A stretch of DNA of 64,000 bases from Basidiobolus meristosporus CBS 931.73 (taxonomy: Eukaryota > Fungi > Basidiobolomycota). The DNA is taken from positions 57,075-121,074 of the forward strand of contig MCFE01000234.1 of NCBI GenBank assembly GCA_002104905.1. The letters run 5' to 3'. Of this stretch, positions 1-64,000 are shown in pieces. The notes under the pieces are model-generated. The model saw only the letters and a list, made by a program, of their open reading frames with translations. It was not told the DNA's origin and made no database searches. Every line of letters begins with the position of its first letter. Positions within the stretch are counted from its first letter, which is position 1. Both the position numbers and the translations under genes were made by a program.

Positions 1-23
1 AAATATATTTCATATTAAACTAG

Positions 24-1816
24 TGTGGTGGTGTATAAGTCCAAAGGGCAAAATACAGCCAACACTTCTCAAGTGTGTGTGTGTCAGTGGGATGTTCACC
101 TGGTGCAATAGCCTCTATCAAAAGCTTGCTAGGAATACTGGGTCTTCTATCTAATCTAATGTGAAGGGGGATAAAGCTTCAAGCTTGTCAAGGGAAAACT
201 ATTCAGCTACAATCCCCTACTTAGCTGGCATCTTAACAGAAGTTTATACTGGCTTCAATATCCTTTGAGATGACAGTGTACTAAAGCTTCCAAAGTCAGA
301 ACAACGGTAAACTCCGCCAAGAGGGACTTGATAACAATGTAGCTTTGACCAATAGTTACAAAGACTGAAAAGTATATTTGCCTGTACAAGAACAAACCTG
401 GTAATACAATCAAATATACTGAAATATAGCTACTCTGAGTATTCCTCACAAGTAGTGCCTCCAAGGTCAGTTGGCTATCAGCACAGTTTCCTGGGAGTAT
501 TGCCAGGTCTAAGTCAGAAAGTAGTGGTAATAGGTAGCAGTGATCTCACTAATCAATAAGTCAGAATATTGGAAGAGGGCATGATTTATTTGTAAGGGAT
601 AGCCTCCCTTGTATACTTTGTTTTCTGCTCAAATTCTTGCTAGGAAATAGACTTGTTCTGTTGGATAGTGCCACATTGAGCCATGAGTGCCAAATGATGC
701 CATAGTGTGCCAGAGAGGCCAAGTAAGCCTATACTTAGCAACAGAGTGTGAAACATAGATCTGCATCTTCATGCACAGCATCCCATGTGTCTCACCTATG
801 ATGCAGGAGAAATTCCTTTTTTTGACGTTTTTTTGTGGATCAATATTGTGCAGGATGTGCAAGAGCACTAAAGGATTGAAGATATACTTCTGGTACTCAA
901 GACCCATGGCACTCTGAATCTAGCTCCTGTGGCTTGTAACATGTCACAAAAATGCATGGCACTATCTTGGTCCACTGGTACTATCTGGCACTATATTTAA
1001 ATATTAGCCCTAAAGTAAGATCAATACAAAGCACTTATAGTGCCAGAGAGTATCAGTGGACCAAGATAGTGCCATGCATTTTTGTGACATGTTACAAGCC
1101 ACAGGAGCTAGATTCAGAGTGCCATGGGTATTGAGTACCAGATGTGTATCTTCAGTCCTTGAGTGCTCTTGCACATCCTGTACAACATTGACCTAAAAAA
1201 AGGTCAAAAAATGGATTTTCTCCATCACAATGATTGAGACACAGGGGCTGCTTTGCATGAAGATGCAGATCTATGTTTCACACTCTGTGGCCAAGTGTAG
1301 GCTCACTTGGCCTCCCTGGCACACTATGGCAACATTTGGCACTTGTGACTCAATGTGGTACTATCCAACAGAACAAGTCTAATACTTTCCAGAAGTTTCT
1401 GGAAGGTAGTAAAGTGCCAATCATGTAATTGTGTACTAAAAATAGCACAAATTCTTGTGGTTGCTCCATGTGACATAGTAGTACCTAGCCAATCAGATAG
1501 TGGTAATATGAAACCTCAGTGTCATGTAGTTAAGAGGGTTATGAAACCAGGATGGTCACATGACATAGGCACTATTGGAGGTACTTGCCTTATTTGGAGA
1601 CTATCTTATCATGGCATCTTAGCAAGGAATAGGATCAGATTGTGCAATGAATTAATAGTGGCACATAGTTTGCCAGGACACGTAATAATAATCACATCAA
1701 CAGATAGAAAATATTGCAATTTGGGATGATACTGATATAGGGGTGATTCTTTTTAGGGCAGTGAACATATGGGAATGAGCATATCTGCTTGTGGGTGTTG
1801 CTGTGACCCCACTACA
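24..1816. mobile_element. Solo LTR, family B (~1.06 kb without the nested foldback element)
   Basis: Ends are TGTGGTGG...CCACTACA with 4-bp flanks ctag/ccag. A homologous copy lies at 13082-14152. Confidence 0.7.
649..1380. mobile_element. Foldback/MITE-like element, 732 bp, ~345-bp inverted arms
   Basis: Ends are AGACTTGTTC...GAACAAGTCT. The arms are reverse complements around a ~40-bp spacer. 3-bp TSD AAT (646-648 and 1381-1383). Confidence 0.9.
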
Positions 1817-3872
1817 CCAGGTTGATTCCAATATACTGCTTTAAACTATCTTGATCTGTCCCTATGGTCCCTGTACCAAGTCTTACTTCATCTTTAGTGC
1901 AACCCAGGTAAATCCTGTCCCCAGCACACCTATATGGTCTAGATCAGAAAAGACAAAGTGGGATCTGCTCAAATTCCTGCCAAAAAATTTCAGTATGGCC
2001 CAAGTGTCTATGAAGAGCCTTCATACAGATATTTGAGCGCTACTCATTAGTCTAGCAGTACTTAGTACCTCAGAGAGCTGACAGAATTGGAAGATCTTGA
2101 GTCAAAAACAATGGCATGAATTTCACATCAAGATGCCAGCAGTTGTATGTAAGAATGCATAAAACAAACCCTACAAAAAGTAATTGCTCCTAGAGGTGGA
2201 TCCAATTAATATCAGCCATTACAATCCCTTCAGGAGACCATTACAGTACCAGCAGCTTGGAAAATGACCTTCCACACAATCTTATGAAGGGATCATGATA
2301 GTGTTTGGCCAATTTTAAAGCCAAATAAAGTTAAAAGCATTACAGTACTTAGGCAGTGTGTTGCCAGGGGCACATGGCATTGTTGCAGTCTTCATATGCT
2401 CAACAACTTTTTGAGTGGATCACCTGCAGGTACATCCAATTTCCTTATGTGGCAGAAACTTGACAGGGTTAGCAGGCCTCATTGCTAGCCTCTAATGGTA
2501 GTGTAATGGCATTATGGTGGCCTATAGTTAGCTCTGTATAATGTTACTGTACCAATTTAGCAAATGATATTTCCTTTTTCTACCTCCCCTTGTGCAATTT
2601 GTATATTCCACTATAGAGCTGCCCCTCTTTACTTGCTATCCATGACTACCTTGGGTATTCCACATATAGCTTGAATCTAAAAATACTATTGCCTCTTGCC
2701 TTCCCTATGAGAAATAATTTGGTCCTGCAGGTGGATCCAATCAGATCAGCTGTCTGGATCCTACTAAGAGACCATCATAAAATCAGCAGCTTAGGATCAG
2801 TGACCCGCTTAACAATCTTATGACAGGATCATGACAGTGTTTTGCTACTTTACTACCAAATAAAGTTATAAAACTTGATGGGGTTTAAATGGTGCTGTGA
2901 TAATAACTGCATGGTATTGTTGCGGTCTTATTACGCTCCACAACTATTGCAAATGGATCCAACTGGCCAAGACATCTAGTTGCCTTATATGGCAAGAAAC
3001 CTGATGGTATTTTGACAAGTTCTAAGTATGACTCTGATGGCATTATATTGGCAGTACGGCAGCCTACAGCTGGTTCAGTATAATGCAGCCATACCAATCT
3101 ACCCAATGGTATTTCCTTTTTCTACCTCCCCTTGTGCAGTTCATATATTCCACTATGGAGTCCCCCCTCTTAATTTGCTTACCCCCTACTACCTTTGCCA
3201 TTCCACATATAGCTCAAATCAAAAAAAACCTATGGCCTCCTGCATACTAATCTCTACAAATGCACATACCTGCAACGATTGACATACTTCTATCACCTCA
3301 ACTTTATGGATTTTAGTGTAGTACTTGCAAAGTTGCCATATATGTTGTACTGCTGGTTATATACACATCATGCAAGCATATGCTTGGTTGCTGCAACAAC
3401 TGCTATAATTAACTCCTGAACATCTGCAAAGAACTTCTTGGAATTTAGCCAATATATTCCTTCTCTCAGCTGGATTCTAGTCCCCCTTATAGGTGCACTC
3501 AGGCTCTTGTTTGTATGAGTTCTATATGCAATGGTGTAGAAATAGGCTTGTGATCAAAAGAAATTCAGCATATCTTGGTGGAGTTTTCCTAATAAAATTC
3601 AGTTGCTTGTTGCACCCAACCCAACATTGCATTACATATCTGACTACCCATGCATTGGGGCTGCTTAGCTTCTCAATGTCATAGGCATAGGTGTCTCCAT
3701 GTGTACATTTGTCCTCAGTATTGTCCAACTCTTCCTGGCTGTCCTCCATGTGCCAAATTATCATATCCATGACAGACTTGAAGGTAATATTCTTGATGAA
3801 ATTGGGATATGGTAGTACCTGCAACTTGGCTTGTCTTCCTATCTCCCCACACATCCACTACATAGAAAACTC

Positions 3873-6800
3873 CTAAAAGGTGAGGCAAGGCCCAATATTT
3901 TCCACATGCCATGCAAGATGGAGTAGAGAATAGATACAGTGGCAGCAGAGATCTATGCATTCAGCTTTATGTTGGTAATATACCTGCTCATATCCTGTTA
4001 CAAACTCCTGGCACAACAGCAATAGATGAGTCAAGTTGGCATTGGTTATCCACTTCTGGTTAAATAGTCCTACAATGTCCACATATGACTCCCAATGCTT
4101 CCAATGTACTCTTGGTAGGAATGGCTTCAGAACACCACTTGAAAAAATATATATCCAGTTCATCCAGTCTTTGCATTTGTATTGTTGCATATGCATATGA
4201 ATATTGATTGGAGTCTGTGAGAAGTACCTAGGGTGGAAGATACTCTGTAATATCTTGCCAATTCTTTCAAATTTCTCTGGTATCTCAAAGGGCTGATTTA
4301 GCTTGAAATGCCCCATGTACAACTTGGTCATCAGTATAGGGATACTGTTGATAAGCAAAAGCATTGCTCCCAGTGGAAAGCTTTTGTCCCAACAGATACC
4401 CTCTACCTTAAGTATCTCTGGTTTCCAATTGATCCCATATTCTGGCCAATGGCTTATAGCTTGCTAACTTTGCTGCAATTGCATGCTGACTTCTGTACAT
4501 TGTCTCTGTGGAAAGATGATGCTCTTAGTGCTAGTGCTTGGGTAATAATAATGTGTGTGGGTTATGGAATAAATCCTCTGGCTCTCACACATTGAACAGC
4601 AATACCATCCGTTGTGCCTGGAAAAACCTGCTATCTTCCTGATAGCTGGGGTATCTGTGGTAATGGAAAGTATTCCATTACTACAATATCTCTTAACCAA
4701 TATTGCACTCATTTCTTTATTTTGCCTTTTGCTATTGTAACACCCAAGTGAAAGATCAAGAATTTCCAACTTTGAAGAACAAACGCTCCAGACTCTGACA
4801 AGCAATCCACCCAAAAATATTACGTCATACAGAACACATGGTAGTCAACACATGTTTTAAATTACAGCTCATTTGAAGCAGTACCTCAGGAGTTATGACT
4901 AAAAGAGTTCAATTATTATATATACTATGCCTTATTGCTAGCATTACTATGGTGACTTTAATTGCATGTAACTTTTGAACCAGCAAATTAAATCACGTGA
5001 AATCTTCATAGGTGCTGCGCCTATATCCAATCTGTGCAAATGCAAAATTTCAGCTTTATATCACATGTATTGCTTGCGCAATTGCTCAAAAACTTTGATC
5101 CTTCAAGATTTTCATATATATGACTTCCCCAGCTGAAAAATAAAGGGAGAGTCTCTCTTTCCAGAATCTCCACACTACAATTACAAGTTTAAAGGTTATA
5201 AGACTTCCCCTGCATCACTTGCACTGTTGAGTATTATGACTTTGATTGGTACTACATCAGTAAAGAGACCATAAAGCTCACAAGAGTCCAATCTAAGTTC
5301 TACAAGAAACTACCACTTTTCTGTTGGAAAAGTCCCCTCTAAGAAGCCCCCTTTACTCTAAAGACCCCTTTAGACACCCCTTTAGGAAACCCCTTTACTC
5401 TAAAGAAACCCCTTTAGGCACCCCTTTAGTGTAAATCCACTTTAGAGACCACTACAACAAGTCCCTTTACTCTAATGACACCCCTTTAGGCTAAAGGGGA
5501 GTTCAGAACTTCCATATTAGGAAATGTTCTCTGAAAGGAAAGTGACTTCAAATAAGGAAAAGTTACTAAAAAGTAAATAAGCCCGTTAGTCAACAGAAGG
5601 TCAGAACACTGCTGTCAAAGTGATAAACACTGCCTACAGTATATTTTGAGCCTAAGATTGAGGAAATTAGCAAAAGTTATATCTTCTATTGGTATATCAA
5701 ACTCCCAATAAACTATCTCAGTATTAGCATACTGAAAGTAGTTGTATATTGTTAATTAGCTACATTGTAGAACAAGCCTCAAGCTAATCATAATACAACA
5801 CAACATATCTCCAATGCAGATGATAATATTTGCTTTACATGACAGCCATTCACTGTTATCCTGCTGGAAAGCATACAAAATTCATCCAGCAATGAATACA
5901 GGTAGCTATTCAGGTTGGGCAGTGATCTAGGCCCAAATTCCAGTAAGACTACCATCAGATTATTACTCTGATACTGCAAGATGGGTAGCATATTCAGATT
6001 GATGAAATTTAGTGGCCAGCAGGATTTGCGGGTAGAATACTTGTTCAATGAGAATCCATCAAGTACTAAGGCAAAGACATGGTCAGACATATCTTCAAAG
6101 TAGCCCTAGCTTCTTATCTCTTTGTAATGTTTGCCATCAAATATATTGGATGTGTTTGTGCTTGATTGATACTGAGTGCAGTACTGTATAGCTTTGCAAT
6201 ATTTGTTGGACTGCATCAGCTTCTTCAGACAGGGTATTACCAGACTATATCTGGAGTGCAAACAATGTTTTCCCTCAAAGGTGGTGGGTCCCTGACAATT
6301 TGGACACGTTACAATGGTAGCATTTTCTGATGTGAATGCCATGCAACTGTTAATGCATGCTGGAATCAGGACAGTCTCTGGATCATATGTTGCCAGCCAC
6401 ATGATGGTTATCCACTTGTACCATATACAGAGTAGGTTGCATCCAGGAATGACTTTGGCAAGAAGTAGTAATAAATCCTCAAAGCCCCCATTACTGATAT
6501 TAGAGGAAACTTACCACATCTCTGGCCACAACATTACATCATTTGCCAGTAGATAGATTACTGGGCTCTCTTGGCTCTATAAAGTATCCTTAGCATTTGT
6601 TTTAACAGGTGCATTGCATATTGGGATTAGACTGGGCTCATACATGGTATTGTTGCTAGGGAAGATAGGCTCCCAATCCATCAGTAAACCTTTGTTGTCA
6701 GAGCTATTGCTCAGCATGCTATATTCAGAAGGCTGAAGTGAGCCTAAAGGTGTCACAAACCCACCTGACTAAGTTTGCGCAAGGTGACAAAGATGGCAAG

Positions 6801-7140
6801 GTGCCAATATCAAAGTATCAACTAGCCAGCAAAATAATATTGGTACAGCAGCAACCAATGAATGGTCAAATATGACTTGTGTGGCAAAATACTGGCCCTG
6901 ATCCTTGTAATCCTTCCTTGTAATTCTTCCTATGCTGTCTGCGTGCTTCATGGCTGCGCAGCTTACTACAATAGCCACATGGTCTTTTTTCTCTTCTCTT
7001 ATAGCATTGAGTCAAAGTAGTCTTGTCCATAGGGCAAACAGTTTGACCTTCAACAACATAACTATATTGTATCACTTTCTGGCCAATACTCATGTGAACT
7101 TAAGACAGTCTTGTATTTGAGACATTGCACCTACATGAAT
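3873..7140 (-). pseudogene. CACTA/EnSpm (Tnp2-like) transposase pseudogene, split by a solo LTR
   Basis: Motifs in order: CINSCMAFT..CPNC, LDGF..SCWPLNFINLNM..GP, DTPAIRKIAGF..CCSMC, SLLHLA..IGP. Many stops and frameshifts. Confidence 0.8.
4656..5805. mobile_element. Solo LTR, family A, copy 1 (1150 bp)
   Basis: Ends are TGTGGTAATGG...ACAACACAACA with 4-bp TSD TATC. It interrupts the transposase. Confidence 0.85.
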
Positions 7141-7975
7141 CTAAGATTCAATGGTGACCTGCCATAGTAAGTGTTATAAATAAAGTAGTGGCACCACATA
7201 CACATGTATATGTAACACTATTTCCCCTTTGTTTTGACTCACTTCCATATATATGCCACCAAAAAAGTAAAGCAAAGTTTTCTGGTCCCCAACCAAGCCC
7301 CACTACTGACAACAACAGAAGAATGATTAGACAACAGCTAGATTTGATAATCCATGCAACAAGCAGGGCTACACCCAAAAAAGACCATGTTGACAGTTAG
7401 CCCACTGAAGGTAATAATGCGGACTCCTCAGGCTCTGAGTCATATAGGTAACTGAGAACCTCTGCAGAGCCACAAGCTGATTGTTATGATCAGGCAGGTG
7501 AGAATGTAGCAAATGCATAGCCTGTCATAACTACAGTAGAGAGCTCAAAACAGGCAGAAAAGAAACATCTAGTTGCCAGAAGAGTGCCAGAAAGGGATAA
7601 GCAGGCCAAAACAGGTGCATCAGAGCAGAGTTTATCAAGGAGAAAACATAGTTCATTACAGGAAGCACTCAGACAAAGTAGCAGTGAATGACCTGGCAGT
7701 GATATAGTAAAAGGTAAAGGGAAAAACGTCTACCTAAGCCTGAGACAGGGAGGCAGGAAAAAAGAACTGCAGTTCTTGCCAATTAGCACTGCAAGCCTGG
7801 AACAGACTTAATCCCTTCATAGCAAGAATAATTACCAACAAGAAAACAGCTGTCTTCACAGGTGTTGGAAGCACAACCAGATAAGCTATACTCCAGAAAA
7901 GTAGATGACTTTGCAGAAAAGAGCAATTTGTCTACAACAACCTCCATATTTTTGATTGTTGACAGAGTGGAGATC

Positions 7976-9060
7976 TGTGGTAATGGAAAGTATTTCATTA
8001 CTACAATATCTCAAAACAAATATTGCACTCATTTCTTTATTTTGCTTTTTGCTATCATAACAGACAGGTGAAAGATCAAGAATTTACAACTTTGAAGAAC
8101 AAATACTCCAGACCCTGCCAAGATATCCACCCAAGAATATTATGTCATACAGCACATGCAGTAGCCAGCACATATTTCAAGTCACAGCTTATTTGATGCA
8201 GTACATAAGGAGTTATGACCAAAAGAGTCCAATCTTTATATACACCAGGTCACTATTGCTAGGATTACTATGGCAACTTTGATTGTGTGTAACTTTTGGA
8301 CCAGCCAATCAAATCACATGATATTTTCACAAGCGCAGAGCCTATATCCAAGCTGCACTACTGCCAAATCTTAGCTTTGTATCACATGTTTTGCTTTTGA
8401 AGCAGCCAAAAACTTTGATCTATCAGAGATTTCATTTATATGACTTCCCCAGCTGAAAAATAAAGGAGAGCCTCTCTTTCCAAAATCTCCACACTGCTAT
8501 TACAAGTTTAAAGGTTATATAACTTCCCCTGCATCACTTGCACTGTTGAGTATTCTGACTTTAATAAGTACTACATCAGTAAAGAGATTGCAAAGCTCAC
8601 AAGAATCCAATCTAAGTTCTACAAGAAAATACCACTTTTCTGTTGGAAAAGTCCTCTCTAAGAAGCCCCTTTACTCTAAAGACACCCCTTTAGGTCTAAA
8701 GACCCCCTTCAGAGACTTCTACAACGCACTCATTTGGGTTAAAGGGGAGTTCAGAGTTTCCGTAATTGGAAGTATTTTCTTGGAAAGAAAAGTGACTTCC
8801 AAATAAGCAAAGGTTACTGTAAAAGTAAATAAGCACATTAGTCAATAGAAGGTCAGAACACTGCTGTAGAAGTGAGAAACTCTGCCTATAGTATATTTTG
8901 AGTCTAAGATTGGGGATATTAGTGAAAGTTATTTATTCTATTGGTATATCAGACTCCCAGTAAACTATTTCAGTATTAGCATACTGGAAGTTGTTGTGTA
9001 TTGTGGATTAGTCTCTACCATGTAGAGCAAGCCCCAAACTAATCATAATACAACACAACA
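7976..9060. mobile_element. Solo LTR, family A, copy 2 (1085 bp)
   Basis: Same termini, TSD GATC. The empty site gagtggagatcccactgg is visible at 19685-19702. Confidence 0.9.
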
Positions 9061-9364
9061 GATCCCACTGGAATACAAGGCTACAATGTCAAGAGCTCAA
9101 AAGACTATCACAATGCCTTCAGTGGAGTTGTGGAACATTTATAGGCACACCAAGTGGTTGCAGCACTTCTTCATGAGCAGTGCTCAAGAAACTGCACTGG
9201 AATAATGCAAGGATTCATTGCAAAGACTGGCAGATGAGGTGCTTAACCTTGCAGTGCTGGCTGAAGACCAGGATGTGTGGGGACCAGCAAGTGAACAGTG
9301 GCGTAAAGCTGTTGGGTTTCTGCTAAAGTTGTGGAACCAGTGTGTTACAGCAGAAGCACTTATT

Positions 9365-9545
9365 AGACTTGTTCCATTGTGCTCTTGATCATAGTGCCAG
9401 AGAGTGCTGAATATTCTGTTATTAATTTGATATTTCAGGGTCATATGCATATCAATGTTGATCCCAAATTGGCACTGTATGGCACCATCTGGCACACTGT
9501 GGCACTATTGGGCGCTACATTCAGCTCAAAAGATGGAACAAGTCT
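9365..9545. mobile_element. 181-bp MITE with AGACTTG termini (foldback family relative)
   Basis: Ends are AGACTTGTTCCAT...ATGGAACAAGTCT with TSD ATT. An uninterrupted homologous site exists in the copy near 12380 (reverse strand). Confidence 0.75.
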
Positions 9546-10144
9546 ATTAAGTGGTGGATATTAAAGGAGTTACTTTGAGTGTGGGGTTGGGCTTAATGTT
9601 ATTGTAGTGTATAGGGACTTGCATTGGTCAAAACAATTGGCAATTGAGGTAAAACTGCAGTTTCAATGGAAATAAATCAATTTGTATGAATGAAAGGTAA
9701 GAGAGACAGTTAAGTCAGGAAGTAAGGAGTGTGAAAAAGAGGCAATAGCCAATCAATGCACACAAATGTAGGAGGTGATAGAGTGCCCAGGATCACAAAG
9801 TGAGCAAATTGGCAGAAAACCAATCAAAAGCCACTTATACATTGTTGTGATGAAAAATTTTGACTAAGTTTTTTGTGAAATCTGGTTTGCAATTATTTTT
9901 CAACCATCTCTGGACAGTGTCCTGATAGGATCAGTACCTCTTAGTCACAGGACTGTAACTTTGTGATGGCCTTTTGATTGAATCATTACAGTAGTTTTCA
10001 TAAGGCTTACTAACCTCTACAAGCACACACACCTGCTGCAATTGGCATACTTCAATGACATTGGCTTTACCGCTTTTTAGTGTGATACTTGCCAGGTTGT
10101 CATATACCTTGTATTGCTGCAAATAAATGTATCTTGCAAACATA

Positions 10145-10878
10145 AGACTTGTTCCATTGGATAGTGCCACATTGAGCCATGAGTGCCAAATGATGCCATA
10201 GTGTGCCAGAGAGGCCAAGTGAGCCTATACTTGGCCACATAGTGTGAAAAGTAGATCTGCATCCTCATGCAAAGCAGCCCCTGTGCTTCATCTATGATGC
10301 AGGAGAAAATCCATTTTTTGATGTTTTTTTGTAGATCAATATTGTGCAGGATGTGTAAGAGCACTAAAGGATTAAAGACATACATCTGGTACTCAAGACC
10401 CATGGCACTCTGAATCTAGCTCCTGCAGCTTGTAACATGTCACAAAAATGCATGGCACTATCTTGGTCCACTGGTACTATCAGGCACTATAATTAAATAT
10501 CAGCCCTAAAGTAAGATCAATACAAAGCACTTATAGTGCCGGATAGTACCAATGGACCAAGATAGTGCCATGCATTTTTGTGACATGTTACAAGCCACAG
10601 GAGCTAGATTCAGAGTGCCATGGGTATTGAGTACCAGATGCATATCTTCAATCCTTTTGTGCACTTGCAAATCCTGTACAACATTTACCAAAAAAAAAAG
10701 GTCAAAAATTGGATTTTTTCCATCACAATGAGTGAAACACAGGGGCTGCTTTGCATGAAGATGCAGAGCTGTGCTGCACACTCTGTGGCCAAGTGTAGGC
10801 TCACTTGGCCCCCCTGGCACACAATGGCATCATTTGGCACTCATGGCTCAATGTGGCACTATCCAATGGAACAAGTCT
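10145..10878. mobile_element. Foldback element, copy 2
   Basis: Same termini and spacer as copy 1, TSD ATA. The empty site is visible on the reverse strand at ~14255-14280. Confidence 0.9.
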
Positions 10879-11073
10879 ATATGCTTGGTTGTGCCACTGT
10901 AGCTACAAATACCTCCTGAATACTGGCAAAGAACTTTTTGATATTTTGCCAATAAGTTCCTTGTCCCTGCTGGATTCCAGTCCCATTTATAGGTGGGTTC
11001 TGACTCTTGTTTGTATGAGTTCCATAATGAATGGTGGAGAAATTGGCTTGTGACCAAGAGAAATCCAGCATAC

Positions 11074-11594
11074 TGTCATGCTCACATGACAACCATGAGC
11101 ACCCATGCCAAGTTTCAGCTTCTGAGCTCAATTTCTAAGAGATTCCTTCTGGAACCTTCTACCACCTTCCAGAAAGTTCCTGACCATTCCAAACCATTGT
11201 TACCCAATGGAACATTCCATGGAAGCTTCCCATTGTATTTTTCATAGTCCAGTACCATATATGGTAACTACATGTCACATGACCTAGTCCCATGATCAGC
11301 TGACCCCTTACATATCTCCATGTGATATTCCAGTCTGTTCTTTAGTATATTCTTTCTTGGCACACTTACTGTGCCTCACCCCAGAACCCCAACAGTATTA
11401 GCCAATATCTCTTGGCATCCATATTGCCAAAAAGTATATATAGTCCTATCCCCCCTTATGTATTCCTCAGTCTGATAAACACAGGTCTTGAATAAACAGC
11501 CTTGCCTTGAATCTTGTCTTGCCTAGATGGACCACACCTAAGTCCTTTCCTGCCGTGCCTATCTTTTCCTCCTGCCTTGTGTCTATTCATAACA
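11074..11594. mobile_element. Solo LTR, family C (521 bp)
   Basis: Ends are TGTCATG...CATAACA with 5-bp TSD CATAC. The empty site is homologous to ~3567-3580. Confidence 0.75.
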
Positions 11595-13081
11595 CATACC
11601 TTGGTAGAGCTTTTCTTTTAAAGATTAGTTGATTGTTGCACCCAACCCAACTTTGCTTTACTTAACTAATTAACCATGCATTGGGGCTGCTTAGCTTCCT
11701 AATGCCATAAACATTGGTGTCTCCATGTGCACATCTGCTCTCAGTATTATCCAGCTCTTCCTGGCTGCCCTCCATGTGCCAACTGATCACCTCCATGATG
11801 GACTTGAAGGTAATATTCATGATGAGATTGGGATATGGTAACATCAGCAACTTGACTTGTCTTGCTATCTTTCCACACTTCTGCTCCATAGGAAACACCC
11901 AAAAGGTGAAGCAAGGCCCAATATCCCTATTGGAAGTTATTGTGATGATCCCATCAAAGGGCCATAACAAGTTCTGCATCCCATGACTAAGAGGTATTGA
12001 TCCCATGAGGATACAGCGCAAAGAGAATTGCTAAACAATTGGACCCTAGATTTCACAAAAAACATGGTCAATATTTTTCATTGCAACAATACAAAAGTTG
12101 CTTTGGATTGGTTTTCTGCCAATTTTGTCACTTTCTGATCCCAAACACTCTATCACCTCCAAATTTTGTGTGCATTAATTAGCCATTGTCTCTTTTCCAC
12201 ACTCCTTACTTCATGACTCAACCTTTTCTCTTACTTTACATGCATGCAAATTGATTTACTTCATCTGAAACTCCACTTGTACCTCAATTGCTGATTGTAT
12301 TGACCTATACAAGTCCCTATACCCTATGCTGATATTAAACCCAACCCAACACTCAGCAAGCAACTCCATTAAAATCCACCACTCAATAAGCATTTCTGCC
12401 ATAACACTCTGTTTCCATGGTTTTGGCATGACCCCTACAGTGGTATGCCACTGTTCATTCACTGGTTCCCATATGTCCTGGTCTTCAGCCAGCACTGCAA
12501 GTTCTAGCACCTCATCTGCTAATCTTTGCAATAAATCCATGCAATATTCAAGTGCATTTTCTTGAGCACTGCTCTTGAAGTAGTGCTGCAACCTCTTGGT
12601 GTGCCCACTTATGTTCTAAGATTTCACTGAAGGCATTATAATAATCTTTTGAGTTCTTGATGCTTTTACTTTGTCTCTCAGTGGGATCTCCACTCTGTCA
12701 ACTATGAAAGACATGGAGGCAGTGGTTGAAAAATTGCCTTTCTCTGCAAAGTTTATTGCCTCACTGGAGTATGGCTTGACTGTCTGTGGTTCAAGCTCTT
12801 GTGGAAAAAGCTGCTTTCTAGCTGTTAGCCAGGAAAAGCTGGAAAATACTGAGGATAGATGTGCACATGGAGAAACCTATGCCTATGGCATTAAGAAGCT
12901 AACCCTACGTTGCTCCAATTCTTAGGTAATCAGTTAAGAAATGAAAAGTTGGGTTGGTGCAACAAGCAACTAATTTTTATTACAAAGATTCTACCAAGGT
13001 ATGCCAGAATTCTCTGGTCACAAGCCAATTTCTACACCATTCAATATAGAATTCACACAAACAAAAGCTAGAACACACCAA

Positions 13082-14152
13082 TGTGGTGGTGTATAGGTCC
13101 AAGGGAGAGATACGTCCAACACTTCTCAAGTGTTTTGTGTGTGGGGTGTTCACTGGGTGCAATAACCTCTGGCAAAAGCTTGCTAGGAATACTTGGGTTC
13201 TGTCTCTAATCTAATGTGAAGGGGAATAAAGCCACAAGCTTGTCAAGGGAAAACTATTGAGCTACAATCCCCAACTTAGTTGGCGTCTTAACAAAAGTAT
13301 GTGCTGGGTTCAGCGTCCTTTGAGATGACAATGTACTAAAGCTTCCAAAGTCAAAACAACTGTAAACTCCACCAGCAGGGACTTGATAAGAATGCAGCTT
13401 TGGTCAATAGTTACAAAGACAGAAAAGTATCTTTGCCTGTACAAGAACAAACTTGGGAAAGAATCAAATATAATAAAAGATACCTACTCTGAGTATTCCT
13501 CACAAGTAGTGCCTCCAAGGTCAGTTGGCTGTCAGCGCGGTTTCCTGGGAGTGTCCTGTGGTCTAGGGTTGGAAGTTCAGGTAGCAGCAGGTAGCAGTGA
13601 TCACACTAATCAACAAGTCGGTATATTGATAAAAGGGATGATGATTTATTGTTGAGGGATAGCCTCCCTTATATACTTTTCTCACTGGCTAAGTGATTAC
13701 TAATCATGGTGTTCCAGAAGGTTCCGGAGATCAATAGAAATCTTAATGACATCAGAATGACCTAAGAATGTTCTAAGTAGGTGCCGGAAGGTTCTAAGAG
13801 GCACAGCACATCCAACCAATCAGGAATCAGTATTCTGAAACCTGTGTAACATGGGGATACCATATATGGTATGGAAATGGTAGGCATGGTGACACGGGCT
13901 GATCATGTGTCATGGGTACTGGCATGGGTACTTGCCTAATATTGAAGTACTTATAGCTAGTAATCTTACATAAAGTGAGGGTTAACTTATGCAATAAGGT
14001 AAGCAGGTGTGATAGTCAACCGGCTTATGGGATAGTACTGATTGGGTAAGACAAATGGGATAAAACTAAAATAAGTGTAGTAGAGACATAGGGAAGTAGA
14101 AAATAAGGGAATGAGCACATCTGTCAGTGGGTGTCACTGTCACCCCACTACA
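13082..14152. mobile_element. Solo LTR, family B, copy 2 (1071 bp)
   Basis: Ends are TGTGGTGG...CCACTACA. TSD ccaa/ccga differs by one CpG-type transition. Confidence 0.75.
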
Positions 14153-14867
14153 CCGATAAGGGGGACTAGAGTCCAGCAGGGACAAGGAATATATTGGCTA
14201 AATACCAAAATGCTCCTTGTCAATATTCAGGAGATATTCATGGTAGAAGTGGCGCAACCAAGCATATGTTTGCAAGATGTATATGTTAGCAGTAATACAA
14301 GGTATATGACAACCTGGCAAGTATCACACTAAAAAGCAGCAAGGTCAATATCATAGAAGTATGCCAATTGTAACAGGTGTGTGTTTGTAGAGGTTAGTAA
14401 GCAGGAGGCCATGTTGACCTTTGACTCAAGCTATATGTGGGATACCCAAGGTAGTAGTGGGCAGGCAAATCAAGTGGTGTAATTCTACAGCTGAATATAT
14501 GAATTACACAAGAGGAGTTTGAAAAAGCAAATACTATTTGGTTAATTGGTACAGTAGCATTATACAGAACTAGCTGTAGTTCACCATACTGCCATGATAA
14601 TGCCATCAGAGGCTCACAAAGAGGCTGTCAAGACATCTTCATGCTTTTTGCAAGATAAGGCAATTGGATATACTGGCTAGTTAGATCCACTCAAAAAGTT
14701 GTAAAGCACACCTACACTGCAATAATGCCATGCCACCCTTGGCAAGACACTATACAAACACTGTTATATTCCTCAACTTAATTTTGTTGTAAAATTAGCA
14801 AAACACTGTTGTGATCCTGTTGTAAGATTTTGTAGATGGTCTTTAATTCCAAGCTGCGGGTACTATA

Positions 14868-15188
14868 CCCTATGAAAAATTCCAAACTTGGAATTCATAT
14901 GATTTTTAGCTGGTATTCTGCTGGTATTCTGATGGTATTTTGCCAATATTCAGCTGGTGTTTTAAGTTCAAAATTTCAATTGCAATTTCTAGTGGAAGTA
15001 ATGGGCAGCTAATTACAAAATTTGGGATGGATGCTAGTTTGCCTAGTCTCTTCCTGGAGAACTTGTTTGCTTGCCTTCCCATCAGCTCAGAACAGAGATA
15101 TTGAGGGTTGTCAATTTTGAGGAACCTGGAATTCAGCTGATACTTTGATGGTATTCTGCTGGCCTTTTCTCAATTTTTTTTCTGAGGG
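14868..15188. mobile_element. 321-bp non-autonomous CMC-type element
   Basis: Ends are CCCTATGAAAAA...TTTTTCTGAGGG with TSD ATA. Confidence 0.65.
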
Positions 15189-15265
15189 ATAGCAGTCTCA
15201 CAATAGAATCTTATCAGCTGATCTGGATTGGATCCACCTTCAGTACCAACTTATTTTTTATAGGG

Positions 15266-17100
15266 AATTTAGCACACACTCAGCAAGATGGAGTAGACAA
15301 TGGATACAGTGACAGCAGAGATTTATGTGTTCAGCTTGATGTTTGTACTATAGCAGCTCAAATCTGGTCACAAACTCTTTACACAAAAGCTGCAGATACA
15401 TCAAATTGGCATTGGTGACCTGCTCATGGATAAATATTCCTACAATGCCCATATATGACTTCTTATGCTTCCAATGTACTCTTGGTAGAAATGGCTCCAG
15501 AAGGCCACTTTGATAAATACATATCCAGTTCATCTGGTCCTTGCACTTGTGTTGTTGCATATGCATCTGAATGTTGATTAGTGCCTATGAGAAGTACTTA
15601 GGGTAGCCAATACTCTGCAATATCTTGCCAATTCTTTCAAATATCTTTATATCTCAAAGGGCTTATTTAGCTTGAAATACCCCATATACAACTTGGTCAT
15701 CAGTATAGGGATATTGTCTTAGAAGTAAGTGCTTTGCTCCCAGTGGAAGCTTTTGCTCCAACAGATACCCTCTATTTTGAGTATCTGCAGTTTTCAATTG
15801 AATCTGTGTTCTGGTTGATGACTTATAGCTTGCCAACTTTGCTTCAGTTGCATGCTTACTTTTGCACATTCTCTTTCAGGTAAGATGATATTCTTAGTGT
15901 TGGTGTTGGGGTAATAGTAATGTGTGTGAGTTATGGATCAAGACCCCTGGATTTCACATATTTGACAACAATACTATCCATTGTGCCCAGAAAAGCTGGC
16001 TGTCTTGCTGATGACTGGGGTATCTGCAATGCAGATAATAATATGTGCTTTGACATGGTGGCCATTAACTTATATCTTGCTGGAAAGTATACAAAGCTCA
16101 TCCAGCAATGGATACAGGTAGGTATCCAGATTGGATGGGGATTTAGGCCCAGATACCAGTGATACTACCATCAAATTTCTGCTCTGGTACCATAAGATAG
16201 ATGGAATATTCAGGTTGATGAGAATCAGTGCCCAGTAGGACTAGCTGGTGGCATACCTGTTTGATGAGAATCAACCAAGTACCAAGGCAAAGGCATGGTC
16301 ATATATACCTTTAAAGTAGCTCTTAGCTCTTAGCTGTTTGTAATGTTTGCCATCAAATATATTGGATATGTGTGCACTTGATTGATACTGAGTGAAGTAC
16401 TTTGTAGCTTCACAATATTTGTTGGACTGCATGAGCTTCTATAGACAGGGTATTACTAGAATATATCCGGAGTGTGAACAATGTTTCCCCTAATGGTAGT
16501 GGATTCCTGACAAGAGGGACACCTTGCAATGGTTGCATTTTCAGATGGGAATGCCATGCAACTGTTGACACATGCTGGTATCCAGACAGTCTCTGGGTGA
16601 TATGTTGCCAGCTGCATGACATTTTTCATTTATACTATGTACATGGTAAGTTGCATCCTGTGATGATCTTGGCAAGTAGTAGTAGTAGTCAGTCCCCAAA
16701 GCCCGCATTACTGATATTAGTTGAAACACACCACTTCTTGAGCCTCAACAATGCATCATTTACTAGTAGATGGATTAATGGGCTCACTTGACTACATAAA
16801 GTGTCCTTGACATTTTTTTGACAGGTGATGTCTTATTGTATATGGGATCTTGCCAGGCTTGTGCAGGGTACTGTTGTTAAGGGAGATAGGCTCCCAATCC
16901 ACCAGTGAGCCTGCTTCTTCAGAGCTATCACTCTGTAGGCCATATTCAGAAAGCAGGGGTGATACTAATGGTGTCACAAGCTCACCTGACTCAGTTTGAG
17001 CATGATGGCATTTAAGGCCAGGTGCTGTCAAAGAAGTATCAAGTGGCTGGCAAGATATTGTAGTTACAGCAGTGACTGGTGAATGGTCAAATATTTGATA
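15266..17100 (-). pseudogene. CMC transposase pseudogene, second copy
   Basis: Collinear with 3873-7140 (HMQQHKCKD..LLEPFLPRVHW, DTPVISK, VDSHQT, CMAF region) but without the LTR insertion. Confidence 0.75.
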
Positions 17101-18340
17101 TATTAGTAGAGCTAAGTGGCTTCCAAGGGCAACATTCACAGGACTCATCTAGGCAACAGTTCCAAAGTATCAGACAGAAGGTAAGTGAATATCTTGAGGA
17201 ACTCAAAGGTGAGCATCAAGAGGAAGAATACAGACCACAAGCAACAGCATCCAGATTGTGCCAGCACACCTTGCTGGATTCCTTATCATCCCTTGCAGCT
17301 TCAGCATATTGGCACACATCAGTTCAAACTATACCAACACCCTTCATAAGAGCACCATTCATCTAGGCAATATGAGTCAGGTCAACATGTGAGCTTCAGA
17401 GTCATAATCTAAACAATGAATTTTTTTTGAGATCCAAATTGAGCCATTGCAAATCAGTGATCACTAACTTTTTGATACAAGTAACATCAAGGTTGTCCCA
17501 TATTTGAGACACAACCACTAAAAAAAAATGCCCTGCATATATACATCATCTGTAACACCAGTGCAGCTATTGAATCTGTTTTGCCCCTATCTGATTGGTT
17601 CATGCTAGCTATGACACCTTGTCCAATTCATAGGACCAGGGATTTGCTTACTCAATGGGCAAAATGGGATATTTGAGGGCAAATCAGGTAGCTTGTGTAT
17701 TTGTCAAAGAGCCAATTGGGGGCTGGCAACTTCAGGATACTTTTGGAGCAATTAGCCACTGGGATACTAACTAATTGTAGTGATGGTAGCCAAAATGGAA
17801 AGTATAAGTGTATTTAAGTGTGATATGCATTTATTTCCATTTGAATTAAATAAACATATCTAAATACCAAATTTTATCTACCGTAATAGCAGTATCTGAT
17901 GGTGTATGTGATGCAAACATTACAAGTTGGCACAATGATCCATGTTAACCTCATTGTATCAGATTGTGCCATAGTGTGCAAGACTATCCCACATGGTGCA
18001 GAATTGCCCAAGAGCAATTCTGCCTACTAGTTGCTACAATATTGTGCCCAATTGCTCTTAAGGACCGCAGATTGTGCTGCTTGCCCTGGCATGGTGCAAT
18101 AGAACAAGTCTACAGTGTAGTTCCACTCAAGTTGCAATCAGCTAAAGTAGCAGTGTAAAACCTAGCATTGATAAAAACCACTGGCTACCTCAGGAGCCCC
18201 TCACAACATGGGCTGAGAGCTTGAAACAATCAGGAAAGAAGCTTCAGATTGCCTACTGAGTTCCAGCAGGGCCAAGCAGGCCAATTCAAATGCATTAGAG
18301 CAGCATTAATCAAGGAGAAAATGTAGTTCAATACAAAAAG

Positions 18341-19380
18341 TGTGGTAATGGAAAGTATTCCATTACTACAATATCTCTAAACCAATATTGCACTCATTTC
18401 TTTATTTTGCTTTTTGCTATTGTAGCACACAGGTGAAAGATCAAGAATTTACAACTTTGGAGGTCAAATGCCCCAGACCCTGGCAAGCAATTCACCCAAG
18501 AATATTATATACTACAGAACACATAGTAGCCAACACATGTTTCAAATTACAGCTCATTTGAAGCAGTACTTAAGGAGTTATGACCAAAAGAGTCCAACTA
18601 TTTTATATACTATGCCTTATTGCTAGGATTACTATGGTGACTTAGATCTTGTGTAACTTTGGAACTAGCCAATCAAATCACGTGATAATTTCACAAGTGC
18701 TGCGCCCATGTCTGAGCTGCACCACTGCAAACTTTTAGCCTTGTATTGCATGTATTGCTTGTGCAATTTCCCAAGAACTTTGATCCTTCAGAATTTTTAT
18801 ATATATGACTTCCCCAGCTGAAAAAATAAGGGAGCCGCTCTTTCCAGAATCCCCACACTACAATTACAAGTTTAAGGGTTATAATACTTCCCCTGCATCA
18901 CTTGCACTGTTGAGTATTATGACTTTGATTGGTACTACATCAGTAAAATGGCTGCAAAGCTCACAAGCATCCAATCTAAGTTCTACAAGAAACTACCACT
19001 TTTCTGTTGGAAAAGTTCCCTCTAGGAAACCCCTTTACTCTAAAGACACCCCTTTAGGTTAACAGGGAGTTCAGAATTTGCATATTAAGAAATATTTTTT
19101 TAGAAAGGAAAGTGACTTCCAAATAAGGAAAAGCTACTATAAAAGTAAACAAGCCCATTGGTTGACAGAAGGTCAGAACACTGCTGTAGAAGTGATAAAC
19201 ACTGCCTACAGTATATTTTGAGCTAAAGATTGGGGAAACTAGTGAAAGTTATATCTTCTATCAGTATATCAAACTCCCAATAAACTATTTCAGTATTAGT
19301 ATACTGGAAGTTGTTGTATATTGTTGATTAGCCTCTACATTGTAGAACAAGCCCCAAACTAATCATAATACAACACAACA
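18341..19380. mobile_element. Solo LTR, family A, copy 3 (1040 bp)
   Basis: Same termini, TSD aaag/gaag. It sits in the CMC second-ORF region, which ends near 20456 (CATAGAG). Confidence 0.85.
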
Positions 19381-21959
19381 GAAGCACTCAGACAAAGTAG
19401 CAGTGAAAGATCTGGCAGTCAAGAAGGAAAAGGTAAAAGGAAAAAAGTCTACCAAGGCCAGTGATATGCAAGGGTAAGACAAAAGCTGCAGTTCTTGCTA
19501 ATTAATACCATGAGCCTGGAACAGGCTGAATCCCATTATAACCAAGAAGAATTACCAACAAGAAAGCAGCTGTTTTCACAAGAGTTGGAAGTGCAGCTAG
19601 TTAAGCTACACTCCAGTGAGGTAGATGAGTTTGCATAGAAAGGCAATTTGTCTACTGCAACCTCCATGTCCTCCATTGCTGACAGAGTGGAGATCCCACT
19701 GGCAGACAAAGTAAAAGCATCAAGAACTCAAACAGTTATCACAATGCCTTCAGTAGAATTTTGGAACATTAAATGGCACACTAAGTGGGTGCAGCACTTC
19801 TTCAAGAGCAGTGGTCAAGAAAACACTCTGGAATATTGTAAGAATTTACTGCAAAGACTGGCAGATGAGGTGCTAGACCTTGCAGTACTGGCTGAAGACC
19901 AGGATGTATGGGAACCAGTGGATGAACTGTGGTATAAGGCTGTAGGGTTAATGCCAAAGTCATGGAAAAGAGCATTACAGCACAAATACTTAATGAGTGG
20001 CTGATCTTAATGGAGTTACTTGTTAGATGCAGGGTTGGGCTTAATGTTAGTAGAGTGTATAGAGACTTGCATAGGTCAGGACAGTTGGCAATTCAGGTAC
20101 AATCAAAGCTACAATGGAAATAAATTAATTTTTATGCATTCAAAGTAAGAGAAATGGTTAAGGCATGAAGTACAGAGTGAGAAAAGAGGCAATAGCCAAT
20201 CAATGCAAACAAATGTAGGAGGTGATAGAGTGTCTGGAATCAAAAAGTGAGAATATTGGCCGAAAACCAATCAAATGCCACTTTTTTAATGTTGTGATGC
20301 GGAGTTTTGCCCAAGTTTTTTGTGAAATCTGGGGTGCCATTATCTTTGAACAGTCTTTGCATGTTGTCCTGAATGGATCAATATCTCTTAGTCACATGGC
20401 TTTAAATTTGTGAGTGTCTTTTAAAGGGATCATCACAATAATTTCTCATAGAGTAGACAAGTATTGAAGTCAAATATGAGCTCACAGTGAGGAGATTTGA
20501 TGAGGAAGCTGTACACAATTTGCACAGTACAGACAGGATGCATTGCTATGTGCCTCAACTTTGATAACCAAGGAGATTTGGAATGAGCCTTTGCCCCAAA
20601 TGAGACCCTATACATGAGTGCCATGCTCTGGGTCAATGTGTGTTGCATCAGCACAAGTAGCTCAGAGCAAAACAACCAGAACCTGCCAAGCTGCTTATTA
20701 GACATGAGTCCATTAGAGCAGGCCAAGTGGCATCAACAAGTGGCATTGCATTGAACTCAGCCAAGGGTCATGCCAGCACATAAAGTTGTGGCTGCACATG
20801 CTGTTGTACCTGACCATCATCAAGTTACTTCTGGTTAGCTGATTGACAATGACCAACTGGAAGTGCCACTTCAGACAAGTTCTGTAACATCATCTGGAGC
20901 AATTCAGTGTGGCCAAGCTCCATCACTACCCTCATCAATTAGGAGGCCAAATACTTACTACAAGTACACAAGTAGCCAAGATGATAGTCAAAAAGGAAGT
21001 AGTTTAGTGGTGCAGAGTAAATCACTACCAAATGCTTCAGTATCAATCCCTGTGAGAATAAAACCTGGGAGAAGATAATGCAATTGTGTTGAATTGCTAT
21101 CATTTGTCAGGATCCTAACAGCCCATATTCCATTGTCAGCCTACCTTTGGACTATTTCATTAACTAAGTGTTAACATAAATGCAGAATTGGGTATTGCCA
21201 CTTCCATGTTGACTCACCAGGTGGGGTTTTTAACATACCAACATATTGTGGAATAGTGCAGAAAATGTTTCTTAGAATGGATTTCTTTCTTTCTATGGCT
21301 AGCTTAGTATCCAATTTGACTGATTGAAAATGTGACTGAAATGTTGGGGTTGACTCCTTTTCTTCTGGTTGGGGTGAGATAATATCTGGAATCCTATTCA
21401 TTAGGGGTGGCTGAGACTTAGTGATTCCAGGATAGGAAATAAGTAGTTTGTGGCTTCTTTGAGGTGTTTCCTCACTTGTTTGACTTTTTGGTGATGCCTT
21501 TGCATTCACTGATGAAATGATAGCATTTTCCATGAAGCTCACATTACTTGTGGCAGTTGACCTCTTCTTGGTCACAGGACTGGCCTTCTTTCCAGTTATT
21601 GCAGGATTTTAGTGCAGTAAATTAACTAAGTTGCTGTTGTAGGAGTCTTGGAGATTTTGGAAGTGACTGGGAGGACAAGTAAATTATATAGTTTTCACTT
21701 AATGATTCATTGAATATAAAAGTAGTATTTACACTTTTACATGGTCTTGGCATAACAAACACATAAAATAGCTTAAAAAAGGTCCCAAGAACCGGTAAGT
21801 ATTTTAAGTAAGTCCCAACAAGGCATTTGGTCAGTATTCTCTAGGATTTGAAGACAATAATCTAAGTGACTTAGTTAGGTGAAAATTTAGGTGGAGTTAC
21901 AAACTTTTAAAACACTCCCACTCAGCTAAATGTTCATTCTGACTATTCCTAATTTTGAC

Positions 21960-24900
21960 CTAAGATATTCAAACTTGTCTCTATCAAATGGTTTGGTAAA
22001 TATTTCTGCAATCATTTCATCTGAAGGACAGTAAACCAAGCTAACTAAGTTATTCTCTATTGCTTCACATATGAAATGATGTCTAATATCTATGTGCTTA
22101 GTTCTAGCATGAAAAGTTGGATTTCTACCTAATTGTATGCATCCTTGATCATCTTGAAATAAAGTAGTATGCGTCTTTTGTCACAGGCCTAAATCTGTAA
22201 AAAGCTTTCTTAACCACATTGCATCTTTTGTAGCTTCACAGGCTGCTATATATTCTGCCTCTGTGGTAGAAAGTGCAGTGGTTGGCTGGTTTCTTGAATT
22301 CCATGAAATTGCTCCTTATCAGTAAAGAAAGGTGTATCCTGTAGCAGATCTTTTGTTATGTAAATTTTGTTCCCAATCAGCATCAGAGTATCCCACAAGA
22401 TCCTGTTCTTAATCCTTATAAGTGTATCTTAAGCAGATATCATTGGTTCTGTTTAGGTATCTAAAAATCTGCTTAACTGCTGCAATATGATTAGATCTTT
22501 AGTTCTGATTATGCTTGCTGACAACTCCCACTGAGTATGAGATATCTGGACATGTTCTAAGCATGATATACATCAGACTGCCAACCATAGATTGATAAGG
22601 AAAGTCAAGGCATTCAGATGGCACCAAGCTCTCTTGATTTGGTTGAGTTTTGACCAAATTAAGGTTTGTCTTTATTGAGGTAGCTGCTGGTTTACAGTCT
22701 TCTATTTGGTACTTCTTTAGTTTAACTTGAATATACTTGGACTGGCTTTAGGTAATAGTCTGGGTACTTCTGCCACTGGAGAACTTAATCCCTAAGTAGT
22801 AACTGAGTTCTCCTAGATCAGACATCTTGAACTCCTTTGATAGACTGGATTTAGTCTCTTCCAATGTTTCTAGGTTATTGGGGTCTATAATAAGATCATC
22901 CACATATCAAACTAATAGAACTGAATTTGCTCTATCTGGCTTATAGTATATACTATAGGCAGCTTTACTCCTTTCAAAACTCAAAGATTCTAAATAAGAA
23001 TCTATCATGCAATTCCAGGCTCTTGGTGATTGTTTAAGACCATAGAGAGACTTTTTAAGCTTGCAGACCAAATAAGGGCTAGCTTGGTCAGCAAACCCAT
23101 CAGGCTGGACAATATACATGTCCTCATCAAGTTCTCCATTCAACATGCAGCTTTTATATCCATTTAATAGACTTGTTCTGTTGGATAGTACCACATTGAG
23201 CCATGAGTGACAAATGATGCCATAGTGTGCCAGGGAGGCCCAGTGAATCTATACTTGGCCACAGAGAGTGAAGCATAGCTCTGCATCTGCATGCAAAGCA
23301 GCCCCTTTGCTTCACGCATTGTGTTAGAGAAAATCCATTTTTGACCCTTTTTTTTAGGTCAATGTTGTGAAGGATTTGCAAGAGCATAAAAGGATTGAAG
23401 ATACACATCTGGTACTCAACACCTATGGCACTCTGAATCTAGCTCCTGTGGCTTGTAACATGGCACAAAAATGTGTGGCTCTATCTTGGTCCACTGGTAC
23501 TATCTGGTACTATATTTAATTATTAGCCCTAAAGTAAGATCTATACAAAGCACTTTAGTGCCAGATAGTACCAGTGGACCAAGATAGAGCCATGCATTTT
23601 TGTGCCATGTTACAAGCCACAGGAGCTAGATTCAGAGTGCCATAGGTGTTGAGTACCAGATACATGTCTTGAGTTCTTCTGTGTTCTTACACATCCTGCA
23701 CATCATTGATCCACAAAATAACATCAAAAAATGGATTTTCTCCTGCATCATAGGTGAAACACAGGGGCTGCTTTGCATGCAGATGCAGAGCTATGTCTCA
23801 CACTCTGTGGCAAAGTATAGGCTCACTTGGCCTCTCTGGCGCACTGTGGCATCTTTTGGCACTCATGGCTCAATGCAGCACTATCCAACAGGACAAGTCT
23901 AATGAGTAAAAAACTCATATTTGGCTGCCATAACCTATATTAATCTGATGGAATTGAACTTGGCTACCGGTGCAAAGGTCTCAGTATAGTCAAGTCCTTT
24001 TGTTTGATAGTATGCTATGGCCACAAGTCTTGCTTTGTACCTTTCAATTGTACCAACAGCCTTGTATTTTGTCTTGAAGACCCATATGCATGCAATTGAT
24101 ATTTGGTTGATAGGTAATTTGACCAAGTCCCAAGTGTGATTCACCATAAGGGCCTGATATTCCTCAGTCATTGCAGATCTCCAAAACTTTGTCTGAGGGC
24201 TATTTGGGGCCTCTTTAACAGTCTGGGGCTCATCAATATGGACTGAATAGGCATAGGCAAGCTTGTACCCTCATTGATATAGTAATTTGGGCTATTTCTT
24301 GTCCAATTCAATCTCCAGGCTTTTGAAACTGGAATGATCACTTCTGGAATATTCCTGGGCACTGCTTCAGGCTGAACCACAGTTGAAGAGTCCTCTGGAG
24401 TGAAAAATTTCATTGTTTTGCTCTGAGTCAGTCCTGACAGTTGGTGGACTTGAAACCAGATTTTTGTCATCATCTTGTGTCATATTTGGCAAACATTTTG
24501 AATATTCATCAAACAACACATCCATGAGCTTGATCAGCTTCTTTGCTTGGGTATTGTAGAGTTTGTATGCTTTACGCTCTTTGCAGTAGCCTCAAAATAT
24601 GCACTTTATACTTTTTGGCTTAAATATTGACTGATCTCTGGACAGTTTCTTGGCATATGCTGTACACCCAAATATTCTTAGATGTTCTGCACTTGGTCTG
24701 TATCAATACCATGCTTCAACTGAGGTAGAATCACAAAGTATTCTGTTATAAATCCTATTTTTAAGGTTTGCAGCTGTGGCAACTGATTCTGCCCAAAAAT
24801 TGTAGGATAATTTTTAATCATGGATCATAGATCTTACCATATTGGTTATTAGTCTGTTTGCGCATTCTGCTACTCTGCTTTACTGCGGGGAGTATAGTAC

Positions 24901-26495
24901 AGTGGTCTCTTGCTTTATCTCATGGATTTTGTAGATATGGATGAGGAGTTTTGAGGTATATTCTCAACCATTGTCAGAGCATATTTTCTTGTTTTTCTCA
25001 CCAGTTTCTCTCTCTACCATGGCATTAGACTCCCTGAGCTTAGACACAGCTTCTTCCTTTCTCTCTGCAAAGTGGACCCACATGTATCTTGTGTTGTCAT
25101 CAATAAAAGTGATTAAACACTTCATTCTGCCTAAGGGTAAATTTTGCATAGGTCCACACAGATCTGAGTGAATCAGATCTAATATTTTCTTAGTTTTGAT
25201 TGATGCAGTGCTCTTGAACAGCTGTCTGGCTTGTTTCCCATATATTCCGGCTTCACAGTGCTCCAAATTAGCTGGGGGGCAATTTTTACTCAGGAAACTA
25301 GCTGATCCTTGACCATTTTGCACATATAAACATAATTGATGTGTCCAAGTCTCCTGTGCCAAAGAATTGATGCTTCTTCATTCAAGTTACTTATATTGGC
25401 TTCAAGATATGATGGAATGTAAGTCAACTTATATAGATTTTGATCACTGATATCCAAAGCAATATGAGCACCACTTTGATCAGTGATCCTGCATCCAGAA
25501 TTGTCATAGCTGAAACTGAGTCCTTATGCTGTTGCCTTGCTTACAGATAGTAGGATCTTGGCTATTTCTGGTACATAGAGTACTTCTTTAAAAGTCAGTG
25601 TATGGCTTCCTTCAGTGCTTTAAAGATTTACTAGGATAGTTCCTTCTCCCACTACATCAAGTGTTCCATGGTCACCCATGAAAACCTTTTTAATTGGAAT
25701 TTCTTGATATTGGGTAGAAAGTTCTTTTTGGTGTGTCAAGTGTTGAGATGCTCCAGAGTCAGTATGCCACATTTGAGAATTCTTGTTTGTGGTCATATTT
25801 AGTGCAGATATGAACAGTCTATCTTCAGTTGTTGCAGCATTTCCATATTCATGCTTTTTCTGCTGACTATCACTCTTTTTCAACCACCGGTCTGATGTGT
25901 GTCCATTCCTTTTGCAGTAGTTGCAAATCAGGTTACTATTGCCTTTGTAAGGTCTTGGGTATCTCCTAGGTTGATTATCATTACTTATTAAAGCATTTTC
26001 TTCTTCCTTCTTATTCATGCTTAATTTTCTTAATTCTTTATCCATGAGCCTTCCATATACATAGTTTAAGGTCAAATCTTCAGTTCTGGACTCTAAAGCT
26101 AATACAAGGCCCTGAAGCTTGTCTGTCAGGCTATTCAGGATGGTTACTACCACATCCTCTTCAGTAGTTGTGAGGTCCACAGATTCCATCTCATCCACCA
26201 GCAGGGTATTTCTGTTAATTAGATTTTTCATTTTTTCTCCTGGCAGCATCTTTGTAGTAAAGAATTTTTGTCTAAGATACATTTTCTTGGCACCTGAACA
26301 TGACTGATTGGTGTCTTCTAATGCTTTCCAGGCATTCTTTGCTCTTTTTGCTCTATTTGTCCTTGACATTAAGGCATATGCAGTTAAAGGCACTTGGTTT
26401 ATAACCAAGTTAGATCCATCCAACTTTTCAGCAGAGGGGAAAATTCCAGTAATAGCAGTAGTAGACATTGCACAGAGTGGCAGCTTGGGGCTCAT
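21960..26495 (-). pseudogene. Copia gag-pol pseudogene
   Basis: Motifs: EKLDGSN; CNYCKRNGH (broken zinc knuckle); WHTDSGAS (protease); LIHSDLCGPM (integrase); NHTWDLV, RYKARLVA, LKKSLYGLKQSPRAWN, YVDD (RT); GYSDADW and TKHIDIRHHFI (RNase H). Confidence 0.9.
23169..23900. mobile_element. Foldback element, copy 3, inserted in the Copia RT
   Basis: Same termini, TSD AAT. Removing it restores the H(Q/*)MD RT motif. Confidence 0.9.
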
Positions 26496-26499
26496 AACT
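26488..26499 (-). other. Copia primer-binding site, half-tRNA-iMet type
   Basis: Minus strand reads (A/G)GTTATGAGCCC directly after the LTR. A perfect GGTTATGAGCCC copy is at 27671-27682. Confidence 0.8.
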
Positions 26500-26909
26500 T
26501 ATTGTAAGAGTCTTGTAGGAATTGGAAGTGATTAGGAGCACAAGTAGATTATGTGGTTCTCACTTAATTATTTGTTGAATGCAAAAGTAGTATTTATACT
26601 TTTACATGGTTGTGGCATAACAGATGCATAGAACAAGTTTGGAAAGATCCCAAGAACATGTGCGCAAAGCTTGGGGCTGTTTGGACAGCTTTAGGAATTT
26701 TCTTTTTTTGGATACCAGATATTTTGGTGAAAATATTCCAAGTAGATCCTAACAAGGAGCTTGGTCTGTATTATGTCAAATATGTAGGGAGTGATCCAAG
26801 TGACTAAGTTAGATGGCTTTTTAGGTGGAATTACAAGGTTTTATAACAATATGAACTTTACATGGTCCTGGCAAAACTAACATGATGAATATGTTGAGAA
26901 AGTTCCCAA

Positions 26910-28029
26910 TGTTGCAATATTTTGAGGAGTATTAGAAGCAATGTGGAGAACTAGAGGATTTACATGTTATTCACTTGTAGATTTATTGATCAAAAGTATG
27001 GTATTTATACTTTGGATAAAGTAGAGCAAACAAATGTATATAATTTGTTAACAAAGGTTGCAGCAATATGCGGGCAAAGTTTGGGGGCTTTTGCAGAACT
27101 TTGAGAAAGATCATAATCTGGGTACCTGATAATTTAGTGGAAATATTCCAAGTATATCCCAACAAGAAATTTGGTCAGAATTCTCAAAGATTTGTAGGTA
27201 TTGATCTATTTGACTAAGTTGGGTAAATATTTAGGTGGAATTACAAGTTTTTACAACACCTTCTAGGATTAACCTTTGATTCACTTGGCTTCTTTAGATA
27301 CTTGTTATTTTTGTATCCTAGAGAAAACTGCAATAATACCTGTTAATGGCTTAACTGAGCCAAAGGGACAATCAAGTGCGGAATTTTTACAACAGTAATA
27401 GCAGTAGTGTACACTCCAAGAGTGACAGCTTGGAGCTTTCAACCAGTTGTAAGAGTTTGGAAGACACTTGAAATGACTGGGAGAACAAGTACATTATGTG
27501 AATTTCACTTAATGATTTGTTAAATGGATAAGTGGTATTTATACTGTTACATAGCCCTGGCAAAACAAACACCCACTATATTTGAATTCATGGTCCTGGC
27601 AAAACTAACACATACTATGTTCAAGATATCACTAATAACAGTAGTAGACATTGCAGAGAGTGACAGCCCAGGGCTCATAACCTGTTGCAAGAGTCTTGGA
27701 GATATTGGAAGTGATTGGGAGAAGAAGTTGATAATGTGGTTTTCACTTGATGATTTATTAAATGTACAAGTGATGTGTGTACTTTTACATAGTCTTGGCA
27801 AAACCAACATGTCAAATATGTTTAGAACGATCTCAAGAGCATGTGTGCATAGTTTGGGGCTGTTTAGAAAACTTCAAGAAACTTGATGTTCTGGGTACCG
27901 GATATTTTGGTGAGATATTCCGAGTCACTCTCCACCAGGAATTCGGGTGGAATTCTCCAAGATTTGTAGACTATGATGTTAGTGACCAAGTGAAGTGAGT
28001 ATTTAGGAGTAATCAAGAAATTCACAACA
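26910..28029 (-). repeat. Cluster of additional Copia LTRs (26910-27258, partial ~27445-27600, 27683-28029)
   Basis: Homologous to the LTRs at 21635 and 26500, with TG..CA ends. Two are followed by PBS and gag-start remnants. Confidence 0.75.
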
Positions 28030-30225
28030 GTCTTCACTAATGATTTGTTGAATGTAAAAGCGGTATCCTGATGTTTACATGGTCTGGCCAACATTTTGGT
28101 CCGAGTGATGCACAACAAGGAATTCGGGCCCAGCAGCGTAAAGTTCACAGGCTACGAGCTGAGTGGCTAAGCGATTGGAGTATTTAGGAGCGGTTCCCGG
28201 ATTTACCCCATTTTGGCCAGGCTTGAAAGGATGAACAGACACATCCACCAGTGGGAGGATCCAAATCTCCGACATCAGTCTGCCAAGACCTAGGGTACAC
28301 ATCAGGCGAATCCCAAGGTGCTGAGACTTGTGCAAAATCCCCCCCCCCAAAGATTGCAAGGCCAAATCACCCTGCATAGGGATACCCGTTTGGGCCCTGG
28401 AATAGCCTGAATGTATCACAACCAACCTACCGCTCTGACAGTTTGAGGCACCCGAAAAAAGCATCACATGCAGGTGAGCGCCCCCAAACCAGTGTGCTGG
28501 TGGTTGACAGTTTTGGATGGGAAGGGGGTAACTGTACTTCTACCACAGGGAGAATATGTTTGAGAAGGACCCAAGAAGATGGGTGCCAGGTTTGGGATCA
28601 CTCACACCACTTCGGGCGACACCATATTCTGGACATGTTGGTGAAAAGATTTGAGGGGAGTCCCGGCAAAGAATTCGGACGAAAAGATTCCAGCCGACTG
28701 TTCAGGGACCGGTTCAGTGAGTGTAAATGGAGCAGCACCCAGCAGTACCAAATAGCAGCATGTATGGCCCAACGAATGGGAACTTTTAGAGGGGAGGATG
28801 GAAACTCGTGAAGGGTGATCTTCTTGCCAATTCCAGTGAATTGTGAAAACACCTCCCCCCGAAGGATCGAGATCCACCCATGCAATCGTTGGGGATCAAA
28901 TCGAAATCTAGGACGGATGAGTTGGATTACGAGCCATTACAGGGTGGATCCACCTTATTCGTCGAGTCGATCCACCACTGGGCGAGGTTAACCTCGAAAG
29001 GGATGCCACTATCACCGACCTATTCCAGTACACATCCGAACGATTCCTACCCGCGGCACCATCTCCACATCACCCTACTGAGCCTCGGTGCATCCTCAGC
29101 GGAACGACCAGGGGTGGGTCAGGAGATCCGCTCACCACCGATACCGCCATGCTCACGAACTCCACCTGCTCGAGTTCGAGTCCATGTTCGTATGGACACG
29201 AGGCGTAGGGATGGTTGGGGCGTCGTGATTGGAATTGGATTGAATTGGGGGGGGGGGTTTTTTTTCAAGGAGGGATTTCCATTCCTGTGCTAGGTCTGGC
29301 ACACCATGTGCATCCTCGATCATCAGCATCAGGTCGCCGCTAGGCCACTTCCGGTTACACCATCCACTCACGCCGGTTCTCAGGCCGGTCTTTGCACTTA
29401 TGGGGCGTATGCTCTGCCGCTGAGTAAACTGACAGTGGGCCTCAAAAAAGTTGAGGATTTCGTGAGGAGCTCAATGATACCGCTGGTGAGTAACGGAGCG
29501 AGAGGGTACGTGGCGGATTCATAGGCCACGATGGTACGATCACGTGACTCGCTGGGAACGTTAGTTCCGGACCTGGTTAAGCCTACCACGCCCCCCCTGG
29601 TCGTCCACGGACCAACTCGGCCCCTAACACAATCTAACCTAGGCGGGGTTGGAAACATAGTCGGGGCGGATGGTTCGCGGGGAACCAGGCTCCGCCGTAG
29701 CCTTCCCGGATCCACGGTTTCGTAGCTGGATCGGCGAGTGGGAAGAGAGCCCGTAGCCCACCTTCAAGCCCGAGCTGAGGTGTGGAAGGACGGCTGAGAC
29801 TCAAAAAGTCAACCGGTGAATCCCAGGTCCCTGGGGAGCTTCGGTAACCTGATCCCGGAGGGCCCATGGTGCATCTTATGGTGGCCCAGGGAAACGGAAT
29901 GACGATGTGGTTTCGATGGGGGTTCACATGATAGGTAAAGATTTATTATCCACTGAGAATGAAGGGTGTGGTGGTGAGTTTGGCAAGACGCGGGTCCGCG
30001 AAGGGGCGAAAGAAATAAAGAAAGGGATGGTGATGGAAGTGGAAGTGGAAGTGGAGGTGAAGAGAGTCGATCGGAAGGTAACCCGCGACAAGGCAATATA
30101 TGACAAGAATAAACGTGGTGGGAGGGGAGGGAAGGGGAGGGAAGGGGAGGGGGAAGGGGAGAATCGTGTATTTGGAGCTAACTTTACATGGTAGGGGTGA
30201 GCAAGATGGATGCAATGAGCTGAAT

Positions 30226-31540
30226 TCACGTACTGGTGGCGGGACTTGTAAAGATGGAGCTTAGCAGCCCGTTGACCTTACTGCTGGTGAATTCCGGCAT
30301 GGTGAAGTTGGCATTTAACGCGGCGGCGACCGGGGTTGGCATAGGGTTGGGTGCGGTGGCGCTGTTCTGTCCGGAATTCCCGGATCCCAATCCGTACAAG
30401 TGGCCACTACATCGAGAAAGTTGGGGGTTGGTTTGGGTGGAGGGTGCCGAGGTGGTACATGCCTACTTACAGGAATTTCTCGTCCTCGATGTGGTCGTCG
30501 AAGAAGATCTGTCGCATTTTGAAGAAGGTGTTGCATGTCAGAAGACTATCGCTCCCTGCTTGGTGTTGCGGCCCGATCCTAGGAACCTACGGGGAAGAGA
30601 GGCGGGATTAGACAGGGCTGAGCGAGGGCTTAACGTGAGACCTGGCATTACCTGCAGCTCGTCGGCGATATCTTGTAAGCCACCCTTGAGATTTCGGCAG
30701 CTTTTCATAAGATACTTGATGTCGTAGATGCAGGGGAAGTAGATGCGCAACAGCTCGAAGAAATCATTCTCCTCTGCAGGAAGTCGATTACACGTAAGGA
30801 CCTTCAACAGGTACCCAAAGTCATACCCGCTAGAGGGGAAAAGGGTCAACACCGGGTGAGAACAAGACATGGTCCACAAACACCTACCTATGAAACGAGA
30901 TCCACTTGACCTCGTCCAACAATACAAACCCGGAGCTAGTCAACAACTCACCGAAGTGGTGAACATCGATGCCGAACTCCTCGTGCTTTTTGAAATCAAT
31001 CCCCGACTTGGTCAAAAGATCGATCGAGTCCTGTGCGTACATGTCCTCACTAAAGGAAGAGGGAAGAGTCCTTTGGTTAACCGAAGTGTGTGTGGGGGGG
31101 AAGAAATAGTTTGGTTGGTGCCGCATAACTTACCTTAAGTCGAATTTGAAGTTAAACTGCCAAGTGCAGGTGCCTGGTGGTAGGTTGCCTCTCTCATCTG
31201 CCAACGTGATGCCCAACTGGATCAATTTCAGCAGATCCACATTACACCGCAAGGTTTGAAAATGGTAATCGGCGGAGGTTTTAAAGGTCCCGATTGGTCT
31301 AGCTACAACTCCAGGGAATTCCGTGTCCTAAGGGGGGGGGGGGAATGCGTTAAACCAGACTGTTCTGGTGGAGAGAAGAGAACGCGAGATGCGCCAAGCC
31401 AGGTCGGTATTAAGGAACAAAGTAACACTTACCATGGCGACGTAAGGGTACTTCTCGATAAGGGCTCTGAGATAGACCATCTCTTGGTCCAGATTCTCCG
31501 CCCATACTTCTTTGATGAAACGGCTTTCTTGGGTTAACAT
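30226..31540 (-). CDS. CAF1: CCR4-NOT deadenylase subunit CAF1/POP2 (DEDD RNase), at least 5 introns
   Basis: Spliced translation: [23 protein letters not shown]|[35 protein letters not shown]|[13 protein letters not shown]..|[16 protein letters not shown]..|GHLYGLG. Junctions are GT..AG. Start codon and last exon are slightly uncertain. Confidence 0.93.
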
Positions 31541-31853
31541 TGAGTAGGAAGTTCGACGTGTACTGTACTGTAACGAGATTTTTCCCAAAATCAGTTGGCT
31601 TTTGGAGCCTGGATAGGGTGGTGACGTTCAGGAAACATAGGCCCATCACAGGTTCCCGTATAATTCGTATCATTTCAAATTTTTAAGGAGTGATCATTGG
31701 TCCCTAGGCTAGATTTTTTTACTGTGCTCATTGCTGGCCCTGATAAACATTGGGTAAGGGGAGCTTGGTTTCTAATCCAGTGAAGATTAGGTGAGCAGCT
31801 GGGCGTGATTCCCCCATATCAGGTGACTCTACGACATGATGCGTATGACGGAG

Positions 31854-31868
31854 TAACCCTAACCCTAA
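31854..31868 (+). promoter_or_regulatory. Interstitial TAACCCTAACCCTAA (telo-box-like) in the divergent CAF1/EF-2 intergenic region
   Basis: 2.5 telomeric units, C-rich on the plus strand, ~310 bp upstream of CAF1. Function is inferred only. Confidence 0.4.
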
Positions 31869-34193
31869 GTACGGCCATGCATCTTGCTGTGCCGCTTAGC
31901 ATGTTTCCGATGGTTCGAAAACAGGGCACCGAAACCCACCAACAATCACTTTAGTCAGAATTTACCCGGGACCCCATCACCATCAGCGTTCGGAGGTTTA
32001 TTGATCCGTTGAGTGATTCGAATCAAGCGTCCAGGTGGCGGAACTAGGGATTTTTTCTATTCCGCAGGGTTCATGTTGGACAACAGGCTTGCTTTACCGG
32101 CTCTTTCATGGAAGCAGGTCCCTGCTGGTATGTAGGCCACGCAACAACTCTACCAACTCTTCGTTGAAGCCTTGTCTTGCCGCATCAGGGAGCGGAATCA
32201 CGTGACTCGTCGCAAAGAATCGGGCCTACTTGAGTGAAGAATCGTTGGCTAAATCTTGATCGAAGATGTTCGCGACGAGTGGCCCTTTGTTCCAAAGGGC
32301 GAGAATATCCTCTCACCATCAGCTCATGGATCGCTACACCATTCTCACAAATGCACTAGCTTTGGAGCAAGTATATTCCACGAGGCTGGGTCATTGATTG
32401 GTCCAGAGTGTCTCATTCGGATTGAGCTGGTTGAATCCGATCAGTCTCGTGGATGTTTACACCACGCGCACGAAGTGGACCGAATCCTTGTTCCGCAAGT
32501 CACCGAGCAGCCCCATCCAATGATACCGCAACCAAGGAGGGACCTAGTCCGTTCTAATCGCCCTACAGCAGGGCACATCCAGGTTCTGGAAGCAAGCGGC
32601 CCATGAAAAGATTTGGCGCGAGGCCCAGAGTCATCAGGAAAGCTGCCGAGGTGCAGATCAAGCTTCAGGATATTCCATTATCCAGATCACCATTGAGTGG
32701 ATCTAGCGTAAAGTTGCCGTGAATGGAAAGTGTCTGTCCGTATTTTGGGTGGGTAGGTTGGATATGTAAAAAACCCATTCAAGCAATCGTGAAGATCTCT
32801 CTAGCCGCAGGAATCTGAGATTGGTAAGCAGTTAGCATGCTTGTCTACTGTTCCAGGGACGAGCAGCCAGGGGGCTAGCTGTCCGTGATGCGTGCCCACA
32901 ACCGATCGAACGAAATCCTGCAAGAGTCCGGTTCCCAAGCCGACCACCCCTTCCTCGAAACCTGATGGCGGCATGGCTGAACCTCGAATCTTACCACCGC
33001 GGTTGGATGCTTATCATATGCGTCAATCACCACATCAATCCAGTATGGAAGTTTGATTAGACTGGCGTAGCTGAAGGACAGTATCATTGATTATCCCGGC
33101 CAAAGCCAGCATCGCTCATCTATGGCGCCTCAACAGACACTCTTGCTCATAAACATCAAGTCAACACCAAAAAGCCTGATGCTTGCCAAGCATCCAGACG
33201 GGGCTGCGGGATGGCTCGACAGAGGGTACAGAGGCAGTTGCAGATGCCCATTCGCGTCCACGCCTGCCAACCAAGCAAGGTCTCTAATAAACCATCTAGC
33301 AAACAAAACGGGTCTGCCTTTCGCAATCCTATAAGCCACCTACGCTCTTGGAAATACGTCCCATCTGGATGCCCATCCTGCGTGCACTTGGGACCTTTCT
33401 CTGCGGCAGATATGCATCCGCATACGAAGTTGATGCAACTGCAAGCCGATTCCCAAAAAGATCAATCAGCGATATGGCTTGGGTCGTCTTCCCAAACCGC
33501 GTGGGTAGCACAGAGTCTGACCTGGCAGTGTAGGCAATGGTGCTAGTCTAATCAGCGTCACCTTGCGGGCGGTCACTGGTGCCGCACCCGACCTAGCGAG
33601 TAGGCAGCTGCTGGAATCCACAGCTCTCGAGGCCAACCGACCTAAACAAGCCCATCGTGCTTGCATTTGGTTAGCGCTAGTCTCACCTCCCCAAACTTTG
33701 CCTAACCCCAAAAGATCCTGATGTCTAGGTTCTCTAGATTCCTGAATAGGAACCGAGGGATCTGGGTGGCCATTTTAGGCGCTCGCTGGCTGCAGTGACG
33801 GTAGAGGGAAACGCAGTAACCGCTGGCTAATTGCGAGCATGAATCGGTCGTCTTATTTGGCAGTGGTAACCTAGGTGCCACCAAATACGAACACATCATT
33901 TGGAATTGGGAATACGAGGCAGCGTCGGTTCCGCGGGCTCGAATTTTTTTCAATCGCGGATCCAAGATCATTCGCACGTCTGTGCGACTTGGGTGTTGCA
34001 GGCATTGATGGATCAATTTTTTTTCGCAGCTCAACCCTGCTTTTCACTCCGACAACCCAGAAGAAAAAAAAGTCGGGTGGAGGATGTGGTCGTGAGAGTA
34101 TAAGAGGCTGTCGCCTGCTTCCCGAACTTCACCCGGGCATTGCTGGCTTACATAGTCTCTACCTTCCATTAACCCTTTTAGTGTCCAGTCAAT

Positions 34194-36722
34194 ATGGTTA
34201 ACTTCACTATCGACCAAATCCGTGGCCTTATGGACAAGGTTACGAACATTCGTAACATGTCCGTCATTGCTCACGTCGATCACGGAAAGTCCACCCTTAC
34301 CGATTCCCTTGTCTCCAAGGCCGGTATCATTTCCTCCGCCAGAGCTGGTGAAACTCGTTTCACTGATACTCGTCAGGATGAGCAAGATCGTTGTATTACC
34401 ATCAAGTCCACTGCCATCTCCATGTTCTTTGAGCTCCCCAAGGAGGATATTGGTGATGTCAAGCAGAAGACCGACGGCAACGAGTTCTTGATTAACTTGA
34501 TCGATTCCCCCGGTCACGTCGATTTCTCCTCTGAAGTTACTGCCGCCCTCCGTGTCACTGATGGTGCCTTGGTCGTCGTCGACTGCGTCTCCGGTGTCTC
34601 CGTCCAGACCGAAACCGTGTTGCGTCAAGCTCTTACCGAACGTATCAAGCCTGTTATCATCATCAACAAGGTCGATCGTGCTCTCCTCGAGTTGCAATTG
34701 TCCAAGGAAGATTTGTACACCTCCTTCCTCCGTACCATCGAGTCCGTCAACGTTATCATCTCCACCTACTTCGACCCCATCCTCGGTGATGTCCAAGTTT
34801 ACCCCGAGCGCGGTACCGTTGCCTTCGGTTCCGGTCTTCACGGATGGGGTTTCACCTTGAGACAATTCGCTCACCGTTATGCCAAGAAGTTCGGTGTTGA
34901 CAAGGACAAGATGATGGGCAAGCTCTGGGGTGAGAACTACTTCAACCCTGCCACCCGCAAGTGGACCAACCAATCCACTGACGCCAACGGCAAGCCCCTC
35001 GAGCGTGCTTTCTGCATGTTCGTCTTGGACCCCATCTTCAAGCTCTTCGATTCTATCATGAACTTCAAGAAGGAGCAAACTCTCTCTATGTTGGAGAAGT
35101 TGGATGTTCCCCTCAAGTCCGATGAGAAGGACTTGGAAGGAAAGGCCCTCCTCAAGGTCGTCATGCGCAAGTTCTTGCCCGCTGCCGATGCTTTGTTGGA
35201 GATGATTGTCATCCACTTGCCTTCCCCCGTCACCGCCCAGAAGTACAGAGCCGAGTTCTTGTACGAAGGTCCCCAAGACGACCACTGCGCCGAGGGTATC
35301 CGTAACTGCGATCCTAAGGGTCCTCTTATGTTGTACGTCTCCAAGATGGTTCCTACCTCCGATAAGGGACGTTTCTATGCTTTCGGTCGTGTCTTCTCTG
35401 GTACCGTTCGCTCTGGTCTCAAGGTCCGTATCCAAGGTCCTAACTACGAGCCCGGAAAGAAGGATGACTTGTTCATCAAGAACATCCAACGTACTATTCT
35501 CATGATGGGCCGTTACGTCGAGCCCATTGAGGACTGCCCTGCCGGTAACATCGTTGGTCTTGTCGGTGTCGATCAATTCTTGCTCAAGTCCGGTACCATC
35601 ACCACCGACGAGAACGCCCACAACCTCAAGGTCATGAAGTTCTCCGTCTCCCCTGTCGTGCAAGTTGCCGTCGAGGTCAAGAACGCTAACGATCTTCCCA
35701 AGCTCGTTGAAGGTTTGAAGCGTCTCTCCAAGTCCGATCCTTGCGTCCAATGCTACACCTCCGAATCCGGTGAACACATTGTCGCCGGTGCTGGTGAACT
35801 TCACTTGGAAATTTGCTTGAAGGATCTTGAAGAAGATCACGCTCAAGTCCCCATCAAGACTGGTGACCCAGTCGTTCCCTACAAGGAAACCGTCCAAACC
35901 GAGTCCTCCGTTGTTGCTCTTTCCAAGTCCCCCAACAAGCACAACCGTATCTTCATGAAGGCCTTCCCCATTCAAGAGGAGCTTTCCAACGATATCGATG
36001 AGGGTAAGATCACTCCCCGTGATGATTTCAAGGCTCGTGCCCGTGTCCTCGCCGAGGAATACGAGTGGGATGTCACCGATGCCCGTAAGATCTGGTGCTT
36101 CGGTCCCGACACCAACGGCCCCAATCTTTTGGTCGATGTCACCAAGGGTGTTCAATACCTCAACGAAATCAAGGATTCTTGCGTTGCTGCCTTCCAATGG
36201 GCCACCAAGGAGGGTGTCTGCGCTGAGGAACAAATGCGTGGTTGCCGTTTCAACATCATGGATGTTGTTCTCCACGCTGATGCTATCCATCGTGGTGGAG
36301 GTCAAATCATCCCTACCTGCCGTCGTGCCATCTACGCTTCCGCTTTGGTTGCTGAGCCTGGTCTCTTCGAGCCTGTCTACCTCGTTGAAATCCAATGCCC
36401 TGAGAACGCCATGGGTGGTATCTACGGTGTGTTGAACAGACGTCGTGGCCACGTCATCTCTGAGGAACAACGCCCCGGTACTCCTCTCTACAACGTCAAG
36501 GCCTACTTGCCTGTCAGTGAGTCTTTCGGCTTCACTGCCGATCTTCGTTCCAACACCGGTGGTCAAGCCTTCCCTCAATGCGTCTTCGATCACTGGCAAT
36601 TGATGAACGGATCTCCTATCGAGGCCGGCTCCAAGGTTGCCGAAATCGTCAAGAACATCCGTAAGAGAAAGGGTCTTGCTGAGGAAATTCCTCCTCTTGA
36701 CCGTTTCTTGGACAAATTATAA
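34194..36722 (+). CDS. EFT2: Translation elongation factor 2 (842 aa, no intron in CDS)
   Basis: Motifs [20 protein letters not shown], and the diphthamide loop [15 protein letters not shown]. Strong codon bias. Confidence 0.99.
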
Positions 36723-39160
36723 ACTACTAACTGGTATATGTAAAATGTATTGAAGAAGTTCACTTGAATATGCTTTGATTATAGTCAATCCATGATCACT
36801 CAAACTTTTTCGTTTGTACTTAGCATTCATCCCTACAATTAAATAAACTCATTAGAACATTCATTTGGTAGTAAACGATGCTTGCCATTCCCACCTCTTC
36901 TTGCTATTGCCGGGTTGCCACCGCACATTCCGGAATCAACCAGTCTGGCGGGTCCGGATGGTAAACATGGGCCGGCGAATGGTTCGCCCGATATAAATAA
37001 CCTGCTTGAAGGAGCCAAATCCATTTGCATGAGAAGCATGTGGCCCGTCACCCAAGCAGGCGATGCCAATGCAGATAGCCGGATGAGTCATGGGGAATTC
37101 AAGTTGGTGCGCATTCTACTTGCTTTCTCTCCATCCATCCCATCATCCCATGGTACTTATCACCGGTTGGTGCGCGGGATCGGGTGGAAAGGTTAATCAT
37201 GTCCTGACATGCAGTTGGTTCCCCATGGAGGAGTTGGTTTGTTGTGGTCATCGAAGATGCTACCAGCATTACATCGATGACATGCTGTCGTTCTCCTGGG
37301 ATGTCTGCTATTCGGCTGACCTTTTTGTTGGCATATACTTTGAGGGCTCCTGGTGGGAAAACAACCCAACCATATTGGCGGATACTTCGATGTTAAGTCC
37401 CCAAGCGCCGCATTTCTTTTGTTCAAGATTGCCAAAGACCACCATGCATTCCATGACATCATACATAGATGGAGTGTGTTTCAAAGTCCAGGCACGCTTC
37501 GATATGCAATGCCAGATGGACGGGCCTATGGTATTGCTCAGATGGGTTAGGGTGAATCGTTGGCTATTCACTGGATTTACTGGTGCATCAGGGAAGATCC
37601 TCGCCAAACATCAAGAATGCCAACCTATTCGTGCTTCGGGCCACCGCGGTGTGGTCGAAGGAAGGCTGGAAGTAGAGAATCCAATCTAACTTATGTGGCC
37701 TTCATTGGCGGCAAGACTCAATGGGGCTGCCCTTGGTTCCACACGGCAAGCAAGCGCCAAGCAACATTGTCTACGACCTAGGCAGTGGGGCCAAAAGTGA
37801 TGGCACGCTGTCACATGTCGCATCAAGCTTACGGGCTGTGGGATGAAGGGTGAAGGGTAAAGGGTGGCAATGTAGCGTGTTCTAGGAAAAATCAAGTATC
37901 CGTGATTGTAGAAATGGGAAAAGGAAATTGATTTGCTCACCTTAATGATACCTATAGGGGAGATTAGAAGGGGCAAGGGAGAGTCCGACATCAATGAACC
38001 ATTCAACCATCTGATACCAAAGACAAATGGAATATAATCACCATTGAGAAGGGCAAGGGCGCGAAACCAAATCCCAATCTCGATGGTGCTACAATGGTGC
38101 AGGAACTGGATCCAAATGCCAGGCAGTACATAGATGGATATTGCCTATCTAACGCAGTGATTAGACTAGCAATCCTCGTCTCCACCGCCCAATTTGGCAG
38201 TGGATTGTACTGAGTAACACAAGAGCAATATAGGAGATGGATTCCATTGATCACGATGAAATCCACTTTCTTGGCATCGGTGACAGGCCGTCACGTGAGC
38301 CTCCCAAGCCTTGGCCGACATTGGTGTACGAATGAGTGTCTTACCGCCAAAGCCAACATCAGACACTCATCAACAATGCCCGTAGGCTTGCAGGTGGCGT
38401 GAAGCATGAATTGAAACGGCCAGTCAGCCGTAGACAATCGCAGACCACTGGAGTGCTCAGCTGATGTGCTCGCTACGAAGGTGCCGCCATAATCTGATCC
38501 TTTGGAAGTGAAGGTGAGTGGCTATCACAGCAATGATGGGTTGGAGGTGTCCAATCAGGCCTACTGGCTGTTCTTGACCTCATTGGGCTTGGTTTCAGAA
38601 ATATAGGCCTGTTGCTGGAATTGTTCTCGGATTGTCATAGGTTTCAGTAAGCATAACAAACAAAACCGGCCCCACCCAATCCCCATCGCCATCACATTGT
38701 ACTCTGTTCACTGCGTTGTTGCCGAATGGTAGCTTTGGAGTTTCAGTAGTTAGCTATATTAACTCAAGGCTCCTGTGCTAATTATGATGAGGATCGCGGC
38801 CGGCCAATCAGGGTGGGGTCCAATATGTTGAGCCTAGGGGGCTGGAAACCAGATCCCAAAATTAATTTGCTGGGCTCGCCTTGATGGGTATTTAATGTAC
38901 TCCATCGTCTACGAGACTCCATAACCCTGTGCGACGAATTCCATTTAGCTTAAAGCCAAGCCGCACTGCTGATTTCTGGTCGACATCCCGTCAGTCCTTT
39001 AGAAGTAAGACCAGGCCTTCCTCCTTTCCTTGTCCGATATTCCCTTGCCAACCGGGTTTATTCCTCGTAGACATCACCTCCCGCTGAGCCCTCGATCCTT
39101 GCATCGCGCGTGCTTTAACCAACGGTTCTCGACGTACACATTGCATCCCACATATCGACT

Positions 39161-40392
39161 ATGGACGATAAGTATGTTGGCCTGTGCTTGGCTGCTTCCT
39201 CAAGCCTGCTCATTGGCGTCAGCTTCATTCTGACGAAAAAGGGCTTGATCGATTCCTCCTCCCGACAGGGTAAGTCTTCAGAGGTTCACCCACGCGGGCG
39301 TTTACTCATCCCTCCCCCAGGAACTGCTAGTGGCGATACCTATTCATACCTGACTAACTATACGTGGTGGGCAGGGATGGTTACAAGTAAGTGGCGTACA
39401 CACCAAGCTTGATCACAGGCTAACCCCGTTGTGCAGTGGTTTTGGGAGAAATTGCCAATTTCGCTGCATATTCATTTGCGCCAGCCATTCTGGTAACACC
39501 ATTGGGTGCGTTGAGTGTCTTGATCAGGTATGCCGAGCAGTCGCTTCGTGACTGGCCGTATGACTAACAGCTGCCTCTCTGCAGTTCTATCTTGGCATCG
39601 TGGTTTCTGGACGAAAAGCTGGGCTCCGCGGGTAAAGCGGGGTGTGCGCTGTGCATAATTGGCTCCGTTGTGATAGTGTTGCACTCGCCTGAAGATAAAG
39701 AGATCATCTCTGTGGATCAGATCCTTAGCCTTGCAATCCAACCAGGTACTGACGTAATTGACCCTCCACACAACGCCGCATACACTAACATTGTGCCCTC
39801 CCCAGCCTTCGTGACCTACTGCCTCCTGGTCCTACTCACTACATCGTACTTGATCTACCGCGTTGTCCCGAAGTACGGCAAAAAAAACCCGCTAGTCTAC
39901 ATCACTGTCTGCTCTCTGGTAGGGTCGGTAAGCGTGATGGCAGTTAAAGGCTTTGGGACCGCGCTTAAGTTGACCTTTGCGGGATCCAACCAACTGACAC
40001 ATCCTTCAACATACATTTTCGCGGTGGTGGTGGGAGCAGCCATCCTGACTCAGATGAATTACTTCAACAAGGCGTTGGATCTGTTCTCCACCAACATCGT
40101 GACCCCCATTTACTATGTGTTCTTTACCACCGCCACCATCGTCGCCTCCGGTCTTTTGTTCCAAGGCTTCAACGAGTCCAACCCGGTTAATCTAGTATCC
40201 CTCTTCTGCGGCTTCTTCACCATCTTTGTAGGGGTATTTCTACTCAACTCCAATTCCCAGGACAAGTCTCCCAATGTGATAGACAAGTTGCCCAGATACG
40301 ACACCATTGACAAGGCAAAGTTCTCCCTACTGAGAGTGGTCGATTCCTCCAGCCTCGGCCTGCACGGACTGGATAGCGACGACTCTGATTGA
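39161..40392 (+). CDS. NIPA-family magnesium transporter, 4 introns
   Basis: Introns at 39270-39320, 39387-39436, 39528-39584 and 39746-39805 give [70 protein letters not shown]. Confidence 0.93.
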
Positions 40393-40859
40393 TGTCCTCA
40401 GCCGCGCAGCCCTGCTCATGTAACATACAACGAACTTGATACATACACACTAAAAGGCGGACAGCCATCCAGGGTACCTATTCCATTCTCAGCTAGAACT
40501 CGCGGAGGCGCTATGGAACGTCGTGTCCCGTCCGAAAATTTCCCACCCACTCCCCAGTTTGTAAGCCCTGTACGGGATCCCCTCGTATTCCATGCAACCC
40601 ATTTTGCCATAAACGTCGCGCAAGCATAAGGAGAATCGACAATATATACCAGGACTGTTGTATAATGGAATGTTGGTGTCCACGTTTATATTAAAATAAA
40701 TTTCTATGCAGCAAGCTTGGAGATGTCTTTCTCGTGAGATTCCCTGCCCGAGAACGAAGCAGTGATTTCTACATGTATATGGGGGATTGTGAAATATCAA
40801 TGGAAACTGCTACCAAAGGTGGCGAGGGAATCTAAGCGATGGAGGGCAAGCTTTTCAGA

Positions 40860-42241
40860 CACTTGGTGAATTGTCTTCCTTAAATGAAAATATACTCAGA
40901 AACCTCCAGGCACTCATGATACTCAGGTCATCAAGGCAGTAGGTACTATCAGAAATCCATTTTTGACAAATTTCATTGTATTCTTCAATAAGTATCTGTA
41001 TCAAAAGTATTTAGTATTGCTGACACCAGGTATCCATTCAAGCCACTGTGACCAGAGTGACTTGTAGAAAAGCACATCCACATATATTTGGCTTAACTGC
41101 ATTGGTGACAACAGTATATAATGCTAATGTTGTTGGGCTCTGCCACCTAAACTCTGTTGTAAGAATCTTGGAGATATTGGAAGTGATTGGGACAACAGTT
41201 AGATTATGTGGTTTTTCACTTAATAATTCATTGAATGTAAAAATCCAAGTGCTACATTGACATGATTGTGACAATATATCCTTGTAGAGTATGTTTAGGA
41301 AGGTCCCAAGAGCATGTGTGCAGAATTTGGGGTTGTTTGGACAACTTTGGGAGATTTTGGGTTCTGGGTACCAGTTTTTTTGGTGAAAATATTCTAAGTC
41401 CCAACCATGGATGTGATCAGAATTCCCTAAGATTTGTAGAATATGATCTAGGTGACTAATTTAGGTGAATATATAGGTGTAGATTTTGAATTAATGGCAC
41501 TCACACTCAACTATATACTCATAATAACTATGCCTAATTATTATCCAAGATCCTCATATTTGCCTCTTACTGATTGCATGGTGAATATGGCAGCAATTAT
41601 TTCCTCTGTAGGACAGTCAACTAAGTTAACTAGGTCAGTCAATACAGTTTCCCATATAATATGATGATCAATATCTATGTGCTCAGCTCTAGTATGAGAA
41701 GTTGTATTTTTACCTGATTTCAAATATCCTTGAAAATCTTGAAACAATGCAGTAGGGGTTTTAGACATAAACTTGGATCTTTAAAGAGCTTTCTTAGACC
41801 AATGAAATCTTTTGTACCCTCACAGGCCTGCATAGACTCTGCCTCAATGGTTGATAGTCCTACAGCCAGCTGCTATTTTGAGTTCTATGAAGTTCTGCTG
41901 TAAGAGTTTTGGAGACATTAGAAACCACTGTGAGAGCAAGTGATTTATAGGGTTCACACCAAATGACTGACTGAATGCAAAAGTAGTATTTAAACTTTAA
42001 CACAATGTAGACAAGCCAAGTCTGCAGAATATGCTGAGGAAGGTCCCTAGAATACTTAAGCAAAACCTAGGGCTGATTAAACAACTTTGAACAATCTCAT
42101 GTTCCAGGTTCCTAATATTTTGGTGAGAATATTCCCAGTAAATTCCAGCAAGAAACTGATTAGAATCTTCAAAGGTTTGTAAGCAGTGATCTAAGTGCTA
42201 AGGTAGGTCTAGGTCTGGGTGTGACTACAGAATTCACAACA
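40860..42241 (-). mobile_element. Copia remnants: LTRs ~41155-41500 and ~41895-42241, RNase H fragment
   Basis: LTR homology to 27683-28029. HTRAEHIDIDHHII motif in the 41541-41768 ORF. Confidence 0.7.
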
Positions 42242-42406
42242 AATTCCTCATTTACAATGAAGGTTTATTCAGTGCCTAAAGTGGAATAAGCAAGAAAAGG
42301 CCAGCTGAATACAATGAATTCTGACTTTGAGACTTCTCGAAGTAGTAGTGGAACTTATATCTTCTATATTTTGTCACTAATCAGCATCAGTGTTGCCCAA
42401 AAGATC

Positions 42407-45400
42407 CCCTATGAAAAATAATTGTGATGATCCTGTCAAAAGGCAATCACAAGATTTAAATCTCATGACTGAGGTATTGATGCTACAAAGACACCATGCA
42501 AAAACCATTGAAAAGAATTGCACCTCAGATTTCACAAAAACTTGGTCAAGATTTCTCATCACAACAATAGGTAAGTTGCTTTTAATTGGTTCTCTGCCAT
42601 TTCTTTCACTTTCTGATCCCAGAAACCCAATCACCTCCTAAATTTGTGTATATTGATTGGCTATTGCCTCATTTCTGTATGCTTACCTCCTGAGTGAATC
42701 AATGTTCTTATTTTTCATACATACTATTGTTTATTTACATTGAATCTCCACTTGTGTCTCAATTGCCAACTGTACCAACCTTTACAAGTATATATTCATC
42801 AATCACATTAAGCCCAACATCACACTCAACCATTAGCTTGATTAAGAGCTACAGTTCAGTATATAGGTGAAGCAAATGACTTCATATAGACACTTGAACT
42901 AATGCATATCCAGTCCATGCAGTCCTTCCATTGGTATTGTTGCATATGTGTACAAATACTTGTTGGAGCTTGTGGAAACTACTGTTTGGAGCAAGTACTC
43001 TGTAATATCTTGCCAATTCTGTAAGATCTCTCTGGTATCTCAAAGGGCTCAATTAGCTTGAAATGCTCCATGTACAACTTGGTCATTACTATAGGGATGT
43101 TTTGTATAAGAGCAAATGCATTGCTATCAGTGAAAGCTTTTGCTGCACCAAATTCCCCTAAGAAAAAAATTGAGTAAGGGCCAGCAAACTACTATCATAA
43201 TGTCTGCCAAATGCCAAGTTTCTCAAATATGGCAGCTCTCAATAGCTTGAGTACAGGCTGCTGGGGACAACAGCAGATATATATTCCTGGGGGAGACTAC
43301 ACCAACTTGCAATTAGATTAAACATGGTAATCAGCTGATCACTACTTCTGTAGATAATTGAAGCTAAGAATATGAGTAAAAACAGCTAGCTAAATGCCAG
43401 CAAAACTCTATTGGAATGTCAGCAGAATAACAGCCAAAAATCAGATGAATTATCAGCTTGAGATTTTCTTAGGGATTCCCTCAATTTTGGCATCTCCAGT
43501 TTTGATTGATTTGATATTCTGGCCAATGGCTTATGGCATGCCAACTCTGCTGCAATTGCACAGTAGCTACTGCATCTCCTCTTGGTGGGAGAATGAGGTT
43601 CTTAGTGTTGGTACTTGGGTAATAATAATGAGTGCAAGTTATGAAGTAAATCCCCCAGATCTCACTTGTTTGACAGCAAAAATGTCTCTCATGACCAGAA
43701 AAGCTGGCTATCTTGCTGATAGCTAGGCATCTCCAATGCTAATAGTTATATTCACTTTGACACAATGGCCATTTACTACTATCCTGCTGTGTAGCATACC
43801 AGATGCATGCAGTAATGAATAAAGGTAGCTATCCTGGTTGGATGGTGATTCCAGGCCAGATATCAGTTGGATTGCAATCAGATTTTTGCTCCAATACTAT
43901 AGTTTAGCAACATATTTGGTTTGAAGAAACAAGTGGCCAGCAGCATTTGCTGGTGGAGTACTTGCTTAATTGGAGCTCATTAAGTGTTAAGGCAAAGGCC
44001 TGATCATACATACCTTCTAGGTAGCCCATGTGTTTAACTGTTTGCAATATCTGTTATCAAATATAATAGAAATAATAATATCAGATACTGAGTGCAGTAC
44101 TTCAAAGTGTTACAGTATTTGTTGAGATGCTTAAGCTACTTTAGATGGTGTATTACCGGAGAATATCTGGAGTGTGAACAATGTCTTCTCCTATCTTGGT
44201 GGATTCTTGACAAGCTGGACACCTTACCATGGTGGCATTTTCTGATATGAGTGCCATATAACTGTTAGCACCTGCAGGCATCAATATAGTGTCACAGCAT
44301 ATGCAGCCAGCTGCATGATGGTTGTCCAATTGTATCATTTACTTGGTTAGTTGCATCACAGAATGATCTTGACAAGAAGTAGCAGCAAATCTCCAAAGCC
44401 TCCATTAGTGATATCAGTGGAAACATGCCACTTATATAGCCACCACAGCATATCATTCACCAGTAGATGAATTACTGGGCTCACTTGGCTTCATAAGGTA
44501 TCTGTAGCATTTTTTTCCACAGGTGTAGTTTCATTGCACATTAGGATTTTGCTGGGCTCATACAGGGTACTGTTGTGAGATGAGATAGCTTCATAATCCA
44601 CCAGTGAGCCCTCTTCTGCAGAGTTATCACTCTGCAGGCAGTATTCAGAAGGCATAAGTGAGCTAAAAGGTGTCACAAGCTCTCCTGACTCAGTTGGCAT
44701 AAGGGGACAAGTGCAAACAGGTACCATTACCAAAGTATCAAGTGACCAACAAGACACTCTTTGTATTGTGGTGACTAATGACTACATAAATATGACTTGT
44801 ATGGCAGAGCACTGACCATGACCCTTGTAACACACACAATGCCATTGGCATATATCATAGCTGAGAGGCTTGTTACAGTAGCCACCTGAAGGATATTATC
44901 TTCTCTTAGAGCATTGAATTACAATAGTCTTGTCCATGGGGCAAACTGCTTGGCACTCAGCAACATAACACTATTGTATCATTTTTGTCAATACTCATGC
45001 AATTTTGAGACAGTCTTGTATTTGAGAAATTGCACCAGTAGGTAGGTAGGATTTGGTGTTGTCCTAACATTGAGGGTGTTATGAATAAAGTTGTGGCACC
45101 ACATGCACATGTATATGCAACACTATTTCCCCTTTTGTTTGAGTTGCTTCAATATATTTGCAGCAAAAAAAAATGCAAAGTTGTCCTGTAACCAATCTGC
45201 CCCCATAGCTGACAGCAGCACAAGAGCATTTAGACCACAGCTTGCTTTGGCATTCAGTGCAACAAATAGGTCTGCATCCAAAAGAGGCCTTGTTGACATT
45301 ATGCCCACTGAATGCAATAATGCAGACTCCTCAGGCTTGCAGTCAAGTGGACTATTGAGAATTACTGCAGAGCTGCAAGATCACCATAATGCAAAGGCAT

Positions 45401-47330
45401 ATGAGAGTGTAGCAAATGCAGTACCTGTAGTGGAAGACTAGCAAATGACCATCAAAATTTCACCACCACCAGGGTTAGCAAGTATGTTGTCAGCACATAT
45501 CAGCACACCAAAATGGTATTAAGGTACAGTAGCTAATAGCATAGCTTCAATGGCCCAGGGAAGTCAAGAAGCTGTCCAGAGACAGAATAAATGAACTATA
45601 CATGTAGAGCAATCAATATTTCAGGTAGAGAATGTGGTGTCTTTCCTGCAAAGAGAGAACTCAAGTAGAACCATGTTATAGACCTGAATTGACCCATTTC
45701 TTATATAACAGCAGAGGAACACCATACAGTCTTTGATGTGCACCAACAGTGCCTAAAGATAAAGCCCACAGAAAGACCTATTACAGAATGGGAGGAAGTG
45801 ACTGTGGAATTTATACTAAAGCCTAAAAGTCAAAAAACATTGAAGATCTGTCCAGCCATTGAGTGCAATGATGATCAGTTGGCTGGTAATCAGGAGGCCA
45901 ACAAAAGTCTGGCATGCAATCACCTTGAGGCTGGCATGCAATGTAGCCATTAGGAACCCAAGGACAAGCAGAATGCAGTTGACCTGCTCCATAAGCATTA
46001 TCCTGGATTCTAACAAGCTGACATGTTTAAGGTCAGCATTAATATGCTAAGACAGTATCTGAAGAATAGCTGAAGCTATCAAAGACAAGAATAAGGGCAC
46101 CATGGCTAAATACCAGCAGCTGGGCCCATTACAGAAGCGCCAAAAGCTCTATACAAGCAGCACAAAAATGTCAGGTTGCCACAAGAGTGCTAGTAAGGGC
46201 AAAGCAGGCAGAAATGGATGCACTAGTGCAAAATCTATCAAGGAAAAGGTGTAGTTGCATTCAGGAAGCACTTACTCAAAATAGCAGTGAAGGACCCAGC
46301 AGTGATAAAAGACCAGTGGCTTCTCCAGCAGCCTGTGACAACCCAGGCTAGAAGCTCAAAACAAGTAGCAAAGAGGCAATAGGCTGTTGGAAGAGTGTCT
46401 GCAAGGGACCAGAAGGCAGAAACAAATGCACTGGCGCAGCACTTATTGAGGAGAAAATGTAGTGAATACCAGAAGCACTGAGACAAAGTAGCAGTGAAAG
46501 GCCTGGTAATGAGGAAGGAGAACATATAGGGAAAAAGTCTACCTAAGCCAGAGAGATGGAAGCATAGGAAAAAAGCTGGAGTTCCAACTAGTTAAAGGCA
46601 TATAACAAGAATAGGCTGAATTCCATAATAGCCAAAAAAAATTTCCAACATGACAATAGCTATTTTCCTGAGAGCTGGAAGTGCAGCCAGTTGAGCTATA
46701 CTTCAGCAAGGTAGAGGAGTAAGCAGTGAAGGGCATTTGCCTACCACAGCCTCCATATCCTCCATTGTAGGCAGAGTGGAGAACCCATTGACAATCAATG
46801 CTATAACATCAAGAGCTTAAACGACTATTACAATGCTTACAGTGGAATTTTGTAACATACATAGGTACACCAAGAGGTTGCAGTACTTTTTCAAGGATAA
46901 TGCTTAAAAGTGTACACTCAAATATTGCAAGGATCTAAAGCAAAGAATGACAAATGAGATCCTAGATCTGGCAGCACAAACTGAGACCAGGATGTATGGG
47001 AACAAGTGAATATACAGTGACATAAAGCCATAGGATTCTTGCCAAAGTCATAGAAAAAGGGCAGTTTGGCAGAAATACTTATTGAATAATGGATTATGAT
47101 GGAGTTGCCTGTTGAGCATGAGGTTGGGCTTAATGTTAGTGTCAGGTGTAGGGACCTGTGTAGGTCAGTACAATTGGTAATCAACTTACTACTGAAGATT
47201 AAGCAGAAATAAACCAATTCATATACAAGAAGAGTAAGAGCAATGTATAAGTCAGGAGGCAAGGAGGGTGAAAAGAGGCAGTAATCAATTAATGCATACA
47301 TGTGCAGCAGGTGATTAGGCTCCTCATACA
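42407..47330 (-). mobile_element. CMC transposon remnants (transposase ~42880-44980 minus; second ORF ~45200-47330 plus)
   Basis: CCCTATGAAAAA end at 42407. Collinear with 2703-10005, including the ANSYMAL..CPAC motif. Confidence 0.7.
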
Positions 47331-47389
47331 GAAATTCAATCTTTACAAACATCTGATTGATAACTACTCATATTTGGATATAGTAATCA

Positions 47390-47900
47390 ATATTAGCTGA
47401 TGTCACCAAACTTGGCTACCAATGCAAAGGTTTCAGTATAGTCCAGTCCTTCTGATTGACTGCAAAGCTTAATTATATCTGCATCCAGTTGATTTTGCCT
47501 TTGATTGACTAAGTCTCAGTTTGATTTCAATCAGGCCCTGATGTTGCCTGGTCATTTAAGATCAGTAAGATTTTGAAATCCTGTTGAATCTTCTGCCTTG
47601 TGGTACCACAATATTAGTTTCTAGAGTATTTCTAGACTTGGATTCCAACTGAGCCATGATTGTGGAATTCTACAGAGTGGAAAAAACCTATATTGTTTTA
47701 CTCTGGTTCAATCTTGAGCATTAGTGAGCTTAAGGTTTGATTTTTATTGTCATCCAACATCATTTTTTGAGAAGATTTCAATTATCATTGGATAGCACCT
47801 CCTGGGCCTTGGTCAACTTTTTTGCACTTGCACAGTAGCATGAACATGCTTTACTCTGAGTGCAGCAACCATAGATATGCCTTTAACACATTTCTGCTCA
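47390..47900 (-). pseudogene. Copia integrase/RT fragment
   Basis: GLDYTETFALVAKFG is homologous to 23960-24010. Confidence 0.6.
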
Positions 47901-47919
47901 AATATTGACTGATTTTCAG

Positions 47920-48298
47920 GCATATATAGGTTTTACTTTAAGGTGAATATTTAAATATAGTGCCAGACAGTACCAGTGGACCAAGATAGTGCCATGCAAT
48001 TGTGCAACAGGTTACAACCCTCTGGAGCTGGATTCAGAGTGTCATGGGTATTGTGAACAAAATGTATTCCTTCAGTCCTCCTGTACTAAACACATTATAC
48101 AAAACATTGATCTCAAGAAAAAGGTCAAAAAATAGATTCTCTCCAGCACAATGAGTGGGAAATGGGGCTGCTTTGCACAAAGATGTAGAAATATGCTTCA
48201 CACTCTGTGGCCAAGTATAGATTTATTTGGTCTCTCTGGCATGCAATGGCACTGTTTGGCACTCAAGGCTCAATATGGCCTATCTAACAGAACAAGTT
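47920..48298. mobile_element. Half foldback element (spacer plus one arm, inverted orientation)
   Basis: Reads tatagtgccagacagtacc...acagaacaagtt. The spacer is reverse-complemented relative to the other copies. Confidence 0.75.
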
Positions 48299-50144
48299 AA
48301 TACTTTATAAGCTGGATTGCAGTACACAGCAATAAGAGACTTGATTAAATATTTATAGACTGAGGTAAGAGAGCACTAATACTCTAGGTTCTGGTCTACA
48401 ACAGCAAGGACTTCCACTAGAAATCTCTATCTGAAACAGTGTCTGTGGTATGGGGGATCAAGCTAGATAATAGTTCAATAATACCAATGCCTCTCTGTAC
48501 TCCCCACCACTGACCCTATGCCATGGCACAAAAGCTATTGACAAAAATCACTATAGAAGGCTTGTATATGCAGGAGTGTCACCACACAGTCAGCCAGCAT
48601 CATTCTTGAGGTATATGAGTGTGGTATATATCTACTCTGGTCATGTTTGTCAGACTCTACCAAAGCAGTGACCCATCTAGTCTTCACTGTTATATTGGAT
48701 ATTTGTCATATTCTTGGTGATATTTGTTATCAGCACTATATGACAGTCCAAGGGAAGGAAAAGTGAACATAGCTCAAGGCAATGGTAATATATATTAAAG
48801 CATTGCACTAAACAACCCTAAAACCATAATTCTTAGCCTCTTCATTTTATCTTCCCTTGTATTTAGATTTTCTGCCAAGTTAGCAGCTGAATAGAGTGGT
48901 GTCTATCTGTAGCTCAAGGTTCTGGAGAACTGGTTGGGTGAAGGCTTGAGTAGTGGGTCCTTGCTGATGATTTGGATCCATATTGAGGACACTGTCATCT
49001 GGAGCCTAATATTCACACCGGCATCTTCAAGTAACTGAGAGATGACAAAAATATTAAAGACTTGAGGAACATGTGAGGCAGGAAACAGAGTAACAAAAAC
49101 CAAGTGCACTGCATCAGTCAGAGGTTCACAAGTCTGAGCAGATGGTCATAAGTAGCTGCTACAATAAAGTGAGACTAACATCTTGGTTTTTTCCTATTTT
49201 TATGCAAAGTTGTGGGCCCACTTAAACATTCAGGCATAAATTTTGATTTTGAAGATCAGAAAACTGTAATTGTAATCAAGCAAGTATGCCATTTTGCAAT
49301 CAAATTTTAGGCATTTTTCCTTTCATTGCTTGTTGATTTTCAAGGCAACTTTGTAGCTATATTGATTGATGTTTTGATTTTTGAATGATAGTTGGGTTAC
49401 AGCAAGCTGTCAGAATGAGCAAACCATCCATTAATATACTGGGAATGTGCTATATACATAATCCTGTAAAGTACAGTTGTAACAATACCAAACCACAATG
49501 CTCTCTATTTATAGGAAAAAAATCGAGAATATTTTTCCCTCATTTTGCGGCCAAATTCCACAATATTAGAAGAGACGAAAATAACTGTATTATTTACTAC
49601 TCTGGACTGCAAATATTGGCTATGAAATAACCAATACGTAAGAACAGTGCCATTCTTGTGTACGTGCTTCAGACCCGTGCTTGAAAACTTGTAGTATCAG
49701 TCGTTTTGCATCTCACGAATAACACAATCGTATGTTGACTTGAACCAAATCACATTTAGGGCAATTTAACCCTCAATATCGATACGTTTATTTTACAGTT
49801 CGGTGCAGTAAGTACACAAACATTGAAAATGGCGCTCAAGGGCTTACTGACATCCCAAAGTAGGAGCCCACCAATTCTCCAAATGCGGTAGTTGATACAC
49901 AACGCTGATTGAACTTCTCTATGCGGTTATGTTGGATTCACTATTTCACCTTTGCTACCAACCAAATGTGCAGTGTCCCTGTTCCTTCGGTGTCTGTCGT
50001 TGTGATATATCAATTCTTTTTGGACTGGTACACTGTGCCTACTGTAGATCGGTAGTCTATGAGACTGTGAGAGTAGGGTAGTCGTGCAAAGAGGGCTTAT
50101 TTGTTTTGCCTACTCAAAATTCCCAGTTTAGGTTGATTTATCTG

Positions 50145-50654
50145 TTAGGCGCAATTGTCGGCACAATGAGTGTATTGAATGTTTTGTTCTTTCACGCATT
50201 GTGTCTCTATTACTGGGGTTGTGTACTGTACATCTTGGGTGGGCTGCATCAGAATGTAAGGATATGAAGAACTATCGTCCGAGTGTTCCGCTCCCTTTTG
50301 CTTGGCATATTCTAATGCGTTGCCCTGGCCCTCCAGCTCGAGACTGGGCCCTGTTTGATACTTGACTTTCAAGTATTTATTGCTGTTGGCTTTAGCAATG
50401 TTCAGGTTATTGTGCTTTCTGGTCACGGTGGTGAAAACCTGGCGCAATAACGGGGATTGGACATTGAACGTCTTAACAACAGGCAAGACTTGAACTTTTT
50501 GGTAGCAATTGTTCACATACTGTGCACATAGCAAACTGCGATAATGAATCATTCTGTACTCGCAAGTGCATGGAGAAGAGCAGCCGATTGGGGCAGCAAC
50601 GGCAACTTGAGGAGCGGCAAGGCCTAGAATCACTGCTATGATAGTAAAGCGCAT
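50145..50654 (-). CDS. Small secreted protein, unknown function
   Basis: Signal-peptide-like N-terminus MRFTIIAVILGLAAPQVAVA, Cys cluster, TATATA elements ~40-60 bp upstream, CpG-retaining DNA. An intron may be missed. Confidence 0.6.
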   Translation of the reverse strand: MRFTIIAVILGLAAPQVAVAAPIGCSSPCTCEYRMIHYRSLLCAQYVNNCYQKVQVLPVVKTFNVQSPLLRQVFTTVTRKHNNLNIAKANSNKYLKVKYQTGPSLELEGQGNALEYAKQKGAEHSDDSSSYPYILMQPTQDVQYTTPVIETQCVKEQNIQYTHCADNCA

Positions 50655-50835
50655 GAAGAATAGCTGAGCAATGATTTAGTTGCATAGGCCGCTATATAGC
50701 GTGGGAGGCTATATAATGAGGTTAAACTGAGGGTATGAAGTGAGTTTTATAAGATTGGGCATGTTACACATTCTGATATGGACTTTATTGAGGAAACCTG
50801 TAACACATAAAACGCATGCACTGGAATGACAATCT

Positions 50836-50858
50836 CTGTATATATATATATATATATA
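50836..50858. repeat. (TA)n microsatellite
   Basis: A tatatatatatatatatatat run is seen directly. Confidence 0.95.
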
Positions 50859-51121
50859 TGGTTCTATCACCGCTGCCCATGATTCTCTTCAATACAAATA
50901 ATAACATTATGAACAACAAGAAGGGACGCTATTTCTGTGTGTTCATATCAGCAAAATATTGAGTACTTGTACATCATCAGTATACCTAGTAAAATATTGC
51001 TCATTTTATTTCATAAATTTACTTTTGCTAGACTGTTTCCACTGAAATATCTAATTTTGAAGTGGCGACGAGCAGAGCTCTTATACTTCTTATAACCCCC
51101 TCTAAGTGCACGCTCTGCTGG

Positions 51122-51551
51122 CTAAGTGATAATGGTTTGTGGCTGTTGCTGCTGGGGCTGATAGAAGGTTTGATCAATGACTTGCGCCTGATTGAACTGG
51201 TTTGAGTTGGACAAGGCATTGGCTTTACTGGAGGAATGGCCATTGATGTTGTCCAGCAAGGCTTGGGATGGTTGAAGATTGGAAATATCGAACCCTTGCA
51301 ACCCAGAGAATCATGCATGCTCACTCGAAGTCTTGCTTGTTTGCATTCGCTCACTCATCTCCGAATCACCCCCTCTCCTCAATTGACGGCTGGTATTCTT
51401 GACTGGGGGCCGAAGTGTCCTGATAACAAGCACCCTGTTGTTCGCCACATGGCTCATTGGTGAAGGATACCTGGGAGTCACCAAGTGGGGTAGCGGAAAT
51501 TGCTTGCAACGAAGCGATGGTGGAAACTAGCAAAAGGAAGGAAAGCTGCAT
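51122..51551 (-). CDS. Probable spliced small secreted protein (exon structure uncertain)
   Basis: Signal-like MQLSFLLLVSTIASLQAISATP. A downstream Q/N-rich frame (GFDISNLQPSQ..QPQQQQPQTIIT*) follows a possible TTGCAAG acceptor. Confidence 0.45.
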
Positions 51552-54500
51552 GACTGGCTGGTCGAGTCTCATGCGAAATTTCCCGATTTATATCACCTTC
51601 TCGATCCCACTCAATTAGCTTTATGCGAGCTAGATTGATTTAACCTGGTTGCCTCACCGTTTGCTACTTTGCCTCTTTGTAGCAAGGCTACACAGCATAG
51701 GTTGCACTTCAAAGTGTTCAGAATGAGGGCAATCTGGTCAATGATATCCTTAATATCATTTAAAATTCTCTCAGTTTTTACATTAACTCTCTGTATTAGT
51801 AAGGACTCTGGTAATTGTTTACCAATGAGCTTAAAGATTACCGTCGATAGACTCCAAGGTCATTGCAGTCAATTCCAATGGGTTTTGACTGGTGCAAATA
51901 CTTGTCACCAACGACCGGCAAGAAGGAATTATTCACGGTTATGTTTAGCCAGTAGTGCAAATTATTATGCACGGTAAGACATCTGTCAGGGTCATAGAGA
52001 CTACAGATATGTGATCATTCTAATGGCTTTGAGTTGGGCTTTCCATTGGTGAATTTTGGCGATGAGTTATGGCTGGTGGACTCTTGGAGATGTTACTGTT
52101 AAGGATATTTATCTGAAGCATTGTGCAATAAATGAGTCCAAATCCGCATTCCTTTGACCCAATTGTATTATGCTCATTGCACTGTGAGCATCTAACACTT
52201 TATTAAATATGTGTAGAATGCTACTTTAATTGTCCAAATGTAGCGTGAGAGCAAAGTTTTACCCCGGTCATGCTTTTTATCAGATATATAACAAGAATAG
52301 GTTGCCGGGTACAACTGTCATGTATAGGCAGTTCTTGGTGTTGTTTGATTAATGCCTGGTGTCAGCATCCATTCCAGCAATCAGTATCGTGTACCCACGA
52401 TCCATACTTCTGAAGACAGTCATTTTCTGTTGCGGTCAATATGATATGACACTCCTGAGGTCTTCACTATTGCCTTAGTAGATAGCATCAGATGCCAGGG
52501 ATATATATTATAGCCGTTCAAGTGTTGGCTTCCGGTAATCTTTATTCCTTGGCTTTATAAAAAGCATTGTATAATTTCTGTTATTGAATAATTTGGATCT
52601 TAACATATATCCTATATAACCTTGAGACCCTTAGGCATCTATCAGCAGAAAACCACTTTGAGTCTGTAACAGCTACTATACCAATCTATGTAAGAGCTAG
52701 AGAAATCAACGCATTTCCACTGGTCTATGAAGAATAGAGTATCTTAAATCAATAGGAACTCAAGCGCTGATTCCTCAAAGTGTCTTGCAGCCATATAGGT
52801 ATATTACCAGATGCTGAGCTCCGCAATCTCAGTTGTTCTACCTGGAAAGAGCATGGCAGATTTGGTGAGTTGCTGTTCAGTACCTACTGGTCCACACTTC
52901 CAGGTGCAATATAGAGTGAAGCTTGCAGTCTGTTTACCCACATCGACTTGTGTTAGAATTACAAAGTGCCGTCAGTTGACTAAATGGCTTGCCCAAATGT
53001 CAACTACCATGATGAAGTTGCAAATAAGCATCTGATTTACCCCTAATACTCAAATACCTTAGTATTCAGCCTGGCTAAATGCCCATTGGCGGTTTATGCA
53101 TTTGGGAGTTTGCCTGTAAGTTACCATCTAGTACTAGGAATTAAGCAACACTTGGACACAGCTGGGACTTTCAGTATTACCGAAAAGACCCTGGCCTTAT
53201 AAACCACTTTTTTGGTGCTTTCTCAAGATATCCTTATGATTGGTTTTATAGAGTTTTTGCCGAAGTATACAAGCTTTGCTTCAGCCCTACCTATTACTAC
53301 TGCAATACCAGTCAGTATTAAATTGTTCTTTTGGTTTGCGTAATCACCTTCAATATTTTCCAGAATTCTGTGAAGCAAAAGCATCCCATATAGTGCGTAA
53401 CCTTGGATAGTATGCTGTGCTCATGTGGGTTCTGTGGAAGTAGCCAAGGGAAATTTAATGTAACCGCCTTCACTAAAATACCTAGTACCTTCCATAGGCA
53501 GACAGCGCTGAACATTAAGGCCAGGTAACCTTTGACTTGTTGCTAATAGGCCGGATCAGTGCTCGTAGAGGAAGTGCAACTGAGCCTCCATGAAAAGCAA
53601 AGGTAATGCAAGACTAACACATATGAGTTGATCCGGCTAATGTGCATTGCATGTGATTGACTGCACAGCTTACCTATAGAAAATCAGCCAAAGGCCGGCA
53701 GAATACCAGGTTTCCCTAAACTTACAGCTTTCAGTATCTCAGGTTCTATTGTTTTTACAAACAAGAATAAGTGTTTTCTAGGGAGTAATTAGGCTGAATA
53801 ACCTTTCCATAAGATTTGGTAATAAGCTACTCGCTACTTTTGTAATTATCTATAGCTAAACCTAACCCTACAGAAAGCATCCATATTTGAATCAATTAAA
53901 TGATCAACTTAAGCGTTTATATAATGCCTAGAATACTTCGTGTGGTAAGTCATAGTGTTTGTTGGGTGGCTTGCGTATTCCTCTCGGACGCAGGCAATCA
54001 TGACATTTGCACTTACCAGATGTGGGCCAAGTATTACTGTTGGAAGCACTAACCTAGGGTTTATGATTCCGTAAATAAAATAGGAAATTTTAATGGCGCC
54101 TCGATTATACCTTTTTCGAATAGCTGGCACACAGATCTCGATGTAGATCAAGATGCGCTTCCCGATACACTTGAAAGAAATAGATGTGATATTGAAGAGA
54201 GTGTTGTTGTAGTGATGTGTTGATTTCAAGAGTCAATGGGCCCAGGATTAAGACTATTACTCAGCAACTATACGCGGGTGGATGAGCCAGAATCCGCAGA
54301 AGACAGTGCATCTCATGGCAAACAGACGCTTTGAATAAGATTGAGTATGCACTAGTGGGGGAATGAGACAATAAATGATAAATACTCTTAGTTTTTATAG
54401 GTGAATACATCTGCCACGCATTGAACTAGCCAACAAATAGATAATCTGCTACGTTCTCCCGATGCATCTGCTTATCATATCGAAAGTTTGCTCAAGTTAA

Positions 54501-55043
54501 ATCGAGAGAAACATTATAAGCATTGGCATTTAGATTCCAATAACATTTTACGGTTGCCATAATTTTATCAAGTTCGATCAAGAGAAACATTGGGATTCAG
54601 TTTCGAATAAAACTATATACCACTTTGCAGATTCACTTACCAAAGCTTCATATCCTCACCTGTGTATCGGAGAAGATCACCCTCATGCATGGTATGCGCA
54701 GTATTGTACCCTCCATGTATGCATGTGATTGGTTGTCTCGTACATTATAATGCATGATGAGCAAGGGGTGAGCTATACACAGCGATTAACAAACAGCCAA
54801 CTCATCGTTCTTCTGTTGATAATAAAGATATCGGGACGATTCAAAAAGTGATGTAATATCAAGGCTCAAGATATCAGACGCAGGCAGTGGCAAAACGAAG
54901 CTCCAGAAACTACTCATTTAGCTATATATAGCACTCCACAACCTGGCTTTTGCGACGCAAATCCCTCTCTTGTCAATACAGAATCAATCACAGCGACCAC
55001 ACAGACTGATCGTAATTTAGATAGGCCTAACAACCACTCAGCA

Positions 55044-55643
55044 ATGGTATATCAAATCAGAATCGTCAAAGATGAAGAAGGGATTAACCAAATCCAAAGA
55101 CTCCTTTACACGGTCTACATTGAGGAGGGCAAATGGAAGTTCAACCCTGCCAATCCAGCTGGGCTAAGGATTGAGAACCATAGGCTAACTGACAACCGCG
55201 ATGATATCGCGACATACTTCGGTGCGTTCAGCAACAAGAAACTAATAGGCTGTTGCCGAATCTGTCCAAGACATGAAGGTTTATTTGAGATACAGAATTA
55301 CAACAGCAAGACTTTGAGCCTACTAACTGAAAAGAACTTGGTGGAGGGTTCAAGGAGTGCAGTACTACCCGAGTATAGACAGCATGGAGTATTTCATATT
55401 ATGTTTCACGAAGTTCTCCAATACTGTTATCAACGCGATCTTTTACTATTTGTTTGTACTAGTTCAAATGAACTTCAGCGTATTTTTCGAATCATTGACT
55501 TTCCAATGGTTGAGGATTTCACATTCAGATATGAATCCCATGACCCAAAAGAGTGTCAACTTTTTGTGGCTAAGTCCCGATCAGACTTACTGAATAGTAT
55601 TTCAAAACTTCGCCCGACAGTTCCATTACAAAGTCATCTTTAA
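55044..55643 (+). CDS. GNAT-fold N-acyltransferase, LuxI/FeeM-like (199 aa, intronless)
   Basis: Motifs RLLYTVYIEEGKW, TDNRDD, GCCRICP, VEGSRSAVLPEYRQHG. TATATATA at ~54923 upstream and AATAAA downstream. Confidence 0.7.
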   Translation: MVYQIRIVKDEEGINQIQRLLYTVYIEEGKWKFNPANPAGLRIENHRLTDNRDDIATYFGAFSNKKLIGCCRICPRHEGLFEIQNYNSKTLSLLTEKNLVEGSRSAVLPEYRQHGVFHIMFHEVLQYCYQRDLLLFVCTSSNELQRIFRIIDFPMVEDFTFRYESHDPKECQLFVAKSRSDLLNSISKLRPTVPLQSHL

Positions 55644-56242
55644 GTTTGATAAATAAATCTGACTGATATTTTACCCTATTTTATAATACTCTATTTTACA
55701 GCATCCTGGTTATTAATTAATGCATGCTTGCACCATTTTCTTTGTTGCCTTAGCTGTTGATAAATGCATGTATTTTGTATCCACTATTTAGCACTGGTAC
55801 ATATAGCTTTTATCAATCAATATATCACAAAGTATGTCAACTAACATATTAATGACCATCAAGTATAAAGCCCATCCTGAGGCTGATATATCATGACTAA
55901 ACCTTAAGTAGAGTAGACTTATTACTTTCTATTGTGCCAGATTTTTGCTGCCATCCACTCTGGAGTGTTCCTAAACATGCTGGATTACTTCATATCACTT
56001 TGTCATTACCTAATACTGAGCTTAAATAGAATCTTAGATCAAACCATTGTATATTCCTATTTATTCTGATACTATATTTCAATGTATATAACCATATTCA
56101 ACTTTCACAGTAGATATATCTAAATACAAATACAAATACATCAAGTAGTCATTGATATTTAAGTTGTTTTCAAATGTCAATTTTCTCCACTTTGGAGAAA
56201 CATTTGTGTAATCAGAGTTTATGAACTGTCCAAGCAATGATG

Positions 56243-56360
56243 TGGGCTAGGAGAACGGAAAGTCACCTTTGTGGCTGTATCTTTGTTTTGCAAAGTAGTT
56301 ACACAAAGTCAAAAAAGCTAGAAAACAAAGAAGCCAGCTTAGCAACTCCAAATATTGCAT
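56243..56360 (-). mobile_element. Oldest degenerate 3'-end remnant of the telomeric LINE
   Basis: Words ggaaagtcacc and aaacaaagaagccagc match the 3'-end consensus. Confidence 0.5.
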
Positions 56361-56603
56361 GGTTAGAGGGGAGACAGTCACCAACAGGTGAAATCTTTAT
56401 TTCAGCTCAAAAAAAGAAGCCAGCACTACTGTTGTAGCATTCATACAAGAGTGTGTAGCTGAGGGGAGTTTGTAGTTAGGTTAATGAGAAGGGATGATAG
56501 TTCTTCAGTGCTCAAGACACTGTTCAGTGGGAAGGGGAGTATAAAGAGGGGTAGGAATGATATGTGAACAACATAAATTCAGGGAATATGTCAAGGATTG
56601 ATG
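56361..56603 (-). mobile_element. Telomeric LINE family A, ~240-bp 3' fragment
   Basis: Collinear with 58777-59020, with more substitutions than the longer copy. Confidence 0.85.
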
Positions 56604-56750
56604 CTTAGGGGAGGGAAAGTCACCAAGGTAGGTGAAATCTTAGGGTGTAGGTGTTATAGTAAGGGCTAGGAAAAGGTTAGAAGAGCAGGGGGTCTGGGGG
56701 ATGCAGTCCCCTAGAGAATAAAAAAGCAGGGGTTTTGGGGGATGCAATCC
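56604..56750 (-). mobile_element. Short 3'-end module followed by a G-rich degenerate tract
   Basis: CTTAGGGGAGGGAAAGTCACCAAGGTAGGTGAAATCT, then tagggtgtagg/aagggctagg words and a duplicated gcagggg..gggggatgca unit. Confidence 0.6.
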
Positions 56751-58370
56751 TTAGGGGGGAGACGGTCACCAACAGGTGAAATCTTTATTTCAGTTGAAAC
56801 AAAGAAGCCAGCGTTACTGTTTTAGCTTTGATACAAGAATGTGTAGCTGAGGGGAATTTTAGGTAAGTTAATAAGAAGTGATGATAACTCTTCAGTGCTC
56901 AAGACACTGCTCAGTGGGAAGGGGGGTAGCAAGAGAGGTAAGAATGACTTGTGAATAACATTAATGAGGGGAATGTGATAAGGATTGATATTCATCATAA
57001 AGGGAGTGTGCTACTCCAGATATTGCTGCCAAAGGTCTGTCAAGTACTTCAGGTAGGCCAGCTTGGGTTTTTCTGACTGCAGAATATAGTGAGCAAACTT
57101 CTTGACTTCAGGATCTCCAAGTATAGTTCTCCAGCAGGAGCCAGGTGTAGTGTGGTGTGTTCTCTTCCAGGCCTTAATCAGTGGGTTGTTGCAGTTGTGA
57201 AGTCTGAGATATAATATGGTTCTGCGGTAGAGAAGTCTGATCTTATAGGGCATAAACCCAAAAGCACCAAGAATAGCATATCTGTAGGGGCATTCAGGCA
57301 GATGAGGCACTAAGGAGGTAATGCGCCATATGGCAAACTTGTCAAGCTTAGTGCAGTCTCTAGAAGTAAGAGAGAGAAGTGGTAAGCCAAATTCCAGGAC
57401 AGGGAAGACAAACTGCTTAAGTAGAAGGAGGCAGCTGGGAGCTGAAGTTGTAGGAGGAGTAACAGCCAGTAGCTTGTGGAGTGCCTATCTTGCCAGGATA
57501 ATTCTCTTCTTCAGGTGTGCTCCAGAGTCTAGTCCAGAGGGAAGGAAAGGAAAGCCAAGATATCTAGCAGAAGCCTGAGCAGGTAGAGTGGAGTTCTCCA
57601 AGTTGATAGGAGAGCCCAAAGGTACTGTCTTTGCAATGCAAAGCTGGAGATTATTCTTCTGCAGATACTGGTGGATGGTCTGGGAGTCTTGTTGCACATT
57701 GGAGGAGGATATTCTGATGTCATCAGCAAAAAGAGTAAGCAGGCAGTCAGCTGAGAGTCTTGGGAAATCATTCAGGAAGATGGCAAACAGTATAGGACCA
57801 AGCACAGAGCCTTGAACCACTCCATTAGGAACTGAGGAACACTGGTGATTGCTCACTTGGGTGCAGAATTCTTGCTTGTGGATCCAGAAACAGAGACCTG
57901 ACAAGGAGGGTGAGAGAGGTACTGGAGAAGCATTGCAACTTGAACCAAAGCAGATTTCTGTCAACTGAATCAAAGGCCTTAGTAATATCAAACAGAACAG
58001 AGTGATACTTGCACTGGAGAGAGTGATCTTGGCTAAGTATGACTGCATATTCCAAGGAGAGGCCAGGAACAAAGCCAAACTGTGCAGGGTGATACTTGAG
58101 GGAGTCAGAGTAGAGCTCCTGAGCAAGCAGAAGCTCAAACACCTTTCTGCAGGTGGGCAGCAGAGATGTTGGCCTGTAGGAGCTAGGATCCAGGTGCTTT
58201 CCTTTACCCTTGTACAGTGGCAGAACATTTGCAAAGGACCATTCCTCAGGAGTAGAAAGCTTGGCTGAGCATTGCTGAAACAGTGGAAGCAGAAGTGCAG
58301 ACATGGCCTTGGTACTAGTTGTCAGAAGCTCATAGGAGATTGTGTCCACACCTGGGGCAGTAGAGTTGGG
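56751..58370 (-). mobile_element. Telomeric LINE family A, 5'-truncated ~1.6-kb copy with frameshifted RT
   Basis: Near-identical to 58777-60397. A frameshift near 57840 splits the RT. Confidence 0.92.
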
Positions 58371-58769
58371 GTTAGGGTTGGGTTAGGGGAGGGAAAAGTC
58401 ACCAAGTTGGTGAAATCTTTATTTGAGTTAAGAACTAATCCAAGTACAAATAAAGAAGCCAATTAAGAGGTCTAGAACCTCTCTAATAAGTAATCTAATC
58501 TATGTTTTGTTTCATCTCTAATGTTTGTTTCAATAAAGTAAAGCTCATCAGGGGTAAATATAAAATTCAGGGGTTTTGGGGGAAGTACAAATTGCAGATG
58601 TTTCTGATCAATATAATCCAAGACTGGAACCCAGCCTGGGATTAGGTGTAGTAGGAAAGGTGTGTGGACTTGTAAGTAGCTCTGCCACATAGATCTTAGA
58701 TGGCCCTGAGCCAGTAGTCTTGGTTTCTCAGCTTTTTGAAGTTTTGAAGCAAGCTCTGTTACTACAGCA
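58371..58769 (-). mobile_element. Telomeric LINE family B, ~400-bp 3' fragment
   Basis: The open frame AEKPRLLAQGHLRSMWQSYLQVHTPF..LPPKPLN aligns with family A SEKPKLAYLKYLTDLWQQYLQQHTPF..LPPFPLN. Same 3' hairpin. Confidence 0.8.
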
Positions 58770-58840
58770 CTTAGGGTTAGGGGGGGAGACAGTCACCAAC
58801 AGGTGAAATCTTTATTTCAGTTGAAACAAAGAAGCCAGCG

Positions 58841-61609
58841 CTACTGTTGTAGCTTTGATACAAGAGTGTGTAGCTGAGGGGAATTTGTAGGTAAGTTAAT
58901 AAGAAGTGATGATAGTTCTTCAGTGCTCAAGACACTGTTCAGTGGGAAGGGGGGTAGCAAGAGAGGTAAGAATGACTTGTGAACAACATTAATGAGGGGA
59001 ATGTGATAAGGATTGATATTCATCATAAAGGGAGTGTGCTGCTGCAGATATTGCTGCCAAAGGTCTGTCAAGTACTTCAGGTAGGCCAGCTTGGGTTTTT
59101 CTGACTGCAGAATATAGTGAGCAAACTTCTTGACTTCAGGATCTCCAAGTATAGTTCTCCAGCAGGAGCCAGGTGTTGTGTGGTGTGTTCTCTTCCAGTC
59201 CTTAATCAGTGGGTTGTTACAGTTGTGAAGTCTGAGGTATAATCTGGTTCTAAGGTAGAGAAGTCTGATCTTATAGGGCATAAACCCAAAAGCACCAAGA
59301 ATAGCATGTCTGTAGGGGCATTCAGGCAAATGAGGCACCAAGGAGGTAATGCACCATACTGCAAACTTGTCAAGCTTAGTGCAGTCTCTAGAAGTAAGAG
59401 AGAGAAGTGGTAAGCCAAATTCCAGGACAGGGAAGACAAACTGCTTGAGTAGAAGGAGGCAGCTGGGAGCTGAAGTTGTAGGAGGAGTAACAGCCAGTAG
59501 CTTGTGGAGTGCCTGTCTTGCCAGGATAATTCTCTTCTTCAGGTGTGCTCCAGAGTCTAGTCCAGTAGGAAGGAAAGGAAAGCCAAGATATGTAGCAGAA
59601 ACCTGAGCAGGTAGAGTGGAGTTCTCCAAGTTGATGGGAAAGCCCAAAGGTACTGTCTTTGCAATGGAAAGCTGGAGATTATTCTTCTGCAGATACTGGT
59701 GGATGGTCTGGGAGTCTTGTTGCACATTGGAGGAGGATATTCTGATGTCATCAGCAAAGAGAGTAACCAGGCAGTCAGCTGAGAGTCTTGGGAAATCATT
59801 CAGGAAGATGGCAAACAGTATAGGACCAAGCACAGAGCCTTGAACCACTCCATTAGGAACTGAGAACACAGCTGATTGCTCACTTGGGTGCAGAATTCTT
59901 GCTTGTGGATCCAGAAACAGAGACCTGACAAGGAGGGTGAGAGAGGTACTGGAGAAGCATTGCAACTTGGACCAAAGCAGATTTCTGTCAACTGAATCAA
60001 AGGCCTTAGTAATATCAAACAGAACAGAGGGATACTTGCACTGGAGAGAGTGATCTTGGCTAAGTATGACTGCATATTCCAAGGAGAGGCCAGGAACAAA
60101 GCCAAACTGTGCAGGATGAAAATGAAGGGAGTCAGAGTAGAGCTCCTGAGCAAGCAGAAGCTCAAACACCTTTCTGCAGGTGGGCAGCAGAGATATTGGC
60201 CTGTAGGAGCTAGGATCCAGGTGCTTTCCTTTACCCTTGTACAGTGGCAGAACATTTGCAAAGGACCATTCCTCAGGAGTAGAAAGCTGGGCTGAGCATT
60301 GCTGAAACAGTGGAAGCAGAAGTGCAGACATGGCCTTGGTACTAGTCTTCAGAAGCTCATAGGAGATTGTGTCCACACCTGGAGCAGTAGAGTTGGGAAG
60401 CCTCTTGAGCACATTATGGATTCTCCTTTGATCAAGTGCAAGTGGGATGGGCAGAGTCTTGAAGTCAGGATGAAAGCCAGGAGTTGAGTACTGCTTTGTA
60501 GAGAAGAAGATGTTAGCCAGCTGTTCTGTTGAAGGTAACTTCCTGGAAGAGGGCCTCATTGCCCTGTAGAGTCTTGATACTGTTCTTGTTATAGAGTTGG
60601 AAGATTGCAGAGGCAAGGAACTCATAATATGATCCCGGAGCTGAGTATGCAGAGTGTGGTGAATTGCCTTGGAGTGGTGTATTGCTGTCAGGAGGAGTTT
60701 CTCTGTTTTTGGGTTAGGGAAGCTCAGGTAGCTTTGTTGCAGGGCTGAAACAATGGATTCCCATTTTCTTGAGGTAACAGCAGTAGTCTTGCATGGCAGT
60801 GAGAGGGAGGCAGACACCAGAATCAGATGCTTCACAAAGAGCCAGGCAAAGTTGAGATCATCTGGCAGAGAAAGTAGCAAACTGGCAAGCTTCAAGTAGT
60901 TCCCAAAGTCTTTCTTCTGATTCTTGGTAGCTTTGTGGGTGAGCACAGTAAGTTTTGGCAGCTTCTTCTTCACAACTGGTTGCATAGAAAGGGACCAGGC
61001 TGGGTGGTCAGAGGCTCTCAAGGATCCTAGCTCAGCTCCAGAGAATTGCTTAACTTCATTCACAAAGTAGAGGGCAGCAGCAGAAGGGCAGATCCAGTCA
61101 ACACATCTTTTCTCAGATTGAGCACCTAGTGCTAGCAGGTGGCTTTCTCTCAGGAAGTTCAGTAGGAATGTAGACCTTGGCTTCATTCTTGCAGTCAGAG
61201 TAGTCTTGTTCTCAGGATGGGGAATGTTGAGATCTCCAAGCAAGATAACAGGTGTTGATATAGATTGTTGGTATTGCTGAACCTTCTGGCATATAACTTG
61301 CACTTCCTGAAGGGCTAGACTTGGAGGCAGATAGCAGAGCACCAGACTGATAGTTGGCAACTGGAGAGCAGCACAGTAAGGGGAGTAAAGAGGAACACAG
61401 AGCTGAGGAGTATTGATGGTAGAAGAGATGAAGCAGATAGAGGAGGTATTCTTTGTTCTAGGAGTAGAAAAGCAATATAGATTAGTCAAAAGTATAGAGG
61501 GTAGCTGGACATCAATCAAACACAGGAGGGAAAATCTTGAAAGAAGTCTCTCTAGAGTTGGTCTTGATGGCTGTATGCTGTTGCAGTTAAGCAACAGAAC
61601 TTCAGGTAG
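58841..61609 (-). CDS. ORF2: APE endonuclease plus reverse transcriptase, no AUG start
   Basis: APE motifs LLLNCNS, CYLPP, LGDLN, VDWI, SDH. RT motifs APGVD, YRPISLL, QFGF, FDITKAFDSV, GVVQGSVLGP, LFADD, YLG. No RNase H or C-terminal CCHC recognised. Confidence 0.95.
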   Translation of the reverse strand, partial: LPEVLLLNCNSIQPSRPTLERLLSRFSLLCLIDVQLPSILLTNLYCFSTPRTKNTSSICFISSTINTPQLCVPLYSPYCAALQLPTISLVLCYLPPSLALQEVQVICQKVQQYQQSISTPVILLGDLNIPHPENKTTLTARMKPRSTFLLNFLRESHLLALGAQSEKRCVDWICPSAAALYFVNEVKQFSGAELGSLRASDHPAWSLSMQPVVKKKLPKLTVLTHKATKNQKKDFGNYLKLASLLLSLPDDLNFAWLFVKHLILVSASLSLPCKTTAVTSRKWESIVSALQQSYLSFPNPKTEKLLLTAIHHSKAIHHTLHTQLRDHIMSSLPLQSSNSITRTVSRLYRAMRPSSRKLPSTEQLANIFFSTKQYSTPGFHPDFKTLPIPLALDQRRIHNVLKRLPNSTAPGVDTISYELLKTSTKAMSALLLPLFQQCSAQLSTPEEWSFANVLPLYKGKGKHLDPSSYRPISLLPTCRKVFELLLAQELYSDSLHFHPAQFGFVPGLSLEYAVILSQDHSLQCKYPSVLFDITKAFDSVDRNLLWSKLQCFSSTSLTLLVRSLFLDPQARILHPSEQSAVFSVPNGVVQGSVLGPILFAIFLNDFPRLSADCLVTLFADDIRISSSNVQQDSQTIHQYLQKNNLQLSIAKTVPLGFPINLENSTLPAQVSATYLGFPFLPTGLDSGAHLKKRIILARQALHKLLAVTPPTTSAPSCLLLLKQFVFPVLEFGLPLLSLTSRDCTKLDKFAVWCITSLVPHLPECPYRHAILGAFGFMPYKIRLLYLRTRLYLRLHNCNNPLIKDWKRTHHTTPGSCWRTILGDPEVKKFAHYILQSEKPKLAYLKYLTDLWQQYLQQHTPFMMNINPYHIPLINVVHKSFLPLLLPPFPLNSVLSTEELSSLLINLPTNSPQLHTLVSKLQQ

Positions 61610-63145
61610 TCAGGCAGAGGTTGTAGCTTCTTCAGAGGCAGCATTAACAATGTGACCTGCAGAGTCCCAGAGCTCTTCAAATGGTGCATCACTTAAGTCA
61701 GCAAGGAGGGAAATGGCATGGTTCTTGAGGAAGTATGCCACATCATAGGAGGGGGCTTGTCTCTTGATGGCAGCAAAGAAAGACAGAATGGCAACATGGG
61801 CTGGAGGCTTGTTGAACAGTAGAGAGTCAGAGGATTCTGATTCTTCAGGCACTATCTTGAAGTCAGTTTTCAGCCAGTTAAGGTTCTTCTCCACAAAGGC
61901 AACAAATGGGTCAGCAATGTTTTGGTCTAGGATAACCTCCAGAATCTTCCCTTTTCTCCAGGCCAGGTTGACAATTCTTGAGAGCTGAATATTGCATGCC
62001 TTGAGTGCTTTCCTGATGTTGGAAATGGGGGTCCAGGGAACTTGCTTCAAGTACACCACAGTCCAGGTAGAAGCTGGTGGTAGGTTTGCTGGGGGCTTGT
62101 AAGTCCTTCTGTGTTGCAATGGAGCTGCAGTAGTCAGATTGGAGTCCACATTCTCAGTAGAAGGTTTTCTTGATGTGTCTTGCTGAATAGTACTGGAGCT
62201 GGATGTGCTGATAATTCTTGCTAGAACCTTGCCTGCATAAGTCTGAGGTATAGCTGAGGTGACTGTAGAGGTGGTGGCAGCTGGTGCAGGTGGAGAGGCA
62301 GAGACTGAAGCAGGAACTGAGGTCACCTGGGAGAAGGCAGTAGAAGCAGGTTTTCTGGGAGGAACAGAGTTCACTATCCAGTTGTTCTGTAAAACACTGG
62401 AGTAGCTTTTCTGTGGAACAGGATCTTGCTCTTGAACAGGAACAGAAGCAGGAGGCTGGGGCTGAGCAGTAGTGGTAAGGCAGTGGCACTCCAAGGAAGC
62501 TTTTTGCAAGGCATCTCTGGCAGTTTTCAGGGCAGTATTGGCTTCATTCTTGAGCTTCTTGCATTGGGCATCCAGTCTCTTGTTTTCAATAGCCAGGGCA
62601 GTATTGGCAGCCTCTAAATCAGCAATTCTCTTCTCAATTGCAAGGAATCTCTGAAGAAATGCATCAGTAGAAGTGCTGGCATCTGGGAGAGCAGTGGCAG
62701 GAATAGAGTCCATTGACAGTGGGCTTCTTGGAGGCAAGGAAAGTGGACTGGCAGATTCAGGCACAAAAGGAGATATCCTGGCAGGAGGAGAAGGAGTATC
62801 CAAGGCAGTAACAGAGGCAATTCTTGTTGGTGAAGCAGCAGCAGGGGAGGCAAGCCTGTTCAAAAACTGGGCAGGAGAGAGTGCTTGAGGAGAGGGAGTC
62901 TTCAGCTTGCCAAGCATGTCTTCCATCAGAGTGATACCAATATTCCTGGTGCATTTGCAGAGAAAAGTAAGCTTCCTGAGTCTGCCAGCTCTTCCATTCC
63001 TTCTGATAGTTCCTTTGTTTCCACAGTTGGGGCAAGAAATCTTCTTGACAGACTTGTCAAAGCAATCAAGAACCTTCCTTTCAGGTGTAGTGGGCTCCTG
63101 TTGAGGTTTTGGTGGCATATCCAGAGTTTCAGCTTCAAATTTCAT
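61610..63145 (-). CDS. ORF1 (511 aa from first ATG): zinc ribbon, Pro/Ser-rich linker, coiled coil, C-terminal RRM-like domain
   Basis: Segments CPNCGNKGTIRRNG..FLCKC; FLAIEKRIADLEAANTALAIENKRL (heptads); VVYLKQVPWTPISNIRKALKACNIQLSRIVNL. Confidence 0.85.
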   Translation of the reverse strand: MKFEAETLDMPPKPQQEPTTPERKVLDCFDKSVKKISCPNCGNKGTIRRNGRAGRLRKLTFLCKCTRNIGITLMEDMLGKLKTPSPQALSPAQFLNRLASPAAASPTRIASVTALDTPSPPARISPFVPESASPLSLPPRSPLSMDSIPATALPDASTSTDAFLQRFLAIEKRIADLEAANTALAIENKRLDAQCKKLKNEANTALKTARDALQKASLECHCLTTTAQPQPPASVPVQEQDPVPQKSYSSVLQNNWIVNSVPPRKPASTAFSQVTSVPASVSASPPAPAATTSTVTSAIPQTYAGKVLARIISTSSSSTIQQDTSRKPSTENVDSNLTTAAPLQHRRTYKPPANLPPASTWTVVYLKQVPWTPISNIRKALKACNIQLSRIVNLAWRKGKILEVILDQNIADPFVAFVEKNLNWLKTDFKIVPEESESSDSLLFNKPPAHVAILSFFAAIKRQAPSYDVAYFLKNHAISLLADLSDAPFEELWDSAGHIVNAASEEATTSA

Positions 63146-63362
63146 TTTTGAGATTTTTGGGTGATTTTTGATGGGCGGGATCAAAATTAGGGTTAGGGTT
63201 GCGCGCTGTGACTGCTTTTTACGATCGCAAGGTCAGATCCTAGGAAAAAATAAAAATAGTTAGTAAAGGTGATTTAATGGATGGATGGATGGATTCGGAG
63301 TCAGATTCAATCAAAAAATCAAATCGTTGACTAATTTAAAGAGGGTTAGGGTTAGGGTTAGG

Positions 63363-63883
63363 GGGGAGGAAAGTCACCAAGTGGTGAAATCTTTATTTAC
63401 TTATGACAAGTATCTAAAGAAGCCAAGTTAATCTGAAGTTATTCCTAGAAAGCTAGGTCTGAGAGATATCTTCCTGGTAAGCCAGGTCTGAGAGTTGAGA
63501 AGCTGAGTGGTAATATATTTCCTAGTTAGCTAGGTCTGAGAGTGGTTTCCTGGAAAGCCAGGCCTGAGAAGTGAGAATCTGAATATATCTGAGCTAAGTT
63601 ATACTGGTTTGCGGTAGCTGAATTGTGGCCGGAATGGCCAGTAGACTGGGGGAACTGAGGTGTATTTCTGGGCGATCACTGGCCAAATTTACTAGGCAAA
63701 TCTGGCCAAGTAGCATTTCAAGGATTTCAGCCAATCAGAGCCTTTACTTTGCCCGATGGTTGATCAAGCCATCTCCCAATGAGCACACATCAATTTATTA
63801 ATCAAATTTTGCTGGATCCAGGATTTGAACCCACAACCATGGGTATGGAAGGGTTAGGGATAACCACAAGGCTAAGTGTTCTT
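63363..63883 (-). mobile_element. tRNA-Gly(TCC)-derived SINE sharing the LINE 3' end
   Basis: A-box-like TAGCCTTGTGG (63874-63864), CT-TCC-A loop (anticodon 63849-63847), B box GGTTCAAATCC (63831-63821) at tRNA spacing. The ~70-nt tail is homologous to the family B 3' UTR. No ORF. Confidence 0.8.
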
Positions 63884-64000
63884 GGTTAGGGTTAGGGTTA
63901 GGGTTAGGGTTAGGGTTAGGGTTAGGGTTAGGGTTAGGGTTAGGGTTAGGTTAGGGTTAGGGTTAGGGTTAGGGTTAGGGTTAGGTTAGGGTTAGGGTTA
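63884..64000 (+). repeat. Telomeric repeat (TTAGGG)n, chromosome end
   Basis: About 19 units, G-rich strand running to the end of the window, with two TTAGG variants. Confidence 0.97.

Follow-up and report, generated by a model that had tools for sequence, protein, structure and literature searches.

The window, a stretch of 64,000 nucleotides from Basidiobolus meristosporus CBS 931.73, carries at a chromosome end a copy of a telomere-associated LINE family. The element is an APE-type non-LTR retrotransposon, as established by its reverse transcriptase, the APE fold of its endonuclease and its many, mostly 5'-truncated copies. The summed depth of LINE contigs is about 10-fold lower at the 5' end than at the 3' end, with many truncation joints, and 3' fragments of the LINE also lie at 56754-58370 and 56361-56602 of the window. 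The features of the copy are as follows:

61613..63145, minus strand: ORF1, 511 codons from the first ATG (63145)
61610..61612, minus strand: in-frame TGA (UGA), the sole stop in the 1434-codon frame and the proposed readthrough site
61607..61609, minus strand: CTA (Leu) directly after the stop, forming with it the UGA-CU(A) motif
61578..61597, minus strand: 7-bp hairpin CUGUUGC/GCAACAG, 12 nt after the stop, lacking covariation support
58844..61609, minus strand: ORF2, 922 codons in the frame of ORF1, with APE endonuclease and reverse transcriptase
60905..61609, minus strand: APE-type endonuclease domain, ORF2 residues 1 to about 235, from Foldseek and motifs
61184..61186, minus strand: first in-frame ATG past the stop (ORF2 codon 142), downstream of four APE catalytic motifs
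59576..60214, minus strand: reverse transcriptase domain, ORF2 residues 466-678 (Pfam RVT_1, E 1.6e-25)
58843-58841, minus strand: ORF2 terminal stop TAG

ORF1 and ORF2 had been described in the earlier note as one frame split by a single UGA-CUA, and both the exact sequence and the sole stop were found in place. On the minus strand the frame runs from 63184 to 58844 and is stop-free apart from the TGA at 61612-61610; its 1434 codons include TGA once and TAA and TAG not at all. The junction on the sense strand reads ACC TCT GCC TGA CTA CCT GAA GTT CTG TTG CTT AAC TGC AAC, which is translated as ...EEATTSA*LPEVLLLNCNS..., and both ORFs are otherwise intact. The length of 1434 residues given in the same note for a fusion holds if translation begins at the first ATG. 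The start of ORF1 is probably the second ATG (MPPKP, at position 63118), judging from its conservation in relatives, and this would shorten the fusion to 1425 residues.

The ORF1 protein has a Cys-rich knuckle at its N terminus, as well as a coiled coil and, towards the C terminus, a conserved domain of about 170 residues; the stretch of about 10 residues at the very end is variable and disordered. The C-terminal domain was modelled with confidence and has no significant match in the PDB, where only weak ferredoxin/RRM-like rows were returned. Beyond the stop, strand beta-1 of the APE fold is formed by ORF2 residues 3-8 in an AlphaFold model (AF2; pLDDT 79 for the endonuclease, 88 for residues 1-10). 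A sequence search of the PDB with the APE profile gave marginal ExoIII matches only, and a fold search was needed. With Foldseek, the best match of the endonuclease is that of TRAS1 (1wdu, E 3.6e-10), and the L1 and R1 (6a43) endonucleases and APE1 are also matched at E values of about 1e-9. The domain that begins right after the stop resembles most closely the endonucleases of the site-specific LINEs TRAS1 and R1, and the telomere association of the Basidiobolus family is a further likeness. The sequence identity to these proteins is only about 15%, however, and motif II has Asp here where they have Glu. We know of no readthrough in TRAS1 or R1.

The junction was compared between this copy and eight lineages from independent public assemblies (L001, L002, L003-7, L008, L010, L011, L012 and L013). 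The nine lineages are highly divergent. The identity of ORF1 is as low as 34% and that of the APE domain ranges from 38 to 76%, with the motifs N8, D33, Y93-LPP, G125-D-x-N128, RCVDW and S200-D-H invariant. Synonymous sites are near saturation: identity at third positions is 0.35 over codons +1 to +40, and dS is 0.88 in the closest pair and saturated in most others. The 40 codons directly after the stop have a dN/dS of 0.08-0.38, and residues +2 to +4 are variable.

A sense codon at the position of the stop in other intact copies would have spoken against readthrough according to the earlier note, which also proposed conservation of the stop and its context as a check. The codon is TGA in all nine lineages, and it is followed in each by C and then T, with A as the third letter in five, C in two and T in two. 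No stop-free fused protein of about 1400 residues was found among close relatives in a search window that would have allowed such a length, and the genomic contigs have no variant at the stop among those listed. The stops that terminate ORF2 are of a different kind (four TAG, one TAA and no TGA among five). As a Leu codon, CTN at +1 is only weakly surprising given the usage of Leu codons (p ~0.08), and the conservation of U at +2 could reflect the Leu residue itself. A scan of JGI metagenomes for further members of the family found none.

The pattern of conservation at the junction (UGA, C, U and often A) matches exactly a minimal readthrough motif that has been defined experimentally. Stiebler et al. 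(2014) reported that UGA followed by CU suffices for efficient readthrough in both Ustilago maydis and HeLa cells, that positions +1 and +2 are the main determinants with A at +3 being helpful, that changing UGA to UAG or UAA lowers the readthrough, and that no RNA structure is needed (PMC4207609). The Basidiobolus junction therefore shares with this system the motif, its conservation, the preference for A at +3 and a fungal setting. A G after CUA, which boosts readthrough further in mammals, is absent here. For MDH1, another study puts the proportion of molecules extended past its readthrough stop at about 4% (PMC5133446).

As the stop and the next two letters are identical in all relatives examined, readthrough most likely makes the copying enzyme of this element. 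Programmed readthrough of the UGA, yielding a low-abundance ORF1-EN-RT fusion as the earlier note had suggested, is the best explanation of the junction, and we put its probability at roughly 0.7. The sequence evidence that argues for it is the retention of TGA and CT in nine of nine lineages despite near-saturated synonymous divergence, the lack of a conserved start codon for ORF2 (described below) and the match to the motif. The broader proposition, that such a fusion via UGA-CU is the sole form in which the endonuclease and reverse transcriptase are made throughout the clade of telomere-specific Basidiobolus LINEs, appears somewhat favoured.

By combining this information, it is possible to describe how the element might be expressed. 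Most ribosomes translating the LINE RNA would terminate at the UGA and release the ORF1 protein, which would be abundant, gag-like and RNA-binding. In a small fraction of ribosomes a near-cognate tRNA would decode the UGA, which is inherently weak as a terminator when CU(A) follows it. These ribosomes would then continue in frame through the endonuclease and the reverse transcriptase, and the resulting ORF1-EN-RT fusion, about 1425-1434 residues long, would be made at a low stoichiometry, as in the case of retroviral Gag-Pol. We infer both the occurrence of readthrough and its efficiency from the junction; the fusion would presumably be the active enzyme and might enter the RNP via its ORF1 part.

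A stimulatory stem had been suggested in the region downstream of the stop, and this part of the earlier proposal was not supported: RNAalifold, shuffling and covariation revealed no conserved stem-loop or pseudoknot there. RNAalifold predicted no pairs downstream of the stop in the alignment of nine lineages, and folding of the 153 nt that follow the stop is no better than that of shuffled sequences (z -0.59). Only this copy and its nearer relatives have the hairpin CUGUUGC/GCAACAG, and one change from G-C to A-U is seen among them. The hairpin was rejected as a stimulatory element: its pairing over all lineages is 73% compared to 70% with shuffled partners, and 63 of 500 shuffles reach the real value.

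The main rival explanation is that translation terminates normally at the UGA and that a separate ORF2 protein is then made, from at or just after the stop, by AUG-independent reinitiation or coupling. We regard this as unlikely, though not far-fetched. Precedents exist among LINEs in the UAAUG of SART1 and the unconventional termination-reinitiation of L1, and human L1 shows that the ORF2 of a LINE can be started without an AUG. The related family L016 has an AUGA overlap of stop and start, in which the two ORFs are in different frames, and an AUG lies 2 and 5 codons past the stop in L001 and L008, the sole lineages with one within five codons. Against this explanation, the first in-frame AUG after the stop varies widely (codons 142, 5, 2, 103, 139, 71, 59, 116 and 59 in the nine lineages), and a start codon that overlaps or closely follows the stop of ORF1 is not shared across them. 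The earlier note had placed the first Met of this copy about 137 residues into ORF2, beyond essential APE motifs; it lies at codon 142, and it is indeed located beyond N8, D33, Y93 and D126/N128. Initiation at CUG or UUG had been named there as a finding that would refute readthrough. Upstream of the first endonuclease strand, neither an AUG nor a near-cognate start is conserved in the nine lineages, and L010, L012 and L013 have neither type of codon before the essential, invariant Asn8. Furthermore, reinitiation does not predict the identity of the stop as UGA (9/9 here, 0/5 at the ends of ORF2) or the CU at +1 and +2, and it requires no shared frame.

It is improbable that ORF2 is translated from a non-AUG start on a separate transcript, either 5'-truncated or internally initiated. 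The same objections concerning start codons and context apply, and the coding sequence extends without a break to the stop. Splicing that would remove the stop was likewise considered and rejected, as the sequence directly next to the stop is conserved and coding on either side and no obvious pair of splice sites was seen by eye. Very improbable, too, is that the UGA is read as sense, either as selenocysteine by means of a SECIS or in a reassigned code. UGA is the codon for selenocysteine, and some early-diverging fungi possess the machinery to insert it. A search of positions 58000-64000 against Rfam gave no match at E<=1, however, and thus neither a SECIS nor any known recoding element, and a reassigned codon would recur in the frame, where TGA is found only once in 1434 codons. 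The a priori default, a nonsense mutation private to a dead copy of an element whose ancestor had a single fused ORF, gained no supporting point and is refuted by the same-codon TGA in divergent lineages, by the otherwise intact ORFs and by the lack of listed variants at the site.

Programmed readthrough can be compared with several known systems. In the known UGA-CU(A) cases (PMC4207609; MDH1, PMC5133446), a short C-terminal targeting tag is added to a cellular enzyme, whereas in the LINE a retrotransposon protein would be extended by an enzyme of 922 residues, and this would be the sole route to that enzyme. A stop codon also lies between gag and pol in the Candida LTR element Tca2. The same logic is followed by the Gag-Pol of gammaretroviruses (MuLV), in which the reading frame of an abundant structural protein is closed by a leaky stop and the polymerase is made as a rare fusion at a fixed stoichiometry. 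MuLV uses UAG and a pseudoknot 8 nt downstream; the LINE, in contrast, has UGA-CU with no conserved structure found and no protease to separate the parts, and it is a non-LTR retrotransposon.

The LINEs SART1, which is also telomere-specific, and human L1 face the same problem of making ORF2 at a low level from a bicistronic RNA. In those elements a start codon overlaps the stop or comes after it, or a spacer is present, and there is no need of a shared frame, whereas the Basidiobolus LINE has neither a spacer nor a conserved start codon, and its two ORFs share one frame. The relative L016 resembles the SART1 type. Conversely, TGA CTA is also found at the end of L017, a very distant homologue of ORF1, with the frame open beyond it, and this sister family may have the same junction. 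Taken together, the AUGA overlap of L016 and the TGA CTA of L017 point to the in-frame UGA as a specific strategy rather than a default arrangement.

In other LINEs, multiple stops separate the ORFs of Zorro3, and in RTE elements an in-frame stop or a frameshift is found close to the 5' end. Some members of the Arabidopsis ATLN LINEs (Noma, Ohtsubo and Ohtsubo, in 2000) reportedly have orf1 and orf2 in frame with an amber codon between them, from which readthrough is said to have been proposed on the basis of sequence. ATLN is described as a plant element of the L1 clade, for which UAG and a pseudoknot were proposed to act together, unlike the UGA-CU of the fungal telomeric LINE, and to our knowledge its readthrough was never tested experimentally. 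Our literature search found no paper that gives readthrough of a stop codon as the expression route of ORF2 in a LINE.

It has long been asked how LINEs obtain the ORF2 protein from a bicistronic RNA, and how they keep it rare and bound in cis to their own RNA. The solutions known so far vary by element: L1 uses reinitiation, SART1 uses UAAUG coupling and L1Tc has 2A peptides. If the proposal is true, a leaky in-frame stop would be a fourth mechanism in LINEs, and retroelements would have converged independently on readthrough. It would also mean that non-LTR retrotransposons use recoding of the gag-pol style, for which we found no experimental precedent. The ratio of ORF1 to ORF2 would then be fixed, and the reverse transcriptase would be physically tethered to the ORF1 RNP, providing cis preference. 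Readthrough at this junction lends itself to an easy test, as the signal spans only about 6 nt and is already known to function in reporters in fungal and human cells.

The position of the junction also bears on annotation. The ORF2 genes of such elements are systematically mis-called from internal AUGs, and the first endonuclease motifs are missing from all three database proteins P0003, P0004 and P0005.

The minus strand of the window carries a full-length non-LTR retrotransposon, a LINE, at about 58781 to 63300. The earlier note had described its ORF1 and ORF2 as one frame split by a single UGA, and this description holds: between 63184 and 58844 the only interruption of the frame is one TGA, and the junction, read on the minus strand, is ACC TCT GCC TGA CTA CCT GAA GTT CTG TTG CTT AAC TGC AAC. 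The 1434 codons counted from the first ATG (63145) include this single TGA and neither TAA nor TAG. This ATG is not conserved. Its position is occupied by Leu in B. ranarum, and ORF1 of the relatives starts with MPPxP, equivalent to the second ATG of the window copy at 63118.

Parts of the reading frame
Upstream of the TGA, minus strand: ORF1, 511 codons, weak coiled-coil-like matches
61612-61610, minus strand: in-frame TGA
Downstream of the TGA, minus strand: ORF2, 922 codons, Pfam Exo_endo_phos_2 (weak) and RVT_1 (E 1.6e-25)

A Pfam search of the 511 codons of ORF1 returned no family. ORF1 ends with a well-conserved C-terminal domain followed by about 10 variable residues, which are disordered in the model and, in a fusion protein, would link ORF1 to the endonuclease. 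This arrangement supports a fusion.

In protein searches, which queried ORF1 and ORF2 separately throughout, close relatives were confined to a few assemblies from ENA, Logan and NCBI. Basidiobolus ranarum is the annotated source of one ORF1 homologue. The junctions were read from the fetched contigs of eight further lineages (L004 to L007 are near-identical to L003). In 8/8, ORF1 and ORF2 lie in one frame with one TGA between them at the homologous codon.

Junction codons in the nine lineages
Window copy: GCC TGA CTA
L001: GCC TGA CTA
L002: GCC TGA CTC
L003: GCC TGA CTC
L008: GCC TGA CTT
L010: GCA TGA CTA
L011: AAC TGA CTA
L012: ATC TGA CTA
L013: GCT TGA CTT

A sense codon at this position in other copies, which the earlier note had considered, does not occur in these lineages; TGA and the following CT are retained. 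Identity among the lineages falls to 34-37% in ORF1 and is 38-76% in the endonuclease, third codon positions are on average 0.35 identical over the 40 codons after the stop, and dS is saturated in most pairwise comparisons, with 0.88 between the two closest lineages. By these measures the nine lineages are old. The probability that TGA was kept by chance in all of them is of the order of 1e-3, a rough estimate that counts about seven deep lineages, treats the three stops as interchangeable and ignores tree structure. ORF2 itself ends with TAG in four lineages, with TAA in one and with TGA in none. A protein search whose length window would admit a fused protein lacking the stop returned none from the close relatives, and the variants listed for this genome's copies in genomic contigs include none at 61610-61612.

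All nine lineages have UGA followed by C and U without variation. The +3 letter is free, A being the commonest (5/9), and the next three residues are variable. In Ustilago maydis and HeLa cells, UGA followed by CU suffices for efficient readthrough, the +1 and +2 letters being the main determinants and A at +3 a further help, and readthrough is lowered when UAG or UAA substitutes for UGA (Stiebler et al. 2014, PMC4207609). At the level of sequence, the conserved junction letters mirror these experimental requirements. Programmed UGA readthrough at the ORF1/ORF2 junction is thus the probable reading, at about 0.7. Readthrough of the human MDH1 stop codon extends about 4% of the molecules (PMC5133446). 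Some points weaken the readthrough reading of the LINE junction. No conserved RNA structure was found downstream of the LINE stop, where the earlier note had suggested looking for a stimulatory stem, and no G follows CUA. The use of CTN rather than TTR at codon +1 departs only slightly from expectation (p about 0.08), and a requirement for Leu could account for the conserved U at +2.

The first 40 codons after the stop have dN/dS of 0.08-0.38, which indicates that this stretch is protein-coding in the frame of ORF1. In an AlphaFold model of ORF2 residues 1-256 (pLDDT 79, and 88 over residues 1-10), the first beta strand spans residues 3-8. The best match of the model among known structures is the TRAS1 endonuclease 1wdu (E 3.6e-10); APE1 and the endonucleases of L1 and R1 come next. 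N8, D33, Y93, D126/N128, the RCVDW motif and S200-D-H are invariant in the lineages, correspond to APE catalytic motifs and map onto named L1 and APE1 residues. APE motif II (61511-61513, ORF2 residue 33) reads LIDV, its Asp being invariant in 9/9 lineages, at a position where L1 EN and APE1 have the catalytic Glu.

The first in-frame AUG after the stop is codon 142 in the window copy and codon 5, 2, 103, 139, 71, 59, 116 and 59 in the other eight lineages. It is therefore not conserved and, as had been noticed for the first Met of the window copy, lies past essential APE motifs in most lineages. L010, L012 and L013 have neither an AUG nor a near-cognate start codon between the stop and Asn8. 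Hence, there is no conserved conventional or near-cognate initiation site, which leaves the ribosome two routes: passing the stop, or restarting with no start codon. The database proteins P0003, P0004 and P0005 lack the first APE motifs, their ORF2s having been called from internal AUGs; the in-frame stop causes a systematic mis-annotation of ORF2.

AUG-independent reinitiation, the second of these routes, has a precedent in L1, where a LINE ORF2 can start without AUG, and two lineages do have an AUG 2 or 5 codons past the stop; nevertheless, it is unlikely, as the initiation site is not conserved and the invariant UGA-C-U fits readthrough better. A subgenomic transcript, Sec recoding and a dead copy share the little probability that is left. 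Sec recoding is opposed by the single TGA in 1434 codons, and no SECIS was found. A dead copy with a private stop mutation is refuted by the same in-frame TGA in the eight other lineages.

Readthrough at the LINE junction would follow the same working logic as that of retroviral Gag-Pol, and an extension of about 4% resembles the retroviral Gag to Gag-Pol ratio. The MuLV type differs in having UAG, a pseudoknot and a protease, whereas the LINE junction has UGA and neither of the other two; its signal is of the UGA-CU(A) type found in fungal and animal cellular genes. The junction is also unlike the UAAUG coupling of SART1, the reinitiation of L1 and the third documented LINE strategy, 2A peptides. 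Zorro3 has several stops between its ORFs, and in RTE elements the 5' region contains a frameshift or an in-frame stop. Literature searches turned up no account of a LINE that expresses ORF2 by readthrough; amber readthrough was reportedly proposed by Noma et al. in 2000 for Arabidopsis ATLN LINEs. For this LINE, the proposed readthrough junction is supported by sequence comparison.

Two contigs represent more distant relatives. In L016 (Logan SRR33696295), the stop of an ORF1 homologue overlaps the start of an APE ORF2 as AUGA (L016:1495-1498) and the two ORFs are in different frames, so coupling exists in the wider group or superfamily and looks different there. L017 (JGI metagenome 3300064003; L017:1608-1859) contains an ORF1 homologue that is very remote (profile E 1e-15) and ends TGA CTA; beyond this stop, 83 further codons are open before the contig runs out. 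They encode a Ser/Pro-rich linker, about 30 residues long, and then the APE-like ILFFNAAS and LVCIADP in beta-1/beta-2 register; the match of this short contig's downstream frame to the APE profile is not significant (E 0.2). In Basidiobolus ranarum, a solo ORF1-like gene (L015:264-1073; 269 aa, TAA stop) adjoins a subtilase gene and has no ORF2 behind it; decay or domestication of an ORF1 may explain it. The end of Logan contig L010 (L010:3825-3852) is Illumina adapter (AGATCGGAAGAGCGTCGTGTAGGGA), an assembly artefact.

The window also contains 5'-truncated head-to-tail copies of the LINE, and the element end (58781-58840) has AATAAA, a GATTWCACC...GGTG hairpin, a C run and CCCTAA repeats in common with the relatives.

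LINE copies in the window and element ends of relatives
56754-58370: truncated copy, 96.9% identical to 58781-60397
56361-56602: shorter LINE fragment, head-to-tail array
L002:4441-4512, L003:5444-5665 and L008:4221-4636: element ends with CCCTAA repeats, another element often directly next

The common 3' end with CCCTAA repeats in relatives from other assemblies indicates a family-wide association with telomeres. In genomic contigs the LINE has a very high copy number, its depth follows a 3'-to-5' gradient and telomere-repeat joints occur; many truncation joints carry short telomere-like fillers (TTA, CTTAGGGTTA). A telomere-repeat-like stretch, AACCCTAACCCTAA, lies in the 5' untranslated region at about 63200-63215, about 55 nt 5' of the first ATG. 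Further upstream is the motif CATCCATCCATCC, which in the relatives is placed after telomere repeats at element junctions.

Follow-up and report, generated by a model that had tools for sequence, protein, structure and literature searches.

RESULTS

Architecture of the chromosome end

The 64,000-nt stretch analyzed here (the window) makes up the right end of the 121,074-nt contig MCFE01000234.1 in assembly GCA_002104905.1 of Basidiobolus meristosporus CBS 931.73, and it closes with a plus-strand terminal telomere array, (TTAGGG)n, at positions 63884 to 64000 that reaches the end of both the window and the contig (TRF period 6, 19.8 copies, 96% matches; also recovered by exact-repeat search). 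Immediately inside this array lies a noncoding, SINE-like element of 518 to 520 nt on the minus strand (63364 to 63883), with its 5' end at 63883 on the distal side and its 3' end on the proximal side; the element is multicopy and its ends are constant. Read on the minus strand, the junction between telomere and element is ...CCCTAACC|AAGAACACTTAGCC..., and the transition from the telomere through the head to the B box reads (CCCTAA)n-CC|AAGAACACTTAGCCTTGTGGTTATCCCTAACCC...GGTTCAAATCC.... The proposed tRNA position 1 is the G at 63881, two bases off the telomere, and the junction thus bears out where an earlier note on this DNA had placed it. On the proximal side, the spacer (CCCTAA)3CCC (63343 to 63363, minus strand, with the three full units at 63363 to 63346) separates the tail of the element from the 5' end of a full-length telomeric LINE that encodes APE and RT.

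This LINE, of family A, occupies positions 58783 to 63342 on the minus strand and comprises a 5' UTR (63342 to 63147), ORF1 (approximately 63146 to 61610), ORF2 with APE and RT (61594 to 58841), and a 3' tail (58840 to 58783). Its ORF2 contains the Pfam domains RVT_1 (1.6e-25) and Exo_endo_phos_2 (3.8e-4), and the solved structure nearest to its RT is human L1 ORF2p (E = 1.5e-12). Relatives outside its own lineage are at most 32% identical over at least two-thirds of the query, and the Atlas places the LINE in generic APE+RT clusters only. We reject the view that the DNA between the spacer and ORF1 is a separate fragment: its 144 nt (63342 to 63199) match the 5' ends of the related LINEs on contigs L009 and L002, which makes them 5' UTR sequence of the full-length LINE. 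This UTR carries a run of six T residues on the minus strand (63313 to 63318), the first T run 3' of the SINE-like element on its sense strand, which lies past the (CCCTAA)3 spacer and may serve this copy as a Pol III terminator.

Farther in lies a 5'-truncated LINE of a second family, B (58386 to 58770, minus strand), of which the ORF2 C terminus and the 3' UTR remain and whose tail is the one nearest to that of the SINE-like element (blastn). The ORF2 C terminus encoded by this fragment is 60% identical in amino acid sequence to those of L001 and L008 (tblastx), and family B thus represents a second LINE lineage in its own right. From the end inwards, the array thus consists of the telomere, the SINE-like element, (CCCTAA)3, the full-length LINE, (CCCTAA)2, the truncated family B LINE, degenerate telomere units, a truncated family A LINE, and more elements. 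The sense strand of every element in the array is the C-rich strand, and 5' truncation is frequent among the array elements in the window.

Elsewhere in the window, an interstitial AACCCTAACCCTAAG at 31855 to 31869 was examined and has no relation to the SINE-like element. The window also contains an intronless eEF2 gene (34194 to 36722); the eEF2 annotated in the same genome (Basidiobolus meristosporus CBS 931.73) sits on another contig and shares 95% identity with it, so the gene in the window is a paralogue. A look-up with the FeeM-like neighbor gene for further copies of the SINE-like element returned only the window's own contig.

A short noncoding element in three parts

The element is built of a head of approximately 75 nt, a body of approximately 360 nt, and a LINE-type tail of approximately 65 to 80 nt. 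With a length of 518 to 520 nt and ORFs of at most 58 aa, it has the small size (under about 700 bp) and the noncoding character of a SINE. Two small ORFs inside it had no identical product on record in an exact-product look-up, and the body showed neither nucleotide nor translated similarity to the LINEs (blastn, tblastx).

An internal duplication of approximately 77 nt contains four hairpin units CTCAGRCCTRGCTNNCYAGG (63444 to 63568, minus strand) with the stems CCTAG/CTAGG or CCTGG/CCAGG; neither the rest of the window nor a set of 11 loci contained such units. The body also contains a perfect CCAAT-type (NF-Y-type) motif, AGCCAATCAG, on the plus strand at 63729 to 63738, within a 44-nt stretch that is free of variants in all runs. 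A 21-mer from the invariant body stretch, used in a metagenome scan, gave a single chance match on the bacterial contig L007.

No TTTT occurs on the 518-nt sense strand (dinucleotide-shuffle P = 0.0175), but the sense strand of the LINE, used as a control, has TTTT-free runs of 509 to 1349 nt, so that the absence of TTTT is not unusual locally and is weak evidence for Pol III. Both sequence facts given in the earlier note, the missing TTTT and the first T6 beyond the telomeric spacer, are correct.

The head is laid out like a type 2 Pol III promoter

On the minus strand, the head (63809 to 63883) has a layout like that of a Pol III type 2 promoter, with an A-box-like sequence, TAGCCTTGTGG (63864 to 63874), at +8 from G 63881 and a B box, GGTTCAAATCC (63821 to 63831). 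The former has one mismatch to TRGCNNAGTGG, a T in place of A14, a residue that is normally invariant in tRNA, and the latter is an exact match to GGTTCRANTCC and the sole such match in the window. The two boxes are 43 nt apart from start to start, which is the canonical distance in a tRNA that lacks position 17 and has 5 nt in its variable loop, and the exact tRNA spacing claimed for them therefore holds. Between them, also on the minus strand, lies CCCTAACCC (63851 to 63859), which amounts to 1.5 telomere units, belongs to repeat family D14, and stands at the place of the D and anticodon arms. More generally, the middle of the head, TATCCCTAACCCTTCCATACCC, resembles degenerate telomere repeats (repeat family D14) as much as it does D and anticodon arms.

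A single exact B site is close to what shuffling predicts for the window (1 observed versus 0.69 expected), and A-box sites with at most one mismatch arise at a frequency of 3.1e-4 per position. From these B-site and A-site frequencies, a pair within 2 nt of the canonical spacing on either side is expected approximately 1e-3 times per window. Just one A (at most one mismatch) plus B pair exists in the 128 kb that make up both strands of the window, and it coincides with the 5' end of a unit whose limits come independently from the junctions. At the level of sequence, then, the element has boxes with tRNA-like spacing near its 5' end, as an internal Pol III promoter would.

Searches for tRNA or other small-RNA ancestry in the head

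ARAGORN called no tRNA anywhere in the window, five thresholds from the default down to -ps40 (40%) gave none in the head, and Rfam cmscan at an E value of up to 10 returned no tRNA, 5S, 7SL, or snRNA family for a 2-kb region or for 101 nt of the head. The tRNA search of the head that the earlier note had called for thus yielded nothing, and across the whole window nothing passed the Rfam gathering threshold. Under canonical numbering, 2 of 7 acceptor pairs, 2 of 4 D-stem pairs, 1 of 5 anticodon-stem pairs, and 4 of 5 T-stem pairs can form. This gives 9 of 21 cloverleaf pairs, versus 7.9 expected at random, and the head does not make a cloverleaf with paired stems of the kind found in a functional tRNA gene. 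The unpaired anticodon stem that had led to the same conclusion before is accordingly joined by failures in the acceptor and D stems. The head folds no better than its shuffles (z = -0.10), and neither does the RNA of the whole element. Canonical numbering gives an anticodon loop of CTTCCAT (U33, TCC = Gly, A37) that is not significant when taken alone and suggests tRNA-Gly(UCC) as a candidate source of the head.

No tRNA homology, in sequence or in structure, is therefore recognizable in the head of the kind that places a SINE in the tRNA class. Since ARAGORN, Rfam, stem pairing, and folding were all negative, what we infer about tRNA ancestry comes from the sequences of the two boxes, the exact distance between them, and where they lie, at the 5' end of the element; no homology beyond the boxes was detected. 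Of the proposal that this is a tRNA-derived SINE, the SINE-like, multicopy, and LINE-tailed nature of the element stands, and the tRNA homology is not supported by the ARAGORN, Rfam, and pairing results. We lean toward the view that the head works as a Pol III promoter and derives from a tRNA.

The tail is a module shared with the telomeric LINEs

The LINE-derived tail (63364 to 63431, minus strand) contains a GGCTTCTTT block, an AATAAA (63397 to 63392), the hairpin TCACC-ACTT-GGTGA (63386 to 63373), and a pyrimidine plus C run. It matches the 3' end of family B (58386 to 58466) over 82 nt at 78% (blastn), and over its last 36 nt the element is 86 to 89% identical to every family A LINE 3' end in the window; the tail had been judged closer to family B, and these alignments (82 nt at 78% versus 36 nt at 89% for family A) confirm it. 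The conserved 3' module in the alignments runs from GGCTTCTTT through a variable spacer, AAATAAAGATT(T/A)CACC, a loop of 4 to 5 nt, GGTG(A/G), and the pyrimidine plus C run to TAACCC, or in short form GGCTTCTTT, AAATAAAGATTTCACC-loop-GGTGAC, and a C run. The stem never varies in the alignments, and for this reason they contain no covariation evidence for or against it.

All telomeric LINE copies in the window have this module in common, so that the element carries a 3' tail that it shares with a partner LINE of the same genome. The module, followed by CCCTAA, also ends LINE relatives from other samples (contigs L001 to L011) whose ORF2 proteins are 48 to 80% identical. The head is dissimilar to the LINE 5' UTRs with which it was compared, namely, those of family A, L001, L002, L006, and L009.

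Copies, junctions, and truncations

Contigs of four public runs (X1, X5, X7, and X9) were compared with the window over positions 62500 to 63890. Run X1 is from the same species and is probably the sample behind the assembly, so it does not count as independent of it. In X1, 3,071 contig pieces match this region, 1,787 of them at 99% identity or more. Summed word depth, which is not a copy number, is 0.5 to 0.88 million over the SINE-like element (63346 to 63862) versus 0.08 to 0.25 million over the 5' part of the LINE; it is flat along the unit and drops 3- to 7-fold in the LINE. Single divergent X1 contigs have depths of 48 to 174, and set against these, the summed depth corresponds to many hundreds to thousands of copy equivalents of the SINE-like element, several-fold above full-length LINEs.

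The best-supported joints in X1 lead from 63887/63890 back to 63342 to 63362, with one to three TTAGGG units between, and distal to the heads stands the tail of another element, of family A or of SINE/B type. At least six 5'-truncation points were found (63399, 63465, 63534, 63564, 63619, and 63780), each followed by telomere units and then a new tail. Loose ends proximal to the tails (63361/63362) show one telomere unit first and diverse sequence thereafter. The element is thus multicopy in X1, with the constant 3' end and variable 5' truncation that are hallmarks of reverse transcription, and both in the copy described here and in the X1 joints and loose ends, telomere repeats flank it at both junctions and it lies in one orientation. 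The earlier note had reasoned that a single-copy sequence, or copies without telomeric junctions, would speak against a telomeric element; neither was seen.

The constant 3' end, the variable 5' ends, the telomere units at the junctions, and the single orientation argue for target-primed reverse transcription from the G strand rather than for the spread of a block by recombination. At a chromosome end, target-site duplications would not be expected.

Sequence constraint among copies

Common variants in X1 (a share of at least 10%) occupy approximately 15 positions in the body (63440 to 63812) and none in the head (63813 to 63883) or in the tail (63363 to 63439). The significance of the variant-free head is modest (roughly 0.04 to 0.07), and contig ends lower the power there. 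An X5 contig from a different organism, organism B, covers 63611 to 63861; it departs from the window at 13 positions within 202 nt of body, whereas its 49 nt of head (63813 to 63861), the B box included, show no difference. X5 is a candidate RNA run, the only one that an RNA search returned, and has a depth of 3 to 5. Body segments in runs X9 and X7 are 92 to 98% identical. Related organisms, then, have copies that are approximately 90% identical and show no change in the head as far as the contigs reach into it. These comparisons, each of modest significance, point the same way, namely, that the head and the tail would be the parts that matter for propagation.

DISCUSSION

A SINE-like parasite of a telomeric LINE

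Our results support the view that the element is a SINE-like parasite of a telomeric LINE that stands in fixed orientation at telomeric repeats and outnumbers the LINE 5' region. We are highly confident that it is a real, multicopy, telomere-targeted, LINE-dependent noncoding retroelement, one that is nonautonomous, mobilized by the LINE, and directed to telomeres. The explanation as a whole, in which the window contains the terminal copy of an approximately 520-nt nonautonomous retroelement that is copied onto chromosome ends by the RT of a telomere-specific LINE in a Pol III-type cycle, we consider probable.

Most of the doubt concerns how the element would be transcribed. It might be nonautonomous, LINE mobilized, and telomeric and yet be transcribed by Pol II, like HeT-A and MoTeR2, from a promoter in its distal neighbor or in its own CCAAT-containing body, in which case the boxes would be a chance occurrence or a dead relic. 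The AATAAA in the tail would fit such a system, as would the lack of any tRNA signal from covariance models or ARAGORN; AGCCAATCAG, lying in a stretch that is variant free in all runs, would suit a promoter, perhaps one acting on the neighboring element as in HeT-A, and in head-to-tail arrays an upstream element could drive the next. What this account leaves unexplained is an A plus B pair that has the exact tRNA spacing, begins at +8 from a 5' end known from separate evidence, and is expected only about 1e-3 times per window, together with a head that is invariant among the copies and in organism B. Moreover, the element is without poly(A), and only telomere repeats lie upstream of the terminal copy, which hence has no neighbor promoter. 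We therefore regard transcription by Pol II as unlikely, although it is the most credible of the alternatives that we weighed.

Two further explanations would deny the element its separate identity or its mode of spread, and we hold each of them to be highly improbable. The 520 nt or so could come from a 5'-truncated LINE whose family was not seen here, as its long 3' UTR, or could be a LINE with an internal deletion (of the SIDE or MoTeR2 type) whose 5' UTR forms the head, and it is true that the tail is nearest to family B, which is known here without its 5' end, and that 5' truncation is common in the array. Against this, the best-supported X1 joints all set the same 5' end (63883 to 63890) at telomere repeats, the depth stays level along the unit and drops 3- to 7-fold in the LINE, tblastx finds no coding remnant, and none of the 5' UTRs compared (family A LINE, L009, L002, L001, and L006) resembles the head. 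The location at chromosome ends and the close likeness of the copies, most pieces being at least 99% alike, would also befit a subtelomeric repeat of the yeast X or Y' type spread by recombination or break-induced replication and not by retrotransposition. Such a repeat would not account for the LINE 3' recognition module, for a constant 3' end combined with varying 5' truncations that are each capped by telomere units and a new tail, or for the diverse sequences that flank the tails, and the strict single orientation fits priming on the G strand.

A possible cycle of transcription and insertion

We propose the following steps for the Pol III-type cycle that we favor. TFIIIC bound to the B box would direct Pol III to start at or just before the head, at the junction with the telomere, and the transcript, with no T4 within the element, would continue across the hairpin of the tail and the CCCUAA repeats next to it and stop at the first T run of the proximal neighbor, here the T6 in the LINE 5' UTR. 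The LINE ORF2p may then bind in trans the 3' module that the element and the LINEs have in common. A TTAGGG 3'-OH, whether the natural end of the G strand or a nick made by APE, could pair with the CCCUAA and prime reverse transcription, which would extend the G strand with the antisense of the element; the orientation, the spacers of one to three repeats, and the 5'-truncated copies are as observed. Incomplete copying accounts for the truncated copies found in X1. Finally, telomerase or the next element adds to the new end, a step seen in the terminal TTAGGG of at least 117 nt and in the spacers of one to three units.

A bolder idea, for which we hold out little hope, is that the SINE rather than the LINE is the main builder of Basidiobolus chromosome ends and is coadapted with telomerase in a mixed system of telomere maintenance. 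In such a system, a Pol III-driven RNA of very high copy number would prime on the G strand through the CCCUAA 3' end that it acquires by read-through, and the CC at the 5' end of the head together with the internal CCCUAACCC might give the cDNA a 3' terminus open to immediate capture by telomerase or by the next element.

Comparison with known systems

The tRNA-derived SINEs with a "stringent" LINE partner include the eel pair UnaSINE1/UnaL2 and the tobacco TS SINE. Like these, the Basidiobolus element is short and noncoding, has a 5' head with A and B boxes and an unrelated body, occurs in 5'-truncated copies, and is commoner than its LINE; as in pairs of the UnaSINE1/UnaL2 type, its 3' tail comes from the partner LINE and contains a small stem-loop followed by short terminal repeats. 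That SINEs carry the 3' tails of their LINE partners is a general principle (PMC4176376, PMC3747384). Unlike the SINEs just named, the Basidiobolus element is not interspersed, every junction seen consists of telomere repeats in one orientation, and there are no target-site duplications. Nor does it have a poly(A) or simple-repeat tail of its own, its 3' terminal repeat being the telomere unit CCCTAA, and its head differs from those of tRNA SINEs in having no detectable tRNA homology beyond the boxes.

The sense strand of TRAS1 lies on the C-rich strand, as does that of the Basidiobolus element. Telomere-specific LINEs include TRAS1 and SART1 in Bombyx, Zepp in Chlorella, GilM and GilT in Giardia, Tx1-1_ACar in Anolis, MoTeR1 in Pyricularia, and FoTeR in Fusarium (PMC10088271, PMC12857005). 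The Basidiobolus element shares with them a fixed-orientation insertion into or onto telomeric repeats and arrays that are split by short telomere tracts; in contrast to these autonomous, RT-encoding elements, it encodes nothing. In the literature searched, we found no description of a Pol III-type SINE partner of any telomere-specific LINE.

Dependence on the machinery of another telomeric element has precedents as well. Magnaporthe MoTeR2 is a derivative of MoTeR1 with which it has both termini in common. Like HeT-A and MoTeR2, the Basidiobolus element relies on the RT of another element, forms head-to-tail arrays at chromosome ends, and is commoner than its autonomous partner. Drosophila HeT-A is nonautonomous and depends on TART/TAHRE (PMC5537684). 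It differs in being 6 kb long, in encoding Gag, and in being transcribed by Pol II from the 3' end of its neighbor, whereas the Basidiobolus element, unlike either HeT-A or MoTeR2, has just the 3' 65 to 80 nt or so in common with its LINE, encodes nothing, and begins with a head that resembles a Pol III promoter.

In fungi, Coprina is a terminal Penelope-like element. Both it and its counterpart Athena have their sense strand on the C-rich strand, carry short reverse-complement telomere repeats after the 3' end, and are stacked at chromosome ends, all as in the Basidiobolus element. Athena is the terminal Penelope-like element of bdelloid rotifers (PMC10088271). The two are endonuclease-deficient Penelope-like RT elements, whereas the partner in Basidiobolus is a LINE with APE and RT and the element itself is noncoding.

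SINE/LINE partnerships and telomere-specific LINEs are each well known, but we know of no SINE that has inherited the telomere specificity of its partner. No telomere-specific SINE was found in the literature searched, including reviews of telomeric retrotransposons (PMC10088271) and of how retrotransposons insert at chromosome ends (PMC4700185), the FoTeR paper (PMC12857005), and papers on SINEs (PMC4494074, PMC3747384, PMC6007223), and the same literature yielded no description of telomeric elements in Basidiobolus.

If the Pol III reading holds true, the target specificity of these LINEs would be transferable by means of the RNA's 3' module together with priming on telomere repeats, with no need for cis-preference, and a compact RNA of approximately 0.5 kb would become available for dissecting how a telomeric LINE recognizes its template. 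Basidiobolus is an early-diverging fungus noted for its unusual genome architecture, and its chromosome ends would then have a very abundant, possibly Pol III-driven component. The finding is also relevant to a long-standing parallel, in which telomerase and its RNA are likened to a LINE RT and a SINE RNA (PMC4700185).

Hairpin units and CCAAT motif of the SINE

The body of the SINE-like telomeric element (SINE) contains four hairpin units, CTCAGRCCTRGCTNNCYAGG, at 63444-63568 (-), whose stems alternate between two types, CCTAG/CTAGG versus CCTGG/CCAGG; this alternation is a compensatory A:T to G:C change. The units are specific to the SINE, as they were found neither in the rest of the window nor in the 11 related loci. 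The SINE body also carries a perfect CCAAT/NF-Y-type motif, AGCCAATCAG, at 63729-63738 (+), which is possibly a Pol II promoter element, and the 44-nt stretch around it (63711-63754) showed zero variants across the four public sequencing runs aligned here.

One contig of run X5 (record 9, aligned at 63434-63631) begins with CTTCCGATCT, an Illumina adapter end. Where this contig stops, at 63434, thus reflects a library artefact, and we rejected the position as an RNA end or element end.

The neighboring LINE and its relatives

Between the SINE spacer and LINE ORF1 lies the LINE 5' UTR (63187-63342), which matches two LINE relatives (L009:1-190 and L002:1-60), and in this copy it includes an extra GCGCGCAACCCTAACCCTAA at about 63187-63206 that is absent from L009. 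Relatives L001, L002, L003, L009, and L010 from other samples (on contigs from ERR14127404, ERR14042393, ERR14042384, ERR14127551, and ERZ23872178) have 58 to 80% ORF2 identity and terminate 3' in the module found here, AAATAAAGATTTCACC..GGTGAC..C-run, with CCCTAA after it. Beyond the CCCTAA, all five continue into more short tailed fragments, so the telomeric array habit is common to the whole lineage.

Interior loci of the window

A nontelomeric 48-nt fragment at 27261-27308 (+) is 87.5% identical to the tail-proximal part of the SINE (63403-63450) and is without its terminal hairpin. It sits in a tandem duplication of ~440 nt (about 26560-27300) that adjoins a copia-type gag ORF (25620-26495).

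A GC-rich block at about 28000-40400 (50% versus 39% GC) holds an NIPA Mg-transporter fragment (39592-40392) and an intronless eEF2 gene (34194-36722) with 95% identity to the annotated B. meristosporus eEF2 of another contig; the 851-amino-acid ORF antisense over this gene had zero Pfam matches. The final annotated gene ahead of the retroelement array, at 55044-55643 (+), is intronless and encodes a FeeM/GNAT-like N-acyl amino acid synthase, which hits the FeeM family of Pfam at 1.1e-10.
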